Positions 1 to 52,428 of a stretch of DNA of 52,428 nucleotides are shown here, one piece after another. The notes beneath the pieces are model-generated. The model was not told where the DNA came from. It worked only from the letters and a program-made list of their open reading frames with translations, and made no database searches. The translations under genes were made by a program, and so were the position numbers. Position 1 is the stretch's first letter, and every line of letters begins with the position of its first letter. Source of the stretch: an uncultured bacterium (GTDB lineage: Bacteria > Hydrothermota > UBA3072); assembly GCA_964485935.1 (NCBI GenBank), contig CAZALG010000001.1, positions 1 through 52,428 on the forward strand, given 5' to 3'.

Positions 1-2
1 TG

Positions 3-42
3 GTTAGTCGGTTGGGCTGTTTTTTACGCCCAACGCACTAAC
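3..42. repeat. Imperfect hairpin GTTAGTcgGTTGGGC / GCCCAACgcACTAAC, same family as 5572..5620
   Basis: Arms 3..17 and 28..42 pair over 6+7 bp around a 2x2 internal mismatch, with a 10-nt loop. The arm sequence is related to the perfect hairpin at 5572..5620. Confidence 0.6.
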
Positions 43-50
43 AAACATTT

Positions 51-85
51 TGACTAGTGACTAATGACTCACGACTCGTGGCTCG
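51..85. repeat. Five tandem degenerate heptamers (TGACTAG TGACTAA TGACTCA CGACTCG TGGCTCG)
   Basis: Read directly from the sequence. The same GACTNNN word family recurs at 4627..4661 and, complemented, at 17294..17321 and about 9460..9490. Confidence 0.8.
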
Positions 86-99
86 GATTAAAATCCGTC

Positions 100-128
100 T
101 TGACAATTTTTTCAAAAATCCATACAAT
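100..128 (+). promoter_or_regulatory. Sigma70-like promoter TTGACA-17-TACAAT, 9 nt upstream of the ATG at 138
   Basis: TTGACA at 100..105, 17-nt spacer, TACAAT at 123..128. There is no Shine-Dalgarno sequence before ATG 138. Confidence 0.5.
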
Positions 129-137
129 TGCCCTGTT

Positions 138-932
138 ATGAAAATATTTAAAAATCTTTTTTTCGTTGCTTTATTTGTTTTTCTTGCGGGCTGCATCATT
201 AATATTCCAGAGACCAAAGAGAACAGTTTGCCACCCGCGCTTCCAGAAGACACTTCATATGGGGAAGATGTAGATAATACTTCAGAAATAGAAGATACTG
301 CAGAGATTGATGCAATTACGGGAGCGACAGGATTAAGTTTTGCGGTTCTAGGTGGTGCAACATACGGCGGGATTGTAGATAATCATGATGCTTCAGAGAT
401 AGAAGGCACTTCGGATGTTGATGCGATTACGGGAGCAACAAAAATAGCCTACAACGCAGGGGTTCATTCTATTTTTAAAGGTCATGGACGTACAATCGAA
501 ATAGGTCTCGATTATATAAGTTTTAATCAGTCTGTGAAATATAATTTGCCTTCGCTTTCTGTTAACGGCACAAGAAGTTTCGAATTTCAGCAGATCCGAC
601 TACCTTTAACATATAATTTTGAATTTTTTAAAAACGATTTAAATCAGCCCAAGCTTGCTCTAAAATTAGGTTTTTCTGCGGGTTATACTTTCAGTAAAAC
701 AATAGAAAATTCCGAAGATTCGGAGAATATGCCTGCTTACGAATTTACTGACTGGGAAATCGGACCGGCTTTTGGTCTTTGTTTTTATCCTTTTGACTTC
801 AGTCAAAGTTACAGGTTAGGTCTCTACATGGATGCGTATCGCGGAAGGAAAATATATGAAGATGTCTACCACGATGAAATATTCCTCGGCGATAATAGTT
901 TTTTGAAATTCGGTGTCATCTTCGAACCGTAA
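138..932 (+). CDS. Lipoprotein with two DAITGAT motifs and a beta-strand-rich C-terminal domain (hypothetical)
   Basis: This is the ORF listed as 57..932. The internal ATG at 138 yields MKIFKNLFFVALFVFLAGC (signal peptide plus lipobox Cys), and the promoter at 100..128 lies inside the longer ORF. An acidic linker carries EIDAITGAT and DVDAITGAT. The C-terminal half has an alternating hydrophobic pattern. Confidence 0.6.
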   Translation: MKIFKNLFFVALFVFLAGCIINIPETKENSLPPALPEDTSYGEDVDNTSEIEDTAEIDAITGATGLSFAVLGGATYGGIVDNHDASEIEGTSDVDAITGATKIAYNAGVHSIFKGHGRTIEIGLDYISFNQSVKYNLPSLSVNGTRSFEFQQIRLPLTYNFEFFKNDLNQPKLALKLGFSAGYTFSKTIENSEDSENMPAYEFTDWEIGPAFGLCFYPFDFSQSYRLGLYMDAYRGRKIYEDVYHDEIFLGDNSFLKFGVIFEP

Positions 933-937
933 AAAAA

Positions 938-974
938 GCAACAACGAATAGCACAAATTACACGAATATTTTTT
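938..974 (+). repeat. Intergenic repeat module M1 (gcAACAACgAATagCACAAATTACACGAATATTTTTT)
   Basis: Near-identical to 5636..5672. Related copies lie at 43672..43708 (+) and 37744..37770 (complement). Confidence 0.8.
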
Positions 975-1093
975 CTGCCGTCAGCTGTCGGCTTCTCAAT
1001 ACTAAATCCTATATCCTAAATATTGCCACTGATTAACACGGATTTTTTTGTCATTTTTAACTCGAAACTCTAAACTCGAAACTCTAAATCACA
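975..1093. repeat. Heptad-phased low-complexity tract, including (AACTCGA AACTCTA)x2 at 1059..1086
   Basis: Reads in a single 7-nt phase: ctgccgt cagctgt cggcttc tcaatac taaatcc tatatcc taaatat ... aactcga aactcta aactcga aactcta. It also contains GCCACTGATTAACACGGAT (1025..1043), which is shared with 5704..5722. Confidence 0.7.
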
Positions 1094-1096
1094 GAT

Positions 1097-1423
1097 TTAC
1101 ACTGATTTTTTGCCTATTTTACTTATTGCAAATCCCAGTAATGCCCCCAAAACTAATGTCATTATTGCAATCGGAATTAAACTCATAGGTTCTTTCCAGG
1201 CGATTAAAATCGCGACGGGAGTTAACAGTAAAAAAGAGATTAGAATTCCTTTCAAAATACTATTAATTCTTAATTCACTTGTTGAAATAAAAAACCCCGC
1301 AATTATCCACATTGCCAGTGCAGACAAATTCGCGTCCCATGTTAATTTCTGTAAAACCATTGGTATTACATCGATAATCCCCGCGATTAAACCCAGAACT
1401 AAACCTGCAACAATCTTATTCAC
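1097..1423 (-). CDS. Small integral membrane protein (3-4 predicted TM helices), hypothetical
   Basis: 108-aa hydrophobic ORF. Its GTG start is preceded by GGAGG, which overlaps the stop codon of the upstream flavoprotein gene, suggesting translational coupling. Confidence 0.55.
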   Translation of the reverse strand: MNKIVAGLVLGLIAGIIDVIPMVLQKLTWDANLSALAMWIIAGFFISTSELRINSILKGILISFLLLTPVAILIAWKEPMSLIPIAIMTLVLGALLGFAISKIGKKSV

Positions 1424-1432
1424 AATTCCTCC

Positions 1433-1996
1433 TTAAACGATAGTTTTTGCTACTTCTTTTCCTAAATCGTATGCTTTATCCATGTATTCTTTTTTCTCTT
1501 TTACCTCTCCCCTTCGTGTAACCCCCGGAGCTATTATTTTCCCGATTAATTTCACTTCTAAGAAATTTAAGCTTTTTTCAAAGAATAATACTACCGGAGC
1601 AACAGTTTCATCATTTTCTTCTTCAAACGGGACTGCTATAACCGCTAATTTATTCTTTATCTTTTTTCTGTTTTTAGGACCATTAAAATAGACAAAGCGG
1701 TCTATAAAACCTTTCATCAAAGCTGTTGGTCCATACCAATATACAGGCGTCCCAAAGACAATAACATCACTTTCTATAATCTTATCATAAAGATTGCTCA
1801 TATCATCCTTTTTTACACATTTTTCTTTCTCCCAGCAAACATGGCAGCCATCGCATTCCATTATACTTAAATCGTTAAGAAAGATGGTGTCTGTAGAAAT
1901 ACCTTCACTTTGTACTCCTTCCAGTATCCTTGAAACTAATACGTGTGTATTTCCGTTCTTTCGCGGGCTTCCAATAACTCCAAGCACTTTTTTCAT
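1433..1996 (-). CDS. Flavodoxin-fold NAD(P)H-dependent FMN reductase / iron-sulfur flavoprotein family protein
   Basis: N-terminal VIGSPRKNGNT phosphate-binding loop, a CDGCHVCW cysteine cluster, and a length of 187 aa typical for the family. Confidence 0.7.
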   Translation of the reverse strand: MKKVLGVIGSPRKNGNTHVLVSRILEGVQSEGISTDTIFLNDLSIMECDGCHVCWEKEKCVKKDDMSNLYDKIIESDVIVFGTPVYWYGPTALMKGFIDRFVYFNGPKNRKKIKNKLAVIAVPFEEENDETVAPVVLFFEKSLNFLEVKLIGKIIAPGVTRRGEVKEKKEYMDKAYDLGKEVAKTIV

Positions 1997-2058
1997 AATT
2001 TCACCTTAAATTAATTTACCATTCAAGAGTTGAACCCATTAATATTGACGCAATAATA

Positions 2059-2718
2059 TCACGGGACATATGATGCTGCTTTTATAAGTCTTTTTATATC
2101 TCTAAGCCCAATCTTTCCTTTGAAATACTTATTTTCTTTGTTCACTTCCTCAAGTTGACTGCATAATTCTTCTGCATTTGCTTTGGAGACCATTTTTGCA
2201 TTAGTATATCCCGCGAAAGTGAGCATCCTTGCAGTTAAAGGGCTTACCCATTGAATTCTTGTGAGGTTGACTAAAGAATAAATAGAATCAATAAACTTAG
2301 CATCGATTCCCAAAGTATTTATTATTTCTTCTCTTTTTTTAGATGAGTTTAATGCCTCAAATAGTAAAGCAGCATTCTTATAACCTTTGCTTTCTAATTT
2401 TGAGAGCTCCTTTTCCGGAAGCCAATCAAAGGATTTCAAAGGAAATACTTTGGGAAAATAACTTTCGATTTCTCTTCTTAACAATATTAAATATTGTGAC
2501 TCGATTCCGGTTTTTTTTGAAAATGATGGAATCTTCTTAGAATTTTTCAATACTTTTCGCAAATCCGCGAGTGTTGAAATACCATGTGATTTCAATGTCT
2601 TAAATTTATCTTTGATACTTGCCAGTAATGAACTTCGGCTTGGGACCAGGTCTGTTTCCTCGATACGTATTCGCAAATCATCAAGACTTACTTTTTCTGC
2701 CTGTAGATAATAAGTCAT
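2059..2718 (-). CDS. Hypothetical protein with repeated helix-hairpin-helix-like modules (DUF4332-like)
   Basis: 219-aa ORF with repeated segments (ISTLADLRKVL..., YKNAALLFEAL..., YTNAKMVSKANAEEL...). The family assignment is from memory only. Confidence 0.4.
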   Translation of the reverse strand: MTYYLQAEKVSLDDLRIRIEETDLVPSRSSLLASIKDKFKTLKSHGISTLADLRKVLKNSKKIPSFSKKTGIESQYLILLRREIESYFPKVFPLKSFDWLPEKELSKLESKGYKNAALLFEALNSSKKREEIINTLGIDAKFIDSIYSLVNLTRIQWVSPLTARMLTFAGYTNAKMVSKANAEELCSQLEEVNKENKYFKGKIGLRDIKRLIKAASYVP

Positions 2719-2764
2719 AATTTACCTACCATATTTATAATTTCTCCTTTTTGAAATATGAATT

Positions 2765-3193
2765 CTAAGGTTTTGGCAAAATTATATTATAATCCCCAAA
2801 TTTTATTATTTCTTTTTCGTTATTATCAAATAATATAATAATTTCCTGCTTTTGAAAATTTACATCCGCATCAACCGGATTACGAGTAGGATTGTCTTTA
2901 TCATCCCATTTTCGATCTATAGCAATTGAAAACAATGGGTTAATATAAATCTCATTCGTATTTATTTTTCCTTCAATATTTACTGGGTATAATTCTAAAA
3001 AAACAACCTTATCATGAAAACCTGAAATTTGAAAAGCTAATGAATATATATTATTTTCATATTTTAAGTTTTTTAAAAATTTAATCTGATAATCATCAAA
3101 ATAAGAAATTTTATTCTTTTCATTATCATTTCTACAATTTAATAAAATTATAAAAATTAAAATAAATATTGATAAATTCTTTCTAATCAACAT
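2765..3193 (-). CDS. Hypothetical secreted/lipoprotein-like protein
   Basis: 142-aa ORF with an N-terminal hydrophobic signal (LSIFILIFIILLNC). No recognisable domain. Confidence 0.4.
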   Translation of the reverse strand: MLIRKNLSIFILIFIILLNCRNDNEKNKISYFDDYQIKFLKNLKYENNIYSLAFQISGFHDKVVFLELYPVNIEGKINTNEIYINPLFSIAIDRKWDDKDNPTRNPVDADVNFQKQEIIILFDNNEKEIIKFGDYNIILPKP

Positions 3194-3214
3194 TAGACCT
3201 AAGCCCTTATGCTC

Positions 3215-4411
3215 TTACTTCTTACCTTGTAACAGATAACTAATTGCTTCTTTAGTATCCTCGTCAAGCCAGTCCATAAATGTATCACCGTACGGATTTT
3301 TCAGGTTTGGATCGGCACCGTGTGTCAAGAATGATTTTATCATTGCAATATCACCTTTCTGCGCTGCCCTGAGTAAAAAAGGATAACCCGAATCATCCCG
3401 ACTGTTTGGTGAAACGCCGATTGAAAAAAGGCGCTCACATTTTTGCACGTTTTCCTCATTAATTGCCCTGGCGAGCTGTACCCGTTTTTCGTGCATCAGA
3501 ATGTTAGAATTTATTTGCCTTAAAACTTTTTCATCCAGAAAGACCGAATCCAGTAAAGCAGACTGATCTACTTGCCTTTCAACAAAACGGTTCCATACAA
3601 TATACGACGACTCTCCCCCCATTGTATTTTTCATGTCTAATATCAGATATATATGTTCCGCGACCTTTGGTTGATTCGCGGGTAAAAGCACCAATGAAGT
3701 AAAGGATAGCGCATGTGGACTATTCTTTTCGAGCCTATACGTTAATACACTGTACAGGGTTTCCGAAAAAGCATCGTGTTCGTCAAAATATACTGCTCCT
3801 TCAGAAAACGTATACGGAATTTTTTCAGACACCGGTGCAACTAGGTGTCTTAATTCAATAGTGCTGTCATACGGCGATTTTAAAACAGATGGGATCATAG
3901 CTCTTATTTTTTCTACAAATCCATCAGATACATAAAGTTTATAACTGTTTTGTTCCAGGTAATAATCCTTCCTGCTTAGATCGCCTAAAGTATCTATCTC
4001 CCGTGAAGTACTGCCCAGAAAATCATATTGTCCGTTTTTTTTCAATGTTTCGGGATCTTTTATGGTAAGCTCGATATCTCCCCTCAACCTGGCTTGATGG
4101 ATTGTGTAAAGTTTTCTCGGTTTTAAATGAAAGTCACCGTTCTCCAATATAGGGGCTGTAAAGGTTTTATCATTATATGTTTTATACCCTCCCTCTAAAA
4201 ATCTATCCCGATATTCAAAGCGATATCGCGAGAGATAAAACTCACCCCTGATAATGAGTTCCGAATTATCTATTTCTGTGAGGTTAATAATACGTCCTCT
4301 TAAATCGGGTGTGCTATGAGTTTTAATAATACCATCACAAGAAGGTCCATCCTGGCATAAGTAAAAGAAAAAGAGTATAAAATATTTAATGAACTTCTTT
4401 ATGAATAACAT
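3215..4411 (-). CDS. Secreted protein with C-terminal ankyrin repeats
   Basis: The C-terminus reads GYPFLLRAAQKGDIAMIKSFLTHGADPNLKNPYGDT, matching the ankyrin consensus. The ORF extends to 4510, but the ATG at 4411 gives a signal-like MLFIKKFIKYFILFFFYLC and is preceded by TATATT 10 nt upstream. Confidence 0.55.
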   Translation of the reverse strand: MLFIKKFIKYFILFFFYLCQDGPSCDGIIKTHSTPDLRGRIINLTEIDNSELIIRGEFYLSRYRFEYRDRFLEGGYKTYNDKTFTAPILENGDFHLKPRKLYTIHQARLRGDIELTIKDPETLKKNGQYDFLGSTSREIDTLGDLSRKDYYLEQNSYKLYVSDGFVEKIRAMIPSVLKSPYDSTIELRHLVAPVSEKIPYTFSEGAVYFDEHDAFSETLYSVLTYRLEKNSPHALSFTSLVLLPANQPKVAEHIYLILDMKNTMGGESSYIVWNRFVERQVDQSALLDSVFLDEKVLRQINSNILMHEKRVQLARAINEENVQKCERLFSIGVSPNSRDDSGYPFLLRAAQKGDIAMIKSFLTHGADPNLKNPYGDTFMDWLDEDTKEAISYLLQGKK

Positions 4412-4626
4412 ATATTCAAAGAATATAGTACATCTGTACTTTTTTGACTTTTTATGCCCGCAAGGGTTCTTATAGATAACCACATGTGTAAAATCAATTC
4501 CTCCATACAAGGAAATATAATATTATAATGCAAGAGAACAAGTCCTACGGAGAACACAAAGCAAGTAAGAATCCAAGAGCCGGAAGCTGAGAATTCCATC
4601 GCCACCTCAATCCAAAATCCATTTTT

Positions 4627-4661
4627 CGACTGAAGACTGGTGACTCGAGACTGATGACTCG
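4627..4661. repeat. Five tandem degenerate heptamers (CGACTGA AGACTGG TGACTCG AGACTGA TGACTCG)
   Basis: Read directly from the sequence. Same GACT word family as 51..85. Confidence 0.8.
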
Positions 4662-4780
4662 TGAAGATGGAACTCCCGAGCTTTTTGTTAGGTCGTATTA
4701 ATAAAGAAGAAAAAAGAGAATTTAATAATTGTAGAGAAAAAATTGTAAAAAAATTTTAGTTTAAAAAAAAGGAGGTCAAA

Positions 4781-5557
4781 ATGAAAAAGGTAAAATGGTT
4801 AGTATTAAGCTCTTTAGTGCTTTTTTTGGCCCTGCCCGGGATGTTGGGTGCCGAAGAAATTGGCATACTTCCTTTTAGAACAACCGGCGTTGAAAGTTAT
4901 ATAACGGAAGACCTCTATGATCTTCTGGAAACCGAACTCGATTATTTTGACCACAAAGTTGTATCGCCGTATGAAATAGAGCATTATCTTGGGCACCGTG
5001 TAGTATGTTATAACAAAGATTACGCTGCCGATTATGGAAGTTCGTTGGGTCTTGAGAAAGTGATATTTGGTTCTATAACCAGAATAGGCGAAAAATATGT
5101 TATTTCAGTCGAAGTCGTCAAATCCAGAACGGGAGAAGTACTTCTTTACGATAAAACAACTTTAGATTCTGAGGACTACTTAGATGAATACGTGTATAGT
5201 CTGGCAGAAGATATTGAAGAAGAGGTATATGAGAATGTGGTTTATTATAGTCCCAGCTGTAGCAGAACTGTCACCCGCGTCTATGTCGGGAATTGCTGGC
5301 GACCACGTATTATATGGAGGAGACCACGCCGCAGAAGTTTAATTACCGTACGGGTACCTTTAATTAATATAAATCTCGGAAAGTCTCATCATGTCGTTCA
5401 TAGAACTCCTTCAAAGAGGAAACCTGTTTATGTGAAACATAGTCCCAGGAAACAACACGACCAAGGTAAATCGAAGAAAGGGAATGACAGACGCGAGAAA
5501 CAAAAGAACGAAAAGCACCATCGTGATAATGACGGCCACAAGAAGGGAAGAAGATAA
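4781..5557 (+). CDS. Secreted protein: LpoB/CsgG/TolB-N-like N-terminal domain, acidic linker, then a ~100-aa Arg/Lys/His-rich tail
   Basis: Strong SD (AAGGAGG) and a signal peptide MKKVKWLVLSSLVLFLALPGMLGA. IGILPFRTTG...GLEKVIFGSITRIGEKYVISVEVVKSRTGEVL fits the LpoB/CsgG-like fold pattern. The C-terminus runs RPRIIWRRPRRRS...KHHRDNDGHKKGRR. Confidence 0.65.
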   Translation: MKKVKWLVLSSLVLFLALPGMLGAEEIGILPFRTTGVESYITEDLYDLLETELDYFDHKVVSPYEIEHYLGHRVVCYNKDYAADYGSSLGLEKVIFGSITRIGEKYVISVEVVKSRTGEVLLYDKTTLDSEDYLDEYVYSLAEDIEEEVYENVVYYSPSCSRTVTRVYVGNCWRPRIIWRRPRRRSLITVRVPLININLGKSHHVVHRTPSKRKPVYVKHSPRKQHDQGKSKKGNDRREKQKNEKHHRDNDGHKKGRR

Positions 5558-5571
5558 TAAACTGTTGGTCA

Positions 5572-5620
5572 GTTAGTGGGTTGGTCTGTTAGTCTGTAAA
5601 AAACACACCAACCCACTAAC
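5572..5620. repeat. Perfect 14-bp stem hairpin GTTAGTGGGTTGGT / ACCAACCCACTAAC with a 21-nt loop
   Basis: Arms at 5572..5585 and 5607..5620. It lies in a convergent intergenic region and has no adjacent U-tract. Related to 3..42. Confidence 0.75.
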
Positions 5621-5635
5621 ACACTAACTAAATTA

Positions 5636-5672
5636 GTAACAACAAATCACACAAATTACACGAATATTTTTT
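5636..5672 (+). repeat. Intergenic repeat module M1 (gtAACAACAAATCACACAAATTACACGAATATTTTTT)
   Basis: Near-identical to 938..974. It is followed at 5704..5722 by GCCACGGATTAACAGGATC, as in the first copy. Confidence 0.8.
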
Positions 5673-5750
5673 GTTTTTTTACTATACCCTACCCTGAATA
5701 ATAGCCACGGATTAACAGGATCTTTATTTGTTGTTAATTAAAAACTCGAT

Positions 5751-7937
5751 CTACCTGAAGAGCAGTAATTTCTTGGTTTGCGGGACCTCATCACTCACTT
5801 TTAACTTTACGAAATATATTCCAGATGTCATAAGGTTGCCATCATTGTCCTTTTTATCCCAATTGATTGTATAATTCCCTTCTGCATGCTCGGCGTTAAC
5901 AAGAGTCCTCACTAATTGTCCCATAAGATTGTAAAGTTTTAGTTCAACCCGGCCTGGGTTCGGAATTGAATACCTGATAGTTGATGAGTGAACAAATGGA
6001 TTTGGATAGATTTCCAGTCTTGCGTTTTCTGTTTTAGTCCTTGTATCTTCATTGATTCCTGCGCTCCAATTGAGCGCAACACAGTAAGGAAAATCCGCAA
6101 CCGGCAGACCATCAAATGTGGTTGAAGAATCGTCGACAGAATAGCTTGCTATATCATTAACTGACCCGCTCATAAAATCTATGAGAACTGCGGATGATAT
6201 GTTTGTATCTTTGACTGTAAGGTTTAGAAATCTATCTGTATAGCTATCCTCTGCCACTATTCCAAACCAGTATGGAATAAACCGTGTACCCGTTACAGTA
6301 TCTTCAAAATTAGCAGAAGTAAGCCTGTTAAAAGAAAAAGTATCTGCGTTTATATTCTCAAAATCGCATAAGGAATCCGTTGTTCTCTGTATTGCCCCAT
6401 CAAAAACGCTGCAGATATTCTGAAGAGTATAATATGATTCTTTTCGGATACAATTAGTATCAACCTTCACAAGTTTCCATATATCAAATCTTGAGCCATC
6501 CCAGTAGGTATTCACATAAAATCTATGGCTATCTGATTCAAGGTTGAAAAATGTTAAGAACCTACCTGAGGCTGGTGTCCACCTGTATTCACTCGGTGAA
6601 TACCAGTTGCCAATACTAAACCACATACCATCTAGTGATACAAGGAATATACTGATATTATCACCATTACCTACGCTTCTCGACCATAGGGTATACCATC
6701 CACCCTCCGTTAAATCAAAATCGTAATAAACATAACCTGAATCTCCCATACCGTTTGGTGTCCAGATGCAGGAATCACCCGAAGCTAAACCATCGTAAAT
6801 CTTCTCCATTGGAGGGAATATTGCAGTGTAATCTTCACCTTCCGAAGTATAAGTGTACGCATTCTGTGGAGTGTAAATTATACCAAAAAATGGCGCCTCA
6901 CCAAAACCAATATCGAATAGTTCAGAATAATCATTAACCCAATCCGACCTTCCCATATTATGTGATAGACTACGCATATCCCAATCAACTGTCCATGTGG
7001 TTATTTCTATATCCTGTTTGAGATTGAGAATGTATCTTCTTGCAAGATATTTTGCCTGTGTTATCCTTGATGAATGCTGTGGACTGTTCGGGTCTGGGCT
7101 CAAAGGGTCAGGATAAATTGAATCCGAAAGAAAACCACCTTCAGTATCCCATATCTTGAGACTATCGTCGAATATCGCGATCGTATCTTTTAAGGCGCTG
7201 ATTTCCTCTTCATAAGAATCATAAGGACTTTCAAATTGACTGTTTGGTATCCATGTCAATAGGTTTTGAGGTGCTTCGGGTAGTGTTCGGTAAGGATGTA
7301 TACCTATTTTATCAACATATTGATCAACCCCGCTTTCGAGACAGGTCTTTATATATTTAATGTCTACAAGCGCCATTCCACCTAAACAGATAACAGCATC
7401 AGCATCGATTGTTCTAATATTTTTCGCTGTTGAACATGCAAGAGCGGAATACTGTACAGGGTTTGCCGAGGGAAGCCATGATTCATCAAGATTGGGTTCG
7501 TTCCAGATTTCCCAGTGATTCACTCTGTCTTGATATCTTTTTACCACCGTATCTACATAAGCAAGCCAGGCATTGAAGTAAACGGTACTATCCCCTATGG
7601 GGGGATATCCATTCGGGTTATATAGAACGTTCGGGTCGGATAGTATTAGATAAGGTGTAATGCTGTGATCGACAAGTTGATTTATTATTGTATCGATAGA
7701 GGTAAAATCATAGTATCCAATGGATTCGTTTTCAACATATCCCCATGGCACTCCAAGCCTGCACCACTTGACACCAGCTTCAAACATCTTTTCTGTGATA
7801 TCGCTGCGAATAGGCCCTAAGTCAAGCCAGATAGTATGTATTCCTATACCGGAACCGTCAATCTCCGCAGAATTCTTACTATCTAATTGTTGTGCGAAAA
7901 TAGAAATATATAAAAGAAAACAAATACTTAAATACAC
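5751..7937 (-). CDS. Clan GH-A (beta/alpha)8 glycoside hydrolase (GH5/GH39-like) with a T9SS C-terminal sorting domain
   Basis: HWEIWNEPN (acid/base Glu) and WDTEGGF (nucleophile Glu) motifs. The C-terminus LEIYPNPFVHSSTIRYSIP...LKLYNLMGQLV...SGIYFVKL matches the T9SS CTD pattern. GTG start. Confidence 0.7.
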   Translation of the reverse strand: MYLSICFLLYISIFAQQLDSKNSAEIDGSGIGIHTIWLDLGPIRSDITEKMFEAGVKWCRLGVPWGYVENESIGYYDFTSIDTIINQLVDHSITPYLILSDPNVLYNPNGYPPIGDSTVYFNAWLAYVDTVVKRYQDRVNHWEIWNEPNLDESWLPSANPVQYSALACSTAKNIRTIDADAVICLGGMALVDIKYIKTCLESGVDQYVDKIGIHPYRTLPEAPQNLLTWIPNSQFESPYDSYEEEISALKDTIAIFDDSLKIWDTEGGFLSDSIYPDPLSPDPNSPQHSSRITQAKYLARRYILNLKQDIEITTWTVDWDMRSLSHNMGRSDWVNDYSELFDIGFGEAPFFGIIYTPQNAYTYTSEGEDYTAIFPPMEKIYDGLASGDSCIWTPNGMGDSGYVYYDFDLTEGGWYTLWSRSVGNGDNISIFLVSLDGMWFSIGNWYSPSEYRWTPASGRFLTFFNLESDSHRFYVNTYWDGSRFDIWKLVKVDTNCIRKESYYTLQNICSVFDGAIQRTTDSLCDFENINADTFSFNRLTSANFEDTVTGTRFIPYWFGIVAEDSYTDRFLNLTVKDTNISSAVLIDFMSGSVNDIASYSVDDSSTTFDGLPVADFPYCVALNWSAGINEDTRTKTENARLEIYPNPFVHSSTIRYSIPNPGRVELKLYNLMGQLVRTLVNAEHAEGNYTINWDKKDNDGNLMTSGIYFVKLKVSDEVPQTKKLLLFR

Positions 7938-8062
7938 AACTTTTCTATTCTAGACAGTGTTAAGGTTCAGAATTATCTTTTTCATGAAAAGAAGTTAATT
8001 TGAAAGGGAGTATTGTCAAGAACGCCCCCACTCCCCTTTTTTGACTGGTGACTTAATTATAT

Positions 8063-8299
8063 CTATTCTTGTATTTTACTCTCTATGTATTTCACGGCAT
8101 CTCCGACAGTTCTAAGATCCATTGTTTCTTCATCCGGAAACTCCATATTAAACTCTTCTTCGAGTGCCTGTAGTAGTACAACATAGCCAAGGCTATCTAC
8201 TCCAAGGTCGTCCGCAAAAGAGCTTTTTGGCAAAATTTCCGTTGTCTTTACATCAAATTCTTTCGCCAAAACTATTTTTATTCTCTCAAATACTGATAT
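8063..8299 (-). CDS. Acyl carrier protein, apparently starting at a non-canonical ATA codon
   Basis: DLGVDSLGYVVLLQALEEEF contains the phosphopantetheine Ser motif. The listed ORF starts at TTG 8269, but the in-frame upstream codons encode ISVFERIKIV, which matches the conserved ACP N-terminus. GGAGGAG (8304..8310) sits 4 nt upstream of ATA 8299. No ATG, GTG or TTG lies between the upstream in-frame TAA and TTG 8269. Confidence 0.7.
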   Translation of the reverse strand: MSVFERIKIVLAKEFDVKTTEILPKSSFADDLGVDSLGYVVLLQALEEEFNMEFPDEETMDLRTVGDAVKYIESKIQE

Positions 8300-8309
8300 G
8301 GTTCTCCTC

Positions 8310-8927
8310 CTATAATGTATCCGAGTTTAGTAGTATTTTTATCTCGTCCATTATTTTCTCGGTTACTATTTTTAATGTTTCTTTATTATAAGGCTTGCCA
8401 TAATATTCATCAAAATAAAGTGGCTTTCCAAATTTGAGTATTACTTTATGCGGTCGGGGAAACCTTTGCCCTTTTGACATAACATTGAAAGAACCAATTA
8501 TCGCTACAGGAACAACAGCTGCTTTTGCCTGCAAAGCAATAAATGCTGTCCCTGCTTTTGGCTCCTGTAAAGAGCCGTCTAAGCTCACCGTTCCTTCAGG
8601 ATACATATCGATTACATGGCCATCTTTGAGGATTTTAATAGCAGTTCGGATGGCTTCTCTGTCAAACTCTTCTCTTCTTACGGGGAAAGCGTTCAACTTT
8701 CTAAAGATGAATCCCGCAAAGCGTTTTCTGAATAGTTCTTCTTTGCCCATTGTATGGAGTTGTCTGTTGATCGCAGCTCCCAGAATAAACGAATCCAGAT
8801 CACTGGGATGGTTTGGCGCCAGGATTACGCCGCCTTCTTCCGGAATGTTTTCAACGCTAATAGCTTGTAATCTAATATAGATTATTGCTATTACACGCAA
8901 GATTGAATGTGTGATTGAATAAAACAT
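8310..8927 (-). CDS. plsC: 1-acyl-sn-glycerol-3-phosphate acyltransferase family (LPLAT/PlsC-like)
   Basis: NHPSDLDS (HX4D catalytic motif) and YPEGTVS (EGT motif) in a 205-aa protein. Its stop codon TAG overlaps the SD of the downstream ACP gene. Confidence 0.75.
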   Translation of the reverse strand: MFYSITHSILRVIAIIYIRLQAISVENIPEEGGVILAPNHPSDLDSFILGAAINRQLHTMGKEELFRKRFAGFIFRKLNAFPVRREEFDREAIRTAIKILKDGHVIDMYPEGTVSLDGSLQEPKAGTAFIALQAKAAVVPVAIIGSFNVMSKGQRFPRPHKVILKFGKPLYFDEYYGKPYNKETLKIVTEKIMDEIKILLNSDTL

Positions 8928-9053
8928 CTATATACTAATGGGTATATATGAAAGCAAATAGCCGGAACTTAAGGCTAAAGCCGTAAATGTTATAATGTAT
9001 GATATTTCTTTTATTTTTCCTATTTTTTCTCCCCTTGAAGTACTCTTGCACAT
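8928..9053 (-). CDS. 41-aa single-TM micro-ORF translationally abutting plsC (not in the ORF track)
   Basis: AGGAG (9061..9065 complement) lies 7 nt before the ATG at 9053. The product is MCKSTSRGEKIGKIKEISYIITFTALALSSGYLLSYIPISI. Its TAG is immediately followed by the plsC ATG. Confidence 0.4.
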   Translation of the reverse strand: MCKSTSRGEKIGKIKEISYIITFTALALSSGYLLSYIPISI

Positions 9054-9094
9054 AGCAGGTCTCCTGATTTATGGCCGAGCCACTTACCACTTAA

Positions 9095-9122
9095 ATGATA
9101 TTGTGTCGTTATCAAAAGTCAA
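9095..9122 (-). promoter_or_regulatory. Sigma70-like promoter TTGACT-16-TATCAT for the micro-ORF/plsC/ACP unit
   Basis: Complement of 9117..9122 is TTGACT, preceded by CCC. Complement of 9095..9100 is TATCAT. Confidence 0.45.
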
Positions 9123-9201
9123 GGGTTTTTGCCTGGGATCCAGATAAGAAAAGGATTAGAGAACAAGATATTGGTGGTATGTGATAGGCGATAAGTGTTT
9201 T

Positions 9202-9317
9202 GGCTAAATCCTAACTCCTAAATCCAAAATCCTAAAAAGGAACGCAGATAGACGCAGATTATTCCTGTCGAAAGCCCAATGTCCTAAGTCCAATGTCAAA
9301 AATTCAAAAATCAAGAC
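9202..9317. repeat. Short-period degenerate tandem tracts (TCCTAAA-type x5, a 10-nt ACGCAGAT repeat x2, CCAATGT/CCTAAGT/CAAAAAT-type x6)
   Basis: ggctaaa tcctaac tcctaaa tccaaaa tcctaaa at 9202..9236. aCGCAGATagaCGCAGATt at 9242..9260. ccaatgt cctaagt ccaatgt caaaaat tcaaaaa tcaagac at 9276..9317. Confidence 0.75.
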
Positions 9318-9566
9318 CTGACCCCTCTATAGACATTTTAATATTAAAATTCGATCTATTTTTTGAGTTGACATTTCAGCATCTGGCAATTCCCAACCTC
9401 CCATCCCAATAAATTTTTCCCAAACAACTTGATTTTATTACGATATTCATACGGTGCGTAGCACCGAGTCATGAGTCAATAGTCAAAAATTCAAAAAAGA
9501 AGACCTGACCCTTCTATATGACCCTTCTATACTTCTATACTCTTAAAGCTACACTATAACAGCCAT

Positions 9567-12500
9567 TTATTTTTTAATAGCAAAAATTCTACTACCTGAA
9601 GATACTGCAATAATTAAATCATTGTATTCACCGATATAAGAAGATCCCACTCTGTGTCCCAGGTCACAATGCCAAAGAGTAACACCATTTCTCAGATTAT
9701 ATGCAGAAATTCCTTCGTGATTGGTAGAGGTATATAAAACGTCTTCGGATCTAATTACTGGCGAAGAAATACCAATATCATTTAATTTCCATTCCGTGGA
9801 TAAATCTTTATTTAAGCATAATAACAAATTATCTGAAGATTTGAAAACAAAATATTCTTCTGTTATTACTGGAGAAATATATATTGGAGTTTTTATATCT
9901 ACCTTTTCTACTATATTTCCACTTTCAGGATCGATCTTCAAAATATTATTCCAGCTTGTGTAATATATAAAATCCCGAGAAAATAAGGGGGGAGCTTTTC
10001 TTGAATTCGAAGGAAAGGAATAAAAGCGTTTATTTTCCCAAATAGTTTTACCATCCTTTGAGCAACATACTAATCCACTCCTACCCAAAACCCATATTTT
10101 TTCTCCATCTGCGTGTATCCACTGGCAGGTGCGTCCTCGTCTTTCTATGGAAATACAATTTTCTACCCTCATGCTGTAACTATCAAAAATTAGTATGCTA
10201 TCTTTTGTTAGAAAATAAACTTCATTTTCTCTGACAAATATATCTAATGCTTTAAACGGTAAAGTTTTTATAAATTCGCCGTTTAAGAGATTATGTATTT
10301 TTACATCTCCGTTAGAAGTAAAAACTTTACCTCCACTAACAGCCGGTCTTATTTTTGGCTTTTCCAGCATAAATCTCTTTCTCCAGATAACTTCACCTTT
10401 TTCTAAATCGCAACAACTTAATGCCCCATCGTACTGAGGTATTAACAGATAATTCTCATAGATAACAGGGAAAACTTCTGCATAAATAGTTTTCTTGATT
10501 GAAGTACTCCAGATTATTTCTCCAGCTGCAGCCTCTTGAATTTTCTTGTGATAATAGGTCGATTGTTTCTTATCGGTCGGCGTATATTCATCAACACCAT
10601 TATAATCGTCGGCATGAGTTATAAAGACTCTTGTTCTAGCCCCACCATCAAAAGTTTCTTCTTTTCTATAACTCAGCTCCTCTTCTGCCTTATCTCTTTT
10701 TTCTATTTTTTCTGTATATATTTTTGGATAAGAAAAGGTATACCGTTTTAAACCACAAATCCCTCCAGTTAAAAGATTCCCCTTATTATCTATATCAAAA
10801 CATCCGCTTCTTATACAGAAAGCATCTATATCAAAATACAGCCTATCGTTGTCAAATGTGCTAAATTTTTCTGTCTGTAGATGCAAATTTCCTATAGGAA
10901 AATTAGCTATTTGATACCACACATCATTAGAAAAGCCCTTTTCAACCCTTAAAATTTGAGCTCGAGTATTGCTTAAAATCTCTTTGAAATAACCATTTTT
11001 GTAATGCAATAAGCCAATGTCGGTACCTATTACCAATTCTCCCTGGTTAATGGGCGCCATATTGAACACCTGATTATCGGGAATAGTACTAGGAAAAATA
11101 ATCTCTTCCCAACTTCCACCATCCCTTCTGAATAATCTACGAGGTCCTCCCACCCATACATTCTTGCCATCAAAGACAACCGATTTTAAATCTCCAGTTA
11201 ATCCATCTTCTCTGCAGTATGTGTTCCATAATCCTGCCGAACATTGTGCTATCATTGCATCGGACACTATCCAGGCATCTCCATTATTATCCACTGCAAT
11301 TTCTGTATTTTTGTAGCTTACTTCACACCCGGAAGGGAGATACGCAAATTCTCTATCGAAATTAGAATCAAATATTATTAGTCTTTCGGAAGTAAGGACA
11401 AAAATATTTCCTCCAGTTTTTCCGGCTATATCTATAACTCTTTCCCCAGGATATGAGCGCCAACCGAGTCCGTCAAATATTGAAAGTCCTTTTGTAGTAC
11501 CAATATACCATTTCTCGCCAAAATAACGTATTACTGTAATTTTATCAGAGAGAAGACCTGGCGGCAAAATTTCTTCTATCGCATTACTTTCAATATCAAT
11601 CCTGTATACCTTCTCTAGGGTAACCCAGTATATTCGACCTTTTCTATCCATACTAATATTCCGAGGTTTAACCGACATTCTCTTCATTTGATAAATTTCT
11701 ATTTTATTCCAATCACTCCCGTCAAAACTGCAGAATCCTGTTTCTCCACTTGTAGAATCTTTATAATAACCCCAGATATTGCCAAGAGAATCTTCGAATA
11801 AATTTAGTATATTTTCTGAGATATAGTTAATCTGAAACTCACCATCAGAAAGAAGAAAACTCCCTTTTAGCCCGGAAGTTGCATTCTTGAAAATGCCATA
11901 TACGTCTTTATTTCTTGTGGTATACAATAAATCGATCTTACTTTCAGCTAAAGTTTCCGGGATGTGTCTATTAGAAAAGCTCCTCCCATCGCTTAAAAAC
12001 AAACCATCCTCAGTCGCTACTAAAATTCTCTTACCATCAAACGGCGCAATTGCTTTTGCTCTTCCCGGTGTTTGAACTTTTTTCCAGGAACCTTCAGATC
12101 CTGAATAAATGTAATTATCTTCAACAAGAAGCCATATCTTTCTTCTTTCATCAACCAGGACATCTAAATACTCACAGTTTAAATCCGGAGTTGAATTTAA
12201 AGAAAGGGTACTATCTCTGTAGATAAAAAGCCTCCCTTTTCCCCACAAAAGAACCCCTCCACTGGTCGCCTTCAGATTTGGAGTTTCTACAGTGATATTA
12301 GTGCACCAGTTTTTAAAGTCATATAAAGCTACACTTATTGAATCAGAAACCCAAAAATTACCTTCGTAATCTACCAATATGCTGCCTTCAAAAGGAAAGG
12401 GAATTTCTACTTGATCGAGAGTAGGATATGGAGTAGTTTTTAGAATTTTCCCTTCCTTGTATGCAGTTTCACTTTTTATTTTTATAACAGGCGGGTATTT

Positions 12501-12614
12501 CTTACTGGTCTTTTTCGTTACAACATTTCTTACCCTACTTAAAGCGACAAATAATATAAGAAACGATACCACTATAATTGTTATTGGAACCAAATACTTT
12601 CTACGCTTTCTCAT
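9567..12614 (-). CDS. Membrane-anchored repeat protein: N-terminal TM helix, two-component-regulator-propeller-like repeats, C-terminal PQQ/BamB-like beta-propeller
   Basis: TM segment YLVPITIIVVSFLILFVAL. Repeats such as WYIGTTKGLSIFDGLGW, VWVGGPRRLFRRDGGSW and LVIGTDIGLLHYKNGYF. The C-terminal third carries GEVIWRKRF, GKTIWENKRF and GVTLWHCDLG, which are PQQ-like blades. Confidence 0.55.
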   Translation of the reverse strand: MRKRRKYLVPITIIVVSFLILFVALSRVRNVVTKKTSKKYPPVIKIKSETAYKEGKILKTTPYPTLDQVEIPFPFEGSILVDYEGNFWVSDSISVALYDFKNWCTNITVETPNLKATSGGVLLWGKGRLFIYRDSTLSLNSTPDLNCEYLDVLVDERRKIWLLVEDNYIYSGSEGSWKKVQTPGRAKAIAPFDGKRILVATEDGLFLSDGRSFSNRHIPETLAESKIDLLYTTRNKDVYGIFKNATSGLKGSFLLSDGEFQINYISENILNLFEDSLGNIWGYYKDSTSGETGFCSFDGSDWNKIEIYQMKRMSVKPRNISMDRKGRIYWVTLEKVYRIDIESNAIEEILPPGLLSDKITVIRYFGEKWYIGTTKGLSIFDGLGWRSYPGERVIDIAGKTGGNIFVLTSERLIIFDSNFDREFAYLPSGCEVSYKNTEIAVDNNGDAWIVSDAMIAQCSAGLWNTYCREDGLTGDLKSVVFDGKNVWVGGPRRLFRRDGGSWEEIIFPSTIPDNQVFNMAPINQGELVIGTDIGLLHYKNGYFKEILSNTRAQILRVEKGFSNDVWYQIANFPIGNLHLQTEKFSTFDNDRLYFDIDAFCIRSGCFDIDNKGNLLTGGICGLKRYTFSYPKIYTEKIEKRDKAEEELSYRKEETFDGGARTRVFITHADDYNGVDEYTPTDKKQSTYYHKKIQEAAAGEIIWSTSIKKTIYAEVFPVIYENYLLIPQYDGALSCCDLEKGEVIWRKRFMLEKPKIRPAVSGGKVFTSNGDVKIHNLLNGEFIKTLPFKALDIFVRENEVYFLTKDSILIFDSYSMRVENCISIERRGRTCQWIHADGEKIWVLGRSGLVCCSKDGKTIWENKRFYSFPSNSRKAPPLFSRDFIYYTSWNNILKIDPESGNIVEKVDIKTPIYISPVITEEYFVFKSSDNLLLCLNKDLSTEWKLNDIGISSPVIRSEDVLYTSTNHEGISAYNLRNGVTLWHCDLGHRVGSSYIGEYNDLIIAVSSGSRIFAIKK

Positions 12615-12703
12615 AATTTGTCCTTTTGTAAGTTATACTTTCTTAATTTTAAAATATTAATAGTATATCCTCTTTTTTATAAAAAACACTTAAACGCATA
12701 TCT

Positions 12704-13303
12704 TTATCTCTGTGGTTCCCAGATATACTTTCCTAAAGTGTCTATATAACCTGCCATACCGTTGATTTCTACTCTGGCTATTCCATTATCGAAAGCCCAT
12801 ACCTGGTCAAACTTAGGTTTTATAGCTATATCTCCCTTTGCATTGATAAATCCCCACTTACCTTTAATTCTTATTTGTGCATACCCGTCTCTAAACTGGC
12901 TTATACCTCCCGCAGATATTGGTTCTATTATATAATTACCGGTAGTATCTATAAATCCATACTTATCTCCAATTTTAACTAATCCTTTGCCTTCTGTAAA
13001 TCCACCAGCCCAATCATATATTGTATCTATAACAAGCTTACCGGTTGTATCTATATATCCGTACTTACCTCTCCAGTTTTTACTAAAGATAACCGGGGCT
13101 AAACCTTCACTGAATTTCCACGCATACCCGAACTTTGGCTCTATAACCAGTTCCCCTTCTCTGTTAATAAATCCATATTTTCCATCTATTAATACCGGTA
13201 AAATAATGTTTTTGTTTTTTTCTGTAATTTTAACCTCTTTTTCTCTACATGAAAATATGAGCAAAGTTAACAAACATACTAAAAACACCTTTAATTTCTT
13301 CAT
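12704..13303 (-). CDS. WG-repeat (KWG-type) lipoprotein
   Basis: Signal plus lipobox (LLIFSC) and repeated GKYGFI(N/D)..G..VI(E/D)PK(F/Y)D.A..F..G.A units. SD GGAGG. Confidence 0.7.
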   Translation of the reverse strand: MKKLKVFLVCLLTLLIFSCREKEVKITEKNKNIILPVLIDGKYGFINREGELVIEPKFGYAWKFSEGLAPVIFSKNWRGKYGYIDTTGKLVIDTIYDWAGGFTEGKGLVKIGDKYGFIDTTGNYIIEPISAGGISQFRDGYAQIRIKGKWGFINAKGDIAIKPKFDQVWAFDNGIARVEINGMAGYIDTLGKYIWEPQR

Positions 13304-13353
13304 TTATCCTCCGTTAATATCATAAAATGAGTATTTTCATGTGTTTATTATGT

Positions 13354-13821
13354 TCATTTTGTGGGTTCCCAGATATACTTTCCCAATGTATCAATATAAC
13401 CCCAGCGGTCTCCAACTTTTACCTTGGCTAAACCGTCCGAAAAGTCATAAGCGTAATTAAACCTCGCTTCTATTACAATTTCTCCCTTTTTATTTATGAA
13501 CCCCCATCTTTGCTTTACTTCTTTATAAAACTGCATTCTCCCTTCGGAAAACTGCCACCCAAGACGGTCGAATTTTATCGGTATTACAATATCTCCCTTT
13601 TTATTCACACAACCATACCTGTTGGTCTTCCCTACCATAGCCAGACCTTCTCTGAATTTCCAGGCATAGTCAAATTTTGGTTCTATCACTATTTTACCCT
13701 TTTTATTTATGAATCCATACTTTCCGTTTTTGGATACAGGAAACAAAGCTTGCTCCTCTTTTTTACAGCCTATTAATAAAAGGAAAAGAACTCCCGATAA
13801 GAAAATGGTTTTTTGAAACAT
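13354..13821 (-). CDS. WG-repeat (KWG-type) lipoprotein, tandem paralog of 12704..13303
   Basis: Same repeat units. Both proteins end in GYIDTLGKYIWEP. Lipobox LLIGC and SD AGGAGG. Confidence 0.7.
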   Translation of the reverse strand: MFQKTIFLSGVLFLLLIGCKKEEQALFPVSKNGKYGFINKKGKIVIEPKFDYAWKFREGLAMVGKTNRYGCVNKKGDIVIPIKFDRLGWQFSEGRMQFYKEVKQRWGFINKKGEIVIEARFNYAYDFSDGLAKVKVGDRWGYIDTLGKYIWEPTK

Positions 13822-14168
13822 ATTAGCCTCCTGTTTTTCCTTAATTTGTTAAAATAGGAACAAATTGGATTTTTAGATAATTCTCAGGGTTAAAGTATTT
13901 TAGCGGTTTCAAAGAAAAATGACAATTATTTTCCCTGGTTAATGTTTTTAGTATGTTTTGAGTTTTGACAGGAAAGGTGTTCAGTTCAGTCATGTTAATA
14001 TTTCTTTTCTTTCTTAAATTTGATTCTTTTCTTTAAAATATTTATAAAATACATCATATTAAACTGCTTATAAAAAGTTAGGAAATATAGCAAATAAGTC
14101 AAGGGGAAAGGGTGTCGTGAGTCAAAAAAAACGACCGATGGCGGCAGGCGGGTAATACACCTCAGTAT

Positions 14169-17100
14169 TTAAAAACCAACCCCGTAGAGAACCAGCGATG
14201 CAAACATATCATGGTATATATTCCTATCGGTATTCGCCCAACCAATTCCAAAATTTAAGAAACTTGTATCAAGATAAAATCCTATTGAAGGCGCGTAATG
14301 GATCGAATTTTCCTCAAACAGAGAAGAAAATGAATCCGATGCACCCGCCACATACGCAGAACCAATAAAATGTATATTCGCCCTTACTCCCAGAACCTGC
14401 ATTTCGACAATAGTCAACCTTGCAGAACCGCCAACTTTAAACATATATTCCTCGATGAACTCATTACGGCTGTAACCAGGAAGGTCTTCATAATCATGCA
14501 GCCTAAGCTGGTAACTCCCGATAGGCGTAATCCCTCCCATACTGTATTTCTGTACAAAAGGAGCTGCCTCGCTGCATCCGCTAAAATATAGCTCCCCTGT
14601 CAGTACAGTCTTGAGCTTATTCTGGAATCTGAATCCTTTTGCGTAAATGCCTTTTAATTTTGCTTTATTCCATAACCTTTCTTCTAAATCAATAGCGGCT
14701 TCAATGCTAATTTTAGTCCCCGATGAAGGAAAAACGTACCGGTCTAGGTTATCACATTGCATCTTAAAAAATCCAATGATAGGACGAGGAAGTAGAGAAT
14801 CATTAAGATATGCCCTATAATAAGACTCTACACCGATACTAAAAGCGAAATCTTTCCTATAAACGGGATAAGACACTTTGCCGAAAAGATATTCATCATA
14901 TTGCATATCATAAAGAGTCGTATCCCTAAGACTCGGATATCTTAACCTTCTGTTACCAAGAGATAAATCGGGCAATAATGACCAAAAAGAAATCCGCAGA
15001 GGAGAACATTTGTTAACGCCTATATTGTAATTATGTCCTTGGATTAACTCTTTGGCTGATTTCAAAGGAAAGTTCTGCCAAAAATTTACATAGAAAGAAC
15101 GATCTCCGAACCCTCTGATGCTCTTTGTTCGGAGCTCAGCAAACAAATTTAGCCCTTCGTCTTTATCCAAAGATAATACCGGGAATTCCAGAGTATGTCC
15201 AGTTTTAGGCCTAACTCTAATACTTAACAAATCTTTCTCCATCCCTTCAACAGAAATCGTTTTAAGCTGATATTTATTATATATCTCTTTGTTCTTCTTT
15301 AAAATTTTCCTCGGAGACAATGGGGGTTTGAATTCCTGCTGTATTGCTTTCTTCATGTCATTATCTTCCTGAAATATTTTAACTCCCTCAAGGTATTTCC
15401 CTCTGTCCCCATGAACAAAGAGCATATCTTTATCCTCAAAAGATGAAAATGCGGCACCGGAAACCAAAGGACCGATATAACCCCTTTCCACATATTCTTT
15501 TTCGACAAGTTCTTTTATTTCATAAAAGTTTAATTTTCTTTTTCCTTTCCGTATAAAACTGTATACTTCTCCGGCAACGAGGGAATCATCATAATCATTG
15601 CCCCCCATTATCATCATCACATTAAGCGGCTCCAAATACTTATCCTTTTCCGTTAAAAAGAACTCGACTTCCAATCCTTCCGTCTCTTTATCTACTCTCG
15701 CTCCTACGTTTTTATAATCACCCGTATTATAAATATTCCTGAGAGCATAACAAACATCATTTCTTTCAATAATACTGCCAACCTTTAACTTCATAGCCCT
15801 TTTTATAGCTCTATTCACCTCATTTTCCAGGGTATCATTGTCTTTTACATGAAATATTTTTATTGAAGACACCTTAAAAACCTCTCTAGAGATATCGAGA
15901 CTATCGATACCATCTTCCTTTTCTGCAATCCCTCTTTTTATGCTATCTATTTGATTCTTTGCCGCATCGTAACCTGTTTTAATCAATTCTCCCAGTTTCT
16001 TTTTATTAAAATCAAAACCTCCTTGGACATCTATATCAATTCGTCCGTCAGCATTGTCCCAGCTATTCCACACATGAAATTCCCTGGCAAGCGAAGAAGT
16101 TTTCCCAAGAACGCCGATACCGAGCAATCCGGACATTACCTCTCCAGTCTCGATCGGCTTATTCCTGGCACCCCTTAATTTAGAAGGGTAAGAGGCAATT
16201 ACGAATATATCTTCACCTTTCTCTTCATCATGTATAGTAATAATAGAATCCGGTTTTCTTATTGGATCGAAATCCTGCAGGAAAGCATCGACGGGGAGGT
16301 TATCAAGAATCCCGCCGTCAACATACTGCACATTCTTTATTATCATCGGCTCGAAAGCCATAGGAAAAGACCCGCTAGCTCTAAGAACAGTAGAAAGAGT
16401 TCCATGTTTTTTTAATGTAGATTTTACATTATTTAAATCTGTCAGCACAGCTCCAAACGGATACTTTAATTTAGAAAAATCAAAACCCGCTCTGTAATCC
16501 GCCTGCAGCGTCTTATCCGCTATTTCATCAGTAAATTTCTGGGCAATTCTTATCCCCGTTCCGGGTTTGTATAAAATAAAAGGACGTTTCCAGGATAAAC
16601 CAACTTCCATAGCAGGAGGTCTTGGCTTATTTCGAATACGTTCCCATATTGGCGTATACATTCTGGGCTGATGGTCATAAAAAAAAGTCTCCCAATCAAT
16701 ATCTTCTTTTACAACCCATTCCAAACTATCTGGAGAATAACCGCTTACGTACAGTCCTCCGATTATCGAACCCATACTGGTACCTGATACACCATCTATC
16801 GGAATATAATTTTCCTCAAGAATCCTCAAAACCCCAATATGAGCAACACCCCTAACTATACCTCCGGCAAGAGCTAACCCCACTTTTACTTTTCTCTGCA
16901 ATCCGGGAACTTCCTCCCACTTTCCACTTTCTATCTTCTGTTCGGCAGAAAAATTTTCCGAACAAAGACTTTTCTCCCAATTTAATGTGGTATACTTATC
17001 ATCGGATTTCAGCCTAAACCAAACCGGAAACTCATCCGAATATAGAGGCAACGAAAATATTATCATTAAAAATAAACACATAACCTTATATAAATTAGAG

Positions 17101-17180
17101 TAGCAACGGTTTTCGATGAATCTTCTTTTTGTCTTTGAAATAATACTTATTTGAAACACTTTATTTTTTCGCGCGGACAT
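14169..17180 (-). CDS. Patatin-like phospholipase fused to a POTRA domain and an Omp85-type C-terminal beta-barrel (PlpD / type Vd secretion-like)
   Basis: GGIVRGVAHIGV (oxyanion GGxR), GTSMGS (GxSxG nucleophile) and VDGGILDN (catalytic Asp). A POTRA-like segment lies around SIKIFHVKDND...YNTGDYKNVGARV. The beta-rich C-terminus ends in ...LVLYGVGF. The exact start is uncertain, since MCLFLMIIFSLPLYS is an alternative signal. Confidence 0.7.
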   Translation of the reverse strand: MSARKNKVFQISIISKTKRRFIENRCYSNLYKVMCLFLMIIFSLPLYSDEFPVWFRLKSDDKYTTLNWEKSLCSENFSAEQKIESGKWEEVPGLQRKVKVGLALAGGIVRGVAHIGVLRILEENYIPIDGVSGTSMGSIIGGLYVSGYSPDSLEWVVKEDIDWETFFYDHQPRMYTPIWERIRNKPRPPAMEVGLSWKRPFILYKPGTGIRIAQKFTDEIADKTLQADYRAGFDFSKLKYPFGAVLTDLNNVKSTLKKHGTLSTVLRASGSFPMAFEPMIIKNVQYVDGGILDNLPVDAFLQDFDPIRKPDSIITIHDEEKGEDIFVIASYPSKLRGARNKPIETGEVMSGLLGIGVLGKTSSLAREFHVWNSWDNADGRIDIDVQGGFDFNKKKLGELIKTGYDAAKNQIDSIKRGIAEKEDGIDSLDISREVFKVSSIKIFHVKDNDTLENEVNRAIKRAMKLKVGSIIERNDVCYALRNIYNTGDYKNVGARVDKETEGLEVEFFLTEKDKYLEPLNVMMIMGGNDYDDSLVAGEVYSFIRKGKRKLNFYEIKELVEKEYVERGYIGPLVSGAAFSSFEDKDMLFVHGDRGKYLEGVKIFQEDNDMKKAIQQEFKPPLSPRKILKKNKEIYNKYQLKTISVEGMEKDLLSIRVRPKTGHTLEFPVLSLDKDEGLNLFAELRTKSIRGFGDRSFYVNFWQNFPLKSAKELIQGHNYNIGVNKCSPLRISFWSLLPDLSLGNRRLRYPSLRDTTLYDMQYDEYLFGKVSYPVYRKDFAFSIGVESYYRAYLNDSLLPRPIIGFFKMQCDNLDRYVFPSSGTKISIEAAIDLEERLWNKAKLKGIYAKGFRFQNKLKTVLTGELYFSGCSEAAPFVQKYSMGGITPIGSYQLRLHDYEDLPGYSRNEFIEEYMFKVGGSARLTIVEMQVLGVRANIHFIGSAYVAGASDSFSSLFEENSIHYAPSIGFYLDTSFLNFGIGWANTDRNIYHDMFASLVLYGVGF

Positions 17181-17293
17181 TATTTTCCCTCCCTTTTAAT
17201 TTTTTATAGTACTATTATATAAAAATATAGAATATATTTGTAAAATTTAGTAATATTTACTATTTTGTCAAGAGGGCGTGTAGCTCCGAACCA

Positions 17294-17431
17294 CTAGTCA
17301 CGAGTCATCAGTCGCCAGTTAAAAATTAGGATTTAAGATTTGGGGGTTAGGATTTGGATATTTAGTTCGTTGTTCCTGGTTCACAGTTCGTTGTTTTTAC
17401 GGTCTGCAGTCTGCGGTATTCCGTCTTTCTT
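17294..17431. repeat. About 20 consecutive degenerate heptamers in successive word families (NNAGTCA x4; TNGGATT-type x5; NNNGTTC x5; CTGCNGT-type x3)
   Basis: ctagtca cgagtca tcagtcg ccagtta at 17294..17321. From 17327: taggatt taagatt tgggggt taggatt tggatat ttagttc gttgttc ctggttc acagttc gttgttt ttacggt ctgcagt ctgcggt attccgt. Confidence 0.8.
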
Positions 17432-17509
17432 TCTAACAGACCAATATTCCAAAACCTTTGTACTATAAGGATAAATGTCAAGTAATATTTTCTATTATTA
17501 AAAAACATC

Positions 17510-17538
17510 TTGACTAAAAACAGGAAAATGCTTATATT
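17510..17538 (+). promoter_or_regulatory. Sigma70-like promoter TTGACT-17-TATATT upstream of the Lys-rich micro-ORF
   Basis: TTGACT at 17510..17515 and TATATT at 17533..17538, about 97 nt upstream of ATG 17636. Confidence 0.45.
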
Positions 17539-17635
17539 TCAGTAGGCGTAGGTTATTATAGAGAGATTTTCTTCAAAGGGGTTGTCGGCTTTATTATTTT
17601 TAAAATTTAGCCATACTCTAAAAAAGGAGGGTAAT

Positions 17636-17722
17636 ATGGCATGTAAGAAAAAAGCCGCGTCTAAGAAAGCAAAAAGCAAGGCTAAACCCAAGAAGAAAAA
17701 AACTACGAAGAAGAAAAAATAA
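17636..17722 (+). CDS. 28-aa lysine-rich peptide MACKKKAASKKAKSKAKPKKKKTTKKKK (not in the ORF track)
   Basis: Strong SD AAGGAGG (17624..17630) 5 nt before the ATG, with its own promoter at 17510..17538. It sits isolated in a 770-bp intergenic region. Confidence 0.45.
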   Translation: MACKKKAASKKAKSKAKPKKKKTTKKKK

Positions 17723-17954
17723 GGTTTTCTGATTTCTAGTTTTAGTTTGTGTAGTGATTAAAAAAAGTGCTCACTTGAGTTCAATGTATTTTTTTGTTTT
17801 TTGGTAGTTGTGATAGGATTCTAACTTCTGAATTCCTTCTTGCTTTGTGTGAGGATAATTTTTGTGGTGGGGGTTTTAAAGCAACACCTTTCCCTCTGTG
17901 TTCTCTGTGTGTTTAGTATTTCTCTGTGCGCTCTGTGGTAAATATCAGCTGTTG

Positions 17955-19961
17955 CTATTTAATTAAAGTCATTTTCTTTGTTTCAGCAAAACGATTACCA
18001 ACCTGTAATACATAGAAATAAATACCACTTGATAAGTTTTCTGCATTGAAATTAACAGTATATTCTCCGGCTTCCTGAAATTCGTTTACTAATGTTTGAA
18101 TTTCTTGACCAAGCATATTATAGATTTTTAAAGAAACAAAATCTGATTGCCGCGTTGAGTATTTAACTGTGGTCGATAGATTAAAAGGATTCGGATAATT
18201 CTGTAACAATACAAAATTATCAAAACCGGCTGAAACGCCTCCTGTTTGAACTTGTTTAAGAATCCAATTATCGGGGTCGAACTCAAGATTGCTTATAGGC
18301 TTTGTTAGGGAGAGGTCAAATGTTTGCGTTTCCTGATCGTTCCAGACAGTGATTAACGTATCCCCTTCTCCCTCAAAATTGAATTTAAGTTGAATCGGCA
18401 TCTCAAATACCTGTCGTCGTCCTAAACTTGATTGTGTTTGATTTATTTGAACACTTGTTTCGAATGTTGCAGGATTTTGATAATAACTATATTCATAAAT
18501 AGGAAAATATTCGTCATATAACCATTGATCAAAAAAGAAGGTAAGGTTCATACCACTTACACTTTCGCAAATCGCTTTAAAATCTTCGGTTGTTGCTTCA
18601 GCGTACATAAGATCAGGATGGTTTGCATACTGGTGTAGACATTCGAAAAACAGAGAGTCTCCTAATACTTCTCGAAGCATATGCAGTGTCCAGGCGCCTT
18701 TATAATATATGATAGTGATAAAAATATTAAAAGGATCAGAGATATCTTGCAGGTATAGAGTTCCGTCTCCAAAATATTCAAAGAAGTCCATTTTACTTTT
18801 ATATTCTTCAATCCCGTTCGTATGTTCTTGCCACAATGCTTCGCAATATGTGGCAAATCCTTCATTCAGCCATCCATGATGCCAATCTTTACACGTGACC
18901 ATACAACCAAACCATAAATGGGCGGTTTCATGTACAGCGGTACCGAACCAGTCTATGGATATATTATTCATAATAATATTGGTTTGGTTTTCAATTGCAG
19001 AGTAAATCGGCCCGATTTCGGTCATACCGTATTTTTCGTTTCTAAACGGATATGCGCCGAATTTGCTTGAGAAAAAATTCAACACATCAGGTATCAGTTT
19101 AATAGACCCTTGCTGGGCATCATAAAAAGTTTCTTGAAAGACCCAATAATTCAGCGGATAACTTTCCCCAAAATCTCCTTCGTAGATATTTTGTACTTCT
19201 ATATAATTTGAAATTGCAACCATAACATAATAGGGTGTTATCGGATATCGGTGTCTCCATCGGAATGTATTCTTACCTCTATAAGAGACAACATCTTGTA
19301 ACAGACCGTTGGATGTTGCTGTTAATGGAATACTGTTTATAGTTGTATCGGGAATGGTTATATCGATATACACGGAATCGGGTTTATCCCCCGGTCCGTC
19401 TTTACAAGGCCACCAATAATAAGCTAAATACGGTGTTGATAAGTTTGCAATAACCGGTTCATCATTTCCATGTTCTCCATAGATCAACCCTTTATTGTAA
19501 TATGGGCCTTCGGCAATGGGTGGAATTCCTCTATAAAATATTTTTATTTCGGCCGATTCATCTGCGTTATAGACTTTGTCCAGGGTAATATTAATGGAAT
19601 CATTAGAAAATGAGAAACCGGTAGAGTTTCCAATGATGCTGTCTATGGAGAAAGAATGATGTAAATTGAGGGTGATGGATTGAACACTGTCTTCTGTTAT
19701 TTCAAACCGGCATAATACACTTCCGCTTATATATGGTGAAGAAATATTGATTTCGACATCAAGATAATAAAAAAGAACATCAAAAAGGGAATCAATATTA
19801 AAAGATTCATAACGTTGAATATATTCTATCCAGTTTTGTTGTTCGATCTTATAATTATCCAATAAAATAGTAGAATTTTGAGCGGCGGATAGATTTATCC
19901 ATGAAGTGTTTGCAATAAAGAGAAGCACCACAAACAGATTGAATTTTTGTTTTTTAAACAT
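17955..19961 (-). CDS. M1-family zinc metallopeptidase (aminopeptidase N-like) with a T9SS C-terminal sorting domain
   Basis: HETAHLWFG-X18-WLNEGFATY (HEXXH-X18-E), with an upstream SAIEN (GAMEN-like) motif. C-terminal LLQNYPNPFNLSTTVKYS...LKIYNMLGQEI...SGIYFYVL. The ATG at 19961 gives a signal-like MFKKQKFNLFVVLLFIA, although the ORF extends to 20003. Confidence 0.75.
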   Translation of the reverse strand: MFKKQKFNLFVVLLFIANTSWINLSAAQNSTILLDNYKIEQQNWIEYIQRYESFNIDSLFDVLFYYLDVEINISSPYISGSVLCRFEITEDSVQSITLNLHHSFSIDSIIGNSTGFSFSNDSINITLDKVYNADESAEIKIFYRGIPPIAEGPYYNKGLIYGEHGNDEPVIANLSTPYLAYYWWPCKDGPGDKPDSVYIDITIPDTTINSIPLTATSNGLLQDVVSYRGKNTFRWRHRYPITPYYVMVAISNYIEVQNIYEGDFGESYPLNYWVFQETFYDAQQGSIKLIPDVLNFFSSKFGAYPFRNEKYGMTEIGPIYSAIENQTNIIMNNISIDWFGTAVHETAHLWFGCMVTCKDWHHGWLNEGFATYCEALWQEHTNGIEEYKSKMDFFEYFGDGTLYLQDISDPFNIFITIIYYKGAWTLHMLREVLGDSLFFECLHQYANHPDLMYAEATTEDFKAICESVSGMNLTFFFDQWLYDEYFPIYEYSYYQNPATFETSVQINQTQSSLGRRQVFEMPIQLKFNFEGEGDTLITVWNDQETQTFDLSLTKPISNLEFDPDNWILKQVQTGGVSAGFDNFVLLQNYPNPFNLSTTVKYSTRQSDFVSLKIYNMLGQEIQTLVNEFQEAGEYTVNFNAENLSSGIYFYVLQVGNRFAETKKMTLIK

Positions 19962-20026
19962 ATTTTTACTCTTTAAATATATAAATTTTTTTGAAGATAT
20001 CAAGATGAATTTGCCATCATTTGTCG

Positions 20027-23000
20027 CTATTTCACTAAAATCATTTTCTTTGTCTGGGAAAAATCATTTGCTTCGATTTTATAGAAATAAATCCCGCCCG
20101 CGAGACTCCCGGCATTAAAATCAACCGAATGATAGCCGGCTTCCTTCCTCTCATCTACAAGAACGACAACTTTTTGACCGGATATATTATACAGATTTAT
20201 ACGAACTTGAGCCGCCTTTTTTAATCCATACTGAATATGAGAAACCGCATTAAACGGATTAGGATAATTTTGACTGAGAAAATAATTTGAAGGAATGTCG
20301 CTGGGTTCTTCCACCCCTGTTATTGGTTCTCTAATTTCTAAAGCGCTTAATTTCGCGTTGTCGGTTACACTGATAAAATCGATATTCAATTCTCCGTTGG
20401 TTATACTTACAGGCATGACAACGTCGTACGCTGTGTTTTTATCGGTACGGAACAGGAGGTCTAAATCCTGGATAACCTGTTCTCCTTCCATCTCAACATC
20501 AAATATACGACTTCCCGGATTATCCTGATATATTTCGGCAAATTTGAATACCACATCATAGGAGCCGTTCGCAAGAGGAATCGCTTAGCTAAAATCACCA
20601 TAACGTTCACTCTGGTAAAGTGTATCATCTGCGGTACCGCCGATAGCAGTGGTTACAGAATAGGTAGAACCTCCGGAAAGCCATCCCGAAGATTCGTCAT
20701 TCATATACTCTATACCGCTTGTGGAAGATAAATAAGTGTCGCCTCCGGCATTTAAGGCGTGAATTACCTCTCCGTTTCCACCACCACCAGTAGTAACGAC
20801 TATTTCAGTGCCGGGGTCGGAAATATTTCCTGCGTTATATGAACGAACCCGGTAAGTGTAAGCTGTGGACTTTAATAGACCTGTTTCCAAATAAAATGTA
20901 TCGGTTGTAGCGCCGACTGTTCGGAAAACTCCGTCTATATCTACATCCACATAATACCCGAGTACATCCTCTTCTACAGCATTCCAGGATAGAAGGATTT
21001 GACTGGAATTTAAAGCATTGCCCTCTAAATTTTCGGGCGGATCGGGGACACTCAGACCCGGTTTAGGATCTCCTTCTATCCGGATAGTAATGCCTGCAGA
21101 AGGTATTGTCCCTGACCAATCTATTTTCAGCTGAGCAAGGTCTCCGCTTCCCGTGCGCAGGTAGTCAGTGCTAACTCCATTTACTCTTACAAAATCTATC
21201 GCATCCAGTGAATCACTGTATAAATCCCAAACATAAATAGCCGAAACATCCACTTCTTCATCCGGCGTGAAAACGATTTCTTGATTTTGGTAAGATTCAC
21301 CATAAGTGTTGTAACTCACAGTAGCGTAACCTCCAGGTGTAATTATAAGAGCATCCTGCAACTCGTGATTTAAAGAATCAAAGAGCATAGGTTCCAACCA
21401 TAGCTCACCCGAATATTCGTTGCGATGATATCCCGCAATATTGTAGTAATTGCGCCATAGAACAGGAATACTTATATATTGATAATATCCGCTCGCGCTT
21501 GTTGCAATCCACGTCGGAGAGGGAACCTCCGAAGGAATGCCAAGCTCCTGATCAAATACACGATTTCTATCGAGATAGTTACGCTCATACATATCTTTCT
21601 GCAGAGCCCACCACATACTAAACCTGCCTGCTTGCAGGGAATACCCTCCCAGGTGTCCGACAAGATACGGCTGCCACTCCGAATAGGAACCGCCGGGCAA
21701 TCCCATACCTCGATTCAAAGGGTCGTAATAATTGACGATTGTGTTATAAAGACCGTTTAATTTTTGTTTCTCCCAGAAGGGATCCATCTTTAGATAGTTA
21801 GCAATCCACGGACCACCGAGAACGCTTTCGCAGTAACTTCCCGTCGGATAGGTGTTATCCAGCCACCTGCTTTCAAAATTCATCGCAGCGGTATCTAAAG
21901 CAGCCTCGTAAAGACTATCTATATCTACTTCTCCCATAATTTCTGCTAAATAAGTCATAATTTGATATGCCACGACAGAAAGGCCCGTATTGTATGCCTG
22001 TGAGTTACCGCCCGCGTCATAGGTGCTCAGAGAATTTTCGAAAGTGTAGGGATAAGTAGAGCTGCCATACTCATTGACCTGGTCGAGAACGCGCTGTCCC
22101 GCGTTTTTTACATAATCCCAAAAATAGGAGAGTTTATCCTCATCGGCAGTGGCGATAAAGGCTTCATAAACGGAAATAATAAATCCGCAGTTCAAATCGA
22201 CCCACTCATATATTGGTCTGTAATCGGCATGTTCCGTATCGTCCCAATCCACATAATTGAAATTTGTTCCTAAATCGTGATGGATTTGACCGGTATAGTT
22301 ATCGACATGCTGAGTTCGAGCCCACCATTTCAACTCCTGCCAGGCGAGCTCCGGGTTAATCATCGTATAAATTTGCCTTGCATGCCACATCTGGTCCATG
22401 GTACCCTCCGGACTCCACATGCCTTCAGTGTGGCAGTAACGGCCGTCCTGAAAATATACACTGTTATTGACGAGATTTACCGTAGAGTTAAGAGTCTGAT
22501 CGACGAGCCACTCCGGAAGATTGGAACTCCGCATACGATTTACCAGTTCATCCGATTTATCTTGGAAAGCATCAAAATTACTGAGGGCTGAAACAGATAC
22601 CTCTTTAGCATTATTCCATATATTGGTATATTGATAATGGTCCAGTTCGTCCACTTGATACCATGACAAAACAAAACGCATTCTTCTTGTTTCACCTGAG
22701 GCTAAAGAAATTCTTAAAGCAAGGCGGTTTGTCGTACCGGAAAGACTATTGTCGCATAGCCCGTCGGTAAAAAAACCGCTGTCATTTCCATAGCTCAAAT
22801 CACCGGTGCCATCAGGAAAGTCACCGATAAGACAGAGTTCAAGAGAATCACCATTTGCTACAAATCCAGTATCCGTAATAGCTGTTGGTGTAACAGGTGT
22901 ACTAATTTGAAAAGCCAGAGCGCACTCGACCGCGCTGCTTTCTAAATTCTCAATCGTGAATTCAAACATCGCGCAGGGGTGACACATCATCGAAACGGAG

Positions 23001-23374
23001 TCGGGGTAATAGGGCATATAGGCTGTCAACTCCACTGCTACATCATTTAACTCGCCAAAATTCACCCAATGTAAAGGAAAAATAGCGTCATCATCCACCC
23101 GTCCGCTGTTCTGTAGGGCAGTTAATAAATCATCCGTTAATATTGAATCTACTCTTTGGGTGAATAATTGAAATTGCGTTTCAGATAAGGGATCATAATC
23201 TTCGTCTCGAGTGGGTGTGCGAAAATTCGCAGCAAATGTTCCACTGCTTGCAGCGTACTTCACAGCTCCCGTACCGACGCCACCAAGAGGGAGTCCCGTA
23301 GTTCCGTCCGTTTTTCCAAATAAATAAACACAAAAAAGTAAAAGCAGGACAGAAATTCTTTTTAATACATTCAT
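20027..23374 (-). pseudogene. GH116-like (DUF608) glycosidase + FN3 + malectin + T9SS CTD reading frame interrupted by one in-frame TAA (20585..20587)
   Basis: ORFs 20585..23374 and 20027..20554 are in the same frame. The upstream ORF ends ...DDTLYQSERYGDFS*. The frame continues AIPLANGSYDVVFKFAEIY, which is the second half of a malectin-type domain, and the stop sits where Tyr (TAY) is expected. N-terminal LPLGGVGTGAVK is GH116-N-like. The FN3 segment is around PPENLEGNALNSSQILLSW...YTYRVRSYN. The CTD reads LSQNYPNPFNAVSHIQY...SLAGGIYFYKI. Confidence 0.6.
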
Positions 23375-23376
23375 AT

Positions 23377-23790
23377 CTATTCCCCGATTATCTTAATCAA
23401 TACCCTTTTTTTTCTTCGTCCGTCGAATTCACCGTAAAATATCTGTTCCCAGGGTCCGAAGTCTAACTGACCATCGGTAACTGCCACGACAACCTCTCTA
23501 CCCATAAGCTGCCGCTTAATATGAGCATCCGCGTTATCTTCGTAAGTATTATGTTTGTAGCGCGGTGGGTCATAGGGAACTTTTTCTTCAAGCCATTTCT
23601 TGTAATCCTCGTGCAACCCGGACTCATCATCGTTTATAAAAACACTTGCGGTAATATGCATGGCATTAACGAGACATAATCCTTCTTTTATTCCGCTTTC
23701 TTTTAGAGCTTCATCTACCTGAAGTGTAATATTTATAAGATCTACTCTGTTGGGTGTATTGAACCATAATTCTTTTTTATAGCTTTTCAT
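23377..23790 (-). CDS. yjbQ: YjbQ/UPF0047 family protein (secondary thiamine-phosphate synthase-like)
   Basis: 137 aa. [19 protein letters not shown]...[13 protein letters not shown]...[24 protein letters not shown] matches the family pattern. Confidence 0.75.
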
Positions 23791-23813
23791 CTTTTTCCTC
23801 CTCGGCAGCTGAT

Positions 23814-24893
23814 TTATGAGTATTCTTTTTTTAGCATTAAGTATAGTCCTATCGTGAGAAAAAGTATATCCGGAATTAAAATCGAGAGTGAAGGCGGTAG
23901 ATTTCCCTTTATTCCGAGTTCTTTAAATAGTTGAATGATACCCCAGAAGGTAAACGCGGAAAGAGTGCCAAGTCCGAATCCGAAGAGTAGACCTCTTCTT
24001 TTGACTTCAAGGGCAAGAGGACAACCAAAAAGAAGAATGATGGCACTTACAAAAGGATATGAAATTCTCTCGAGTAATTCGATCTTTTCAGAGTTGGACT
24101 TCTGTCCGCTTCTGTCCAGTTTCTTAATATAACGTAAAAGCTCCGAAAAAGGAAGATTTATAGGGTTGTATTTGCTCCTAACTAATTCACCGGGAGACGT
24201 TTTGAAATCCTCGATTATTTTTTCACTTTTGGATTCCAGCAATACAAGATCATCGACGAAATTTCTAATATAGACTTTAGAAAAAACCCAGCTTGAATCT
24301 TTCCACTCGCCTTTCTCCGCATCAACTCTGGAGACCAATTTTCCGTCTCTGTATTCCAAAATATATACTTCGTGAATTGTATTGTCGTTGAGCCTATTTA
24401 TGCCTACAATTTTCCCTTCATCTGTTATGTAGTTTATATTTCTGGCGTAGCTTCTTGTAAAATCTTCCATTTTATCTATCTCTTTTCTTTTGAACTCGGT
24501 AAGTAGTTCTTTTGACCTTGGAATTAAAGAAAGATTAAAGGCTAAAACAACCAGTGAAACCAGAAAACCATAGAGAAAAATCGGTTTGTATATTCTAAGA
24601 GGCGGCACACCGAGCCCTCTGAGAGCCAATACTTCATTGTGTTTCGTTATTAATCCGAGAGAAAAATAAAGTCCCATTAAAGTGGCAAGAGGCATTAAAA
24701 GAACAACGATTTTGGGCGAAAACAGGAGATAATATTTTAAAATAGTAAAAAATGATGCTTTTCTGTCCACGAAGTATCCGATATTTTCGAATAAATTTGT
24801 GATTATATAAATAAAAAGAAAGCCTACTAACGAAAGGGCTAAAGCTAAAATAAACTTTTTAATTATATAATTATCTAAGGTTCTATTTTTCAT
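23814..24893 (-). CDS. lptG: LPS export ABC permease, LptG (YjgP/YjgQ family)
   Basis: 359 aa with the family architecture of 3 TM, a periplasmic beta-jellyroll region, then 3 TM. It follows the paralogous permease with an 11-nt overlap. Confidence 0.65.
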
Positions 24894-26025
24894 AGACTAT
24901 TTTATAAAAAAGATATATGCCTGCAATTCCTATAACAATATTTGGAAGCCACATCGCAAGAGAAGGATAAAGAGAACCTCTTTCACATAATTCTTCTCCT
25001 CCGACCAACAATATATAGTAAAGAATAAACATGAAGAAACTCAAAGTTATCCCATTCCCAAGCCCACCCTTTTTCGTTTGTATTCCGAGAGGAGCACCTA
25101 TAAGGACAAAAACCAAACAAGCAAAAGGTATGGAGAATTTTTTCTGTGCTTCCAGAAGATAACGCCATTTTCTTCTTTTCACATTCGCTCTTCTGGCATT
25201 TTCCAAAAGTTGTTTTAAATTCATTTCCCTGTAACTTCTAGTGACCGTCCTTGCCTTTTTCTCTCCCAGGGGTACGGAAATTATATAATTATTAAAATTC
25301 ATTATTCTGTATTCCTCAGGATTTCTCTGGTCGAAAATATGGGTTTCCCCATTGTAGAGTGAAAAAGTTAGGCTGTCGCCTAAAACTTCCATCTTTCCCT
25401 CGTCGGCATATATTATTCTTGTGGATTCTCCGGGTAAATCTTCCTTTAGCATAACCTTTGTTAGTTTTGACTTTGAATGGTCTATATTTTTTATCCATAG
25501 GGTATAACCGTTACTGATTTCATTAAACTTTTCAGGAAGTAGGTGCAGGGTAGGTCTTGCTCTCGAGATTTCCAGGTAGAGTTTTTTTAGTTTGAAGTTA
25601 GCTTCGGGTAACAAGTAAATGTTAAAAAATATCATTCCGATTGTCACTCCAGAAGCCGCCAGAAAAAATCCTTTGGTTAAACCCAAAGGGTTGATTCCGA
25701 GAGAGCGTATTGCGAGAATTTCAAAATCCCCACTCATTCTCCCATAAGTGGCAATAGTGGAAACCAGTACTCCCATAGGCACAGTTAGAGCTATTATAAA
25801 AGGTAAACTATATACAAAAACCGCGATGACAGATATTGGCGGTACATTTTTACCTATAAGAAAATCGAACAACTGGAAAGCTCTGTCCATTAGGAGAATA
25901 AAACTAAAAAGTGAAAATCCCGCGAGAAATGGGATAGCCGCCTGCTTCAATAAATACTTGCTCAGGAGAGAAATTTTACATCTTCTTGAAGGGGAAGAAA
26001 AGTCTTTCATATTCATTTTGCGCAA
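24883..26025 (-). CDS. lptF: LPS export ABC permease, LptF (YjgP/YjgQ family)
   Basis: SLLSKYLLKQAAIPFLAGFSLF is a typical N-terminus for the family. The start is uncertain: TTG 26025 and ATG 26016 or 26010 all overlap the dgt 3' end, while the conserved part begins only at about 25974. Confidence 0.65.
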   Translation of the reverse strand: MRKMNMKDFSSPSRRCKISLLSKYLLKQAAIPFLAGFSLFSFILLMDRAFQLFDFLIGKNVPPISVIAVFVYSLPFIIALTVPMGVLVSTIATYGRMSGDFEILAIRSLGINPLGLTKGFFLAASGVTIGMIFFNIYLLPEANFKLKKLYLEISRARPTLHLLPEKFNEISNGYTLWIKNIDHSKSKLTKVMLKEDLPGESTRIIYADEGKMEVLGDSLTFSLYNGETHIFDQRNPEEYRIMNFNNYIISVPLGEKKARTVTRSYREMNLKQLLENARRANVKRRKWRYLLEAQKKFSIPFACLVFVLIGAPLGIQTKKGGLGNGITLSFFMFILYYILLVGGEELCERGSLYPSLAMWLPNIVIGIAGIYLFYKIVYEK

Positions 26026-27124
26026 AGCGGTCTGTCATTCCCGCTATGTAGTCACAAATTACTCTTTCTTTACCAAATTCCGGTATTGTTTTATGAAATT
26101 GAGGGGGAAGCTGATTTGTTTCCTTTAGATAAATCGAGAAGAGTGCCTCTATTATTCTTTTGGATTTTTCCTGCATTTTTATAACCTTGTAGTGCTGGTA
26201 CAAATTTTCCATTAAAAAATTTTTTAATTCACGATTTAGTTTTTCTAATTTATCGGAGAATTTAACAAGAGGGGGGTTGGCGTAAACATCCTTCAAGGTT
26301 TTTATGTTGTTCTCTTTTATATTATTTAGTGATGTTTCGATTATATCTATTACTTCGATTTTAATAAAATTCCTTATTGCCATGTATATTCTTTCCTGCT
26401 TGTCGAGTTTTGGGTCTGTTTTCTTGTAAATATCACTCCAGAGGGTGACTTTTTTTAACTGTTCCAGATTTATATAGTTAGATTTTAGTCCGTCGTCAAG
26501 GTCATGGGCATTGTATGCAATTTCATCAGCAACATTTCCTATCTGACCCTCAAGAGAAGCAGAAGAGCTTACATCAAATTCATTTTTTATCGGATTAGGA
26601 GAATCGTAATCGGTTTCGTGTTTTATTATTCCTTCTCTTGTCTCGTAACAGAGATTCAAGCCCCTGAATTTACTATACCTGTGTTCAAGAACATCTACTA
26701 CCCGCAAGCCCTGAACATTATGCTCGAATCCGCCGTGATTTTTCATGAGTTCGTTTAATTGGGCTTCCCCGGCATGTCCAAAGGGAGTGTGTCCTATGTC
26801 ATGTGCCAGACTTATTGCTTCAGTAAGGGACTCATTTAACCCCAGCGCTTTTGCGATAGTTCTCGCGATTTGTTGGACCTCAAGTGCATGGGTCAGCCTC
26901 GTCCTGTAGTAATCTCCTTCGTGATTCACAAACACCTGTGTTTTATATTCTAAACGCCTGAAAGCAGTAGAATGAATGATTCTGTCTCTATCCCGCATAA
27001 AATGAGTACGGTATTCTGGCGGAGGTTCTTTGTATACTCTCCCTTTGCTTTTTCCGGAAAAGACCGCGTAAGGCGCAAGAGTTTTTTCTTCAACTTCTTC
27101 AAGATGTTTTCTTAATTTTTTCAT
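25976..27124 (-). CDS. dgt: dGTP triphosphohydrolase-like HD-domain protein
   Basis: FMRDRDRIIHSTAFRRLEYKTQVF, RLTHALEVQQIARTIA and LAHDIGHTPFGHAGE motifs. Confidence 0.75.
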   Translation of the reverse strand: MKKLRKHLEEVEEKTLAPYAVFSGKSKGRVYKEPPPEYRTHFMRDRDRIIHSTAFRRLEYKTQVFVNHEGDYYRTRLTHALEVQQIARTIAKALGLNESLTEAISLAHDIGHTPFGHAGEAQLNELMKNHGGFEHNVQGLRVVDVLEHRYSKFRGLNLCYETREGIIKHETDYDSPNPIKNEFDVSSSASLEGQIGNVADEIAYNAHDLDDGLKSNYINLEQLKKVTLWSDIYKKTDPKLDKQERIYMAIRNFIKIEVIDIIETSLNNIKENNIKTLKDVYANPPLVKFSDKLEKLNRELKNFLMENLYQHYKVIKMQEKSKRIIEALFSIYLKETNQLPPQFHKTIPEFGKERVICDYIAGMTDRFAQNEYERLFFPFKKM

Positions 27125-27875
27125 ATAAAGAAAAATTTGTTAAGATTTCGGGGCCTTCTTCGGATATTAGTATTGTATGTTCAAAATGCGCTGAGGGTTT
27201 CCCGTCAAAGGTAACCACTGTCCAGTTATCTTTAAGGATTCTGACTTGATGACTTCCCATGTTTATCATCGGCTCAATCGCGATTGTCATACCATTTTTT
27301 AGTCTGGGTCCAACTCCTTTATTACCAAAGTTCGGTACAGCCGGATCTTCATGCAATTTTTTTCCGACTCCGTGACCCACAAAATCTCTCACCACATTAT
27401 ATCCGGCATCTTCAGCTGTTTTTTGTATAGTATTCGATATGTCCCCTACTCTATTGTTTTTTGTCATTTTTCCTATTGCGTTATAAAGCGCCGTTTTTGT
27501 AACGCTTATTAGTTTTTCCGCTTCCCCTTTTAATTCACCAATACCGAACGTGTAGGCTGCATCACTGAAAAACCCATTGTATTTTACCCCCACGTCAACA
27601 CCCACAATATCTCCTTCCTCGATTATCCTTTCGTCGGGAATACCGTGAATTACAACTTCGTTAATAGATATGCAGGAAGAAGCCGGGAATCCTCTGTAAC
27701 CTTTAAATGCAGGGGTTGCTTTGTTTCTCGTAATGAATTCTTCGATTTCTTTATCCAGGTCTTTTGTTTTCATGCCTTCCCGGATAATATCGTTTATGTG
27801 TTCGAAAGTAAGGCTAAGTATTTTGGAAGCTTCTTTGATACCTTTGATTTCTTTACCGCTTTTGATGATTATCAT
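27099..27875 (-). CDS. map: Type I methionine aminopeptidase
   Basis: FKGYRGFPASSCISINEVVIHGIP, DVGVKYNGFFSDAAYTF, FVGHGVG, IEPMI and EHTI metal-ligand motifs. Confidence 0.9.
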   Translation of the reverse strand: MIIIKSGKEIKGIKEASKILSLTFEHINDIIREGMKTKDLDKEIEEFITRNKATPAFKGYRGFPASSCISINEVVIHGIPDERIIEEGDIVGVDVGVKYNGFFSDAAYTFGIGELKGEAEKLISVTKTALYNAIGKMTKNNRVGDISNTIQKTAEDAGYNVVRDFVGHGVGKKLHEDPAVPNFGNKGVGPRLKNGMTIAIEPMINMGSHQVRILKDNWTVVTFDGKPSAHFEHTILISEEGPEILTNFSLYEKIKKTS

Positions 27876-27881
27876 ACAGGG

Positions 27882-27910
27882 ATAATAAATAGCTGTTTAC
27901 TTTCTGTCAA
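27882..27910 (-). promoter_or_regulatory. Sigma70-like promoter TTGACA-17-TATTAT placed 6 nt before the map ATG (leaderless geometry)
   Basis: Complement of 27905..27910 is TTGACA. Complement of 27882..27887 is TATTAT. Only CCCTGT separates it from ATG 27875, and there is no SD. Confidence 0.5.
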
Positions 27911-27938
27911 GGTAACTTTACTTATTATTTTTACTCTC

Positions 27939-27966
27939 TTGATTTTTTTTTGAAAACCTGTATCAT
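27939..27966 (+). promoter_or_regulatory. Sigma70-like promoter TTGATT-16-TATCAT placed 6 nt before ATG 27973 (leaderless geometry)
   Basis: TTGATT at 27939..27944 and TATCAT at 27961..27966, then TATTGT and the ATG. No SD. Confidence 0.45.
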
Positions 27967-27972
27967 TATTGT

Positions 27973-28605
27973 ATGAATTTTCTTAGCTTTGTGCCAATCG
28001 CAGGTGTAGTTTCGGGATTAATTGCTTTATTGCTCTTTTTCCTCTTGATAAAAAGACTAAGAAACAGGAGAAAGAAACTATTTGTATGCTTTATTCACTT
28101 TCTTATTGTGATTATTTTTGCCCTTATATCCACCATTTTTATGCTTTTGTACGCGGGTTTAAAAGGTTATGAACATTTTACCTATAACAAACCTATTCTT
28201 TCTGTCGAGTGTTCCCTTAAGCAAGATGATTCCTTTGTTCTTAAATTTATACCGTTAGACGGAAAAGAAAGTCAGGCAAGGTTCTATCGTGTTAAAGGAC
28301 AGCAATTTGTTATTGAGGGACATATAATTAAATGGGAAAATTTTTTCGTGACGGTTGGTATGAAGCCCTTATACCAGGTTACGAGGTTGACCGGACGTTA
28401 CGTTTCGATTAATGATGAGAAGGAAAAAGAACGCAGTGTTTATGAGATTGAGGAAGAAACCATGCTGTGGAGATGGTTGATGCAGTATGGAGAAAAAATA
28501 CCCGGTATCGATGCGGTTCAAGGTATTTCTTCGTTTAAAGACGCCGTAGAGAATAAAAAACTCACAGTTTATATTACTCATAACGCATTCGTTATTAAAG
28601 AATAG
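27973..28605 (+). CDS. Hypothetical membrane protein (two N-terminal TM helices)
   Basis: 210-aa ORF with hydrophobic segments VPIAGVVSGLIALLLFFLLI and CFIHFLIVIIFALISTIFMLLYAGL. No recognisable domain. Confidence 0.5.
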   Translation: MNFLSFVPIAGVVSGLIALLLFFLLIKRLRNRRKKLFVCFIHFLIVIIFALISTIFMLLYAGLKGYEHFTYNKPILSVECSLKQDDSFVLKFIPLDGKESQARFYRVKGQQFVIEGHIIKWENFFVTVGMKPLYQVTRLTGRYVSINDEKEKERSVYEIEEETMLWRWLMQYGEKIPGIDAVQGISSFKDAVENKKLTVYITHNAFVIKE

Positions 28606-28669
28606 TACAGTTGTTAGGGTGCAGTCATCATTTCTTAAAATAAAAGTAAAAGTTTAATCTGACTGTAAA

Positions 28670-28832
28670 TTAAATATCAAAAATTAAAAATCAAAATTAC
28701 ATATTAAAATGTAAATATATTTTTTGCCCAACAAAGGAAGTTAACTTTATATGCTTGGTTCGTTATTTTTTGTTTTTCTTATTTTTGAACTTTTATTTGT
28801 AATTTTCCATTTTGATATTTGATTTTTACATT
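28670..28832 (+). repeat. ~162-bp AT-rich intergenic repeat element, copy 1
   Basis: Left end TTAAATATCAAAAATTAAAAATCAAAATTACATATTAAAATGTAAA (28670..28715). Right end TTTTCCATTTTGATATTTGATTTTTACATT (28803..28832). Both ends are near-identical to copy 2 at 37670..37831 and the total length is the same. The ends contain mutually complementary words (AAATATCAAAA / TTTTGATATTT). Confidence 0.8.
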
Positions 28833-28910
28833 TTGCCATTTAACCACCCCGTGTGCTGTCGGGCAAAATTGGTTTTTAGGTTTATAGTTGTAGTATCGTT
28901 TTTTCAGCCC

Positions 28911-28938
28911 TTGACTTTGAAATAAACAAAGTTATTCT
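28911..28938 (+). promoter_or_regulatory. Sigma70-like promoter (CCC)TTGACT-16-TATTCT upstream of the transglutaminase-like gene
   Basis: TTGACT at 28911..28916 and TATTCT at 28933..28938, followed by SD AAGGAG (28946..28951). Confidence 0.4.
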
Positions 28939-28956
28939 TTTCGAAAAGGAGTGCAA

Positions 28957-30363
28957 TTGAAAAAAAATCGATTTTGGCTGCCAGTTTTATTCATATTAAT
29001 AGGAATTGCCATCATATTTTTTATCAAAGGAGGGCTTTCCAAACCGAAGGAAGTCTTCTCGGGGGATTTTTTTGAAGAAGGCGCCAATACCGAGTATTTA
29101 GGAATATATCTGAAAGGGCATAGAGTGGGTTATCTAGCGTCAAAAATTGACACTGTTGAAAATGGTTACAGAGTTTACTCTAACACGTACCTCAAGTTAT
29201 CTCCCGTACCGGGTATGGAAAAGGAAGTCACCTACAGGGTTACTGCCAATACCGATCTATCATATGATCTAAAAAGCTTTGAGTTTTCAATGTTTTCGGA
29301 CGATCATTTATTCGAGGCAGAAGGGGAAAGACATAACGGTAAACTTTTAATCAATATGAATGTAGCGGGTCAAAAAAGAAAGAAAGAATATGAGCTTAAA
29401 TCCTCTTACATGCCAGCAACCATAGAAGGTTTGGTCAAAACCGGGAAAACTGGTCGTTTTGAGTTCTTTGACCCCACTCTGCAGTCGTTGTTTGAAATAG
29501 AGGTCGAGAATTTAGGGAAAGATACATTAGAAGGAAAACCTGTTAAAAAGTATAGCGTTATGCAATCGGGTATGCAGATGGTCTTCTGGGTTTCAGAGAA
29601 AGGCGAATTATTACGTTCCGAATCACCAATAGGCTTGGTCATGAAAAAAGAAGAAAGAATCGCAAAGGAAGATATCGAAACGGTGGGCTTTAAGTTGTAT
29701 GATTCCTACGCAATCAGAGTAAAAAATGAGATAAAAAACCCCCGCGGTATATCTATTCTGAAAATACGCCTGGATTCTGTTGACCTTACCGGGCTCCGGA
29801 TAGAAGACGACAGGCAAAAACTTAATGGTAATGTTCTTACAATTAGCAGAATTGAACCCGGGCAGAAAGATAAGATTCCGAAAGATATAGAGGAATTTTT
29901 ACAAGCCACTGCTTTTATCCCCTCGGATGATGAGAGAATTAAAGAAATAGCGGAGGAGATTACAGAAGGAAAAGAAGGAATTGAAGCTGTCCGGAATATT
30001 ATCTCCTATGTTGACAAAAAATTGACGGATAAACCCACGTTTTCCATTCCGAACGCTCTCGATGCATTAGAGTCCGGAGAGGGAGATTGTAATGAACACT
30101 CGGCTCTTGCGGTCGCACTCCTACGGGCTGTTGGAATTCCCTCTAGGGTTGAAGTAGGACTTGTTTATGTGGGCGGGGCTTTCTATTATCATGCCTGGGT
30201 AGGAGTCTATCTGGGCGGAAAATGGATCTCTGCCGACCCTACTTTTGGCCAGGTAATAGCCGACCCCACTCATGTAAAATTAGAGTATGGAGGTTTTGAG
30301 AACCAGGCTAAACTCTATAGAGTCATAAACAAACTTCAGATTTCTGTTCTGGATTATGATTGA
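28957..30363 (+). CDS. Membrane-anchored transglutaminase-like (cysteine protease fold) domain protein
   Basis: GEGDCNEHSALAVALLRAVGIPSRV...YHAWVGVYLGGKWISADPT contains the Cys-His-Asp transglutaminase core, with an N-terminal TM helix. The ORF track starts at GTG 28951, but that codon overlaps the SD, so TTG 28957 (5 nt after AAGGAG) is preferred. Confidence 0.7.
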   Translation: MKKNRFWLPVLFILIGIAIIFFIKGGLSKPKEVFSGDFFEEGANTEYLGIYLKGHRVGYLASKIDTVENGYRVYSNTYLKLSPVPGMEKEVTYRVTANTDLSYDLKSFEFSMFSDDHLFEAEGERHNGKLLINMNVAGQKRKKEYELKSSYMPATIEGLVKTGKTGRFEFFDPTLQSLFEIEVENLGKDTLEGKPVKKYSVMQSGMQMVFWVSEKGELLRSESPIGLVMKKEERIAKEDIETVGFKLYDSYAIRVKNEIKNPRGISILKIRLDSVDLTGLRIEDDRQKLNGNVLTISRIEPGQKDKIPKDIEEFLQATAFIPSDDERIKEIAEEITEGKEGIEAVRNIISYVDKKLTDKPTFSIPNALDALESGEGDCNEHSALAVALLRAVGIPSRVEVGLVYVGGAFYYHAWVGVYLGGKWISADPTFGQVIADPTHVKLEYGGFENQAKLYRVINKLQISVLDYD

Positions 30364-31093
30364 ACTTAAAAATCTTTCCAAGAGTTTCGGAGAAACAAAA
30401 GCTGTAAATCACTTAAACTTATTGATCCCTCCAGGTGAGTTATTTACATTTTTGGGACCAAATGGCGCAGGTAAGACCACAACTGTTAAAATGATTACAG
30501 GACTTATATTACCCACTGAAGGAGAGATTTTTATAAAAGGAATAGATCTTCTAAAAGAACCTGAGCGAGCCAAAAGCGTAATCGCTTACATTCCCGATGA
30601 ACCTTTTCTTTACCCTGAGTTAACCGGAAGAGAGTTTATATTTTTTGTATCCAGACTTTACGAATTAGAAAAGAAAACTATTGAAAAAAGGATGGAAAGG
30701 TTGTTCGCGGAATTCGGAGTAGAAAAATGGATTGATTCCCCATCCTCCGAATATTCACACGGTATGAGACAAAAGGTTATATTTATACAGGCCTTAATTC
30801 ATAATCCTGACGTTATCGTTATCGATGAACCCATGGTAGGATTGGACCCTGTTTCCGCAAGAACGGTGAAAAAACTATTAAAGGAAAGAGTTTCTACTGG
30901 TGCTTCTGTTTTTATGTCAACACATTCTCTCCCGCTTGCAGAAGAAATATCGGACAGAGTCGGAGTAATCGACAATGGTATTTTAACACAAACAGGAAAA
31001 GTATCAGAGCTTAAAAAAAGTAGTGGGAAAACTTATTCGTCTTTAGAAGAAGTTTATTTCAAACTTACAGAGGAGGAAAAAAGTGTCGTGTAG
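30356..31093 (+). CDS. ABC transporter ATP-binding protein (ABC-2/DrrA-like), no adjacent permease
   Basis: Walker A GPNGAGKTT, signature-like YSHGMRQK and Walker B VIVIDEP. The start overlaps the upstream gene by 8 nt. Confidence 0.75.
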   Translation: MIELKNLSKSFGETKAVNHLNLLIPPGELFTFLGPNGAGKTTTVKMITGLILPTEGEIFIKGIDLLKEPERAKSVIAYIPDEPFLYPELTGREFIFFVSRLYELEKKTIEKRMERLFAEFGVEKWIDSPSSEYSHGMRQKVIFIQALIHNPDVIVIDEPMVGLDPVSARTVKKLLKERVSTGASVFMSTHSLPLAEEISDRVGVIDNGILTQTGKVSELKKSSGKTYSSLEEVYFKLTEEEKSVV

Positions 31094-31709
31094 AGTAGGT
31101 GTTTTAGTCTCCGGGAGAGGTTCTAATCTTCAATCTATTATAGATAAGTGTCAATCCGGAGAAATAGACGCGGAAGTAGCTGTTGTTCTCTCGGATAATA
31201 AGGAAGCTTACTCACTCGAGAGGGCAAAAAAAGCAGGAATAGAAGCATATTATATCGATCCTGAAGTGACAAAACCTGTACTAATAGGTAAGGCCGAAGA
31301 TAATTATATCGACGCTTTAAATAAGCACAAAGTCGACCTTGTCTGTCTGGCTGGATTTATGAGAATAGTAAAGGAAAAGCTAATATCACAGTTTAAATGG
31401 AAAATGATGAATATTCACCCTGCTCTTCTGCCGTCTTTTAAGGGTCTCCATGCTCAGAAACAAGCTTTGGATTATGGGGTGCGTTTTGCGGGCGCTACCG
31501 TTCATTTTGTTACCGGAGATGTAGACGGAGGTCCCACAATTCTGCAGGCGGTAGTTCCTGTTTATCAGGATGACACAGAAGAAACTCTCTCTAAGAGAAT
31601 TTTAAAAGAAGAGCACAGGATTTATCCTGAAGCTATAGATCTTTTTTCAAAGAATAGATTAAAAATTAAAGAAGGAAAAGTATTTATTGAGGGAACTAAT
31701 GGAGAATAA
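31083..31709 (+). CDS. purN: Phosphoribosylglycinamide formyltransferase
   Basis: VLVSGRGSNLQSII, LAGFMRI and NIHPALLPSFKGLHAQKQALDYGVRFAGATVHFV motifs. GTG start. Confidence 0.85.
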   Translation: MSCRVGVLVSGRGSNLQSIIDKCQSGEIDAEVAVVLSDNKEAYSLERAKKAGIEAYYIDPEVTKPVLIGKAEDNYIDALNKHKVDLVCLAGFMRIVKEKLISQFKWKMMNIHPALLPSFKGLHAQKQALDYGVRFAGATVHFVTGDVDGGPTILQAVVPVYQDDTEETLSKRILKEEHRIYPEAIDLFSKNRLKIKEGKVFIEGTNGE

Positions 31710-32697
31710 AATAAAAATTGGTTTAGTGGGAGCCGGTGCAGTCGCACAAATCGGCTATTTGCCTGTAATCGCGGAAAGGAAAGACCTCGTTCTCGAAGCA
31801 GTCTCCGAATCAAACAGAGAAAAAGTAGAAATTCTTTCGAGAATGTATAAAATAAATAAGATATTTGTGGATTACGAAAAAATGCTGCAGGATTCGGAAA
31901 TTGACGCGGTAATTATAGCTACACCTAATTATCTGCATACCCCCATGGCTATTTCTGCTATTGAGTATGGGAAAAATGTCCTTTGTGAGATGCCGCTTGG
32001 GCTCGACGCAAAGGAGGTGAAACGACTGGGGGAAGTTATCGATTCCTCCAAGCTGGTTTTAATGCCTGCTTTCAACGGAAGATTTAGACCTGATGTTGAA
32101 ATATTAAAAGGGCTTGTTTTCGGTGGAGAATTAGGCAAACTTGCCTTTGCTAAGGCGGGGTGGCTTAAATCCCTGCACGAAGTACATTTTGATGGATGGA
32201 GAAGAGATCCTTTGAAATCGGGAGGGGGAACTATAATGACTTTAGGAGTTCAGATTCTTGGTTATGTTACTTATCTTTTCGGTTCTGATGTCTCTTCGGT
32301 TATTGCCGGGTTTCATACCACTGATAAAATTGAAGATTCCGGAATAATATTTCTGCGTTATAGAGATGGAAAATATCTTTTGCTCGAAGTAGGTTGGACG
32401 CTCCTTTTTGAGAAGGATTTCACTTATTTTAACCTTTACGGAAGTGATGGTGTGGGTCTTTTGAATCCCCTTAAGATAAAAAAGCTGGAGGATAACAAAG
32501 TTAAGGATATTACTCCGATTAATATTCCCAAACATCCGGTGAAAGCTTCTTATCATGGTCTCATAGATTATTTTGTAAATGCTATACGAGAAAAGCATTT
32601 AGAGGAAAATACCTGGAAAGATGCTTATAATATTGCTAAAATTATCGATGCTGCTTACAGATCTGCGGAGGAGAAGAAAGAAATTCATCTGGACTGA
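31699..32697 (+). CDS. Gfo/Idh/MocA family NAD(P)-dependent oxidoreductase
   Basis: KIGLVGAGAVAQIGYLP Rossmann motif and the typical EMPLG segment. The ATG at 31699 (SD GAGGG) is preferred over TTG 31687. Confidence 0.7.
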   Translation: MENKIKIGLVGAGAVAQIGYLPVIAERKDLVLEAVSESNREKVEILSRMYKINKIFVDYEKMLQDSEIDAVIIATPNYLHTPMAISAIEYGKNVLCEMPLGLDAKEVKRLGEVIDSSKLVLMPAFNGRFRPDVEILKGLVFGGELGKLAFAKAGWLKSLHEVHFDGWRRDPLKSGGGTIMTLGVQILGYVTYLFGSDVSSVIAGFHTTDKIEDSGIIFLRYRDGKYLLLEVGWTLLFEKDFTYFNLYGSDGVGLLNPLKIKKLEDNKVKDITPINIPKHPVKASYHGLIDYFVNAIREKHLEENTWKDAYNIAKIIDAAYRSAEEKKEIHLD

Positions 32698-32711
32698 GTT
32701 TCTTTTCTGTC

Positions 32712-34232
32712 ATGTTTAAATTTTACGACCGGTTTAAGAAAATCCCTGGTATTTATGCACTGCCTATCTTGGGCGGATTCTGTTTGACTCTTTCGTTTGC
32801 TCCTTTTAATCTTTCTATTCTTGCCTGGTTTGCTTTTATTCCTCTATTTTATTCTCTCCGAGACGGAAAATATCCTTTCCTGAAGGGTTTTATTATGGGG
32901 CTTGCTTTTTTCTCTACGCTTCTTTACTGGGTTGCCTTCTCGGATGTGGTAGAGGGCACAATTGTTCCGCTTGTAGTGTTCGGGTCTTTTCTTTTAGTGG
33001 TATATCTTTCTTTATTCTTCGGTTTCTCGGGTATTTTATATGATAAATTAAATAAAAAGGGACATGTCTATTTTTTCCCGATTGTTTTTGCAGGGCTCGA
33101 ATTCTTGCGAAGCCTTTCTTCTGTTTGGGGCTTTACCTGGGGTTCAATTGGATTTTCTCAGAGCAATTTACTTCATTTGGTTCAGTTTGCCTCTATCGGC
33201 GGCGTGCCTCTTGTCTCGCTGTGGGTCCTTTCTTTAAACATCGTCATATATTTATTTTTTAAAAATTTAGATGCGGAAATAAAAAAGAAAATGATTTACT
33301 TTTTTTCTTTTCTTTTTTTACTGGTCATCCCTTTTATATATTCAGAAATTATACTTCATAGAGAAATTTCACCAATTGAACACAAAACCGTAGGAGTGGT
33401 ACAACCAAATATTTCACCGTCAGATAAAAGAAAGAATGATTTTGAGCGACTGCTCAGTATAAAAAGAACTATTGAAGAAAGCCCGGGTGCCGATTTATAT
33501 GTGTTACCGGAAACAGCATCACCTTTTTCGCTTACCCACAATAACGGGGTAAGGCTTTTTTTCGTGAACCTTGCGAAAGAAATGAACGCACCTATTATTA
33601 CTGGCATGGTTGATTATGAAAGAGAAAAAGAAGAAATTGCATATTATAATTCGTCAGCCGTAGTCGATTCATCCGGCATCAAGGGTACTTATAGAAAAAT
33701 TTTTCTCCTCCCTTTTGTGGAGAGACTCCCTTTCGATGACGTTATCCCTAAACTAAAAGAGGTAGATTTGGGCCAGGGGCAATTTACTCCGGGGGCTAAC
33801 TTTACTGTTTTTGAGATTGATAGTTTCAATTTTTCTGTTTATATTTGCTACGAAGCAATTTTCCCTCAGCTTCTAAGAAAGTTTGTAAATAGTGGGGCTG
33901 AAATTCTTGTGAATATAACAGAGGATGGTTGGTTCGGCAGAACTAACGGACCTTACCAGCATGCCCAAATGGCTGCTTTCCAATCGATAATCTTCAGGAG
34001 GGCTATTGTAAGATCGGCGAATACTGGTGTTTCATTCGTCAGCGATCCCTATGGTAGGATTATAAAGAAAACTCAGATTTTCGAGGAAGATTGTATTACT
34101 TGTAAAGTTCCTCTCTTGGAATGTAAAACTATTTATGCGAGAATAGGTAATACTTTTGGATGGACTTTTTTGTTGTTTATTTTACTGCTTATTATATCGG
34201 AACCGGTAATAAGGAAAAATAAGGGAAGATGA
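32712..34232 (+). CDS. lnt: Apolipoprotein N-acyltransferase
   Basis: Multi-TM N-terminal half followed by a CN-hydrolase domain with LPETA (Glu), YRKIFLLPFVE (Lys) and VYICYEAIFP (Cys). Confidence 0.8.
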   Translation: MFKFYDRFKKIPGIYALPILGGFCLTLSFAPFNLSILAWFAFIPLFYSLRDGKYPFLKGFIMGLAFFSTLLYWVAFSDVVEGTIVPLVVFGSFLLVVYLSLFFGFSGILYDKLNKKGHVYFFPIVFAGLEFLRSLSSVWGFTWGSIGFSQSNLLHLVQFASIGGVPLVSLWVLSLNIVIYLFFKNLDAEIKKKMIYFFSFLFLLVIPFIYSEIILHREISPIEHKTVGVVQPNISPSDKRKNDFERLLSIKRTIEESPGADLYVLPETASPFSLTHNNGVRLFFVNLAKEMNAPIITGMVDYEREKEEIAYYNSSAVVDSSGIKGTYRKIFLLPFVERLPFDDVIPKLKEVDLGQGQFTPGANFTVFEIDSFNFSVYICYEAIFPQLLRKFVNSGAEILVNITEDGWFGRTNGPYQHAQMAAFQSIIFRRAIVRSANTGVSFVSDPYGRIIKKTQIFEEDCITCKVPLLECKTIYARIGNTFGWTFLLFILLLIISEPVIRKNKGR

Positions 34233-35599
34233 TAAAGAAACAAAATCTTGAGAGTCTTCTTAGAAAAATAAAACCTCTAAAAAAGATAAAGAAATACGCT
34301 GATAAAGCAAATAAAAAAGTCTATCTTGTCGGGGGAATGCTAAGAGATCTTCTGCTTGGTTTTGAAATATGCGATATAGATATTGCAATAAGTGGTAAGG
34401 GCCAAGATTTTGCCAAAGTTCTGGGTAAGTATTTCCGCTTGAAAAAGGGTCTAAATGAGTTTAGAGTAACCAGCGAAGATGTGGGTATCGACGTATTAGG
34501 CCTCGGTTCTGCAAAAATTTTGGAAGATCTTGGAAGAAGAGATTTCACAATAAATGCAATGGCCTATAACCTCCTTGATAAACGTTTTATAGATCCTTTT
34601 AATGGCGTTAAAGATCTTGAAAATGGCATCATCAGGACCATGGGTAGAAAAAATATTGTGGAAGATAGTTGTAGAATCCTACGGGGCCTGCGTTTTAGAG
34701 CATATCTTGGTTTTGAAATTGAGGAAAACACCGCAAATTTATTTAACGAGTATTCAGATAAGCTCCGCACGATTGCTCCGGAACGGATACATTTTGAGCT
34801 GACATCACTTTTTAATGCTGATAAGGCCCACCTTGCTGTGGTTCCCGAAATTTTTGATAAAATATTTCCCGGTTTCTTGAAAATGAAAGAAATTAAAGGA
34901 GGAAAAATTTCAGAGAATCTTTTAGAACATTCAATATTAACTCTTGAAAAAATGGATACTCTTTCTAAAGATTTCTCCGTCTTTGGTGCTCATAGAAAGA
35001 AGATAGAAACTTATTATTCAGAAAATAAGATGGGGCTAAAAATGGCTGCCCTTTTACATGATATAAAGAAGCCTGATGCGATGGAAGTAAATGGAGACGA
35101 GGTTCATTTTTACGGACATGATAAAATGGCTTCCGACTGGTTTAAAAAGATTGGTAAGGAGTTGAAGTTTTCTGCCGAGGAAAGAAATTATATTTCTAAG
35201 CTAACTCTACATCATATGTGGATTCACCTTCTTGCTGCACAGCAAGAAATAACGGAAAAAGCTAAAAGAAGATTGTGTTTCGAATTGGGTCCGAATATAA
35301 TAGGATTAGCCTTACTTTCGAGTGCGGATCAGGCGGCAACAACCGGAACGATAGACCCACACTTAACAGAGGTGTGCAAGGAAATTATTGGTTATTATTT
35401 TTCAATGAAAGACGAAATGGAAGAACCTTTACTAATGGGTCGTGACCTTATTGAAAATTTTAATCTAAAGCCCGGGCCTCTTTTTGGTGAGATGTTAAGT
35501 AAAGTGCAAATGGCTTACGAAGAAGGTAAAATTAAAACAAAACAAGAAGCTCTTGAATTTGTCAAGAAGAATATAGAGGGGCTTGACATAAAAGAGTGA
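34229..35599 (+). CDS. cca: CCA-adding enzyme / poly(A) polymerase family tRNA nucleotidyltransferase with HD domain
   Basis: VYLVGGMLRDLLLG...DIDIA, RRDFTINAMAY and LLHDIKKP (HD). ATGA overlap with lnt. Confidence 0.7.
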   Translation: MIKKQNLESLLRKIKPLKKIKKYADKANKKVYLVGGMLRDLLLGFEICDIDIAISGKGQDFAKVLGKYFRLKKGLNEFRVTSEDVGIDVLGLGSAKILEDLGRRDFTINAMAYNLLDKRFIDPFNGVKDLENGIIRTMGRKNIVEDSCRILRGLRFRAYLGFEIEENTANLFNEYSDKLRTIAPERIHFELTSLFNADKAHLAVVPEIFDKIFPGFLKMKEIKGGKISENLLEHSILTLEKMDTLSKDFSVFGAHRKKIETYYSENKMGLKMAALLHDIKKPDAMEVNGDEVHFYGHDKMASDWFKKIGKELKFSAEERNYISKLTLHHMWIHLLAAQQEITEKAKRRLCFELGPNIIGLALLSSADQAATTGTIDPHLTEVCKEIIGYYFSMKDEMEEPLLMGRDLIENFNLKPGPLFGEMLSKVQMAYEEGKIKTKQEALEFVKKNIEGLDIKE

Positions 35600-35636
35600 T
35601 GAAATATCTTGAAATAAGGAAAGGAGGAACGAGCGA

Positions 35637-36113
35637 ATGAAAAGTAGGTTTATTATAGCGATATTTGTTTTTGCTTTATTTGTTTTTATTGTTGGTTGCG
35701 AAAAGAGTGAATTTAACCCACCTGAAGATGGTATTGTAACTAAAACAATGGCTGAAAGATATGTCAGGGTTTCCATTGCTCTCACCGAACTCGCAGAAAG
35801 TGAGACAGTAAAACTTGCAGAGCTCAGAAAAAAGCATGGGATTTCTTCGGGTATGGCTGAACTTAACGATGAAGAGTACAAGAAAAAATACCCCGAGGTG
35901 GTAGCCGCGTGGGACTCCATCCTTGAAGATTGGAACAGAAAACAAGATTCGGCGCATAAGGAGCTTGGTATGTCAGAAAAGGAATGGGATTGGATAGCAG
36001 GGGCCATTATTATGCATAAAAATAAAGAGATTAGAAAATTTATTCAGGAAGAATTTGACAGAATAAAAGGAGAAAAAGACTCACTGCCGACGCAAACCAC
36101 AGATAGTAACTGA
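35637..36113 (+). CDS. Hypothetical lipoprotein
   Basis: SD AGGAGG and signal plus lipobox (FALFVFIVGC). Its 3' end overlaps the convergent uppP gene by 74 nt. Confidence 0.5.
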   Translation: MKSRFIIAIFVFALFVFIVGCEKSEFNPPEDGIVTKTMAERYVRVSIALTELAESETVKLAELRKKHGISSGMAELNDEEYKKKYPEVVAAWDSILEDWNRKQDSAHKELGMSEKEWDWIAGAIIMHKNKEIRKFIQEEFDRIKGEKDSLPTQTTDSN

Positions 36114-36792
36114 ATAAATACAAATCCTTTTTTATTATTAACTTATAAAATACCCACAAAGCAAGAAGACCGGAAAAGAAAGCCGCCAGGGCTCCGAGAA
36201 TTAGGTTTGATAATTCTATATTAGTTCCCAAAATATCCGGTACATTAATTAAAAAAGCTCCAAAAAGAGCAGGTATTGCTAGAATAAACGAGAATTCGAA
36301 TGCTTTCTTGCGAGTTACTCCGAGCAGTAGCGCTGTAGCGACTGTAAACCCAGAACGTGAAATCCCGGGAGTTACTGCTAAAGCTTGCGCTATGCCTATA
36401 ATAAATGCCGTTTTTAAATCCAGCTCTTCTTTGTTTTCTTTTGGGTCCCTGCTTAAAAAAAGCATTACGCCTGTCAGAGAAAGTGTTACAGTTACGAGCA
36501 AGTAATTGTTAAATAATAGTTCTATTTCGTCTTTAAAGAGGAAACCTATAAGTGCTATTGGTATTGTCCCGACAATTATTAAATTTATTTTTCCCTTTGT
36601 TGCATAACCCAATATTTTTTTTCGGAAAAATATAATTATCGCTAAGAGAGTTGCAAAATGCAGTGTGACTTCCATTACAACGCCTTGACTTTGAAAATTA
36701 AGCCAGTGTTTTAAAATAACTAAATGTCCCGAACTGGATACGGGAAGAAATTCGGTTAAGCCCTGAACAATTCCTAAGATTAATTGTTTCAT
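36040..36792 (-). CDS. uppP: Undecaprenyl-diphosphate phosphatase (BacA/UppP)
   Basis: GIVQGLTEFLPVSSSGHL and ALAVTPGISRSG motifs in a multi-TM protein of 250 aa. Confidence 0.85.
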   Translation of the reverse strand: MKQLILGIVQGLTEFLPVSSSGHLVILKHWLNFQSQGVVMEVTLHFATLLAIIIFFRKKILGYATKGKINLIIVGTIPIALIGFLFKDEIELLFNNYLLVTVTLSLTGVMLFLSRDPKENKEELDLKTAFIIGIAQALAVTPGISRSGFTVATALLLGVTRKKAFEFSFILAIPALFGAFLINVPDILGTNIELSNLILGALAAFFSGLLALWVFYKLIIKKDLYLFSYYLWFASAVSLFLLLFCQILPE

Positions 36793-37592
36793 TAATACCT
36801 GCTGAGAATAAGTGATATAAAACCCGGCATAATTAAAATTTTCAGTATCCTTTGAGAGTTGCTGAACCAGGTAGGGTTAGTTTTTGCTCTTTTAATCATA
36901 ATTAAAGCAGGTAATACAATCCCGGGAATGGCGCAAGCTGCGAAAAATTTACCAAATACGAATGAGTTAAAAAATATCCACAAAATCAGAATCCACAGTG
37001 TAAAGACAACCAATTGACGGGTACGTCGTATACCGAATACTACCGGGAAAGTACGAAGGCCTGCCTCTCTGTCTCCTATAAAATCTTCTCCGTCTTTTAA
37101 TATTTCTCTTGGCAGGCTTAGTAGAAATATTAATGACGCAGGTAATATTGCATTTTCCATATTGAGAAAAACGCCTGAAGCCATAGCTCCGACTATAACA
37201 GTAAAGGAAAGCAATAAAGATACTATAATATTTCCGATTAAAGGGCACCTTTTTAGAAAAGGAGTATATATAATCAGTAGAAAGGTGGCTGCTAATCCAA
37301 GTTTTAATAAATTTAAGTCAACAAAGGTTAGTATACTATTACCCAGTATAAAAAGGGAAATAGAAATTAGTAAAGCCTGTTTTCTCGTCAACCTGCCTGA
37401 AGGTATCAACCTGTCCGGTCTGTTTATTTCGTCGGTTTTGACGTCGAAATAATCATTCATTAGGTTTCCGGCCATGGTTATCATTACAACTGACAAAGCG
37501 GCGAGATAAACATGAACTCCTATATAAGCTAGAGTGAGAAACCCTCCAAGAATTACAACCCCTCCTGCGAGTAACGCGTTAAGAACCCTCAT
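36792..37592 (-). CDS. UbiA-family polyprenyltransferase (archaeal DGGGP-synthase-like / polyprenyl-phosphate-utilising subgroup)
   Basis: NLMNDYFDVKTDEINRPDRLIPSGRL (NDxxDxxxD plus the RP.PSG loop), a second Asp-rich region KDGEDFIGD, and 8-9 TM helices. The ATG at 37592 (SD GAGGG) is preferred over TTG 37610. Its stop overlaps the uppP start. Confidence 0.65.
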   Translation of the reverse strand: MRVLNALLAGGVVILGGFLTLAYIGVHVYLAALSVVMITMAGNLMNDYFDVKTDEINRPDRLIPSGRLTRKQALLISISLFILGNSILTFVDLNLLKLGLAATFLLIIYTPFLKRCPLIGNIIVSLLLSFTVIVGAMASGVFLNMENAILPASLIFLLSLPREILKDGEDFIGDREAGLRTFPVVFGIRRTRQLVVFTLWILILWIFFNSFVFGKFFAACAIPGIVLPALIMIKRAKTNPTWFSNSQRILKILIMPGFISLILSRY

Positions 37593-37669
37593 TTTAAAAC
37601 CCTCGACCAAATTTTAGGTTATTTGCATAAAAACATCTCATTCAATTTTACCTATAGTTTTCAAGGAAT

Positions 37670-37831
37670 TTAAATATCAAAAATCAAAAAATAAAATGAC
37701 ATATTAAAATGCAAAATTATTCCGCCCCCTAGCCTCAAGAGCTAAAAACATATTCGTGCTATTTGTTGTTTTTTTTCCCATCTTTTAATTTTGCTTTGTA
37801 TTTTTCCATTTTGATATTTGATCTTTACATT
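37670..37831 (+). repeat. ~162-bp AT-rich intergenic repeat element, copy 2
   Basis: TTAAATATCAAAAATCAAAAAATAAAATGACATATTAAAATGCAAA (37670..37715) ... TTTTCCATTTTGATATTTGATCTTTACATT (37802..37831). The interior contains the complement of module M1 (37744..37770). The right end abuts the metG stop codon. Confidence 0.8.
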
Positions 37832-37832
37832 A

Positions 37833-39827
37833 CTATGAGACTTTTGACCCTGCGGGAACATCTTCATCCGGGGTGATAATTGAAATTTTGTCGCCGTCAC
37901 TCGCAGCAAGAAGCATACCTTCCGATTTGATTCCTCTTATTGTTGCGGGTTCCAGATTTGTTATAACCACTATTTTTTTATTCAGTAACTGTTCGGGGGT
38001 ATATTGCTTTTTTACTCCAGCTACGAGTGTACGTCTCTCTCCTGTGTTAACGGTGAGTTTGTAGAGTTTGTCTGCGCCCTCTACATCTTCAACTTTTTCT
38101 ATTACCCCCACTTTCAAACCCATCTGGGTAAAATCATCTATTGTGACATGAGCCATATTCAACCTCCTCAATTGTTTTTCTATATAATCGTCTTCAATTC
38201 TCTTGAAAAGCGGTTCGATTTTTCCTATTTTGTGACCAAAAGGCACTTCTAATTCTTTTAGTTGGTCCCATTCTTTTTCTTTAAGTTTCAACAATGAGAA
38301 AACTTTGTTTGCGCTGAAAGGTACGAAAAGTTTTCCAATTGTACCCAAGACATGGGTTAAGTGAGAACAGAGATAAATAGTAGTAGCCATCCTCTCCAAA
38401 TCTTTTTTTCTGCTTTCCCAGGGTTTCATTTGATCGTAATACCTGTTCCCCGTTGTGCTGATTTTCATCCACAATCTTATAGCTTGTCTGAAATTAAATG
38501 TTGAAAGAGAATCGTCTATTTTGTCTATAATGGAGTTGACTTCTGATAGCATTTCCTTATCTTCTTCTGACAAATTCTGTGGTTTGGGAATCATACTTTC
38601 ATTATATTTGTCAATAAATTTTAGCGTCCTATTTACGAAATTCCCGAAATTGTTTATAAGTTCCTGGTTATTTCGTTCTTGGAATTCTTTCCACTTAAAT
38701 TCCGAATCCCTTGTTTCAGGCATTATACTGCATAAATAGTATCTAAGAAAATCAGGTTCAAAATTTTCCAGGTATTCATGCAGCCAGATAGCCCAATTTC
38801 TGCTCGTGGAAATTTGCCTTCCTTCGAGATTCAAATATTCATTTGCCGGTATTTCATCCGGCAGAGTGAATTCTTCTGTACCCATGATGATGGCAGGCCA
38901 TATTATACCGTGAAATACGATATTGTCCTTTCCTATAAAGTGTATCAAAGTTGTATCCGGATCCTGCCAATAGTCTTTCCATCTGTCTGGTTGCCCTATT
39001 TTTTCTGCCCATTCAATTGTCGAGGAAATGTATCCGAGAGGTGCATCAAACCAGACATAAAGGACTTTATTTTCCGGAGCATCATCGAGAGGGACAGGTA
39101 TTCCCCACCCCAGATCTCTCGTGATTGGTCGGGGGCGTAACCCTTCTTTCAGCCAGCCCTTAAGATAACTTTTTACCGTTTTTCTCCATTTCTTCTTTTC
39201 TATCCACTTTTCTAATTTGCCTTGAAATTTATCGAGCAGAAGGTACCAGTGTTTGGTTTCCTTCTTTATCGGTTTGGCTCCGCATAATTTACACCTGGGA
39301 TTTTTTAACTGATCTGCTTCTATCCAACTTCCACATGAATCACAGGAATCCCCTCTTGCTTCTTCGAAATCACAGTATGGACAAGTTCCTTCCACGTATC
39401 GATCGGGAAGGAATTTTTTGCAATTTTCACAGTAGAATTCCTTACTTGTTTTTGCTTCTATGTAACCTTTTTCGTATAATTCGAGGAAAACTCGTTGTGA
39501 TAAATCATGATGTATTTTTCTTGAAGTTCCCGAAAAATTATCAAATTCAACCCCTAATTTTTCTAGAGCCTCATTTATAATTTTATGGTAACGTTCTACC
39601 AGATCCTTGGGTGAAATTCCTTCTTTTTCAGCAGAGATAGTTATTGGAACACCGTTTTCGTCGGTACCACAAATGTAAATTACATCTTTATTTTTTTTTC
39701 TTAAGAAACGGGTATATATATCGGCTGGAAGATATACACCGGCAAGGTGCCCGATATGTATTGGACCATTTGCGTAAGGCAGGGCACCTGTTACTATTAT
39801 TTTCCTTTTTTCTTTACTCTGATCCAA
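37833..39827 (-). CDS. metG: Methionine--tRNA ligase with C-terminal tRNA-binding (Trbp111/EMAP-like) domain
   Basis: PYANGPIHIGHLAG (HIGH), Zn knuckles CPYCD...CDSCG and CKLCG, and a KMSKS-equivalent ISTSRN. C-terminal GLKVGVIEKVEDVEGADKLYKLTV...NLEPATIRGIKSEGMLLAA. TTG start. Confidence 0.9.
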   Translation of the reverse strand: MDQSKEKRKIIVTGALPYANGPIHIGHLAGVYLPADIYTRFLRKKNKDVIYICGTDENGVPITISAEKEGISPKDLVERYHKIINEALEKLGVEFDNFSGTSRKIHHDLSQRVFLELYEKGYIEAKTSKEFYCENCKKFLPDRYVEGTCPYCDFEEARGDSCDSCGSWIEADQLKNPRCKLCGAKPIKKETKHWYLLLDKFQGKLEKWIEKKKWRKTVKSYLKGWLKEGLRPRPITRDLGWGIPVPLDDAPENKVLYVWFDAPLGYISSTIEWAEKIGQPDRWKDYWQDPDTTLIHFIGKDNIVFHGIIWPAIIMGTEEFTLPDEIPANEYLNLEGRQISTSRNWAIWLHEYLENFEPDFLRYYLCSIMPETRDSEFKWKEFQERNNQELINNFGNFVNRTLKFIDKYNESMIPKPQNLSEEDKEMLSEVNSIIDKIDDSLSTFNFRQAIRLWMKISTTGNRYYDQMKPWESRKKDLERMATTIYLCSHLTHVLGTIGKLFVPFSANKVFSLLKLKEKEWDQLKELEVPFGHKIGKIEPLFKRIEDDYIEKQLRRLNMAHVTIDDFTQMGLKVGVIEKVEDVEGADKLYKLTVNTGERRTLVAGVKKQYTPEQLLNKKIVVITNLEPATIRGIKSEGMLLAASDGDKISIITPDEDVPAGSKVS

Positions 39828-40600
39828 GTATCACCCTTTCTTTTGATTTCTTCAACGTAAATTTCTTCCTGAGTTTCGTCTGGATTCGAAACGGTTATAA
39901 TACCTGTTAACATATTTCTATGAAGAACCTGGCTGCTTCCTTTCTCGGTTTTGATTACATCATCTCTTTCGGGAAATTTAAGACTAATCTTATCGTAAAA
40001 ATCATGTTCAAACTGCAAGCAGCAGAGCAGCCTTCCACATAGTCCGGAAATTTTTGAGGGACTAATATATATATCCTGACTTCTTGCAGTTTCGAGCTTT
40101 ACTCTTGGTTTTTCTGATAAGAAAGTATTGCAGCAAAGCGGATTTCCGCACAATCCTAATCCTCCCATAAAACCAGCATAATCCCTGACCCCTATATGCC
40201 GTAGTTCTATTATACAATTAAACTGCTTCTTTAAATCCTTTACAAGAGCTCTGAAGTCTATTCTTTTATCGGCAAGGAAGTAAAATTTATACCTTTTGCC
40301 ATTCCATTCTTTATCTACTCCGACTACTTTCATGGCAAGCTTATGCTGTTTTATTCTTTTTTTACAGAAAACAAGGGCTTCCCCTTCATCCTTTTTTATT
40401 TCCTTTAATTTTTCTTTTTCGTCACCATAAATTAGATGTAATACTTTACCTTCCGGTTGTATTTTAGAATGTATTTGATTTCCCGCTTTGCCCGCAAATC
40501 GTTCCTTTTTAATTTCACAGAGTATATCCTCTCCGTTTTTGAGTGTAAACTCGGATTCCATTGGATATTTTACGCCGTGGAATTTCACAAAGTATAACAT
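39797..40600 (-). CDS. ricT: PSP1-domain protein (RicT/YaaT-like)
   Basis: Cys-rich PSP1 signature GLCGNPLCCNTFL and LCGRLLCCLQFE. It sits between holB and metG, as in many bacteria. Confidence 0.7.
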   Translation of the reverse strand: MLYFVKFHGVKYPMESEFTLKNGEDILCEIKKERFAGKAGNQIHSKIQPEGKVLHLIYGDEKEKLKEIKKDEGEALVFCKKRIKQHKLAMKVVGVDKEWNGKRYKFYFLADKRIDFRALVKDLKKQFNCIIELRHIGVRDYAGFMGGLGLCGNPLCCNTFLSEKPRVKLETARSQDIYISPSKISGLCGRLLCCLQFEHDFYDKISLKFPERDDVIKTEKGSSQVLHRNMLTGIITVSNPDETQEEIYVEEIKRKGDTWIRVKKKGK

Positions 40601-41487
40601 TAGATCTTTAAAAGAAGATAAAAGATTATTTTTTCCACACCAATATTTGAGTAATTATACCTGTAGGCGTTTTTCAAGGATTCAAAAGCGTTCCACGCTT
40701 TACTAAAGGTAATTTCTTTATTTTTATATTTGTCTTCTATCTTTTTCTGTAAATACTGTAATATAAATTCTACTTTCCAATCTTTTTTCAGTTCTTCGGA
40801 CCAGTTTTTTAGGCGTAATTTTGCTGGAAGGAAAAAAAACATTTCTTCTATTCTTTCCTCCAATTTCTTTTGGGAATTCAGAAATTGAGTTTCTTCTATC
40901 CCTCTTCCAAAACGGCTAATAGTTTCGTCCTTCAATATTTCCTTCTGGAGCGAAATTGAGAGAGGGCTAAATCTTACATTCTGGCTTCTAGATGTTATTG
41001 TTTTAGGTAAAAAGTGTTTTTCCGTTGTTATCAGGATAAAGATTACGTTCGAAGGCGGTTCTTCAAGAATTTTTAAAAAAGCATTAAAACCTTCTTGTGT
41101 TATTCTATCAGCATGGGCTATTATTACAATTTTCCATTTGTTTTCCATAGGAGTAACATATGTGTAATCCTGTAATTTTCTTACAGTATCGATGGAGATA
41201 CTACCTTTTTTACCTCTGAGTTTAAAATATTCTTTATTTCTTCTCATATTCAGTATTTCATTGCTTTCGTATTCTTCAAATTCCGGAAAGATAATTGCGA
41301 GGTCCGGATGAGTTCCTTTAAACGTTTTATTTTTATCTTTGAGTATTTCGGACGAGAAATGTAATGCCATGGATAACTTTCCCACCCCAGGTGGTCCGTA
41401 AAACAAAAACGTGGAAGGAAGTTTCCCTGTTTTTAGTATCGAGAATAAGATTTTCTTCGGAATTTTTTGCCCTTTTATTTCTTCCAT
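40600..41487 (-). CDS. holB: DNA polymerase III delta-prime subunit
   Basis: LPSTFLFYGPPGVGK (degenerate Walker A), AFLKILEEPP and TITSRSQNVRFSPL (SRC-like) motifs. Confidence 0.75.
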   Translation of the reverse strand: MEEIKGQKIPKKILFSILKTGKLPSTFLFYGPPGVGKLSMALHFSSEILKDKNKTFKGTHPDLAIIFPEFEEYESNEILNMRRNKEYFKLRGKKGSISIDTVRKLQDYTYVTPMENKWKIVIIAHADRITQEGFNAFLKILEEPPSNVIFILITTEKHFLPKTITSRSQNVRFSPLSISLQKEILKDETISRFGRGIEETQFLNSQKKLEERIEEMFFFLPAKLRLKNWSEELKKDWKVEFILQYLQKKIEDKYKNKEITFSKAWNAFESLKNAYRYNYSNIGVEKIIFYLLLKI

Positions 41488-41491
41488 ATGT

Positions 41492-42595
41492 TTACAATTT
41501 TAAATAATTAAAAGGATTAACCGCTTTACCGTTTTTTCTTATTTCAAAGTGAAGAGTTGGTTTTTTTACTGATCCAGTTTGCCCTACTTTACCGATAACA
41601 TCTCCCGCTTCAACCTCTGTTCCATTGTCTACTGTAGCGGAAGCAAGATGGCTATACAGAGTTATCAACCCATCTCCGTGTTGTATTAAAATCAATTTCC
41701 CATAACCGAGAAAATTATCACTATATACTACTTTACCTGGTGCTACTGCCTCTACATTAGTACCCAAGGGTACCTCAATATCTATTCCCCTATTGATTGT
41801 TTCTGTACCATACTTTTCTTCTCTTTTTTTACCAAAATATCCTGTTACCATTCCATCTACCGGCAATTTTACTATTTTTTCGGCAAAGTATTTGCTACCC
41901 GGAGCCTTTTCTTGTCTTGAAAGACTTCTTATTAACTTTTCCAAATCTTCCATCGCTTTTTCCATTTCTTTGGACATTGCTACGGCTTTTTTGCTTTCAC
42001 CCTCAATTTCATCTAAATACTCATTTTTTTCTTTCTTTGTTTTTGCTAAAGCGATCTCTTGATCCTTTACCTCATATAATATTTCATCCAGAATTTCAGC
42101 TTTCCTTTCAATTCTTTCACTTTGCAACTTAAGGCGTTCTTCTAACCGCTCTATTTCATCAAGTACCCTTTTATCTTGATCCGCAATTATTGTAAGAAAT
42201 TTTACCCTCTTTAGTGCGTCAGAAAAAGAATAAGATAGGAGTATGACTTCTATAGGGTGCAGCGGCCCGTGTATATATATCTCTTTAATTCTTTTACCTA
42301 ATATCTCTCTCTTTTCTTGAAGTCTGTAATGAATTTCATTCATAAGAAGTTCAATGTTCTTTTTTTCTTCATTTGTAATTTCTTTTTTTCTTTTGAGCAC
42401 ATTAATGAGTTCTGTGTTTAAGCTTATTTCTTTATCCAGTTCCTGGATATTTCTTAAAATGTCGGTTTTTTCAAATTTTAACTCCGCTATTTTTTCTTGC
42501 TGTTCCTTTAATTGAGCCCTAAGAATTCGGAGTCTTTCTTCCGGAGATTTCACCTCGGCAGAAATGAGGGTTATTAATAGTAAAAAGCAGATCAC
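41492..42595 (-). CDS. Coiled-coil M23 peptidase-domain protein (EnvC-like murein hydrolase activator)
   Basis: Long Glu/Lys-rich coiled coil followed by GIDIEVPLGTNVEAVAPGKVVYSD...LIQHGDGLITLYSHL...GQTGS...PTLHFEIRKNGKAVNP. The N-terminus is uncertain: GTG at 42595, with a possible CTG or ATA start a few codons upstream. Confidence 0.75.
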   Translation of the reverse strand: MICFLLLITLISAEVKSPEERLRILRAQLKEQQEKIAELKFEKTDILRNIQELDKEISLNTELINVLKRKKEITNEEKKNIELLMNEIHYRLQEKREILGKRIKEIYIHGPLHPIEVILLSYSFSDALKRVKFLTIIADQDKRVLDEIERLEERLKLQSERIERKAEILDEILYEVKDQEIALAKTKKEKNEYLDEIEGESKKAVAMSKEMEKAMEDLEKLIRSLSRQEKAPGSKYFAEKIVKLPVDGMVTGYFGKKREEKYGTETINRGIDIEVPLGTNVEAVAPGKVVYSDNFLGYGKLILIQHGDGLITLYSHLASATVDNGTEVEAGDVIGKVGQTGSVKKPTLHFEIRKNGKAVNPFNYLKL

Positions 42596-42726
42596 CAGTT
42601 TACCCCAGTAGTTTGTTATTGGTTTTTAGTGAATCTTCCGGAATTTTGCTCTTTTCTGTAAAAAACAATGATATTCTTTTTTTGAAGACCAAAAAGATGC
42701 CGAGAAGAGTAATTATAAAACTTTTT

Positions 42727-43575
42727 CTATTCATAATAACCTAACCTTTTTACTTCTTGCTTTTCTTTTCTCCAATTCTTCTTGACTGCTACCCAGGTGT
42801 TCATGTACACCGGCCTTCCCAGAAATTCTTCGATGCTCTTACGTGCTTCGCTTACCACTTTTTTTAATTTTTTCCCACCTTTTCCTATTATAATACCTTT
42901 TTGAGATTCTTTTTCAACGAAAATTTTTATATCTATCTTGCTGTCTTCCATATTTTCTACTTTAACTGCTACACAATATGGTATTTCCTGCGAATACTCG
43001 GAAAGGACTCTTTCTCTTACGAATTCTTCGATGAAGAAACGCTCAGGTCGGTCAGATAAGTAATCTTCAGGATATAGCGGTTCCCCTTCGGGCAAATATT
43101 CAAGAAGTGAAGGTATTATTTTATCCACGTTGTCACCTCTTAAGGCGGATATAGTAAAAACCTGGGCAAAAGATTGTGAATCTATATTTTCCATTATTTT
43201 ATTTAGATCTTTTTCGGAAATTAAATCTATCTTATTTATAATCATAAAAGTCGGTTTATCCATTTTAGCAGGTAGATCCGTTATTATCGAGCTTTCTATA
43301 TGGTCAATCATCAACATTATGGCATCAGAATCATTTATGGCTGCTTTAATCTGCTGCTGCATCGCATTTTCCATTTCATTTCCCGGCTTAAATTGTCCAG
43401 GAGTATCCATAAAAATAATTTGATTGCCTCCTTCGGTCCATATCCCCAAGATTTTGTTTCTTGTCGTTTGAGGCTTTTCGTTGATGATAGAAATTTTGCT
43501 GCCTATAAGGCGGTTAAGTAAAGTAGATTTACCTACATTTGGTTTCCCAATTATTGAAACATATCCTGCTTTCAT
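42727..43575 (-). CDS. era: GTPase Era
   Basis: G1 GKPNVGKST, G3 DTPG, G4 NKID and a C-terminal KH domain (IIIGKGGKKLKKV). Confidence 0.9.
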   Translation of the reverse strand: MKAGYVSIIGKPNVGKSTLLNRLIGSKISIINEKPQTTRNKILGIWTEGGNQIIFMDTPGQFKPGNEMENAMQQQIKAAINDSDAIMLMIDHIESSIITDLPAKMDKPTFMIINKIDLISEKDLNKIMENIDSQSFAQVFTISALRGDNVDKIIPSLLEYLPEGEPLYPEDYLSDRPERFFIEEFVRERVLSEYSQEIPYCVAVKVENMEDSKIDIKIFVEKESQKGIIIGKGGKKLKKVVSEARKSIEEFLGRPVYMNTWVAVKKNWRKEKQEVKRLGYYE

Positions 43576-43582
43576 ATACGCA

Positions 43583-43610
43583 AATATATCCCCATCACTT
43601 ATAAAGTCAA
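43583..43610 (-). promoter_or_regulatory. Sigma70-like promoter (CCC)TTGACT-16-TATATT placed 7 nt before the era ATG (leaderless geometry)
   Basis: Complement of 43605..43610 is TTGACT. Complement of 43583..43588 is TATATT. Only TGCGTAT separates it from ATG 43575, and there is no SD. Confidence 0.5.
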
Positions 43611-43671
43611 GGGAAAGCGAAAACTCGGTTTAATGAGGGTATGAGCCCCATCCCAACTCCAAAAAAAGATT

Positions 43672-43787
43672 AAACAACAAATCACACAAATAGCACAAAT
43701 ATGTTTTTAGTTTTTAAGGTGAGAGGTGGTATGATTTTACATTTTACTCTGTCATTTTGCTTTTTAAATTTTGATATTTAATTTAAA
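43672..43787 (-). repeat. Partial (~115 bp), inverted copy 3 of the ~162-bp element, including module M1
   Basis: 43672..43787 aligns along its length with the reverse complement of 37670..37770. The shared blocks are AACAACAAAT..AGCACaAATATGTTTTTAG, ATTTTaCATTTTA, TGTCATTTT and TTTTGATATTTAA. Confidence 0.7.
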
Positions 43788-43861
43788 TTCTGGCACTATT
43801 TTTAGGATTTTTTCTTTCACTAAACCCCAAATTTCAGATATCAGAATATAAGATATTTGTA

Positions 43862-45427
43862 TTATTTTGCCTTTATAACTGTTATATTCTTGGATGTCCA
43901 GGCTACAATTTCTCTTCCTTTATGTAAAATTGCAAATATTTTTACATTTATCTGATCTACTCCTTCAGGAAGTCTATTTGCCTGAAATTCACGATTTAGA
44001 ATAATTTTGCCGGCGGCAGGTGGAACAACTTTCCATGTTACCCTGTAGTCGTCAGGTTCCTTATTTAATATTAAAGGTATTTTAAAACCCTCTATTACTT
44101 GTTGCGCTGGAAAAGCTAAGTCGATATATCCCGGAGTTAATGCACTCCCTGAGTCTCCTGCATGTTGAATATTATCCTCTGAAAAACGGTCTTCACCTAT
44201 AATGATAAATGCTCTTGCCGGTTTAACATTTATATCTACGCCTGGCTCAGCTATCAAAACTCCTGCCCCGAGTCTTCTGGGTATAAAAATCCCTTTATTA
44301 TCAATAGTGCCGATATCCTCCGGGATCACCCTCCATCTTAAAGCTATTTTCTGTTCGCCCATTACCCTAAATTGAAATTCCTTATTGAGATCTAAGGTGA
44401 TAAAGTGTTTGAAAGAAGGCGTTATTTCTAAAGGTTGTATTTTTTCTGAAGTTATGTAAACGTCTGCGGAAACAACTCCTTTCCCAAATCTTTGCGGTAA
44501 AATAGCAATTACCCTTCCTTTCGATGGAATCTCTCCGGCGATAAAAGTTCCGTCATTTCTGACTCGTCCACACCTCTCAGGTATAACTTTCCAGCTAACG
44601 GGAATATTTACGTTGCCGAAACCTTCTGCATTTACTTTAAAATGTACTCTTTCGCCCGTTTTAAGAGTTACGGACTCCGGAATTATGCGCAAACCCACTT
44701 CTCCGCTTACCACCACAATAGCGCGTCCTTCACTTCCGTTTTTCTCGGCTACAATAACTGCTTTACCCGGAATTTTGGCTGTAAATAAGCCGTTTAAGTT
44801 TATCTCTCCTATATTTTCTCCCTCAACTCTCCAGTTGACTTTTTCGTCTCCTTTTACCTGGAATTGTACTTTATCTCCCGTTTTAACTCTTTTGAACCGA
44901 GGAGTAATTTGAATATCACTTATAACACCGCTTACTCTGACAAACGCTGTTTTTATTTCCCCGTTTGCAAGTACGGCAATCACCCTTCCTCTACCGCTAT
45001 TCAGAGCTGTAAAAATACCATTTCGGATACTTCCAATCCCTGCAGGTATACATTTCCATTCTTTAGTTATTCCTCCGGCAATTGTAAATTTAACTTGTTC
45101 TCCTGTTTTAAGAATTGCAACCGGAGGAAGTATTTTCGCACTTTCACTGCTGCCTATCTTAATATATGCAAAACCAGTTGCATGTTTACCGTCCCTCATA
45201 ATTCTGCATCTAAGAACACCCTTCCCCTCTTTACTCGGTATAAAAAAGTTCCCTTGAATGTGCCCAAGAGAATTAGGAACAACGCTAAATGACAAATCCC
45301 CTTCGAGCATTCTACCCTCTCTATCTAATACCCTTACGACAAAGGGAATTTTTTCTCCTACTTTACCCTCAATAGGATTTGGAGATATATGTAGCTCTAA
45401 AGATAATAACAAAAAAACTAACATCAT
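43862..45427 (-). CDS. Secreted protein with about 5-6 bacterial Ig-like (Big_2-type) repeats
   Basis: Repeated ~80-aa modules, for example TGDKVQFQVKGDEKVNWRVEGENIGEINLNGLFTAKIPGKAVIVAE. N-terminal signal. The start overlaps the anti-sigma stop (ATGA). Confidence 0.6.
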   Translation of the reverse strand: MMLVFLLLSLELHISPNPIEGKVGEKIPFVVRVLDREGRMLEGDLSFSVVPNSLGHIQGNFFIPSKEGKGVLRCRIMRDGKHATGFAYIKIGSSESAKILPPVAILKTGEQVKFTIAGGITKEWKCIPAGIGSIRNGIFTALNSGRGRVIAVLANGEIKTAFVRVSGVISDIQITPRFKRVKTGDKVQFQVKGDEKVNWRVEGENIGEINLNGLFTAKIPGKAVIVAEKNGSEGRAIVVVSGEVGLRIIPESVTLKTGERVHFKVNAEGFGNVNIPVSWKVIPERCGRVRNDGTFIAGEIPSKGRVIAILPQRFGKGVVSADVYITSEKIQPLEITPSFKHFITLDLNKEFQFRVMGEQKIALRWRVIPEDIGTIDNKGIFIPRRLGAGVLIAEPGVDINVKPARAFIIIGEDRFSEDNIQHAGDSGSALTPGYIDLAFPAQQVIEGFKIPLILNKEPDDYRVTWKVVPPAAGKIILNREFQANRLPEGVDQINVKIFAILHKGREIVAWTSKNITVIKAK

Positions 45428-46404
45428 CCCTCCTTATAGAAAGTGATATTTTTTTCTCCTTTAGTTGAAAGAGAAAGGTAATGCAACCCTTCTTCCAATG
45501 GAGGAATGGAATCACTTCCTATAAATATAACATTAGAGTCTTCATCTTTTGTATAATTTGTTATTTTTTCACCGTCAAGGCTTATTTCAACCGCTTCATC
45601 AGGGTCTTCTAATATAAAAACAATTTCAAAATCTTTCCCCACAACTGACCCTTCTTCTGGGAATACAAAACGTGTTTCTTTAAAATCTTCTTCGGAGATA
45701 ATTCCACCAGCTAAAGCACTTTCGGAAATTTTGGAGGATAGCCTTTCTATTTTGAAATTAGGAGGTTCTAAAGAATAAGTTTCTTCGCTTTGACTGAAAT
45801 CCATTGTTGTTTTACCCTTTGGTGCAGCTAATTCCTTAGAAAATTTCTGAATTTTTTCTCCTTCAACAAAATCTTTTTTTGCTACTGGCAATGAAGTTCT
45901 CGGAACTTTGGCCTCTTTCAATCTGGATTCCACAACTGGTCTTGCATCGCCAACTTCTTCTACTTTCTCTTTGTCCAAAGACTTTTCTGCACTTTTTAAA
46001 ACTTCTATTTCATCCAAAGTTTCCGTCTTCTGTATTTCCTGAGGTTTTTTTGTTGTTAACGTTAGATTATCATTATCTATGTTAAGTAAAACCGTAGAAA
46101 CAATTATTAAAACAGCCGCAGCGCTCACTGCTAAATATCTCCATCTGATCTTTGCCGAACTTATTATTACCGGAACTTCCTCTTGAGTGGTGTTTTTCAA
46201 TATATTGTCTATTAAATAGTCAGGGCACTGGATTTCCTCCTTTGTCAAACGCAGTTTTTGCAAAAGTGTTTCTTTACGCTTAAGTTCTTCTTTGCATTTC
46301 TCGCAGGATTTTAGATGTTTTTCTAAATCCCGGCGTTCTTTATTGTCTAAAGCATTATCCAAATAACCCTGTATTAATTCTTCAAATCTTTTATGATTTT
46401 TCAT
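45424..46404 (-). CDS. Anti-sigma factor (zf-HC2), single TM, with an extracytoplasmic Ig-like C-terminal domain
   Basis: HLKSCEKCKEEL (H-x3-C-x2-C) and TM segment YLAVSAAAVLIIVSTVLL. The start overlaps the sigma gene stop by 4 nt. Confidence 0.7.
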   Translation of the reverse strand: MKNHKRFEELIQGYLDNALDNKERRDLEKHLKSCEKCKEELKRKETLLQKLRLTKEEIQCPDYLIDNILKNTTQEEVPVIISSAKIRWRYLAVSAAAVLIIVSTVLLNIDNDNLTLTTKKPQEIQKTETLDEIEVLKSAEKSLDKEKVEEVGDARPVVESRLKEAKVPRTSLPVAKKDFVEGEKIQKFSKELAAPKGKTTMDFSQSEETYSLEPPNFKIERLSSKISESALAGGIISEEDFKETRFVFPEEGSVVGKDFEIVFILEDPDEAVEISLDGEKITNYTKDEDSNVIFIGSDSIPPLEEGLHYLSLSTKGEKNITFYKEG

Positions 46405-46931
46405 ATTTTTTCCTTTACCATTTCTCCAAGTTTTATAAGGGTTCTATGTAACCTGGATCTTACTGTCCCAATAGGTATTCCCAATATTTGCGCTATGGCA
46501 GAATAGTCACAGTCCTCGTAATATCTGAGCACTAAAATTTCCTGGTATTTCTTTGGTAGTAAGTATATCATGTTCTTGATGAGTTGCCGTTCGGATTTCA
46601 TAAGAGCAAACTTCTCTGGATTACCTTCTGTAGCGGGATCGGCAATATCATCGATAGAAACCTTATCTCTCTTGCGAGCTTGTTCTCTTCGGTATTTAAA
46701 AACAGTATTAAGAGCTATCCTGTAAAGCCATGTATAAACGGCCGAATCTCCTCTAAATGACTTAAATCCCCTCCAGGCATTCATGAAAACATCCTGGGTT
46801 AATTCATTTGTTATTTCGTAATTATTTGTCATGTTATAAATCATTTTAAAAATCCTCTGAGTGTGAGTTTTAACAATCTTCTCAAATCTTTCTTTCCTCT
46901 GTTCATCATTTTTACTCCCCCGTCTCTTCAT
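46401..46931 (-). CDS. ECF-type RNA polymerase sigma factor (sigma-70 family, regions 2 and 4)
   Basis: DVFMNAWRGFKSFRGDSAVYTWLYRIALNT (region 2) and YQEILVLRYYEDCDYSAIAQILGIPIGTVRSRLHR (region 4). The ATG at 46931 is preferred over TTG 46949, because the ECF-type promoter at 46940..46967 occupies the TTG. Confidence 0.8.
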   Translation of the reverse strand: MKRRGSKNDEQRKERFEKIVKTHTQRIFKMIYNMTNNYEITNELTQDVFMNAWRGFKSFRGDSAVYTWLYRIALNTVFKYRREQARKRDKVSIDDIADPATEGNPEKFALMKSERQLIKNMIYLLPKKYQEILVLRYYEDCDYSAIAQILGIPIGTVRSRLHRTLIKLGEMVKEKI

Positions 46932-46939
46932 TTTTCTAT

Positions 46940-46967
46940 TTAGATACAAAATCCGGAAGTTAGTTCC
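46940..46967 (-). promoter_or_regulatory. ECF-type promoter GGAACTA-N16-TCTAA directly upstream of the ECF sigma gene (putative autoregulation)
   Basis: The minus strand reads TAG GGAACTA acttccggattttgta TCTAA atagaaaa ATG. The motif is identical to those at 48782..48809 and 51368..51395. Confidence 0.6.
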
Positions 46968-48470
46968 CTAAAAATCATACTCATATATAATTCTAAGCAG
47001 GTGTTCATCATATCCGTTTTCCAAATATGGATAGTAGTTTATGTTTATATTCCCGAAGCTACCCAAACCCAACGTAGCGTCTACATTAAAATCAAAACTT
47101 GTACTTGAATCGTCCACGCAAGAATAAATACCAAAGGATAGTATATGGTCTCCATGATACCAGGAAATATTAGATAAAATCCTGTAAGCTCTTGTCTCTT
47201 CTATATAGACCGTTTTTTCGACCCCTATTGTATTTTCCATTTGCAGAGAACCCGAGACAGATTCAAAACCCAGTCCGATATAAGTGTATTGCTCATCATA
47301 ATATTCGGGATATTTAGCCCACTGATACTCAAGAACCGGCGAGAAACAATCGAATAGGTTCCATTTGAACGATTGATTCAAGGATACACCAGAGGTTTCA
47401 TTATCTTCGTAGGCAAGGTAATCGAAGTAAGTATAAAAGGGCCCCTTTTCATATATTCCGTTGACAAAACCGGAGGTCCTCCCGTTGTAAATATAAGAAT
47501 TCCCTGGTGTGAGATACCCATCACTCACCGTTCTTATCCCTATTTCTATATCATTCAAATTTGATTCATATACTAATTTGCCTTCAAAAGCGCTTCCTTT
47601 CATGATAGAATCTGCATAAAGATTGTCATTACCGCTTGAAAAAGCCCCTTTTATTTTTAAGGATATTACCTTATTAATATCCAATTCTGTTTCTAATGAC
47701 AGAACACCTGCTTCCTCCGGATCCTCGAATGTAAACTCCATTACATTCGAAGTATCGTCCCTTCCGTAAAAAGCTGTTAGCCCCATAGATAATGGGCCTT
47801 TTTTGAAGATTGTTTTACCACCAAGGAGCCATCTGGGATATTCTGCAAATAAAGAATCATAATCATCTGAGTATAAGATAACAGGAATTATGGAAAAATT
47901 CCCTGCACCTATTTCACCGCTTATTCCAAAACCTCCTGGAGAGCAGATTGTCAACTCATGTAGATATGGCGAAATATAACCCGCTTCCAGATAGTATTTA
48001 CCTTTTAAATAGCTTAAGTATGGGTACCAGTCTATCTCGTATTGCGGGTCATGATAAAGTGAGACCCTTAAGTAATTTTCACTCTTATAAACAGAAAAGT
48101 CTAAACCTAAAAGAGCTTCGTTTTCTCCTGTATAGAAGGTATCCGCAAAATAGGAATTATAATTTCCTATTGAAAGACTCCCCGAAAAAACAAATGGGAT
48201 TTCCTCTTTTTTTTCGGTTACAAAGAAATCCCATTCTTCTGCTTCGTTTTCGGTTTTCACTTTTAATTTGTGCTTCCCTCCGGATAGATTATTCGCTTCC
48301 GCAAAGAAATATCCTGATTTTATTTCACCGGGGAATCGCACTCCATCTAAATAAACGTTAATCAATCTTTCTTCTACCGGCGGATCGAACAGGATAGTAA
48401 TATCAAAAGGTCTGGAAACCGAATCATTAGGAGAAATTAGAAATATGGTTGAAATAATTATTTCTATCAT
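46968..48470 (-). CDS. Hypothetical outer-membrane beta-barrel-like protein with an N-terminal Ig-like module
   Basis: 500 aa, rich in alternating aromatic/polar beta-strand patterns, with a C-terminal ...LLRIIYEYDF (terminal Phe). The N-terminal segment resembles the anti-sigma C-terminal domain. Confidence 0.45.
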   Translation of the reverse strand: MIEIIISTIFLISPNDSVSRPFDITILFDPPVEERLINVYLDGVRFPGEIKSGYFFAEANNLSGGKHKLKVKTENEAEEWDFFVTEKKEEIPFVFSGSLSIGNYNSYFADTFYTGENEALLGLDFSVYKSENYLRVSLYHDPQYEIDWYPYLSYLKGKYYLEAGYISPYLHELTICSPGGFGISGEIGAGNFSIIPVILYSDDYDSLFAEYPRWLLGGKTIFKKGPLSMGLTAFYGRDDTSNVMEFTFEDPEEAGVLSLETELDINKVISLKIKGAFSSGNDNLYADSIMKGSAFEGKLVYESNLNDIEIGIRTVSDGYLTPGNSYIYNGRTSGFVNGIYEKGPFYTYFDYLAYEDNETSGVSLNQSFKWNLFDCFSPVLEYQWAKYPEYYDEQYTYIGLGFESVSGSLQMENTIGVEKTVYIEETRAYRILSNISWYHGDHILSFGIYSCVDDSSTSFDFNVDATLGLGSFGNININYYPYLENGYDEHLLRIIYEYDF

Positions 48471-48480
48471 AATTTAGGTT

Positions 48481-48509
48481 ATTTTATTGTTTTCTACACA
48501 ATTGGTCAA
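48481..48509 (-). promoter_or_regulatory. Sigma70-like promoter (CCC)TTGACC-17-TAAAAT, 10 nt before ATG 48470
   Basis: Complement of 48504..48509 is TTGACC. Complement of 48481..48486 is TAAAAT. No SD. Confidence 0.45.
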
Positions 48510-48781
48510 GGGTTTTTTGCCTTTTCTGTAAAAAGATTGAACCACAAAGTACGCAAAGAGCACAAAGATTTTGTTTTGTTAACTATATATTTCACAGGGT
48601 ATCAATTTCTTTTGCAAAGCTGAAGCTTTACTCTACATTTAAAAGATAGAGGTAGGGAAGAGTTCAAAAACAGAATAATTAGTTGGGCATGGGGTGGCTT
48701 TGTGTTCTTCGTGGTCTCTGTGGTTAAAACTATGTGTTAGCGGTTTTGCCGAGACGAACTCTTTTAAGTAAAAGTTTTTTT

Positions 48782-48809
48782 GGAACTAAATAATAATTTT
48801 TTTATCTAA
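48782..48809 (+). promoter_or_regulatory. ECF-type promoter GGAACTA-N16-TCTAA upstream of serpin 1
   Basis: GGAACTA at 48782..48788, a 16-nt spacer, then TCTAA at 48805..48809. A 20-nt leader containing GGAGG precedes ATG 48830. Confidence 0.6.
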
Positions 48810-48829
48810 TATAAAAACAGGAGGAAAAT

Positions 48830-50071
48830 ATGAAAAGTGAAAAAGCGCCTTTTTTGTTTATCGTAATTTTACTTTTAATTTTTAGTTGTGACCTCACCGG
48901 ACCCAGCGAACCGATTCGAGAATTAAGTTCTTCCGAGACGGAACTCATAGAAGCGGACAACTCTTTCGGTCTTAAACTCTTTAAAGAAATCAATGCAGAA
49001 GAAACTGAATCAAATGTTTTTATCTCTCCTCTATCTATTTCGATGGCGCTCGGTATGACTTATAACGGAGCCGCCGGGAGTACCGAGGAAGCGATGAGGA
49101 CTACACTTGAATTTGGTAATTTATCGAGGGGTGAAATAAACGAATCTTATAAAAGCCTGATTGAATTGTTAGGAAGTATTGATTCAGATGTTGAGTTTAA
49201 TATCGCGAATTCTATATGGTATAGAGACGATTTTACTTTCGAACAGGATTTTTTCGGAAGATGCAGAGACTATTTTGACGCGAGAGTAAGCCCACTTGAT
49301 TTCAGCCAAAGTGTCGCGGCAAAGGACACTATGAACAACTGGGTGAACGAAAATACAAATGGCAAAATAAAACAGATAGTCGATAATGTGGACCCATTAG
49401 CCGATGTTATGTTTCTAATAAATGCAATGTATTTTAACGGTACCTGGACTTATCAGTTTAACGAGGAGGACACAAAAGAAGATACTTTCTATCTTTCCGG
49501 AGGAGAAACCAAGATATGCAAAATGATGGAGGTAAGAAGTTATTTTAAATATTTTGAGGATTCGCTCTTACAGGCAATCGATATTCCTTACGGTAATGGC
49601 AATTATTCTATGACTGTTATACTGCCGCAGGAAGACCAAGATATTGATTTAATGATTGCGGGATTAACAAATAGCCAGTGGGATGAGTGGATGGATAGTT
49701 TCACTGAAGATTCGGTGAATTTGTTTCTACCAAAACTTAAACTTGAATATAAAATAAAAGATTTACTGAAGGACGCTCTAACAAATTTGGGAATGGGAAT
49801 TGCATTCGATGACGGGGAAGCGGATTTCACCGGAATGTATGAACCGGGAGGTATTTTTATCGACAGGATAATACATAAAACTTTCCTCGAAGTAGATGAG
49901 GAGGGGACTGAGGCTGCGGCGGCTACGGTTGTAGCGATGGCCTTAACAAGTATTGAAGGTGAAACTTACCCGGTTATTAGAGTAGATAGACCTTTCCTCT
50001 TCGCAATAAGGGAAAATCATTCCGGCACCATACTTTTTATCGGGAAGATTGTCGATCCTGTATGGGATTGA
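48830..50071 (+). CDS. Serpin-family protease inhibitor, lipoprotein (paralog 1)
   Basis: Signal plus lipobox LLLIFSC. Inhibitory-type hinge EEGTEAAAATVV followed by the reactive-centre loop AMALTSIEGETYP and the serpin signature VDRPFLFAIRE. NWV.E.TNGKI and FNG.W motifs are also present. Confidence 0.85.
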   Translation: MKSEKAPFLFIVILLLIFSCDLTGPSEPIRELSSSETELIEADNSFGLKLFKEINAEETESNVFISPLSISMALGMTYNGAAGSTEEAMRTTLEFGNLSRGEINESYKSLIELLGSIDSDVEFNIANSIWYRDDFTFEQDFFGRCRDYFDARVSPLDFSQSVAAKDTMNNWVNENTNGKIKQIVDNVDPLADVMFLINAMYFNGTWTYQFNEEDTKEDTFYLSGGETKICKMMEVRSYFKYFEDSLLQAIDIPYGNGNYSMTVILPQEDQDIDLMIAGLTNSQWDEWMDSFTEDSVNLFLPKLKLEYKIKDLLKDALTNLGMGIAFDDGEADFTGMYEPGGIFIDRIIHKTFLEVDEEGTEAAAATVVAMALTSIEGETYPVIRVDRPFLFAIRENHSGTILFIGKIVDPVWD

Positions 50072-50121
50072 AAGCGTGGAATTAAATAAAATTTTTTTAA
50101 AGGAAATAGCAGGAGGAAAAT

Positions 50122-51360
50122 ATGAAAGGTAAATTGATGTTTCTTTTGTTTGTTATGATCTTACTTTTAGTTTCTGGTTGTGATGTTACGGAGCCCACCG
50201 GACCGCTGCGAGAATTAAGTTCTGCCGAGACGGAACTCATAGAAGCGGACAACTCTTTTGGTCTTAAACTCTTTAAAGAAATCAACACAGAAACTCCAGA
50301 TTCAAATGTTTTTATCTCTCCTCTTTCTATTTCAATGGCGCTTGGCATGACTTATAACGGAGCAGCCGGGAGTACCGAAGAGGCTATGAGAACCACACTT
50401 GAATTCGGTAATCTATCTAGAGGTGAAATAAATGAGTCCTATAAAAGCCTGATAGAATTATTAGAAGAAATAGATTCTGATGTGAAATTCAATATCGCTA
50501 ATTCTATCTGGTATAAATATGATAGGCCTTTTAAACAGGATTTTTTCGAAAGATGTAGAGATTATTTCGATGCGAGAGTAAGCCCACTTGATTTCAATCA
50601 AACTGAAGCAGTGAAGGATACGATTAATAACTGGGTGGAGGAAAACACAAACGGCAGGATAAAGGATATTTTAGATTATGTACACCCACTTGCTGTTATG
50701 TATCTTGTAAATGCGATATATTTTAACGGTAATTGGACATACCAGTTTAACGAGGAGGACACAAAAGACGAGCCGTTCCATCTCCCCGGAGGAGGAACAA
50801 AAGATTGTAAAATGATGGAGGTAAAAAGCCGTTTTAAATATTTTGAGGATTCAGCTATGCAGGCAATCGATATTCCTTACGGTAATGGAAATTATTCGAT
50901 GACTGTTATACTTCCACAGTATGGTGAAGACATAGAGGAGTTTATCGCAGGATTGACGAAAGGCCAGTGGGATGAATGGATGAATAATTTTACTGAAGAT
51001 TCGGTGAATTTGTTTTTACCCAAGCTTAAATTAGAATATAAAACGGACAGCATTCTAAAAGAGGTTCTAAAAGATATGGGAATGGAAATTGCTTTTGATC
51101 AATTCAGAGCAAATTTTACCGGTATGGCTGACCCCTCAAATATCTGGATCGGCAGAGTCATTCATAAGGCCTTTCTGGAGATCGATGAAGAAGGAACAGA
51201 GGCTGCAGCAGCTACTGTTGTTGAAATGTTGGAAAGTGCAGTACCAGTACCCGGCCACCCTACTATATTTGTTAATAGACCTTATATCTTTGCAATCAGG
51301 GAAAATCATTCCGGTACAATACTTTTCATCGGGAAGATTATTGAACCTTTCTGGGAATGA
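50122..51360 (+). CDS. Serpin-family protease inhibitor, lipoprotein (paralog 2)
   Basis: Signal plus lipobox LLLVSGC. Same scaffold as paralog 1, with long identical stretches. The hinge EEGTEAAAATVV is followed by a different loop, EMLESAVPVPGHP, then VNRPYIFAIRE. Confidence 0.85.
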   Translation: MKGKLMFLLFVMILLLVSGCDVTEPTGPLRELSSAETELIEADNSFGLKLFKEINTETPDSNVFISPLSISMALGMTYNGAAGSTEEAMRTTLEFGNLSRGEINESYKSLIELLEEIDSDVKFNIANSIWYKYDRPFKQDFFERCRDYFDARVSPLDFNQTEAVKDTINNWVEENTNGRIKDILDYVHPLAVMYLVNAIYFNGNWTYQFNEEDTKDEPFHLPGGGTKDCKMMEVKSRFKYFEDSAMQAIDIPYGNGNYSMTVILPQYGEDIEEFIAGLTKGQWDEWMNNFTEDSVNLFLPKLKLEYKTDSILKEVLKDMGMEIAFDQFRANFTGMADPSNIWIGRVIHKAFLEIDEEGTEAAAATVVEMLESAVPVPGHPTIFVNRPYIFAIRENHSGTILFIGKIIEPFWE

Positions 51361-51367
51361 AAAATTT

Positions 51368-51395
51368 GGAACTAAAGGAGGTTATTTCAATCTAA
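51368..51395 (+). promoter_or_regulatory. ECF-type promoter GGAACTA-N16-TCTAA upstream of the lipoprotein gene 51417..52289
   Basis: GGAACTA at 51368..51374, a 16-nt spacer, then TCTAA at 51391..51395. A 21-nt leader containing AAGGAGG precedes ATG 51417. Confidence 0.6.
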
Positions 51396-51416
51396 AGAAA
51401 TATAAAGGAGGCTGAG

Positions 51417-52289
51417 ATGAGGAATAGAAGATTGTTAAGTTTGTTAGTTGTTTTTGTTTTAATACTTGTTATTGAGTGTGAAAACAACCCAACCGGCAAC
51501 GATATCTCTATGGATGAAGAAGCAATTGAGGATTATATATTAAACGATCTTGATTTTGCGGGATATTTTTCGTTTGAAGAATATTACGGAGAAGAAGATA
51601 CTGTGACTCGACTCAGGACCATTACAGGTCCGAGTATATGGTATAGAGAACCGCAGAATATAAACAGAGATATGTCGATCAATATAGTCAATGACTCAGC
51701 CTTTGTTAGCTTTTGGGGTAGCGTTGGTGGCGTATTTCATATACTGGAAAGAGATATATCAGCTTCTCCGGATACCGTAATCGACCATCAAAAGAATCTT
51801 GATGATAATTCTTCTAACTATGCAATATTTAAACGTGCCTTAGGAGCGACTGCTTACCGGGGATGGGTTCTTGAAAGCCTAACCGGGGTAAATGTAAATG
51901 GATTAGATCGCCAGAAGGGTGATTGCGTAGTTGTTTGGATTGATTCCCTCAGAATTAATTGTGAATCCTACGAGGACACGTTATTTACTACTCCCTTCGT
52001 ATTTTTCGAGAGAGGAGAGCTTCTTACTTTTGGGGGTCAGGAAGCAGTCACTCTCACCCTTTATTCAGGATATGATATATATTCCTATCTGCATGCCAAT
52101 ACTCTGGGAGACTGGAGAAGATGGGCATTTGAAGAAATTGAGCCAGGAGTATGGCAAGGTGATTGGGTAACTCCGCCTATTCCCGGGATTAGGGCTGTCG
52201 CGTTCGATATTCTGATGAAGGAAGCTATCGACGAAGAATATGGCGCATATCTGTCCAGAATCTGGTTGTTCCCTTACAGGGTAGAGTAA
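51417..52289 (+). CDS. Hypothetical lipoprotein downstream of the serpin pair
   Basis: SD AAGGAGG and signal plus lipobox-like LILVIEC. No recognisable domain. Confidence 0.55.
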   Translation: MRNRRLLSLLVVFVLILVIECENNPTGNDISMDEEAIEDYILNDLDFAGYFSFEEYYGEEDTVTRLRTITGPSIWYREPQNINRDMSINIVNDSAFVSFWGSVGGVFHILERDISASPDTVIDHQKNLDDNSSNYAIFKRALGATAYRGWVLESLTGVNVNGLDRQKGDCVVVWIDSLRINCESYEDTLFTTPFVFFERGELLTFGGQEAVTLTLYSGYDIYSYLHANTLGDWRRWAFEEIEPGVWQGDWVTPPIPGIRAVAFDILMKEAIDEEYGAYLSRIWLFPYRVE

Positions 52290-52312
52290 TTTCCGACCTT
52301 TTTCCGTTTCTT

Positions 52313-52353
52313 CAACAAAGGGGCAGTTTAAACTGCTCCTTTGTTGTTTTTTT
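52313..52353 (+). terminator. Rho-independent terminator
   Basis: Stem CAACAAAGGGGCAG (52313..52326) / CTGCTCCTTTGTTG (52333..52346) with one G-U pair, loop TTTAAA, then TTTTTTT (52347..52353), 24 nt after the stop codon. Confidence 0.8.
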
Positions 52354-52428
52354 ACCTAATTTACAAAAAAATTTTCCGACCCTTGACACTTTGATACAAT
52401 TATGATAGGTTGTAGATATGAAATTTGA

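Follow-up and report, generated by a model that had tools for sequence, protein, structure and literature searches.

Tandem repeats with a unit of seven nucleotides are a recurrent feature of bacterial spacers. Cyanobacterial short tandemly repeated repetitive (STRR) heptanucleotides were reportedly described by Mazel in 1990, and long simple-sequence heptamer repeats of bacteria are said to have been reported by Mrazek in 2007. The units of STRR1-3 are CCCCART, TTKGTCA and CAACAGT. Intergenic tandem heptamers, including mixed-family sets with 7-nt indels between strains, have been described from Cyanobacteria, Beggiatoaceae, Bacteroidetes and Xanthomonas (PMC4679880, PMC4692102). The TAACTGA repeats are mixed with other heptamers in Microcystis and Elizabethkingia, indels between strains come in 7-nt steps, and in 'Maribeggiatoa' BOGUAY the repeats are in forward orientation, no more than a few nucleotides away from start codons (PMC4679880). 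The GGGAATC and GGGGA(T/C)T repeats occupy the same gene junctions in related species, with extensive variation in length and sequence (PMC4692102). According to a passage in PMC4679880, which cites Mrazek 2007, slippage is said to favour 7-nt units in bacteria. The tracts presented here carry this phenomenon, unexplained for thirty years and seen in cyanobacteria, Beggiatoaceae, Xanthomonas and a few Bacteroidetes, into an uncultured candidate phylum.

The window, by which we mean the whole 52,428-nt stretch of DNA that was analysed, contains spacers with tandem words which a sequence-only reading had assigned to no described repeat class. As heptamers are known from the cyanobacterial STRR, long simple-sequence and TAACTGA repeats, this assignment fails for the heptamer part. 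Like the STRR and long simple-sequence repeats, the window tracts consist of 7-nt tandem units which are intergenic, dispersed and lineage-specific, with several families per genome and a variable unit number, and polymerase slippage is the proposed origin of those repeats as it is for the window tracts. In contrast to their long, near-perfect arrays of one unit, the arrays of the window contain 2-5 degenerate units (67%-92% match) and different families abut in fixed orders; WOR-3 is also a new host phylum for such repeats. In 23 kb of spacer DNA from the clade, exact STRR unit classes accounted for only 0-3 arrays and the exact TAACTGA class for three, only one-mismatch neighbours of the STRR classes being common. 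Identity with STRR or TAACTGA units was rejected, as the likeness is one of a single mismatch only (AAATCCC to AATCCCC, GACTGAT to AACTGAT) and may be chance. The TAACTGA repeats are likewise spacer heptamer direct repeats with 2-6 copies per set and a patchy phyletic spread (PMC4679880), whereas the window arrays lie upstream of -35 boxes or after stops and have GACTNNN as their unit. GGGAATC (Xanthomonas) and GGGGA(T/C)T (Nostoc) repeats are also intergenic and sometimes form inverted pairs (PMC4692102), but these are G-rich, quadruplex-forming and often long perfect arrays, while the GGATTT/GGGGGT tract of the window has few G-runs. A literature search for repeats of WOR-3 returned nothing.

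The focus spacer at 17294-17431 and its neighbours contain the following features.

17244..17271, minus strand: predicted sigma-70-type promoter of a patatin-like gene (TTGACA-16-TAAATT), 22 nt downstream of the GACT array
17294..17321, minus strand: GACTNNN heptamer array (AACTGGC GACTGAT GACTCGT GACTAGT), preceded on this strand by a T-run at 17322-17326
17327..17361, minus strand: AAATCCN heptamer array of 5 units (TAGGATT etc. on the plus strand)
17362..17396, minus strand: AACGAAC heptamer array of 5 units
17397..17431, minus strand: GCAGACN pair and flank (CGCAGAC TGCAGAC on this strand)
17510..17538, plus strand: predicted divergent promoter (TTGACT-17-TATATT), serving a 28-aa Lys-rich ORF at 17637-17722
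17890..17945, minus strand: CACAGAG array of 4 units at 9-10-nt spacing, led by TTTACCAC; a member of cross-phylum family F1

The words quoted in the sequence-only reading were found where it had placed them, namely CTAGTCA, CGAGTCA, TCAGTCG and CCAGTTA at 17294-17321, five TAGGATT variants at 17327-17361, five NNAGTTC words at 17362-17396, CTGCAGT CTGCGGT at 17404-17417 and CTCTGTG at 17894, 17903, 17922 and 17931. The tracts quoted from elsewhere (51-85, 975-1093, 4627-4661, 9202-9317, 28812-28839 and 48543-48569) were also present, and the same word families do recur in both orientations across the window. The tract at 51-85 is noncoding, the listed GTG start at 57 being upstream of a TTGACA-17-TACAAT promoter at 100-128. 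Within the window, the GACTNNN array of the focus spacer is homologous to 4628-4662 and 52-79, and the AAATCCN array is 87% similar to 9206-9235. The CACAGAG array begins 17 nt past the stop of an M1-peptidase gene.

Autocorrelation of the pooled window spacers (those of at least 100 nt, 3991 nt in total) gave the period-7 excess that had been predicted, with a lag-7 match of 0.364 compared with 0.286 in 200 dinucleotide shuffles (z=11.8); z was 6.3 at lag 8 and 4.3 at lag 14, and the lag-7 match of coding DNA was 0.263. For the focus tract alone the match was 0.573 vs 0.277 (z=7.7), a value equalled by none of 1000 shuffles. Period-7 arrays were also detected by TRF. When a strict array was defined as at least 75% match over 3 units, period-7 arrays covered 6.3% of spacer DNA vs 0.3% in shuffles, and periods 7-10 united covered 13.0% vs 0.6% (maximum 2.8%). 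Coding DNA under strict arrays was 0.4% for period 7 and 0.8% for periods 7-10; the modules are confined to non-coding DNA. The tracts are real, but to say that spacers are built from such words overstates the case, with about one eighth of spacer DNA in strict arrays and little signal in 4 of the 13 window spacers (z7 was at least 2.6 in nine). A predicted period-9 signal was not seen in pooled autocorrelation (z about 1), though local 9-nt arrays were in excess (2.2% vs 0.1% in shuffles). Chance or low complexity was ruled out by the dinucleotide shuffles together with 55 control loci.

Independent assemblies reproduced the tracts, so that an assembly artefact could be dismissed. NCBI MAG and Logan assemblies were the same over 12,313 nt (L001 and L002) and over 15,816 nt (L004 and L005), and a Logan contig from another run (L095) matched the window at 99.5% identity along 6,084 nt and showed no indel. 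The two ends of that contig lie inside copies of a repeated 170-nt element. In practical terms such repeats break short-read assemblies, inflate spacers and could pass for regulatory motifs.

Other modules of the window are as follows.

1..85, plus strand: hairpin at 1-50 with heptamer-word arms (fold z=-4.9), T-run, GACTNNN x4 (52-79), small hairpin and -35 box at 100
937..1110, plus strand: mosaic of CAC-array and T-run (937-976), AAATCCT x3-4 (995-1022), CCACTGAT/CACGGAT and T-run (1037-1062), AACTCNA x4 (1057-1089), and CACAGAT/CACTGAT and T-run (1088-1110)
4609..4662, plus strand: composite of AATCC x2, T-run and GACTNNN x5, in the order of the focus tract
5562..5672, plus strand: stable hairpin at 5562-5630 with GTTAGTN/GTTGGTN arms, then a CAC-array and T-run module at 5635-5672
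8037..8056, plus strand: T-run and GACTGGT GACTTAA
9203..9331, plus strand: AAATCCT x5 (9203-9237), ACGCAGAT x2 at 10-nt spacing (9242-9261) and a 51-nt module (9281-9331) which recurs at 9468-9518
9464..9518, minus strand: T-run, GACTNNN x3 and CGGTGCTACGCACCG mini-hairpin, overlapping the second copy of the 51-nt module
14097..14133, minus strand: T-run, GACTCAC GACACCC and CCCCTTGACT (-35 box)
28667..28841, plus strand: element of about 175 nt with 49-nt inverted arms (28671-28719/28780-28828) of AAATATC/AAAAATC heptamers
37667..37834, plus strand: second copy of the inverted-arm element of about 170 nt (73% identity over 167 nt; arms 37664-37715/37783-37834), in the MetRS-UbiA junction
43686..43813, minus strand: partial third copy of the inverted-arm element, with a CAC-array module
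48534..48731, no strand assigned: inverted pair of CAC-type 9-nt arrays (48534-48567/48698-48731) round a 130-nt core, the left arm led by GATTGAAC and the right arm closed by GTTAAAAC

The tracts had been described as neither CRISPR-like nor clean hairpins. The first description holds, the units being contiguous and of 7-10 nt, whereas CRISPR arrays have 23-50-nt repeats separated by unique spacers of similar length. The second is correct for the focus tract, whose fold z is about 0 on either strand, but not for other tracts, which are hairpins or long inverted pairs with word arms (1-50; 5558-5635, fold z=-6.6; 28671-28719/28780-28828; 37664-37715/37783-37834; 48534-48567/48698-48731). Searches with Rfam 15 gave no match in the window at gathering score, only a chance match (E=0.7) on 17100-18000, and none on 10 loci with clean CAC pairs; no tRNA was found. 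Rho utilisation sites, considered on account of a C-over-G skew, were set aside, as the words appear to contain few YC dimers and are present in both orientations. DnaA boxes were likewise set aside since TTAACCACA is one mismatch from TTATCCACA but the units that follow share CACA only, and telomere-like repeats were rejected since AAATCCC is not a rotation of CCCTAAA.

The heptamer vocabulary comprises GACTNNN, AAATCCN, AACGAAC, GCAGACN and AAATATC, and the 9-10-nt words are CACRGAG at 9 nt and CRCNGAT at 10 nt. Composite orders recur, among them a T-run, (AAATCC)n, T5, (GACTNNN)n, a GC-rich mini-hairpin and an CCCTTGAC -35 box. A T-run precedes all intergenic GACT arrays and about six in ten have TTGAC within the 45 nt that follow, while GTG-arrays abut, on the upstream side, the conserved -35 box of a 500-aa gene in 4 species. 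Unit-by-unit order is shared within the window between 4609-4661 and 17287-17340 and, at non-orthologous sites, between window 17364-17397 and L001 20669-20702, the AACGAAC array at 17362..17396 being copied unit by unit at L001 20668-20702. Since degenerate arrays at non-orthologous sites share their unit order, these are dispersed homologous modules. When 8 window modules were searched by blastn, 86 matches were found in 216 kb of clade DNA compared with 1 match in 1.32 Mb of control DNA.

The same observations bear on the proposal that the tracts are purely local mutational by-products, formed by slippage in place followed by decay, with any family resemblance due to chance or base composition. 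This would fit the heptamer bias of slippage mentioned above and the perfect duplications at 1059-1088 (14-nt unit x2) and 9506-9531 (13-nt unit x2), which are young; the unit order shared at unrelated loci and across genomes contradicts it, as do the composite orders that recur and the near absence of the modules from control DNA, and we consider it a poor candidate. The related suggestion of the sequence-only reading, decayed minisatellites from slippage, survives in part. Resizing is evident from the perfect duplications and from the AACGAAC array, whose ortholog in L001 has only 2 units (an indel of about 3 units relative to the window), but the shared unit order is not that of independent local decays. 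Binding-site arrays and insulator- or terminator-like spacers were the other two suggestions of that reading.

We lean, with modest confidence, towards the reading that this lineage has amplified a set of small extragenic repeat modules, the tracts being copies of them and each module consisting of 2-5 degenerate words in tandem. Our best guess at their nature is selfish or slippage-driven extragenic repeats, partly co-opted. Slipped-strand or tandem duplication would create arrays and change their unit number, and modules would move from spacer to spacer through recombination or trans-acting mobilisation, much as REP, BIME or MITE elements do. Selfish or neutral filler would account for most copies, while those fixed by promoters or stops may be co-opted as promoter-upstream DNA or 3'-end hairpins. 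The BIME/REP elements of enterobacteria, the BOX elements of pneumococci and the REPINs (see PMC3116915) are similarly small extragenic modules of variable number and order, often after stops, and share inverted doublets and presence/absence polymorphism with the window modules. Unlike REPs, each of which is one imperfect palindrome moved by a REP-associated tyrosine transposase (RAYT), the window modules are tandem-word arrays and have no sequence similarity to them. Inverted arms round a short non-coding core, as in MITE or REPIN elements, were found for three pairs in the window, and L086 has an empty site at the MetRS-UbiA junction. Against the mobilisation that our reading supposes, the window contained no transposase, RAYT or integrase, and neither the MetRS-UbiA nor the Era junction showed a target-site duplication.

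Comparison with relatives gave lag-7 z values of 10 for the window, 9.3 for L001, 7.0 for L004, 5.9 for L087 and 6.1 for L089, compared with about 1 in sister WOR-3 loci L090-L092 (MetRS identity 74%-54%). In 55 loci of other bacteria z was mostly below 3 in absolute value; these negative controls were loci from generic patatin patterns (Pseudomonas, Bacteroidota and similar, among the matches listed). A metagenome scan yielded 2 loci only. Only a shallow WOR-3 subclade shows the trait, corresponding to a MetRS identity of about 80% or more. A composite of T-run and GACT array had 0 matches in IMG/VR and is clade-specific. The MetRS-UbiA junction is 222-253 nt with an inverted-arm element in the window and L087, and 0 nt, the genes overlapping with no spacer, in L086, L090 and L091. 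The third copy of that element (43686..43813) is missing from the orthologous spacer of L086 and L087. Upstream of Era the promoter is identical, but the spacer length goes from 74-84 nt (L086/L087) through 286 nt (window) to 699 nt (L088). Between species, modules are gained, lost and resized with neighbouring promoters fixed. In the window and its graded series of relatives the evolution of such repeats can be followed unusually clearly, as ready-made degenerate arrays are dispersed, resized in unit steps and swapped wholesale while promoters do not move.

The focus tract itself shows about 90% identity in the comparison of the window with L001, with 7 mismatches among 81 aligned columns; the identity at four-fold sites is 62%-63% in the flanking genes and 61%-82% genome-wide. 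The divergent promoter is 93%-96% conserved with L001 and the promoter of the patatin-like gene is kept in 5 relatives. In L004 the word-family order upstream of the patatin promoter is partly retained, with four-fold sites near saturation (0.42). The focus tract is thus better conserved than would be expected of neutral filler, which counts against the reading of amplified repeat modules that we prefer, as does the order retained in L004. A recent recombination tract over the adjacent, highly conserved small ORF could be an alternative account of this conservation.

Conservation above the four-fold-site rate is also what would be expected if the tracts were cis-regulatory binding-site arrays, each word family being an operator bound cooperatively at tandem 7-10-bp units so as to tune or insulate promoters. 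Ribbon-helix-helix proteins provide the analogy, with omega of pSM19035 acting on WATCACW heptads, ParG on ACTC boxes and MetJ on 8-bp metboxes. Those operators (omega being that of inc18 plasmids) are, like the window arrays, contiguous 7-8-bp units, direct or inverted, upstream of promoters; ACTC occurs at 7-nt spacing at 1059-1088, arrays hold fixed places upstream of -35 boxes, both orientations are found as expected for double-stranded DNA sites, and the focus tract is free of single-strand structure. In contrast to such operators, which are few per replicon and have a known binder, the window clade has dozens of sites. The same families lie by unrelated genes in nearly every long spacer, also after stops, the units are very degenerate, and we identified no candidate binding protein. 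Relatives moreover retain a promoter but have arrays of other families upstream of it. Operator arrays are on balance a possible but doubtful explanation.

A further alternative places the function at the RNA level, the arrays being transcribed as 5' or 3' untranslated regions and acting as platforms for RNA-binding proteins or ribosomes or, when paired, as 3' stabiliser or terminator hairpins. The CACGGAGGA units carry a Shine-Dalgarno-like GGAGG, paired arms fold stably, and MacGregor proposed a like role for the TAACTGA repeats (PMC4679880). For the 9-10-nt families in phage contigs, an ORF stop lies within 20 nt in 41%-43% of cases on the word strand compared with 9%-16% on the other strand. 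However, the focus heptamer tract lies upstream of both flanking promoters, and CAC-type arrays in tandem-gene spacers of the WOR-3 clade are equal in both orientations (10 vs 11). No Rho-independent terminator-like site (GC-rich hairpin and T-run) was found in 17100-18000, the word-armed hairpins have no 3' T-run, and a partner arm is present in only 15% of F1 arrays (47% of F2 arrays). An RNA-level role for the tracts is accordingly thought unlikely.

The two 9-10-nt families extend well beyond the clade. (CACRGAG)x3 led by TTTAAC was found in at least 120 IMG/VR contigs and (CGCAGATNNN)x3 led by TTTAAC in 50, and both families also occur in Gemmatirosa, Bacteroides, Nostoc and a Calditrichaceae MAG. 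Across phyla these arrays sit preferentially just after stop codons; in phage contigs, capsid and portal genes are among those whose stops they follow. The 9-10-nt families matched neither an Rfam family nor a paper, a literature search with CAC words returned nothing relevant, and the CAC pair had no match in a phage GenBank collection. An autonomous element between distant CAC arms was looked for in L125 and L179 and rejected, as ordinary phage genes and no transposon were found there. The primary sequence of these families is kept across phyla at 38%-74% GC, a point against the preferred reading, as it argues for recognition by some conserved factor and not for pure drift. Two word types are nearly unchanged in genomes of 36%-74% GC and in many phages, which is difficult to account for unless there is a conserved reader or a highly promiscuous mobile element. 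As part of the preferred reading, and with the same modest confidence as the whole, the two 9-10-nt families of the window would be local members of a wider cross-phylum, stop-codon-adjacent class of three-word arrays bracketed by TTTAAC/GTTAAA.

The consensus ends of this class, RTTTAAC ... GTTAAAY, fit the RYYYAAC ... GTTRRRY form of integron attC sites, so that paired 9-10-nt elements might be attC-like recombination sites or their relics. The elements lie directly 3' of ORFs, a pair has a total size of about 60-200 nt, and L161 has three such pairs, all oriented alike and spaced at about 1 kb. Most F1 arrays are nevertheless single arms, the elements are scattered through phage structural modules and not in cassette arrays, no integrase lies in the window, and the stem sequence is kept across phyla, unlike that of attC; the end motif may be a stop codon with a palindrome extension. 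An attC-like origin seems to us very improbable.

A broader reading, which we put forward only tentatively, would make (CACRGAG nn)x3 and (CGCAGAT nnn)x3, bracketed by TTTAAC/GTTAAA, an undescribed cross-phylum, stop-codon-adjacent class with a conserved reader, the WOR-3 heptamers being a lineage-specific expansion of the same word-array system. The reader would be a recombinase of the attC-reading type or a factor linked to transcription or translation termination. The cultured carriers Gemmatirosa kalamazoonensis, Bacteroides finegoldii and Nostoc sp. C057 make the question testable. Members of the class so defined come from WOR-3, Calditrichota, Bacteroidota, Gemmatimonadota and Cyanobacteria and from well over 150 phage contigs of 38%-69% GC.

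The words quoted in the sequence-only reading were all found where it had placed them, and a periodicity check confirmed the observation: pooled lag-7 self-match in the window spacers was 36.4% versus 28.6% in dinucleotide-preserving shuffles (z = 11.8), with lag 8 (z = 6.3) and lag 14 (z = 4.3) also in excess over such shuffles and coding DNA at 26.3%. The tract at 17294–17431 by itself gave 57.3% versus 27.7% (z = 7.7), a value reached by none of 1000 shuffles, and a lag-7 z of at least 2.6 was obtained for 9 of 13 window spacers (11 spacers exceed 100 nt). Strict period-7 arrays covered 6.3% of spacer DNA (0.3% in shuffles) and strict period 7–10 arrays 13.0% (0.6% in shuffles), with 0.4%–0.8% coverage in coding DNA. 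The words are real, but at 13.0% strict coverage to describe the spacers as built from them was an overstatement, and the 9-nt period, not visible in the pooled autocorrelation, is real as local arrays. Tract sequences are identical in independent assemblies, which argues against assembly artefacts; a contig from a second sample is 99.5% identical to the window with no indels and ends on either side within a copy of a repeated element. The interpretation placed on the words was partly supported.

The window has a GC content of 36%–37%, and the named relatives of its MetRS and patatin-like proteins belong only to candidate division WOR-3 or TA06. Neither a tRNA nor any Rfam family at gathering score was found in it. 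Type IX secretion (T9SS) C-terminal sorting domains are present on its proteins. One GH116-fn3-malectin-T9SS gene (20027–23374, minus strand) comes as two ORFs, 20585..23374 and 20027..20554, and has a single intact 1114-aa counterpart in L001, a locus from a WOR-3 relative; either the gene is a pseudogene or frameshifted, or the sequence is in error.

The focus tract lies between two divergent promoters, because the patatin promoter is on one side and that of a small ORF on the other:

17294–17431, minus-strand order: CGCAGAC TGCAGAC, (NNNGAAC)x5, (AAATCCN)x5, TTTTT, AACTGGC GACTGAT GACTCGT GACTAGT
22 nt past the GACT array, minus strand: TTGACA-16-TAAATT, promoter of the 1003-aa patatin-like gene
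79 nt from the other side of the tract: TTGACT-17-TATATT, divergent promoter serving a 28-aa lysine-rich ORF
17510–17722, plus strand: the 28-aa ORF (MACKKKAASKKAKSKAKPKKKKTTKKKK) including promoter and leader (L001 9480–9700)

A consensus promoter of its own and a leader of about 90 nt precede the small ORF, and no match to it was found in NCBIfam or Rfam. Its region is 93%–96% identical between species with four-fold sites at just 62%–82%, the sole difference within the ORF being a 15-nt in-frame indel. No single-strand structure was predicted in the focus tract on either strand (fold z about 0) and no terminator-like site was found at it. The description of the tracts as not clean hairpins thus holds for this one, but several others are hairpins or long inverted pairs. 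A role of the word arrays as RNA-level 5' or 3' elements seems to us quite improbable.

Blastn among window spacers matched 4609–4661 to 17287–17340 (AAATCC, T-run and GACT combined alike in both), 9206–9235 to 17326–17355, 9281–9331 to 9468–9518, and 937–974 to 5635–5672, 43673–43707, 37745–37776 and 48530–48575 (a CAC-array and T-run module). An element of about 170 nt at 28667–28832, matched at 37667–37831 and 43686–43813, has inverted arms of 49–52 nt composed of AAATATC/AAAAATC heptamers. Eight window modules gave 86 blastn matches at non-orthologous places in 216 kb from relatives versus one, AT-rich, in 80 other bacterial loci (1.32 Mb). The match can be followed unit by unit: TTAGTTC GTTGTTC CTGGTTC ACAGTTC GTTGTT at 17364–17397 corresponds to TTAGTTC CTTGTTC CTGGTTC GTAGTTC TTAGTT at L001 20669–20702. 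Since degenerate arrays match in this way at non-orthologous sites, independent in-place decay is excluded as the main origin, and purely local slippage is for the same reason very improbable. Of the proposed decayed slippage minisatellites, local duplication and change of unit number were seen, but the modules are dispersed homologous copies. They are limited to non-coding DNA and to one clade, turn over by blocks and change unit number, and a subset holds fixed positions beside promoters and stop codons. We somewhat favour a scheme in which slippage or tandem duplication would generate and resize the arrays and recombination or some other mobilisation would spread the modules, most copies being filler and some perhaps co-opted. 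Perfect 13–14-nt duplications in the window show local duplication to be ongoing.

The architecture had been considered to fall outside described repeat classes. However, intergenic mixed heptamers are already known, so the mosaic is a known kind of repeat, now in a new phylum (WOR-3). Tandem heptamers are the most frequent long simple-sequence repeats of bacteria and have been put down to polymerase slippage (PMC4679880). TAACTGA repeats, of unknown function, occur in Beggiatoaceae, Cyanobacteria and five Bacteroidetes, and in Microcystis and Elizabethkingia are mixed with other heptamers and show 7-nt indels between strains (PMC4679880). Xanthomonas has GGGAATC and Nostoc GGGGA(T/C)T repeats in its intergenic DNA; relatives carry them between the same genes, and their length varies (PMC4692102). 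The exact unit classes differ from the window words, and our literature search found no paper on WOR-3 repeats.

Relatives were ranked by MetRS identity to the window. For the window itself the lag-7 z was 10, and for L001, which shares a genome with the 94% locus, 9.3. It was 5.9 at 90%, 2.6 at 85% (where 9-nt arrays predominate) and 6.1 at 80%, and about 1 at 74%, 69% and 54%; the absolute value stayed under 3 for most control loci from other phyla. This distribution places the trait in a shallow subclade. In three relatives (L086, L090, L091) MetRS and UbiA overlap, but in the window and L087 a gap of 222–253 nt with the inverted-arm element lies between them. Four species have an identical Era promoter, yet the DNA 5' of its -35 box is made up of unrelated modules and measures 74, 84, 286 or 699 nt. 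In the 699-nt spacer (L088 5554–6252; 74 nt in L086), at least five YTCTGTG arrays, all in one orientation, alternate with G-rich boxes (GGTGGGGGGATGGG) and A-runs. The Era-M23 spacer (window 42596–42726 and orthologs) has no word arrays and a length of exactly 131 nt in each of four species; it may hold a conserved leader or regulatory RNA.

The patatin promoter and leader can be aligned in five genomes, the arrays upstream only between the window and L001; the relative L004 retains a short remnant (AACGAAG, AAATC, TAACTGA, order kept) and in L094 CAC arrays take their place. The window and L001 form the closest pair: identity over the focus tract is about 90%, with a single indel of about 20 nt (three units), against 62%–63% at four-fold sites in flanking genes and 61%–82% at those elsewhere. 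This points to constraint, or else to recent recombination over a tract that takes in the small-ORF region too. Upstream of a 500-aa gene, identity is 53%–71% over the 55 nt that carry the arrays and 70%–88% over the core promoter, with four-fold sites down to 35%–58%, which indicates soft constraint on the array DNA at most.

A T-run precedes all 10 clearly intergenic GACT arrays of the clade, and TTGAC follows within 45 nt in about 6 of the 10, often as CCCTTGAC and often with a 5–6-bp mini-hairpin in between (e.g., CGGTGCTACGCACCG). At four or more sites unrelated to one another, an AAATCC array lies 5' of the T-run. GTG-strand arrays (YTTYGTG x3, GGC, A-run) abut the -35 box of the 500-aa gene on its upstream side in four species, and in L001 also occur upstream of other genes. 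CAC-type arrays in tandem-gene spacers were co-oriented in 10 cases and anti-oriented in 11, and no strand-specific rule valid clade-wide was found. That the arrays are operators for cooperative DNA binders we regard as unlikely.

Many sigma-70-like promoters have CCC directly 5' of the -35 box (CCCTTGAC, the reverse complement of GTCAAGGG, which recurs in spacers; window -35 boxes at 9122, 14102, 28911, 43610, 48509 and others), and this may be an extended -35 element of the lineage. At window 57–140, ORF 57..932 as called mechanically begins with a GTG that is 5' of a TTGACA-17-TACAAT promoter (100–128); translation probably begins at the in-frame ATG near 138 instead, which would make the GACT array at 52–79 non-coding. 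A 12–14-nt palindrome, AATTTAATGTACGT ... ACGTACATTAAATT, flanks a TTGAC -35 box in three genomes (L001 15655–15715; L004 21085–21125; L094 6750–6790), followed by ACACTATGAATATC and then T-run and GACT array; it looks like a candidate operator around the promoter.

The part worth pursuing is the three-word elements that cross phyla. The exact 18-mer ACCACAGAGCGCACAGAG of the window CTCTGTG tract matched 10 IMG/VR contigs of 54%–68% GC, nearly all with the third unit, and CCACRGAGNNCACRGAGNNCACRGAG matched at least 120 stretches in IMG/VR; at about 41 specified bits, with the collection size not given, well under one chance match would be expected. The consensus (F1) is purine-rich, TTTAAC, CACRGAG GA CACRGAG RR CACRGAG. 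A second family (F2), from ACGCAGAT at 9242 and 9252, behaves likewise: (CGCAGATNNN)x3 matched 50 stretches with the same TTTAAC lead, often in a tight palindrome closed by GTTAAA. An ORF stop lay within 20 nt before the array on the word strand in 66 of 155 (F1) and 26 of 64 (F2), and on the opposite strand in 25 of 155 (p = 4e-7) and 6 of 64 (p = 7e-5). Among the ORFs that precede the arrays are those of two capsid proteins, a portal protein and a primase-helicase. This position just 3' of ORFs, and ends (RYYYAAC ... GTTRRRY) resembling attC, recall attC-like sites, but most elements are single arms (partner within 250 nt in 24 of 155 F1 and 30 of 64 F2) and neither an integrase nor a cassette array was seen, making this reading of the paired 9–10-nt elements hard to credit. 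Neither a matching Rfam family nor, in literature searches, any mention of the strings was found. Carriers include:

Calditrichaceae MAG (L006)
Bacteroidales prophage
Gemmatirosa kalamazoonensis plasmids, nested pairs in 74% GC DNA
Bacteroides finegoldii plasmid, convergent spacer filled stop to stop
Nostoc plasmid

The T-run and GACT composite had no matches in IMG/VR. AAATCCY x3 was present there in 47 contigs; most of these arrays are long and perfect and lie close to contig ends (L226, L248, L255, L269 and others, giant-virus MAGs included), and they may be terminal repeats or assembly break points. L124, an IMG/VR contig with a CAC pair, also contains a group II intron domain at 6733–6807 (RF00029, 53.6 bits), probably unrelated to that pair. 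In a Bacteroidales prophage contig of IMG/VR (L121 1182–1633), a CAC/GTG inverted pair surrounds three tandem units of about 130 nt, each starting with CACAGAGTCTCGCAGAG, a higher-order repeat made from the same words.

Follow-up and report, generated by a model that had tools for sequence, protein, structure and literature searches.

An AT-rich intergenic repeat of a WOR-3 genus as a probable gene-less miniature of a hairpin-bounded four-helix-bundle cassette

An AT-rich element that recurs between the genes of an uncultured WOR-3 bacterium is probably the gene-less miniature of a selfish, hairpin-bounded cassette that encodes a four-helix-bundle protein. The element is found in a window of 52,428 nucleotides (the whole stretch of DNA that was analysed; contig CAZALG010000001.1), which is part of a 2.31-Mb MAG of 394 contigs with 37% GC and 86% completeness (G000). 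Genomes of this one WOR-3 genus hold more than 100 copies each, almost only intergenic and in either orientation, and at the same sites sister species differ in the presence or absence of a copy or in how far it has eroded.

Copies in the window and in the genus

The preliminary description of this DNA had proposed a 162-bp element with copies of the same length at 28670-28832 (+) and 37670-37831 (+), both of which are borne out, and a third copy at 43672-43787. The third copy is inverted and partial as claimed, but its bounds are now 43659-43790. The figure of 162 bp does not describe the full unit, since many copies are longer, with a GC hairpin past the right end and a module of ~70 nt past the left end. 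In its natural orientation the element reads as the reverse complement of the sequence first described, and a vestigial gene has its start codon in what that description calls the right end. The three copies, in natural orientation, are:

28665..28836, minus strand: copy 1, full-length and gene-less (profile model 1-172, E 9e-25); 3' arm ~28665-28718, 5' arm ~28781-28836
37593..37832, minus strand: copy 2 with its 3' extension (profile E 9e-31); 5' arm ~37779-37832, interior ~37719-37778, 3' arm ~37665-37718, extension ~37593-37664
43659..43790, plus strand: copy 3, truncated, with interior and 3' arm kept and the 5' arm lost (model 1-122, E 1e-19)

These E values, obtained with nhmmer against the family profile, are far beyond chance, and the alignment of all three window copies confirms the conserved ends and divergent interior that had been noticed. 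Copy 1 is flanked by two plus-strand genes (27973-28605 and 28951-30363), to which it is anti-parallel. It features a vestigial start codon (28810..28808) that reads M-E-N-Y-K-stop, and neither the GC hairpin nor the 3' extension is present. Copy 2 and its extension make up the entire 240-nt spacer between metG (stop codon 37833-37835) and a ubiA-family gene (start codon ATG, 37592-37590), are co-directional with both genes and include a 16-codon ORF remnant. Copy 3 is found on the upstream side of era (42727-43575, minus strand), to which it is anti-parallel. A weak match at window positions 931-983 (E 0.005) covers only the profile's interior 'class a' segment and corresponds to a stand-alone CAC-type word module without AT-rich arms.

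The terminal inverted repeats of the element are imperfect arms of ~45-50 nt, built as imperfect inverted arrays of degenerate tandem heptamers, AAAATGN and NCATTTT. The left end as first described reads GTAAATTAAATATCAAAAATTAAAAAGCAAAATGACAAATTAAAATGCAAAATTAT and the right end reads ATTTTTGAACTTTGATTTGTAATTTTCCATTTTGATATTTGATTTTTACATTTT. The mutual complementarity claimed for the two ends is confirmed by the helices AAATATCAAAA/TTTTGATATTT and AAAATGACAAAT/ATTTGTmATTTT, with 83% of the arm cells paired across 73 copies. The interiors belong to at least three classes, each of which is a module also seen elsewhere between genes. A 13-nt GC hairpin, AGCGGCTTTGCCGC, often follows the right end; 18 of 94 copies have it in perfect form, and nearly all of its genomic occurrences adjoin a copy. 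The ~70-nt 3' extension follows the left end at no fewer than 16 loci, copy 2 among them, and its matches lie beside the element in 16 of 16 cases and nowhere else. At 11 of the 14 extension loci with an assignable neighbour the next gene is co-oriented, with a start 1-40 nt away in 9. Motif inspection of the extension found TGnTAATAC-like -10 motifs, and the module is a probable outward promoter; a generic promoter scan at copy 2 gave a chance-level score. At one gene-bearing copy, a consensus TTGACA-N17-TATAAT promoter was seen just upstream of the GCGGCAAAGCCGC hairpin (C165:1137-1230), so that the hairpin would be at the 5' end of the transcript. The right flanks of several gene-less copies contain a TATAAT-like box with the same spacing.

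With a profile made from the initial matches, 124 distinct loci are detected in the MAG, of which 76 are full-length (36 on the plus and 40 on the minus strand). The gene-less copies measure ~130-200 bp and their vestigial ORFs stop after 5-16 codons. When placed on a crude ORF map in which 89% of the sequence is coding, nearly all copies fall between genes; together they account for 0.73% of the genome and 6.8% of its spacer DNA, and 114 of the 1111 spacers contain a copy. The gene context of 67 copies consists of tandem pairs (26 copies co-directional with the genes and 14 opposed to them), convergent pairs (16) and divergent pairs (11), and the orientation bias within tandem pairs, 26 versus 14, is weak. 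Genes that run into the 5' arm have their stop codon 0-50 nt away, and many copies begin 0-10 nt past the stop. The search for further copies and for variable orientation had been suggested as a check, and the 124 loci, which are on both strands and in tandem, convergent and divergent spacers, provide both. Together with the polymorphic sites described below and the lack of a predicted terminator, they support the earlier reading of a dispersed MITE/REP-like element over that of a strand-specific terminator or leader.

The family is present in all 14 genus-mates and in one other genus of the family, and the rest of the family, order and class is essentially without it. Several contigs terminate within a copy and the element accounts for ~7% of the spacer DNA of the genus, so it probably adds to the fragmentation of these MAG assemblies. 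The spacers themselves are repetitive, with ~22% of the intergenic bases of the window's genome having at least three similar copies elsewhere. They are mosaics of 7-10-nt tandem-word modules (CACAGAGAA, CACGGATnAA, GTTAGTGT, AATTGCAA and others), often in inverted pairs. In orthologous spacers of sister species, for example window 28606-28950, the core promoter is kept and the modules are entirely different.

The gene-bearing cassette and its distribution

Two loci of the MAG, C165:701-1136 and C152:2645-3081, feature the same arms ~436 nt apart around a 123-aa ORF, which runs on the strand opposite to the orientation first described. The ORF matches PF05635 (23S_rRNA_IVP) with E values of 4e-16 and 1e-20 and TIGR02436 (four helix bundle protein) with an E value of 1e-19. 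Its match to the DGR Avd family NF033474 is weak and sub-threshold (21 bits, cut-off 80). The nearest solved structure is 2RLD; searches with the protein gave no match in PHROG and nothing meaningful in PADLOC. The ATG and the first ~12-16 codons (M-E/K-N-D/Y-K-S-K-F-K-N) are inside the right arm of the first description, and the ORF ends, with TAA, directly beside the left arm. Of these parts the short copies retain the ATG in CCATTTTGATATTT and, by the left arm, TTATCyCTTsCCC, whose reverse complement gives the final codons and TAA. Since they keep these start and stop vestiges of the ORF, the short copies are internal-deletion derivatives of the cassette. Each genome of the genus has 1-2 gene-bearing copies of this protein subfamily versus ~100 gene-less ones. 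Each of the other five PF05635 genes in the window's genome has short-word arrays of its own kind on its flanks, which makes the AT-rich family one member of a wider class.

On this evidence the full cassette consists of a 5' arm of AAAATGN heptamers that includes the start codon, a 123-aa gene for a protein of the '23S rRNA intervening-sequence protein' family, which is distantly related to DGR Avd, and an imperfectly inverse 3' arm. Loss of most of the gene gives the copies of ~130-200 bp, which contain both arms, some 12-16 codons from the start of the ORF and a few from its end, stop included.

The arms are not confined to WOR-3. Exact arm patterns that include the ATG were found at at least 97 genome loci for a 32-nt pattern and at least 80 for a 25-nt pattern, and the 25-mer loci span at least eight phylum-level groups, with most copies gene-less. 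Besides WOR-3/Stahlbacteria, the record labels include many Patescibacteria as well as Gammaproteobacteria, Pirellulales, Phycisphaerales, Omnitrophota, Actinomycetes, Bdellovibrionales and Edwardsbacteria. The distant loci are at 31-62% GC and on contigs of up to 1.2 Mb, so mis-binning cannot explain their presence. With up to 3 mismatches allowed, the arm matches numbered 110 for the genome of the window, 178 for a 1.2-Mb MAG and 2-24 elsewhere, versus 0-1 for a reversed-pattern control. The 1.2-Mb MAG (G048, locus L239, labelled uncultured Gammaproteobacteria) thus has a denser expansion than the WOR-3 genus. Viral contigs gave 0 matches for two arm patterns, and none of the open-access papers searched contains the arm sequences.

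An intact ORF of 123-132 aa is present in 5 of the 51 non-WOR-3 copies; the remainder are minis, 100-200 nt long, in which a vestigial ORF start reads M[QKE]NDK. Gene-bearing cassettes with heptamers before the ATG were found in five other phyla, where the cassette sits snugly between co-directional genes, without hairpin or extension. The cassette proteins are 59-82% identical across phyla (the WOR-3 protein is 76% identical to that of Parcubacteria and 74% to that of Pirellulales), whereas a cassette protein and a same-genome paralogue with other arms are only 30-38% identical. This difference implies that protein and arms travel together and not with the host, and the sequence comparison indicates that the cassette has crossed phylum boundaries as a unit of the two. 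In other phyla, a GC-rich mini-palindrome, either GTCATTCCCGCGnAGGCGGGAATCC-like or GTCATCCTGAGCGnAGCGAAGGATCCC-like, is frequent in the loops of minis (L232, L248, L253, L243 and L236), which suggests nested insertion of a second small element in the hairpin tip.

Insertion sites, transcripts and mobility

The closest relative in the comparison (G041), with 93% amino-acid identity in MetG and ~90% nucleotide identity over the syntenic 52 kb, is without all three window copies. At site 2 of this genome, the metG stop codon overlaps the ubiA start codon (TCATAG directly followed by TGAGGG, which gives TAG/GTG), as in a translationally coupled pair. The comparison of the filled site 2, with its 240-nt insert, to the empty site of the relative revealed no duplication. 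Among other species, a full copy is present at site 2 in two loci (L033 and L039) and a partial copy in two others (L032 and L035); otherwise the spacer holds unrelated word modules. At site 3, one species (G044) has the 5' arm and the same interior, the window has the interior and the 3' arm, another species (G042) has the 5' arm with another module, and the closest relative has none of these. Site 3 is thus best described, from the sequences compared, as an old insertion that has eroded differently in each lineage, and sites 2 and 3 both look like old insertions that were eroded or lost in some lineages.

Insertion polymorphism had been put forward as a check between strains, and it is found between species at all three window sites. 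At the strain level, three JGI metagenome contigs of the same population, with an identical Era protein, are identical at site 3, and no movement was seen among them. Within the genome, the paralogous copies are 85% identical in the arms (93% to the nearest neighbour) and 74.5% over the whole element. The whole-element identity to the nearest neighbour is only ~85%, which argues against a recent burst, and the family is, by its sequence divergence, apparently an old one with conserved arms.

Conserved arms are also what would be expected if the element served its host. It could be an UP-like or curved-DNA module, a nucleoid-protein binding array or a portable promoter that is kept by selection and copied by recombination, and would then not be a selfish mobile element. 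The better conservation of the arms than of the interiors agrees with such a role, as do the frequent location of the right end of the first description 10-40 nt upstream of TTGACA -35 boxes, the extension 1-40 nt before a co-oriented gene start in 9 of the 14 assignable loci, and the minis of compact Patescibacteria genomes that fill a whole spacer from start or stop codon to the next start. However, copies are also found between convergent genes (16 of 67) and in both orientations, the closest relative has the same core promoters without any of the three window copies, and the promoter-like score at copy 2 is that of chance. The travel of the arms with a protein gene across phyla is a better fit to a cassette, and a host-serving role is considered unlikely.

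The possibility that the element acts as RNA was considered from its fold. The preliminary description had stated that the ends can fold back and had suggested a test for compensatory changes; the test found none. Over the arms, 2185 paired cells were observed versus 2203 ± 5.5 in column shuffles, and G.A and A.C mismatches are conserved. The fold z-score is weak (-1.37 for both copy 1 and copy 2), no terminator-like site is predicted, and Rfam at gathering cut-offs gave 0 matches for the window, with tRNAs as the sole matches at 8 distant loci. A conserved structured RNA was therefore rejected on the lack of covariation, the conserved mismatches, the z-score and the lack of an Rfam match.

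The relation to rRNA was examined through the genomic sites. All copies lie between protein-coding or tRNA genes, and the MAG itself holds no rRNA genes. The family profile gave no match to the 23S genes of three genomes of the genus (G003, G007 and G013). The 23S gene of one of these, G003, contains a 285-nt, GC-rich, structured insert (L105 2490-2776) at the junction of GTAACTATAA and CGGTCC, a position typical of group I introns, and this insert was rejected as unrelated to the element. Another contig that bears a 23S gene (L106, G006:C27) is only 70-84% identical and has a ~940-nt insert further downstream.

RNase III was not detected in the window's genome (PF14622), in any of the 15 genomes of the genus (PF00636) or in any of the 26 genomes of the class (TIGR02191). 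TIGR02191 does detect the enzyme elsewhere in the phylum, in 8 of the 15 genomes that represent other classes. Excision of the intervening-sequence type by RNase III therefore cannot be assumed in this lineage. A class-wide loss of RNase III would be unusual and might relate to the tolerance of long hairpins in transcripts. These results also bear on a cis-acting structured RNA, either a bidirectional terminator or a processing hairpin that RNase III excises in the manner of an rRNA intervening sequence (IVS). The transcript of either strand would consist of an A-rich arm, a loop and a U-rich arm, many copies begin 0-10 nt after a stop codon, and the IVSs of Coxiella and Leptospira, which share this build, are substrates of RNase III (PMC4990558). 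Against these points stand the lack of covariation, of a strong fold, of a terminator-like site and of an Rfam match, along with the failure to detect RNase III at each of the three taxonomic levels, and a function of this kind is judged improbable.

The ends of the element are not sharp. A scan over all boundary offsets with k = 2-9 gave matches only inside the conserved ends, and no direct repeat of 3 bp or more was found at any fixed boundary offset in 69 copies. An all-against-all comparison of 2207 crude ORFs revealed no multi-copy IS-like family of transposases. The absence of a target-site duplication and of a transposase, noted for the window at the outset, thus holds in the offset scan and the ORF comparison. 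The sole Y1_Tnp gene of the window's genome (C291:216-1124; RAYT/IS200-like, ~300 aa) is bracketed, within the region C291:160-1210, by its own palindromes, AACTTCACATTTTTGTTnCGnACAnAAATGTGAAGTTTAG, which are unrelated to the AT-rich element. Y1_Tnp is missing in four carriers of the element (G001, G004, G005 and G014) and present in genera without it. A REP/RAYT partner was rejected, since Y1_Tnp has other palindromes and does not co-occur with the element. A reverse transcriptase partner was rejected as well, since RVT_1 is absent in 13 of the 15 genus genomes.

The last result bears directly on a retro-element satellite, in which a reverse transcriptase would turn hairpin transcripts into DNA, aided by the Avd-like protein as in a DGR. 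The relation of the ORF family to DGR Avd, seen as the weak NF033474 match of 21 bits, is consistent with this scheme; that score is, however, far below the cut-off of 80 bits. All of the 13 genomes without RVT_1 have many copies, with 110-124 loci in that of the window, and they include all seven that are at least 90% complete; no template/variable repeat pair, poly-A or other mark of retro-insertion was seen. Such a satellite is very improbable.

The spread of the AT-rich miniatures would instead occur at the DNA level, through a trans-acting factor that works on the conserved arms. The likeliest factor would be the pentamer-forming cassette protein, supplied by the 1-2 gene-bearing copies of each genome; it would parallel the transposase that serves MITEs, but without target-site duplication. 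To our knowledge, the four-helix-bundle family has no DNA-cleaving or strand-transfer activity. Most copies would be neutral spacer filler, and the accessory modules, the 5' GC hairpin and the 3' promoter-like module of ~70 nt that lies 1-40 nt before the next gene, may drive or shape the expression of a neighbour.

A broader and tentative proposal, possible but rather doubtful, is that the IVS protein is a new kind of mobility factor. A pentameric ring would read the heptamer arrays and move or copy both cassettes and minis, with no transposase, reverse transcriptase or target-site duplication, in hosts from Patescibacteria to Planctomycetota. The IVSs of rRNA would be one landing site among others, and the apparent loss of RNase III in the WOR-3 class may have let copies build up in transcription units.

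The family makes IVS mobility testable, because one protein subfamily is locked to one arm sequence in at least eight phylum-level groups. It offers a natural ratio of 1-2 gene-bearing to ~100 gene-less copies, like that between an autonomous element and its MITEs, and defined filled and empty sites. It also gives a rule for annotation, by which AT-rich heptamer foldbacks that start with AAATATCAAAATG are cassette remnants, neither genes nor regulators.

Comparison with known systems

Intervening sequences that carry an ORF have been described in the 23S rRNA genes of several bacteria (Ralph & McClelland 1993, as cited in PMC4990558). The IVS of Coxiella burnetii is 428 nt long, features an S23p ORF with GACAGAT heptamers up to the start codon and is cut by RNase III, and ORF-bearing 23S IVSs are also found in Leptospira, where they are cut by RNase III, and in Xanthomonas and Brucella (PMC4990558). 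The S23p-ORF IVSs have been called selfish for 30 years, with no known route of movement or role of the protein (PMC4990558). The cassette resembles them in its unit of ~430 nt, its inverted-repeat stem ends and its single PF05635 four-helix-bundle ORF, as well as in its tandem heptamers (here AAAATGN) that continue to the start codon without a Shine-Dalgarno sequence. Additionally, both have a sporadic distribution that suggests horizontal transfer, and both have short, gene-less versions. The element differs in that it lies between protein-coding genes and not in 23S helix 25/45, in its more than 100 mostly gene-less copies per genome, and in that the IVS-excising RNase III is undetected in its lineage.

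The degenerate tandem 7-nt words, their intergenic location near start codons and their occurrence in distant phyla are shared with the STRR of cyanobacteria and with the TAACTGA direct repeats of Beggiatoaceae, Cyanobacteria and Bacteroidetes (PMC4679880). Those repeats are, however, described as direct-repeat arrays without a gene, and PMC4679880 names neither S23p nor IVS, whereas the arrays of the element form inverted pairs and are linked to one particular protein subfamily.

MITEs and Correia-type elements (Neisseria CREE, RUP, Nezha and ERIC) are likewise short and non-coding with terminal inverted repeats, intergenic in high copy number and in both orientations, and derived by internal deletion of a longer coding element; some copies in each case seem to bring an outward promoter-like sequence. 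Unlike these, the element has no target-site duplication, its parent ORF belongs to PF05635 and is no recognisable transposase, and its arms are degenerate heptamer arrays with fuzzy ends rather than sharp transposase-binding termini. The Foldback (FB) transposons of eukaryotes have long terminal inverted repeats of short tandem repeats, are mostly non-coding and make target-site duplications; the likeness is an analogy only, with no sequence or host relationship to the element.

REP, BIME and REPIN sequences with RAYT (Y1) are also abundant intergenic palindromic repeats that form mosaics with other modules, but the element is much longer than a REP, has no GTAG-type head and is unlinked to Y1_Tnp. 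DGRs, in which Avd is paired with a reverse transcriptase, differ from it on each of the points given above, namely the Avd score of 21 bits versus a cut-off of 80, the absence of RVT_1 in 13 of 15 genomes and the lack of a template/variable repeat pair. The existence of a gene-bearing PF05635 parent with the same arms places the family with the IVS-like cassettes and not with REP/RAYT or the classical transposase-derived MITEs, and the AT-rich repeat is classed here as MITE-like and selfish, with an IVS-like cassette as its source.

Follow-up and report, generated by a model that had tools for sequence, protein, structure and literature searches.

A conserved, probable ECF-type promoter motif shared by a sigma factor operon and lipoprotein serpin genes in candidate division WOR-3

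The locus studied here raises the question of whether an ECF sigma operon, a pair of serpin genes and a lipoprotein gene are expressed from the same type of promoter and, if so, which sigma factor reads it. The initial annotation of the window (the whole 52,428-nt stretch of DNA that was analysed, or 52-kb window) had described three copies of GGAACTA-N16-TCTAA and proposed that they are ECF-type promoters. An exact pattern search of the whole window returned three matches, 46967..46940 on the minus strand and 48782..48809 and 51368..51395 on the plus strand, and no match in any of 100 dinucleotide-preserving shuffles (0/100), bearing out the copies and their coordinates. The distances to the genes were also as described. 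The minus-strand copy (-35 box GGAACTA 46967-46961; -10 box TCTAA 46944-46940), a putative autoregulatory promoter of the sigma operon, begins directly after the TAG stop codon (46970-46968) of a 500-aa gene; its other end is 8 nt from the ATG of the sigma gene at 46931. The second copy ends 20 nt before the ATG of the first serpin gene (serpin-1) at 48830, and the third, located 8 nt past the stop codon of the second serpin gene (serpin-2), ends 21 nt before the ATG at 51417 of a gene for a 290-aa lipoprotein. The common sequence of the copies is longer than first described, GGAACTAA-N14-ATCTAA: a run of T precedes the -35 box, and part of the spacer is T-rich. In their spacers and flanks, the three copies show no relation to each other. 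Spacers of N17-20 after GGAAC gained no extra site in the window, and allowing one or two mismatches gave 11 additional matches versus 7.35 expected, i.e., the background level. A generic repeat was ruled out, as relaxed and position weight matrix scans of the window and of 13 loci yielded gene-proximal sites only.

In 13 GTDB loci with sigma identity of 67-92%, the boxes 5' of the sigma operon are identical and the spacers are divergent; the same pattern of invariant boxes was found in several metagenome loci and in three more distant orthologues among L120-L124, and the motif is retained at sigma identity of 53-63%, too. Before the operon, GGAACTAA-N14-ATCTAA is unchanged at all orthologous loci that were examined, which comprise 16 distinct sequence contexts and, in addition, variants led by a FecR-domain gene, and the full form of the motif across loci is TTT-GGAAC[T/C]AA-N14-ATCTAA. 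The FecR-domain gene inserted in distant loci shifts the motif to its own 5' side, and in these loci the motif-led gene has an ordinary SD. Within about 507 kb of WOR-3 DNA, 72 copies of GGAACNA-N16-TCTAA were counted, in 53 distinct contexts, compared to approximately 0.4 occurrences predicted from base composition. All of them (72/72) lie directly before a sigma (or FecR-sigma) operon, an SD-led serpin or lipoprotein gene, or a short non-coding unit carrying the 3' element described below.

The motif is also found before the presumed output genes. The first serpin gene is preceded by the motif wherever a serpin is visible (L001, L003, L004, L007, L008, L010 and 18 metagenome loci), and homologous sites precede genes of the 290-aa lipoprotein (lipo290) in L001, L010, L105 and L108; the L003 lipo290 site is a one-mismatch variant, GGTAC. 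The proposed name "protease-inhibitor regulon" is too narrow, since L125 has no serpin and contains three tandem lipo290 paralogues, each with its own motif site. These paralogues are located 9.4 kb from the sigma gene, behind a pst/pho operon, and L065 and L093 have motif-led serpins whose 9-12 kb of upstream sequence contains no sigma gene. Retention of the motif at outputs so far from the sigma gene suggests action in trans. As a point against the regulon, no output gene was found within 8 kb of the sigma gene in the L011 or L012 stretch, and no serpin, lipo290 gene or 3' element within 8-10 kb at the distant orthologues L120-L124 or at L011; therefore, the depth of the serpin link is not extendable through L120-L124 and L011. 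It should be noted that the metagenome motif scan used a strict pattern, so the regulon may exceed what was seen.

The gene behind the minus-strand copy (46401..46931, minus strand) encodes a 176-aa ECF (group IV) sigma factor, sigma-E-like, with the Pfam domains Sigma70_r2 and Sigma70_r4_2 and nothing else. The match to TIGR02937 is at the family level (103 bits versus a cutoff of 42.9), and no NCBIfam equivalog was found at cutoff (TIGR02939, RpoE: 99 bits versus 236); thus, the protein is not assignable to a named ECF group. Judging from its domains, the anti-sigma gene downstream, and the AAC-type -35 box before its own operon, it is a member of the ECF sigma-70 family. By score and by its partners it is not an RpoE equivalog, although the -35 recognition residues and the GGAAC box do match. 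Among solved structures, E. coli sigma-E (1or7/6jbq, E 5e-22) is the nearest, with PVGTVRSRIFRA as its recognition helix in place of PIGTVRSRLHRT here; in the alignment to 1or7, GTVRSRLHR corresponds to GTVRSRIFR, with the -35 contacts R171, S172 and R176 kept and F175 replaced by H, a substitution treated as equivalent (PMC1540707). The consensus of E. coli sigma-E is GGAACTT-N16-TCAAA, with a discriminator of 5/6 nt (PMC1312014), near-identical to GGAACTA-N16-TCTAA. Conversely, "GTC" is emphasised in the sigma-E -10 element (PMC6648896), and the TCTAA box lacks this G, which counts against the sigma-E-like reading. We infer that the ECF sigma factor of 46401-46931, which would be sigma-E-like in promoter recognition, probably uses the three motifs of the window as its promoters. 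The proposal of ECF-type promoters is supported in silico by invariant boxes with divergent spacers, sigma-E-like boxes, and the kept -35 contacts.

With the 5/6-nt discriminator taken from E. coli sigma-E (PMC1312014), transcription of the sigma gene is predicted to start at ~46934/46933, 2-3 nt before the ATG. No SD was found 5' of this ATG, and the -10 box ends so close to it that the sigma transcript should be essentially leaderless. To our knowledge, leaderless translation, which is needed for a start codon 8 nt past the -10 box, has not been documented in this phylum, which weighs against the promoter reading.

The start of the next gene overlaps the stop codon of the sigma gene. It encodes a single-pass zf-HC2 (HxxxCxxC) anti-sigma factor of 326 aa (45424..46404, minus strand; Pfam zf-HC2, residues 6-37), whose sequence shows the motif H30-x3-C34-x2-C37 and, at roughly residues 89-109, a hydrophobic stretch; in every locus its gene follows that of the sigma factor, and NCBIfam anti-sigma matches for this product were all under cutoff. 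The last gene of the operon, its start overlapping the stop codon of the anti-sigma gene, encodes an exported Big_2/Ig-repeat protein of 521 aa (43862..45427, minus strand; Pfam Big_2), and is syntenic in all loci. The operon composition that had been suggested for the sensing part of the system is therefore in agreement with both Pfam and synteny in relatives, where, in addition, motif-led first serpins recur. One correction is required: the 500-aa gene (46968..48470, minus strand) is also part of the conserved module, being syntenic in all loci (46-94% identity), always immediately 5' of the sigma promoter. Its product, a predicted outer-membrane beta-barrel protein, has a small beta domain at the N-terminus and the C-terminal sequence ...YEYDF. 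The AF2 model (pLDDT 70) has about 22 long antiparallel strands, and Foldseek returned outer-membrane barrels only (probability 1.0, TM about 0.3). No Pfam family and no PDB sequence matches were found for the barrel protein or for lipo290. A similarity between the N-domain of the barrel protein and the C-domain of the anti-sigma factor (E 0.026) was too weak to claim homology.

Under the proposed mechanism, the promoter in the 36-nt gap between the barrel gene and the sigma gene would result in positive autoregulation of the sigma/anti-sigma/Big_2 operon, and the other copies would drive the outputs, namely one or more lipoprotein serpins and a lipoprotein with two beta-sandwich domains. The membrane-spanning anti-sigma factor presumably keeps the sigma factor inactive until it is itself inactivated by an envelope signal, and the barrel and the Big_2 protein may be involved in this inactivation.

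The motif could instead be read by a different ECF sigma paralogue located elsewhere in the genome, the adjacent sigma gene being merely one of its targets. The visible part of this genome is 52 kb, and in L047/L083 an unbiased metagenome scan detected the motif 49 nt before an ECF sigma gene of another kind (30% identity, unrelated). This independent case speaks for an ECF-type promoter, and it also indicates that the same boxes are used by other ECF lineages. However, the motif is fixed right before this particular sigma operon at 53-92% identity, which is the usual signature of autoregulation, the recognition-helix residues of this sigma factor fit a GGAAC -35 box, and no second sigma gene was found within the window using Pfam and further searches; we consider a paralogue improbable. 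A conventional transcription factor site, for a repressor or an activator, is less probable again, and we would be surprised to see it confirmed. An operator would be conceivable in view of the two conserved blocks near start codons, but this motif is not palindromic, its orientation is always that of the downstream gene, its distance to the SD or start codon is fixed (20-22 nt), and its box sequences and 16-nt spacing match those of sigma-E (PMC1312014). Furthermore, there is no other promoter-like element between the motif and the genes; a scan for sigma-70-like promoters yielded 21 sites, fewer than in shuffled sequence (mean 26.9). Chance matches, or non-regulatory fragments of either a duplicated segment or an intergenic repeat, can be practically dismissed: AT-rich intergenic repeats are present (e.g., a 34-nt inverted repeat, 48534-48567 / 48698-48731) and the serpin genes are tandem duplicates, but the shuffles, the unrelated flanks and the dozens of loci with conserved boxes and divergent spacers contradict this reading, and the copy before the duplicated serpin-2 has decayed.

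If the three copies are promoters of the adjacent ECF sigma factor, as we favour, its outputs in the window would include the serpins. Serpin-1 (48830..50071, plus strand; LLIFSC lipobox; Pfam Serpin, 6e-117) and serpin-2 (50122..51360, plus strand; LLVSGC lipobox; Pfam Serpin, 1e-117) are predicted lipoproteins, and Pfam thereby confirmed the identities first given to both of them, as it did for the sigma, anti-sigma and Ig-repeat genes. Both are full-length (370/370 positions of the Pfam model). Inhibitory serpins follow a hinge rule, with E at P17, G at P15, T at P14, and Ala-rich P12-P9. The inhibitory-type hinge EEGTEAAAATVV is present in both paralogues; thus, full fold and hinge place them among inhibitory-type serpins, and inhibition is predicted. 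The reactive-centre loop of serpin-2 is unlike that of serpin-1. Transcription of serpin-1 is predicted to start at ~48815/48816, followed by the SD AGGAGG at 48820-48825. Upstream of serpin-2 there is a degenerate promoter copy, GGAATTAA ... AAGGAA (50078..50105, plus strand), where no position weight matrix match above threshold was obtained, and no terminator-like site was found between the two serpin genes. This copy is probably non-functional, as expected if selection keeps one promoter only; hence, serpin-2 is likely to be co-transcribed with serpin-1, probably through read-through from the serpin-1 promoter. The third output, the lineage-specific lipoprotein lipo290 (51417..52289, plus strand; 290 aa), has an N-terminal helical region and two beta-sandwich domains in the AF2 model (pLDDT 82), with generic Ig-like Foldseek matches only (TM 0.2-0.3). 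We found 41 homologues, all without a Pfam family, and those with a named source belong to candidate division WOR-3.

The closest known parallel in promoter recognition is the E. coli sigma-E system (RpoE, with RseA and the small RNAs MicA, RybB and MicL). The two share an autoregulated operon with a membrane anti-sigma factor, envelope-protein outputs, and kept -35 contacts, and a short RNA may come from the same promoter type here as well. In contrast to sigma-E, the anti-sigma factor is of the zf-HC2 type, RseA, RseB and RseC are absent, barrel and Big_2 genes flank the sigma/anti-sigma pair, and a leaderless sigma mRNA is predicted. The outputs differ, too: chaperones, proteases, and Bam/Lpt factors in E. 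coli versus serpins and lineage-specific lipoproteins here. A known serpin gene of a Gram-positive bacterium is likewise controlled by a dedicated signalling system encoded alongside, with a proposed role in protection from environmental proteases; however, that system consists of a histidine kinase and a response regulator, whereas here the organism is a diderm and the regulator would be an ECF sigma/anti-sigma pair, and induction by protease, shown there, would be speculation here. The nearest solved structure to serpin-1 is miropin of Tannerella forsythia (5ncs, E 1.5e-81), also a bacterial serpin with a lipoprotein signal peptide, although the reactive-centre loops differ. Miropin is a surface-located, broad-range inhibitor; we know of no ECF control of miropin, and none was found in a literature search. 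FecA-FecR-FecI systems also have an outer-membrane barrel with an extra N-terminal domain beside an ECF sigma/anti-sigma pair, and this likeness is greater in the distant loci L122-L124, the only ones where a FecR-domain gene separates the barrel gene from the sigma gene. Unlike in FecIRA, no TonB-dependent receptor or Plug domain was detected in the barrel using Pfam, and the anti-sigma factor of the window has no FecR domain. With a barrel lacking any Pfam domain and an anti-sigma factor that is zf-HC2 only, the module is, as far as domains indicate, not of the FecIRA cell-surface signalling type.

No prior ECF-serpin report was found in the literature, where searches for serpin/ECF sigma, WOR-3/serpin and ECF/protease-inhibitor regulon gave incidental co-mentions only. 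The proposed link between ECF control and serpin genes is conserved in relatives; the mechanism itself is ordinary. Bacterial serpins are widespread, but very few have a known mode of regulation; a conserved putative ECF regulon that is computationally clean and includes surface serpins provides a testable handle on the circumstances in which a diderm from the environment makes use of protease inhibitors, and on regulatory logic in candidate division WOR-3, of which we know no cultured representative. A compact set of sigma factor, anti-sigma factor and very specific promoter is also the kind of orthogonal part that synthetic biology uses.

Downstream of lipo290 there is a conserved 3' element (52290..52353, plus strand), absent from the initial annotation, that consists of an invariant UUCCGUUUCUUC stretch and a terminator; its parts are the invariant TTCCGTTTCTTC at 52302-52313, which is unpaired, a terminator hairpin of 15 bp at 52313-52346, and a T-run. 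The element has one exact copy in the window and closes the cluster in nearly every relative, with one strong covariance-model match per locus; a generic terminator or repeat family was thus ruled out. Its tail has 12 invariant nt, three of the 11 predicted stem pairs have compensatory changes, and fold z-scores range from -3.4 to -6. No Rfam family was found at gathering score, and an L20_leader match in L104 (31 bits versus a gathering score of 58.7) was treated as chance. In L017, L029, L078, L048, L093 and L104, the element forms a short ORF-less unit with its own ECF promoter, whereas in the window it is the 3' end of the lipo290 mRNA. Through the shared terminator, the RNA element would also be produced with the output genes, making it a candidate ECF-dependent small RNA or 3'UTR-derived RNA, here outside Proteobacteria.

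A possible target of this RNA is the start of the sigma gene itself. The first sigma codons, UGAAGAGACGGGGGAG (46915..46930, minus strand), are complementary to the tail over 16 contiguous pairs, including 5 G-U (duplex -20.6 kcal/mol). We tentatively suggest, as one of several conceivable outcomes and not the likeliest, that the ECF sigma factor drives lipoprotein serpins together with a conserved RNA of ~60 nt (a stand-alone gene in some genomes, the 3'UTR of the last regulon gene in others), the invariant CCGUUUCUUC tail of which pairs with the leaderless sigma mRNA at its first codons, resulting in direct negative feedback on the sigma factor, while the barrel, anti-sigma and Big_2 proteins form a trans-envelope sensor, possibly of external proteolysis. 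If true, an uncultured phylum would have a stress response against proteases that limits itself. In a scan of all positions of the window the sigma start is not prominent, as many purine-rich stretches of coding sequence also pair with the U/C-rich tail; since the signal appears only among start regions, we treat the pairing as hypothetical. Among the 43 start regions of the window, the sigma start ranks first for pairing with the tail; the pairing is kept in 13/13 loci and has rank 1 in 10 of 11 loci.

There are exactly three copies of GGAACTA-N16-TCTAA in the 52,428-base window, at 46967..46940 (-), 48782..48809 (+) and 51368..51395 (+); 100 dinucleotide-preserving shuffles gave none. Other spacer lengths yielded no additional site in the window, and the 11 matches obtained with one or two mismatches are at background level (7.35 expected). 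The first copy begins directly past the TAG stop codon (46970-46968) of a gene for a 500-aa protein (barrel, 46968..48470 (-)) and ends 8 nt 5' of ATG 46931 of the ECF sigma gene (46401..46931 (-)); the second ends 20 nt 5' of ATG 48830 of the first serpin (serpin-1, 48830..50071 (+)), and the third 21 nt 5' of ATG 51417 of a 290-aa lipoprotein (lipo290, 51417..52289 (+)). The three exact copies of the initial annotation were thus correct in position and distance, and their common sequence is longer than had been described, GGAACTAA-N14-ATCTAA, with a 5' T-run and a T-rich stretch in the spacer. Pfam agrees with the earlier gene calls as well, namely the ECF sigma (r2 and r4_2), the zf-HC2 anti-sigma (45424..46404 (-)), the Big_2 Ig-repeat protein (43862..45427 (-)) and two full-length serpins, while no Pfam family matched the 500-aa and 290-aa proteins. 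The second serpin (serpin-2, 50122..51360 (+)) is preceded only by a decayed copy of the motif at 50078-50105 (+), GGAATTAA...AAGGAA, which suggests that the tandem serpin duplication took the promoter along and that one copy was lost afterwards. There is no terminator in the sequence upstream of serpin-2, and it is therefore probably co-transcribed with serpin-1.

The source-named homologues of the sigma come from candidate division WOR-3, and we searched approximately 507 kb of WOR-3 DNA with the pattern GGAACNA-N16-TCTAA. We found 72 matches in 53 distinct contexts, compared to approximately 0.4 expected by base composition: 16 contexts are located before the sigma gene, 31 before a gene led by a Shine-Dalgarno (SD) sequence, and five before a non-coding 3' element, with one more truncated at a contig end. 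No context among the 53 was of any other kind.

The motif is conserved upstream of the sigma gene. At each of 13 orthologous loci taken from GTDB genomes, with 67-92% sigma identity, the gene is preceded by tagGGAACTAA-N14-ATCTAA-ata[ga]a[ac]aaATG, in which the promoter boxes are identical and the spacers have diverged, and none of the 13 departs from the gene order barrel / sigma / anti-sigma / Big_2 / era. The position of the motif is retained in remoter sigma orthologues (53-63% identity). Three of these remoter loci have an inserted FecR-domain gene between barrel and sigma (L122 5471-6652, L123 8806-9987, L124 8818-9996); there the motif stands before the FecR-domain gene, with a normal SD sequence after it, as expected if transcription begins just 3' of the motif. 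At the level of comparative genomics, these data support the proposed ECF promoter with autoregulation, the boxes being fixed 5' of sigma.

Promoters of E. coli sigma-E have the form GGAACTT-N16-TCAAA, with the start site 5 or 6 nt past the -10 box (PMC1312014), and sigma-E is the nearest solved relative of the window sigma (E 5e-22), the only sigma factor encoded in the window. The base-specific -35 contacts of sigma-E are R176, S172, R171 and F175 (PMC1540707); the corresponding residues of GTVRSRLHR in the window sigma are R, S, R and H, and H is counted as equivalent to F at this contact (PMC1540707). In the metagenome scan, an unrelated ECF sigma gene (30% identity, helix GAVKSRLHRAR) was found 49 nt 3' of the same motif, TTTGGAACTAAA-N13-CATCTAA, in higher-GC contigs (L047 2342-3033, L083 898-1559, and L102); L047/L083 are an independent case of an ECF gene behind this pair of boxes, which is common to another ECF lineage. 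The window sigma scores above the cutoff of TIGR02937; none of the equivalog models reaches its cutoff (TIGR02939, RpoE, 99 bits versus 236), and membership is limited to the ECF superfamily. The anti-sigma here is of the zf-HC2 type, whereas that of the RpoE-RseA system is RseA. The system appears to be sigma-E-like at the promoter, and it is not an RpoE-RseA system.

With a discriminator of 5 or 6 nt, the predicted start of the sigma transcript is approximately 46934/46933, which leaves 2-3 nt ahead of the AUG. Strong AGGAGG sites precede other genes here, but this AUG has no SD sequence 5' of it; from the predicted start site and the missing SD sequence, we expect the mRNA of sigma, anti-sigma and Big_2 to be essentially leaderless. 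Within sigma codons 4-9 (46915-46904 (-)), there is an SD-like GGGGGAG with out-of-frame ATG(s) 7-10 nt further on. This arrangement is conserved across loci, codon 8 always being NAT while its amino acid is variable, and the short overlapping frame runs for 11 codons.

In all loci, the barrel and sigma genes are co-linear, and barrel is therefore probably part of the module. Its model has a small N-terminal beta domain followed by approximately 22 long antiparallel strands (pLDDT 70), and outer-membrane barrels were its only matches in the PDB (probability 1.0, TM ~0.3). The N-terminal domain (residues ~20-90) has a weak 'LDG ... L..G.H.L' likeness to the C-terminal domain of the anti-sigma (residues ~240-326; BLASTP E 0.026), and the two may be related periplasmic domains that interact. 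The gene arrangement is reminiscent of cell-surface signalling, but the window lacks the TonB-dependent and FecR features that define such systems. The loop proposed initially, in which proteolysis releases sigma, is plausible as a speculative model. A sigma-70-like TTGACC-17-TAAAAT lies at 48509-48481 (-), its end 11 nt before the barrel ATG (48470); barrel also lacks an SD sequence and its mRNA may be leaderless as well, and promoter-like sites in this region showed no enrichment over shuffles. The divergent barrel/serpin intergenic region also contains a CACAAAG-rich, imperfect inverted repeat of 34 nt (48534-48567 / 48698-48731; 76% complementary, arms 130 nt apart). Similar stretches follow terminators in the related loci L029, L048 and L125, and the repeat may be a small mobile or structured element.

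On the output side, the first serpin is preceded by the motif wherever a serpin is visible (L001, L003, L004, L007, L008, L010), and an unbiased pattern scan added 18 metagenome loci with the same arrangement. The lipo290 family has the motif upstream in the window, L001, L010, L105 and L108, and with one mismatch in L003; a 222-aa lipoprotein of L001 is likewise motif-led. This association is independent of adjacency to the sigma gene: L004 has two unrelated genes between barrel and serpin, and in L065 and L093 a motif-led serpin has no sigma gene within 9-12 kb upstream. L125, which is on one contig with L012, has three lipo290 paralogues in tandem, all of them with a motif of their own 20-22 nt before the ATG; they are 9.4 kb from the sigma promoter, with a pst/pho operon between, and no serpin was found in L125. 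The name of a protease-inhibitor regulon is therefore too strict; the regulon is best described as one of surface/periplasmic lipoproteins, with serpins included in most members. The two serpins share the hinge EEGTEAAAATVV and differ in the reactive-centre loop; each has a lipoprotein signal peptide (LLIFSC, LLVSGC), and their nearest solved relative is miropin. Lipo290 is lineage-restricted (41 homologues in all, none with a Pfam family), and its model of N-terminal helices and two beta-sandwich domains (pLDDT 82) gave generic Ig-like matches only. The window also encodes LptF/LptG (23814-26025) and apolipoprotein N-acyltransferase (Lnt, 32712-34232), and the organism is therefore a diderm with LPS, lipoproteins and their maturation. 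Three proteins (GH39-like, M1 peptidase and malectin-domain; 5751-7937, 17955-20003 and 20027-20554 (-)) carry a type-IX-secretion C-terminal sorting domain.

Directly 3' of the lipo290 stop codon, we found a conserved element that the initial annotation had overlooked (52290-52353 (+)), composed of an unpaired TTCCGTTTCTTC (52302-52313), a 15-bp hairpin (52313-52346) and a T-run. It is present in a single copy in the window and once per locus (one covariance-model match of 65-90 bits each; L125 has one weaker extra copy), invariably at the 3' end of the serpin/lipoprotein cluster, which it ends in nearly all relatives. Its tail, which is unpaired, does not vary, and compensatory changes were seen at three pairs of the stem. 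The element has three arrangements: it forms the 3'UTR of lipo290, it forms that of a serpin, or, in L017, L029, L078, L048, L093 and L104, it has no ORF and lies approximately 30 nt downstream of its own intact GGAAC[T/C]AA-N14-ATCTAA promoter. L004-type loci, which have the second arrangement, keep the last lipo290 codons (…FPYGV) between the serpin stop and the element as a relic (L004 3335-3400 (-), also L016 and L057); the lipoprotein gene was thus lost and the RNA element kept. In the third arrangement, the gene has been lost and the spacer has drifted, yet the boxes are intact; this speaks for selection on transcription of the element as such and makes it a candidate small RNA under ECF control, comparable in concept to MicA, RybB and MicL, which depend on sigma-E (PMC6648896). 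No Rfam family matched the element; for the stand-alone unit of promoter and element in L104 (828-934 (-)), L20_leader scored 31 bits against a gathering score of 58.7, most likely by chance.

Direct RNA feedback on sigma, its mRNA being the hypothetical target, seems rather unlikely. The tail of the element is complementary to the first sigma codons over 16 contiguous pairs in the window (CCGUUUCUUC / GAAGAAACGG; 5 G-U, -20.6 kcal/mol). The sigma start ranks best of 43 start regions there, with that of the anti-sigma second, and in 10 of 11 loci it outranks the other local start regions; all 13 loci retain the pairing, which seed shuffles equal in 0-2.2% of trials. On the other hand, the pairing does not stand out when all positions of the window are scanned, and no strictly compensatory change was seen among the 13 loci, which are not independent.

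Full-text literature searches found no report of an ECF-serpin circuit, as the initial annotation had supposed, or of a WOR-3 serpin. As a mechanism, an ECF sigma that acts with an anti-sigma and autoregulates its promoter is a familiar arrangement; what is new here is the set of genes in the regulon, the phylum in which it occurs, the 3' RNA element and the prediction of a leaderless sigma mRNA. Separately, an identical TTTGGAACTAAAAAGATTTGGACTAATCTAA is located 23-24 nt before several different small exported proteins (signal peptide MKKVLF...) in L018, L022, L034, L054, L061, L074, L075, L098 and L107, and these genes may represent another ECF-type regulon in unrelated bacteria.

Follow-up and report, generated by a model that had tools for sequence, protein, structure and literature searches.

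Only a few prokaryotic serpins have been characterised, each encoded by a lone gene in a host-associated or thermophilic organism. What prokaryotic serpins do physiologically is still called enigmatic, and inhibitory serpins have the hinge consensus ExGTEAAAA at P17-P9 (PMC8233489). The closest characterised relative of the proteins described below is miropin, a lipoprotein serpin of Tannerella forsythia (PDB 5NCS, 5NCT, 5NCU, and 5NCW) that uses three adjacent bonds in one loop (P3-P2, P2-P1, and P1-P1'). According to a secondary account, a two-component system encoded next to the serpin operon of Bifidobacterium breve (B. breve) controls it; proteases act as inducers, and protection from environmental proteases is the proposed function (PMC8012564, citing Alvarez-Martin 2012). 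Tandem serpin clusters with hypervariable reactive-centre loops (RCLs) are described in animals, including rodent and squirrel SERPINA arrays and tick clusters (PMC12646145, PMC13116602). Among envelope-stress systems, the promoter layout of E. coli sigma-E is GGAACTT-N16-TCAAA (PMC1312014).

We analysed a 52,428-nt stretch of DNA (the window) from an uncultured bacterium of the WOR-3 lineage, which contains two adjacent serpin genes. The reading that we favour, and regard as fairly probable, is that the two genes, duplicated long ago, form an operon conserved in WOR-3 and encode inhibitory-type lipoprotein serpins that carry different baits and are controlled from an RpoE-like promoter.

Serpin 1 (48830..50071, forward strand; 413 aa, loop class AM-A-L-T-S) and serpin 2 (50122..51360, forward strand; 412 aa, loop class EM-L-E-S) were identified as lipoprotein precursors from their open reading frames, Pfam and BLASTP. 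Their coordinates agree exactly with the first-pass annotation, which had described adjacent serpins of 412-413 aa from the sequence, and both proteins cover the whole Pfam Serpin model (PF00079, 2-370 of 370) with E = 6e-117 for serpin 1 and 1e-117 for serpin 2 (391 and 394 bits against a curated cut-off of 27). By BLASTP, 303 of 413 residues (73%) are identical with one gap, and the long identical stretches that had been pointed out, ETELIEADNSFGLKLFKEIN and SPLSISMALGMTYNGAAGSTEEAMRTTLEFGNLSRGEINESYKSLIELL, are common to both proteins. Foldseek searches with an AF2 model of serpin 1 (pLDDT 84, pTM 0.82; loop 367-381 of low confidence and flexible) matched many serpin structures (E about 1e-38, TM 0.8-0.95) and placed the protein in the serpin fold. 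The top PDB match was miropin (5ncs, E = 1.5e-81), with an alignment running through the RCL; TM values to the miropin structures were 0.89-0.95. The model took the loop-inserted state, in which the hinge fits into sheet A as a strand, and therefore gives no position for P1 of the native protein. As proteins, both serpins are unexceptional within a known family, and the value of the locus therefore lies in its organisation and regulation and not in a new mechanism.

The hinge (P17-P6) is EEGTEAAAATVV in both serpin 1 (49898..49933, forward strand) and serpin 2 (51187..51222, forward strand), in keeping with the earlier claim of an identical inhibitory-type hinge. Both contain EEGTEAAAAT and match the inhibitory consensus, with Gly at P15, Thr/Ser at P14 and small residues at P12-P9. 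The paralogs differ in the hinge by eight synonymous and no non-synonymous changes, and hinge entropy is about 0 across 75 relatives; the hinge is evidently under strong purifying selection. These sequences support the assignment of both proteins to the inhibitory type.

The residues that follow the hinge (P5-P8') are AMALTSIEGETYP in serpin 1 (49934..49972, forward strand) and EMLESAVPVPGHP in serpin 2 (51223..51261, forward strand). The first-pass annotation had all 13 of them differ; 11 do, the exceptions being the Met at P4 and the final Pro. With 2/13 identical residues, the RCL is the lowest-identity 13-aa window in the protein, followed by one at aa 308-320 (4/13) and one in the signal peptide (5/13), and a window this poor was obtained in 0.18% of 20,000 shuffles of the identity vector (permutation P = 0.0018). 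Divergence between the paralogs is concentrated in the RCL and is not spread evenly, since a codon comparison by region gave a pN of 0.62 in the loop vs. 0.13 in the scaffold. The RCL is also the highest-entropy segment of the family (2.4 bits vs. 0.73 overall among the 75 relatives), with peaks at canonical P3 and P2. Miropin uses these same positions as P1. Counting from the hinge, canonical P1 and P1' are Thr373 and Ser374 in serpin 1 and Ser372 and Ala373 in serpin 2, as had been estimated before; the same count puts Thr369 of miropin at P1, as in the miropin literature. Positive selection on the loop cannot be demonstrated because synonymous sites are saturated between the paralogs (loop pS 0.83) and recombination confounds dN/dS (pN 0.40 and pS 0.66 in the loop between orthologs).

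The serpin pair is an ancient duplication. Synonymous divergence between the paralogs is near saturation (pS 0.54, dS about 0.95), and in a tree built with the RCL masked the two paralogs separate into different clades, each with orthologs of the same loop class from other WOR-3 genomes (P0002, P0003, and P0004 with serpin 1; P0029, P0043, P0044, P0045, and P0055, which have EM[LW]ES loops, with serpin 2). Nucleotide identity to the orthologs in another genome is 92% and 85%, compared to 76% between the paralogs. The serpin 1 loop differs from that of its ortholog by one change (pN 0.027) and is thus almost frozen, which argues for maintained specificities and not for ongoing diversification. 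The first-pass annotation had instead proposed a recent tandem duplication with rapid point mutation of the loops in place, now yielding two new specificities. Such a history would suit two adjacent genes that are 73% identical, share about 48 nt of similar upstream sequence and have lower synonymous divergence in their 5' third (pS 0.19-0.35); the 5' conservation, however, is common to all four genes compared (paralogs and orthologs) and is therefore no sign of recent origin. Recombination also took part in the change of the loops. Serpin 2 has a breakpoint inside the RCL, after gene nt 1121 (near 51242; max-chi-square, permutation P < 0.0005), indicating that loop and C-terminal modules have been shuffled between genes, and exchange of the P'-side and C-terminal module between array members by recombination accounts for part of the loop diversity of the family. 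The idea of loop diversification after duplication thus holds in so far as divergence is concentrated in the loop, but the loop classes have been maintained and part of the difference came from recombination, not point mutation. A recent duplication is refuted by the dS value, the RCL-masked tree and the ortholog and paralog identities, and we give it hardly any weight.

Lipobox signals had been noted in both serpins, and LIFS/C and LVSG/C, in serpin 1 and serpin 2, respectively, fit a PROSITE-type lipobox rule, with the Cys20 codons at 48887-48889 and 50179-50181 (forward strand). All 73 aligned relatives have this Cys, and a gene for Lnt is present in the window. Both serpins are probable lipoproteins; lipidation can be called likely and nothing stronger because position -1 of the lipobox is unusual (N, D or Q) in 40 of 115 family members. 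The first-pass annotation had taken the serpins to be surface-anchored. In 55 of 75 relatives, however, the lipobox Cys has Asp at +2, which by the E. coli rule results in inner-membrane retention. The same rule would retain the serpins in the inner membrane, but sorting in WOR-3 may differ and the signal is ambiguous.

A putative ECF (RpoE-like) promoter, GGAACTA-N16-TCTAA, lies before serpin 1 (48782..48809, forward strand), with TCTAA ending 20 nt before the ATG. The same putative motif lies directly upstream of an ECF sigma gene (46940..46967, reverse strand), and a second putative ECF-type promoter, GGAACTAAAGGAGGTTATTTCAATCTAA, precedes the gene for a 290-aa protein (51368..51395, forward strand). 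These are the three exact matches to GGAAC-N18-TCTAA in the 52 kb, where 0.71 were expected by chance; all are at the serpin locus, intergenic and correctly oriented. The sigma factor (46401..46931, reverse strand; 176 aa from the ATG used by called orthologs) has Pfam Sigma70_r2 and r4_2 domains and matches TIGR02937 (sigma70-ECF) with 103 bits against a cut-off of 42.9. Its gene overlaps by 4 nt with that of a single-pass anti-sigma factor with an N-terminal Pfam zf-HC2 domain (45424..46404, reverse strand), which matches NF052375 below the cut-off and has a hydrophobic segment near aa 88-108 visible in the translation. The next gene, conserved in synteny, encodes a 521-aa protein with a Big_2 domain (43862..45427, reverse strand) and is probably in the anti-sigma operon because it overlaps the anti-sigma gene by 4 nt.

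Among WOR-3 loci, the motif precedes the first serpin in 10 of 10 distinct loci (the window and nine others) and an internal serpin in none. It precedes the sigma gene in all six distinct loci that include that gene (the window, L001, L002, L003, L010, and L011) and the ortholog of the 290-aa gene in L001, L003, L006, L007, and L010; in L002, the 301-aa gene has no exact match upstream. Given its position before the serpins, the ECF sigma gene and the 290-aa gene, the serpins probably belong to a small envelope-stress regulon and appear to be switched on by the adjacent envelope-stress ECF sigma factor.

The first-pass annotation was correct in that the upstream region had been duplicated with the gene: TGGAACTAAATAATAATTTTTTTA at 48781-48804 corresponds to TGGAATTAAATAAAATTTTTTTA at 50077-50099 (forward strand), and TCTAA follows the first copy only. 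The second is a decayed copy of the promoter region, recognisable by alignment, in which GGAAC has become GGAAT and which has no motif match. The gap between the two serpins is 50 nt and a terminator search found no terminator-like site between them, nor any before an intrinsic terminator with a 15-bp stem and a T run (52313..52346, forward strand) that closes the serpin/290-aa transcription unit. Given the short gap, the absence of a terminator and the decayed promoter copy, serpin 1 and serpin 2 are most likely transcribed together, as had been suspected.

Bacterial serpins, and tandem pairs in particular, had been thought uncommon, which is not so for this lineage. At least about 8,000 homologs were found at E < 1e-20, and, of 83 related loci from phyla of the FCB group, 32 contain tandem arrays of 2-5 serpins (copy number 1 to 5). 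Other WOR-3 genomes have 2-3 serpins and an approximately 290-aa gene beside the ECF sigma operon, and 13 of the 72 other loci have an ECF sigma gene no more than 7 kb away. The 290-aa orphan protein (51417..52289, forward strand) is always encoded after the serpin array and, with an invariant Cys21, is a probable lipoprotein. It has no Pfam or NCBIfam match, and its 41 homologs are all from this lineage; the AF2 model (pLDDT 82.5) has a beta-sandwich fold with weak Ig-like matches only. Neither the window nor the surroundings of the related loci contain a serine protease gene, and the gene neighbourhood therefore does not indicate a serpin target.

Non-inhibitory serpins exist, and the small residues at canonical P1 (Thr and Ser) are unusual for classical inhibitors, so that one or both proteins could act as a substrate, binding protein or chaperone, with loop differences irrelevant to protease specificity. 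We consider this very improbable, as the selectively conserved hinge is the exact inhibitory consensus, the AF2 model accommodates it as a strand of sheet A and miropin, which has Thr at canonical P1, is a potent inhibitor via neighbouring bonds. Doubt about the promoter carries somewhat more weight, yet it too is unlikely to be justified. The assignment comes from motif conservation, the single-serpin loci L008 and L009 have the motif although the nearest 7 kb contain no sigma gene, and this AT-rich region has sigma-70-like hexamers at least as often as chance predicts; GGAAC-N18-TCTAA might then be a conserved intergenic repeat or the site of another factor, with the serpins transcribed from housekeeping promoters independently of the sigma factor. 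Against this, the two motif blocks are conserved at a fixed spacing of 18 nt while the spacer sequence varies, and the element is always oriented like the gene and placed shortly before its RBS. It also stands directly before the ECF sigma gene, as autoregulation predicts, and matches the sigma-E layout. Moreover, each of three Gemmatimonadota loci has exactly two copies of TGTCACA-N14-18-CGTT, one facing the sigma gene and the other the serpin, with no further copy in about 1 Mb; a different motif in the same two-way arrangement looks like an independent replicate of the sigma/serpin wiring.

The most serious competing interpretation accepts both inhibition and the promoter but assigns the serpins to control of the cell's own proteases in place of defence against foreign ones, either serine proteases secreted or exported by the T9SS, or a periplasmic site-1 serine protease that degrades the anti-sigma factor, giving negative feedback on the ECF pathway. 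The apparent membership of the serpins in the regulon of the adjacent sigma/anti-sigma pair, the use of T9SS export by the genome and the near identity of the serpin 1 loop between orthologs, as for a fixed endogenous partner, are compatible with it, as is the Asp at +2, which by E. coli sorting would leave the serpins at the inner membrane facing the periplasm. That sorting rule may not be the one used by WOR-3, however, and none of the 83 loci has a linked protease gene. Loop hypervariability across the family, variable copy number and module shuffling resemble adaptation to diverse, changing targets, and the characterised relatives (miropin and the B. breve serpin) act on foreign proteases. 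We therefore regard control of endogenous proteases as a minority possibility, to be taken more seriously than the other two.

In the inhibitory operon that we favour, both serpins would keep the metastable scaffold and the small-residue hinge needed for insertion of the cleaved loop into sheet A. As is known for the family, they would act as suicide inhibitors, in which cleavage of the bait loop leaves the protease trapped as an acyl-enzyme that is dragged across the molecule. The two baits differ, and each appears stable within its own orthologous group. Serpin 1 would present M-A-L-T/S at P4-P1', which is the M-V-K-T/S of miropin with Leu in place of Lys, the main P1 of miropin; serpin 2 would present M-L-E-S/A, with a conserved Glu at the position of that Lys. 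With Leu and Glu at this position, the two serpins probably cover different protease specificities: serpin 1 probably targets enzymes with a hydrophobic P1 preference, of the subtilisin, chymotrypsin or elastase type, and serpin 2 possibly targets Glu-specific enzymes. Since canonical P3 and P2 are the most variable positions of the family, the bond that is actually cleaved may, as in miropin, be one or two residues N-terminal to canonical P1. Motif conservation suggests that transcription would start at the single RpoE-like promoter before serpin 1 and read through into serpin 2, and the regulon would be released on inactivation of the membrane anti-sigma factor.

More tentatively, ECF sigma/anti-sigma pairs and lipoprotein serpin batteries could form a recurrent cross-phylum module for envelope defence in WOR-3, Gemmatimonadota and possibly Bacteroidota. 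Proteolytic attack would inactivate the anti-sigma factor, the sigma factor would induce suicide inhibitors with different baits and the repertoire would be renewed by recombination of the loop and C-terminal module. Insects vary serpin loops by alternative exons, to which the swapping of loop modules in arrays may be likened. The locus suggests that it is common for free-living FCB-group bacteria to have a small set of membrane-anchored serpins whose baits are distinct and maintained, that these sets are wired to an envelope-stress sigma factor and that new baits arise by recombination within the loop. If confirmed, inducible envelope defence against proteases would be a testable physiological setting for bacterial serpins, inhibitor engineering could draw on the loci for naturally occurring loop variants of a single stable scaffold, and an uncultured phylum would contribute a simple promoter/sigma pair. 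The RpoE-like motif wiring, its Gemmatimonadota parallel and the RCL breakpoint of serpin 2 are new here.

The tandem serpin clusters of animals, as far as the cited accounts describe them, resemble the WOR-3 pair in a conserved scaffold and hinge, loop-concentrated divergence and a set of specificities. They differ in being separately transcribed eukaryotic genes and lineage-specific bursts, whereas the WOR-3 genes form a bacterial operon whose paralog classes are ancient and maintained; loop recombination was demonstrated here but dN > dS could not be. The B. breve operon, as summarised in the account cited, is likewise a bacterial serpin locus beside, and controlled by, an envelope-spanning sensor system, if the control suggested for WOR-3 is correct. 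The sensor there is a histidine kinase with a response regulator, in contrast to the ECF sigma/anti-sigma pair of WOR-3, and serves one serpin, not two or three; the WOR-3 organism is a diderm with probable lipoprotein serpins, for which induction by proteases is hypothetical.

E. coli sigma-E shares with the WOR-3 system an ECF sigma factor, a membrane anti-sigma factor encoded immediately downstream and, to judge from the motif, an autoregulated promoter, and GGAACTT-N16-TCAAA has the same layout as GGAACTA-N16-TCTAA. The WOR-3 sigma factor scores only 99 bits against the RpoE equivalog cut-off of 236, however, its anti-sigma factor has zf-HC2 and is not RseA-like, and the serpins and orphan lipoprotein of the putative WOR-3 regulon are without equivalents in that of E. 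coli. Miropin, for which the literature searched held no report of ECF control, is about 39-42% identical to the WOR-3 serpins and shares the lipobox signal peptide and the hinge EEGTEAAA. The loops align residue for residue (E-M-V-K-T-S in miropin, A-M-A-L-T-S in serpin 1, and E-M-L-E-S-A in serpin 2), with the main P1 Lys replaced by Leu or Glu in the WOR-3 proteins, and both sources are FCB-group bacteria that use the T9SS. Surface exposure has been demonstrated for miropin, whereas the WOR-3 serpins are known from sequence alone. Miropin is the product of a single gene in a host-associated pathogen and gains its breadth from three adjacent bonds; in the free-living, uncultured WOR-3 lineage, breadth would come from two or three paralogs with different loops.

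Two serpin genes lie in tandem in the window where the first-pass annotation had placed them, serpin 1 at 48830..50071 (+, 413 aa) and serpin 2 at 50122..51360 (+, 412 aa). Full-length matches to the Pfam Serpin model (PF00079) were obtained for both (E = 6e-117 and 1e-117, respectively), and an NCBIfam search of both proteins matched no model. The paralogs were identical at 303 of 413 residues (73%, one gap; BLASTP) and shared the long identical stretches quoted for them as well as the hinge EEGTEAAAATVV, whose sequence is of the inhibitory type in both proteins, as had been proposed. The 13-residue reactive-centre loop directly after the hinge reads AMALTSIEGETYP in serpin 1 and EMLESAVPVPGHP in serpin 2. 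These loops had been described as entirely different, a slight overstatement: 11 of the 13 residues differ, the two exceptions being Met at P4 and the last Pro.

Divergence between the paralogs was not even, and the loop was its hotspot. The loop was the lowest-identity 13-residue window of the alignment, followed by windows at residues 308-320 (4/13) and in the signal peptide (5/13), and a window as poor as the loop arose in 0.18% of 20,000 shuffles of the identity vector. By Nei-Gojobori counts, the number of non-synonymous differences per site (pN) was 0.62 in the loop vs. 0.13 in the mature protein outside it. The 12 hinge codons had a pN of 0 with eight synonymous differences, indicating strong constraint on the hinge at the protein level. 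Positive selection on the loop cannot be demonstrated because its omega is undefined between the paralogs, its synonymous sites being saturated, and the ortholog dN/dS comparison is confounded by recombination.

The suggestion that the pair arose by recent duplication was refuted. Overall synonymous differences per site (pS) between serpin 1 and serpin 2 were 0.54, corresponding to a dS of ~0.95, and the orthologs in the nearest related genome (locus L001) were closer (92% and 85% nucleotide identity) than the paralogs are to each other (76%). The homolog search placed the window in candidate division WOR-3 and listed many same-contig serpin pairs and triplets. In a neighbor-joining tree with signal peptide and loop masked, the two serpins fell into separate clades, serpin 1 with homologs P0002, P0003 and P0004 (loops A[MI][AG][LV]TSI) and serpin 2 with P0029, P0043, P0044, P0045 and P0055 (loops EM[LW]ES). 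A single residue (pN 0.027) separated the serpin 1 loop from that of its ortholog. These results show both loop classes to be old and maintained. Synonymous divergence between the paralogs was lower in the 5' third, with low pS at codons 16-60, which could be read as recent 5' gene conversion. A four-gene comparison showed this region to be conserved alike among orthologs and paralogs, and thus gave no sign of a recent event; the low divergence would reflect at most an old event, or nucleotide-level constraint.

Serpin 2 departs from this pattern past the scissile bond: against its ortholog, pS was 0.66-0.71 in the loop and 3' end vs. 0.29 in the scaffold. A maximum-chi-square analysis of informative sites located a breakpoint after gene nucleotide 1121 (~window position 51242), at the P1/P1' codons (permutation P < 0.0005). 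Upstream of it serpin 2 shared 161 sites with its ortholog and 51 with the last-position serpins of other arrays; downstream the counts were 2 and 20. The ortholog has the reciprocal pattern with L003_3, of related locus L003. Thus, part of the loop diversity was produced by exchange of a P'-side and C-terminal module.

The nearest solved structure was that of miropin, the Tannerella forsythia lipoprotein serpin (5ncs; E = 1.5e-81), and the alignment extended through the loop. An AlphaFold model of serpin 1 (pLDDT 84) was confident except at residues 367-381, which are the loop, and matched miropin structures with TM scores of 0.89-0.95. The model is loop-inserted, in a latent or cleaved-like conformation that deviates by 1.2-1.3 A from cleaved miropin, and shows a hinge predicted to be able to form strand 4A. 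Reading P1 from this model was rejected since a loop-inserted conformation does not reveal where the scissile bond lies in the native protein. Canonical counting from the hinge gave P4-P1' as M-A-L-T/S in serpin 1, M-L-E-S/A in serpin 2 and M-V-K-T/S in miropin, so the original P1 count was correct, and the numbering of the miropin bonds agrees with it. Miropin is described, in a preprint passage citing Goulas 2017, as using three bonds, Val367-Lys368, Lys368-Thr369 and Thr369-Ser370 (bioRxiv 10.1101/2025.09.05.674453). By analogy with these three bonds, the working bond may precede the canonical P1 by one or two residues. Across 75 close relatives, variability was 3.2 bits at canonical P3, 2.7 bits at P2 and 1.6 bits at P1; P3 and P2 are the positions that serve miropin as P1, which lends indirect support to a shifted bond. 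If the bond is shifted, Leu in serpin 1 and Glu in serpin 2 would be the likeliest specificity-setting residues. The scissile bond is predicted to be Leu372-Thr373 or Thr373-Ser374 in serpin 1 and Glu371-Ser372 or Ser372-Ala373 in serpin 2.

Tandem pairs had been taken to be rare, and the copy-number survey contradicted this. Scanning species-representative genomes yielded 268 relatives, and the best 80 of these belonged to WOR-3, KSB1, Marinimicrobia, Zixibacteria, Gemmatimonadota, Calditrichota, Ignavibacteria and many Bacteroidota. At least two serpin open reading frames within ~7 kb were present in 32 of the 83 loci fetched (two in 23, three in five, four in two and five in two); 81 of these loci are distinct, L004 and L005 being the L001 and L002 contigs fetched again. 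Nearly all array serpins had an EEGTEAAA-type hinge, and their loops differed. Tandem, loop-diverse arrays are thus a recurring trait of this family of bacterial serpins, and no description of such arrays in bacteria was found in the literature searched. In L001, a 163-aa open reading frame without a Pfam match (9299-9790, +) lies between the two serpins, so the array is not strictly contiguous in every relative.

Both N-termini conform to a PROSITE-type lipobox rule, as had been claimed, and the lipobox Cys was invariant in 73/73 aligned relatives. Asp followed at +2 in 55 of 75 relatives, which would mean inner-membrane retention by the E. coli rule, a rule that may not be that of WOR-3; the surface anchoring first proposed is therefore only a possibility. 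Among 115 family members, position -1 of the lipobox was occupied by N, D or Q in 40 (P0028, P0029, P0079-P0090 and others) with the Cys still invariant, and Asp dominated the +2 position of the family N-termini; the lineage may have an unusual lipobox or sorting signal. Elsewhere in the window, T9SS C-terminal sorting domains were present on a GH39-like protein and an M1 metallopeptidase, and apolipoprotein N-acyltransferase (Lnt) was encoded (the three genes at 5751-7937, -; 17955-20003, -; 32712-34232, +). Such a set is consistent with an FCB-group diderm that exports proteins by T9SS and makes triacylated lipoproteins.

The serpin neighborhood was conserved in three other WOR-3 genomes, with a 500-aa protein, an ECF sigma factor (46401..46931, - in the window), a zf-HC2 anti-sigma factor (45424..46404, -) and a Big_2 protein (43862..45427, -) on one strand, and two to three serpins, one or two ~290-aa orphans and xseB in that order on the other. 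The sigma factor scored 103 bits against an ECF superfamily cut-off of 42.9. An RpoE-like putative promoter, GGAACTA-N16-TCTAA (searched as GGAAC-N18-TCTAA), matched three times in the 52-kb window vs. 0.71 expected by chance, and all three matches were intergenic, correctly oriented and at the serpin locus: directly before the sigma gene (46967-46940, -), before serpin 1 (48782-48809, +) and before the 290-aa gene (51368-51395, +). In ten distinct WOR-3 loci (the window, L001-L003 and L006-L011), the motif preceded the first serpin in 10/10, the sigma gene in 6/6 of those containing it and the ~290-aa gene in six, and preceded no internal serpin. Its blocks and spacing were conserved and its spacer sequence was variable. 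This pattern is suggestive of a small, autoregulated ECF regulon to which the serpins belong. Allowing one mismatch gave 10 matches including the three exact ones vs. 4.7 expected; the seven extra matches were near background, mostly within coding sequence, and identified no further regulon members in the window.

Readings of TGGAAC as part of a sigma-54 or Bacteroidetes-type promoter were dropped, since position -12 lacks a GC element, TTTG and TAnnTTTG are wrongly spaced and strong Shine-Dalgarno sites accompany the genes. A sigma-70 promoter scan was uninformative, with matches no commoner than in shuffled sequence, and an Rfam scan of 48300-52428 gave chance-level matches only and no known RNA element. 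The similarity of the regions upstream of the two serpins (48781-48804 vs. 50077-50099) was confirmed, as was the loss of TCTAA from the second copy, where in fact both blocks are lost. With this decay and no terminator found between serpin 1 and 52313, serpin 2 is most likely transcribed from the putative serpin 1 promoter, in keeping with the co-transcription first proposed.

Several features around this promoter region were also recorded. The 500-aa protein (46968-48470, -), whose position immediately upstream of the promoter of the sigma gene is conserved, had no Pfam or NCBIfam match and ends in an aromatic ...YEYDF, reminiscent of the signal by which outer-membrane beta-barrels are sorted. 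The intergenic region upstream of serpin 1 contains an imperfect inverted repeat (48534-48567 / 48698-48731) whose 34-nt arms are 76% complementary and separated by 130 nt. Related genomes have variable extra genes at this spot, namely a 222-aa open reading frame that has an ECF motif of its own, a gene of the MamF_MmsF family and a GH30 gene.

The 290-aa gene (51417-52289, +) always follows the serpin array. Its product had 41 homologs, all from this lineage, and no Pfam or NCBIfam match; a lipobox-like Cys21 is invariant in the family, with Glu at -1 in the window copy. These features point to a lineage-restricted orphan and predicted lipoprotein. Its AF2 model is a beta-sandwich whose Foldseek matches were weak and Ig-like (TM 0.2-0.3). 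The fold is thus uninformative as to function, and a protease was ruled out given the absent family matches and the weak Ig-like ones. Pfam searches of ten large window open reading frames for a linked serine protease found metallopeptidases only (M1, with M23 nearby), and a scan of the 83 loci with crude subtilisin and trypsin active-site motifs gave two isolated matches and no linked serine protease.

Of 72 other loci, 13 had an ECF-type sigma gene within 7 kb of the serpin, and in many of these the two genes were directly divergent. In three Gemmatimonadota loci, a different motif, TGTCACA-N14-18-CGTT, occurred exactly twice, facing the divergent ECF sigma gene once and the serpin once (L030, 1398-1424, - and 1586-1612, +; L032, 6722-6748, - and 6858-6884, +; L035, 2802-2828, - and 2977-3003, +), and it was absent from the remaining 80 of the 83 loci. 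The sigma-serpin intergenic regions of five Bacteroidota loci (L034, L042, L048, L061 and L066) have the common sequence AAAAAGGTTGCGTT(C), palindromic in L048, which could be a promoter, operator or terminator.

Three aspects of the locus are worth recording: its organization as a serpin battery whose loop classes are maintained, the recombination at the loop, and the probable control of the serpins by a neighboring ECF sigma factor, an arrangement replicated in a second phylum. The serpins themselves add ordinary new members to the miropin-like family. An equivalent pattern of tandem, loop-diverse serpins is well known in animals (e.g., PMC12646145). The WOR-3 motif has the same layout as the E. 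coli sigma-E promoter, which consists of GGAACTT, a preferred 16-nt spacer and TCAAA (PMC1312014). No report of ECF sigma factors linked with serpins was found in the literature searched; the nearest precedent for sensor-linked serpin control is the serpin of B. breve, which is described as protease-inducible and under the control of a two-component system encoded next to it (PMC8012564).
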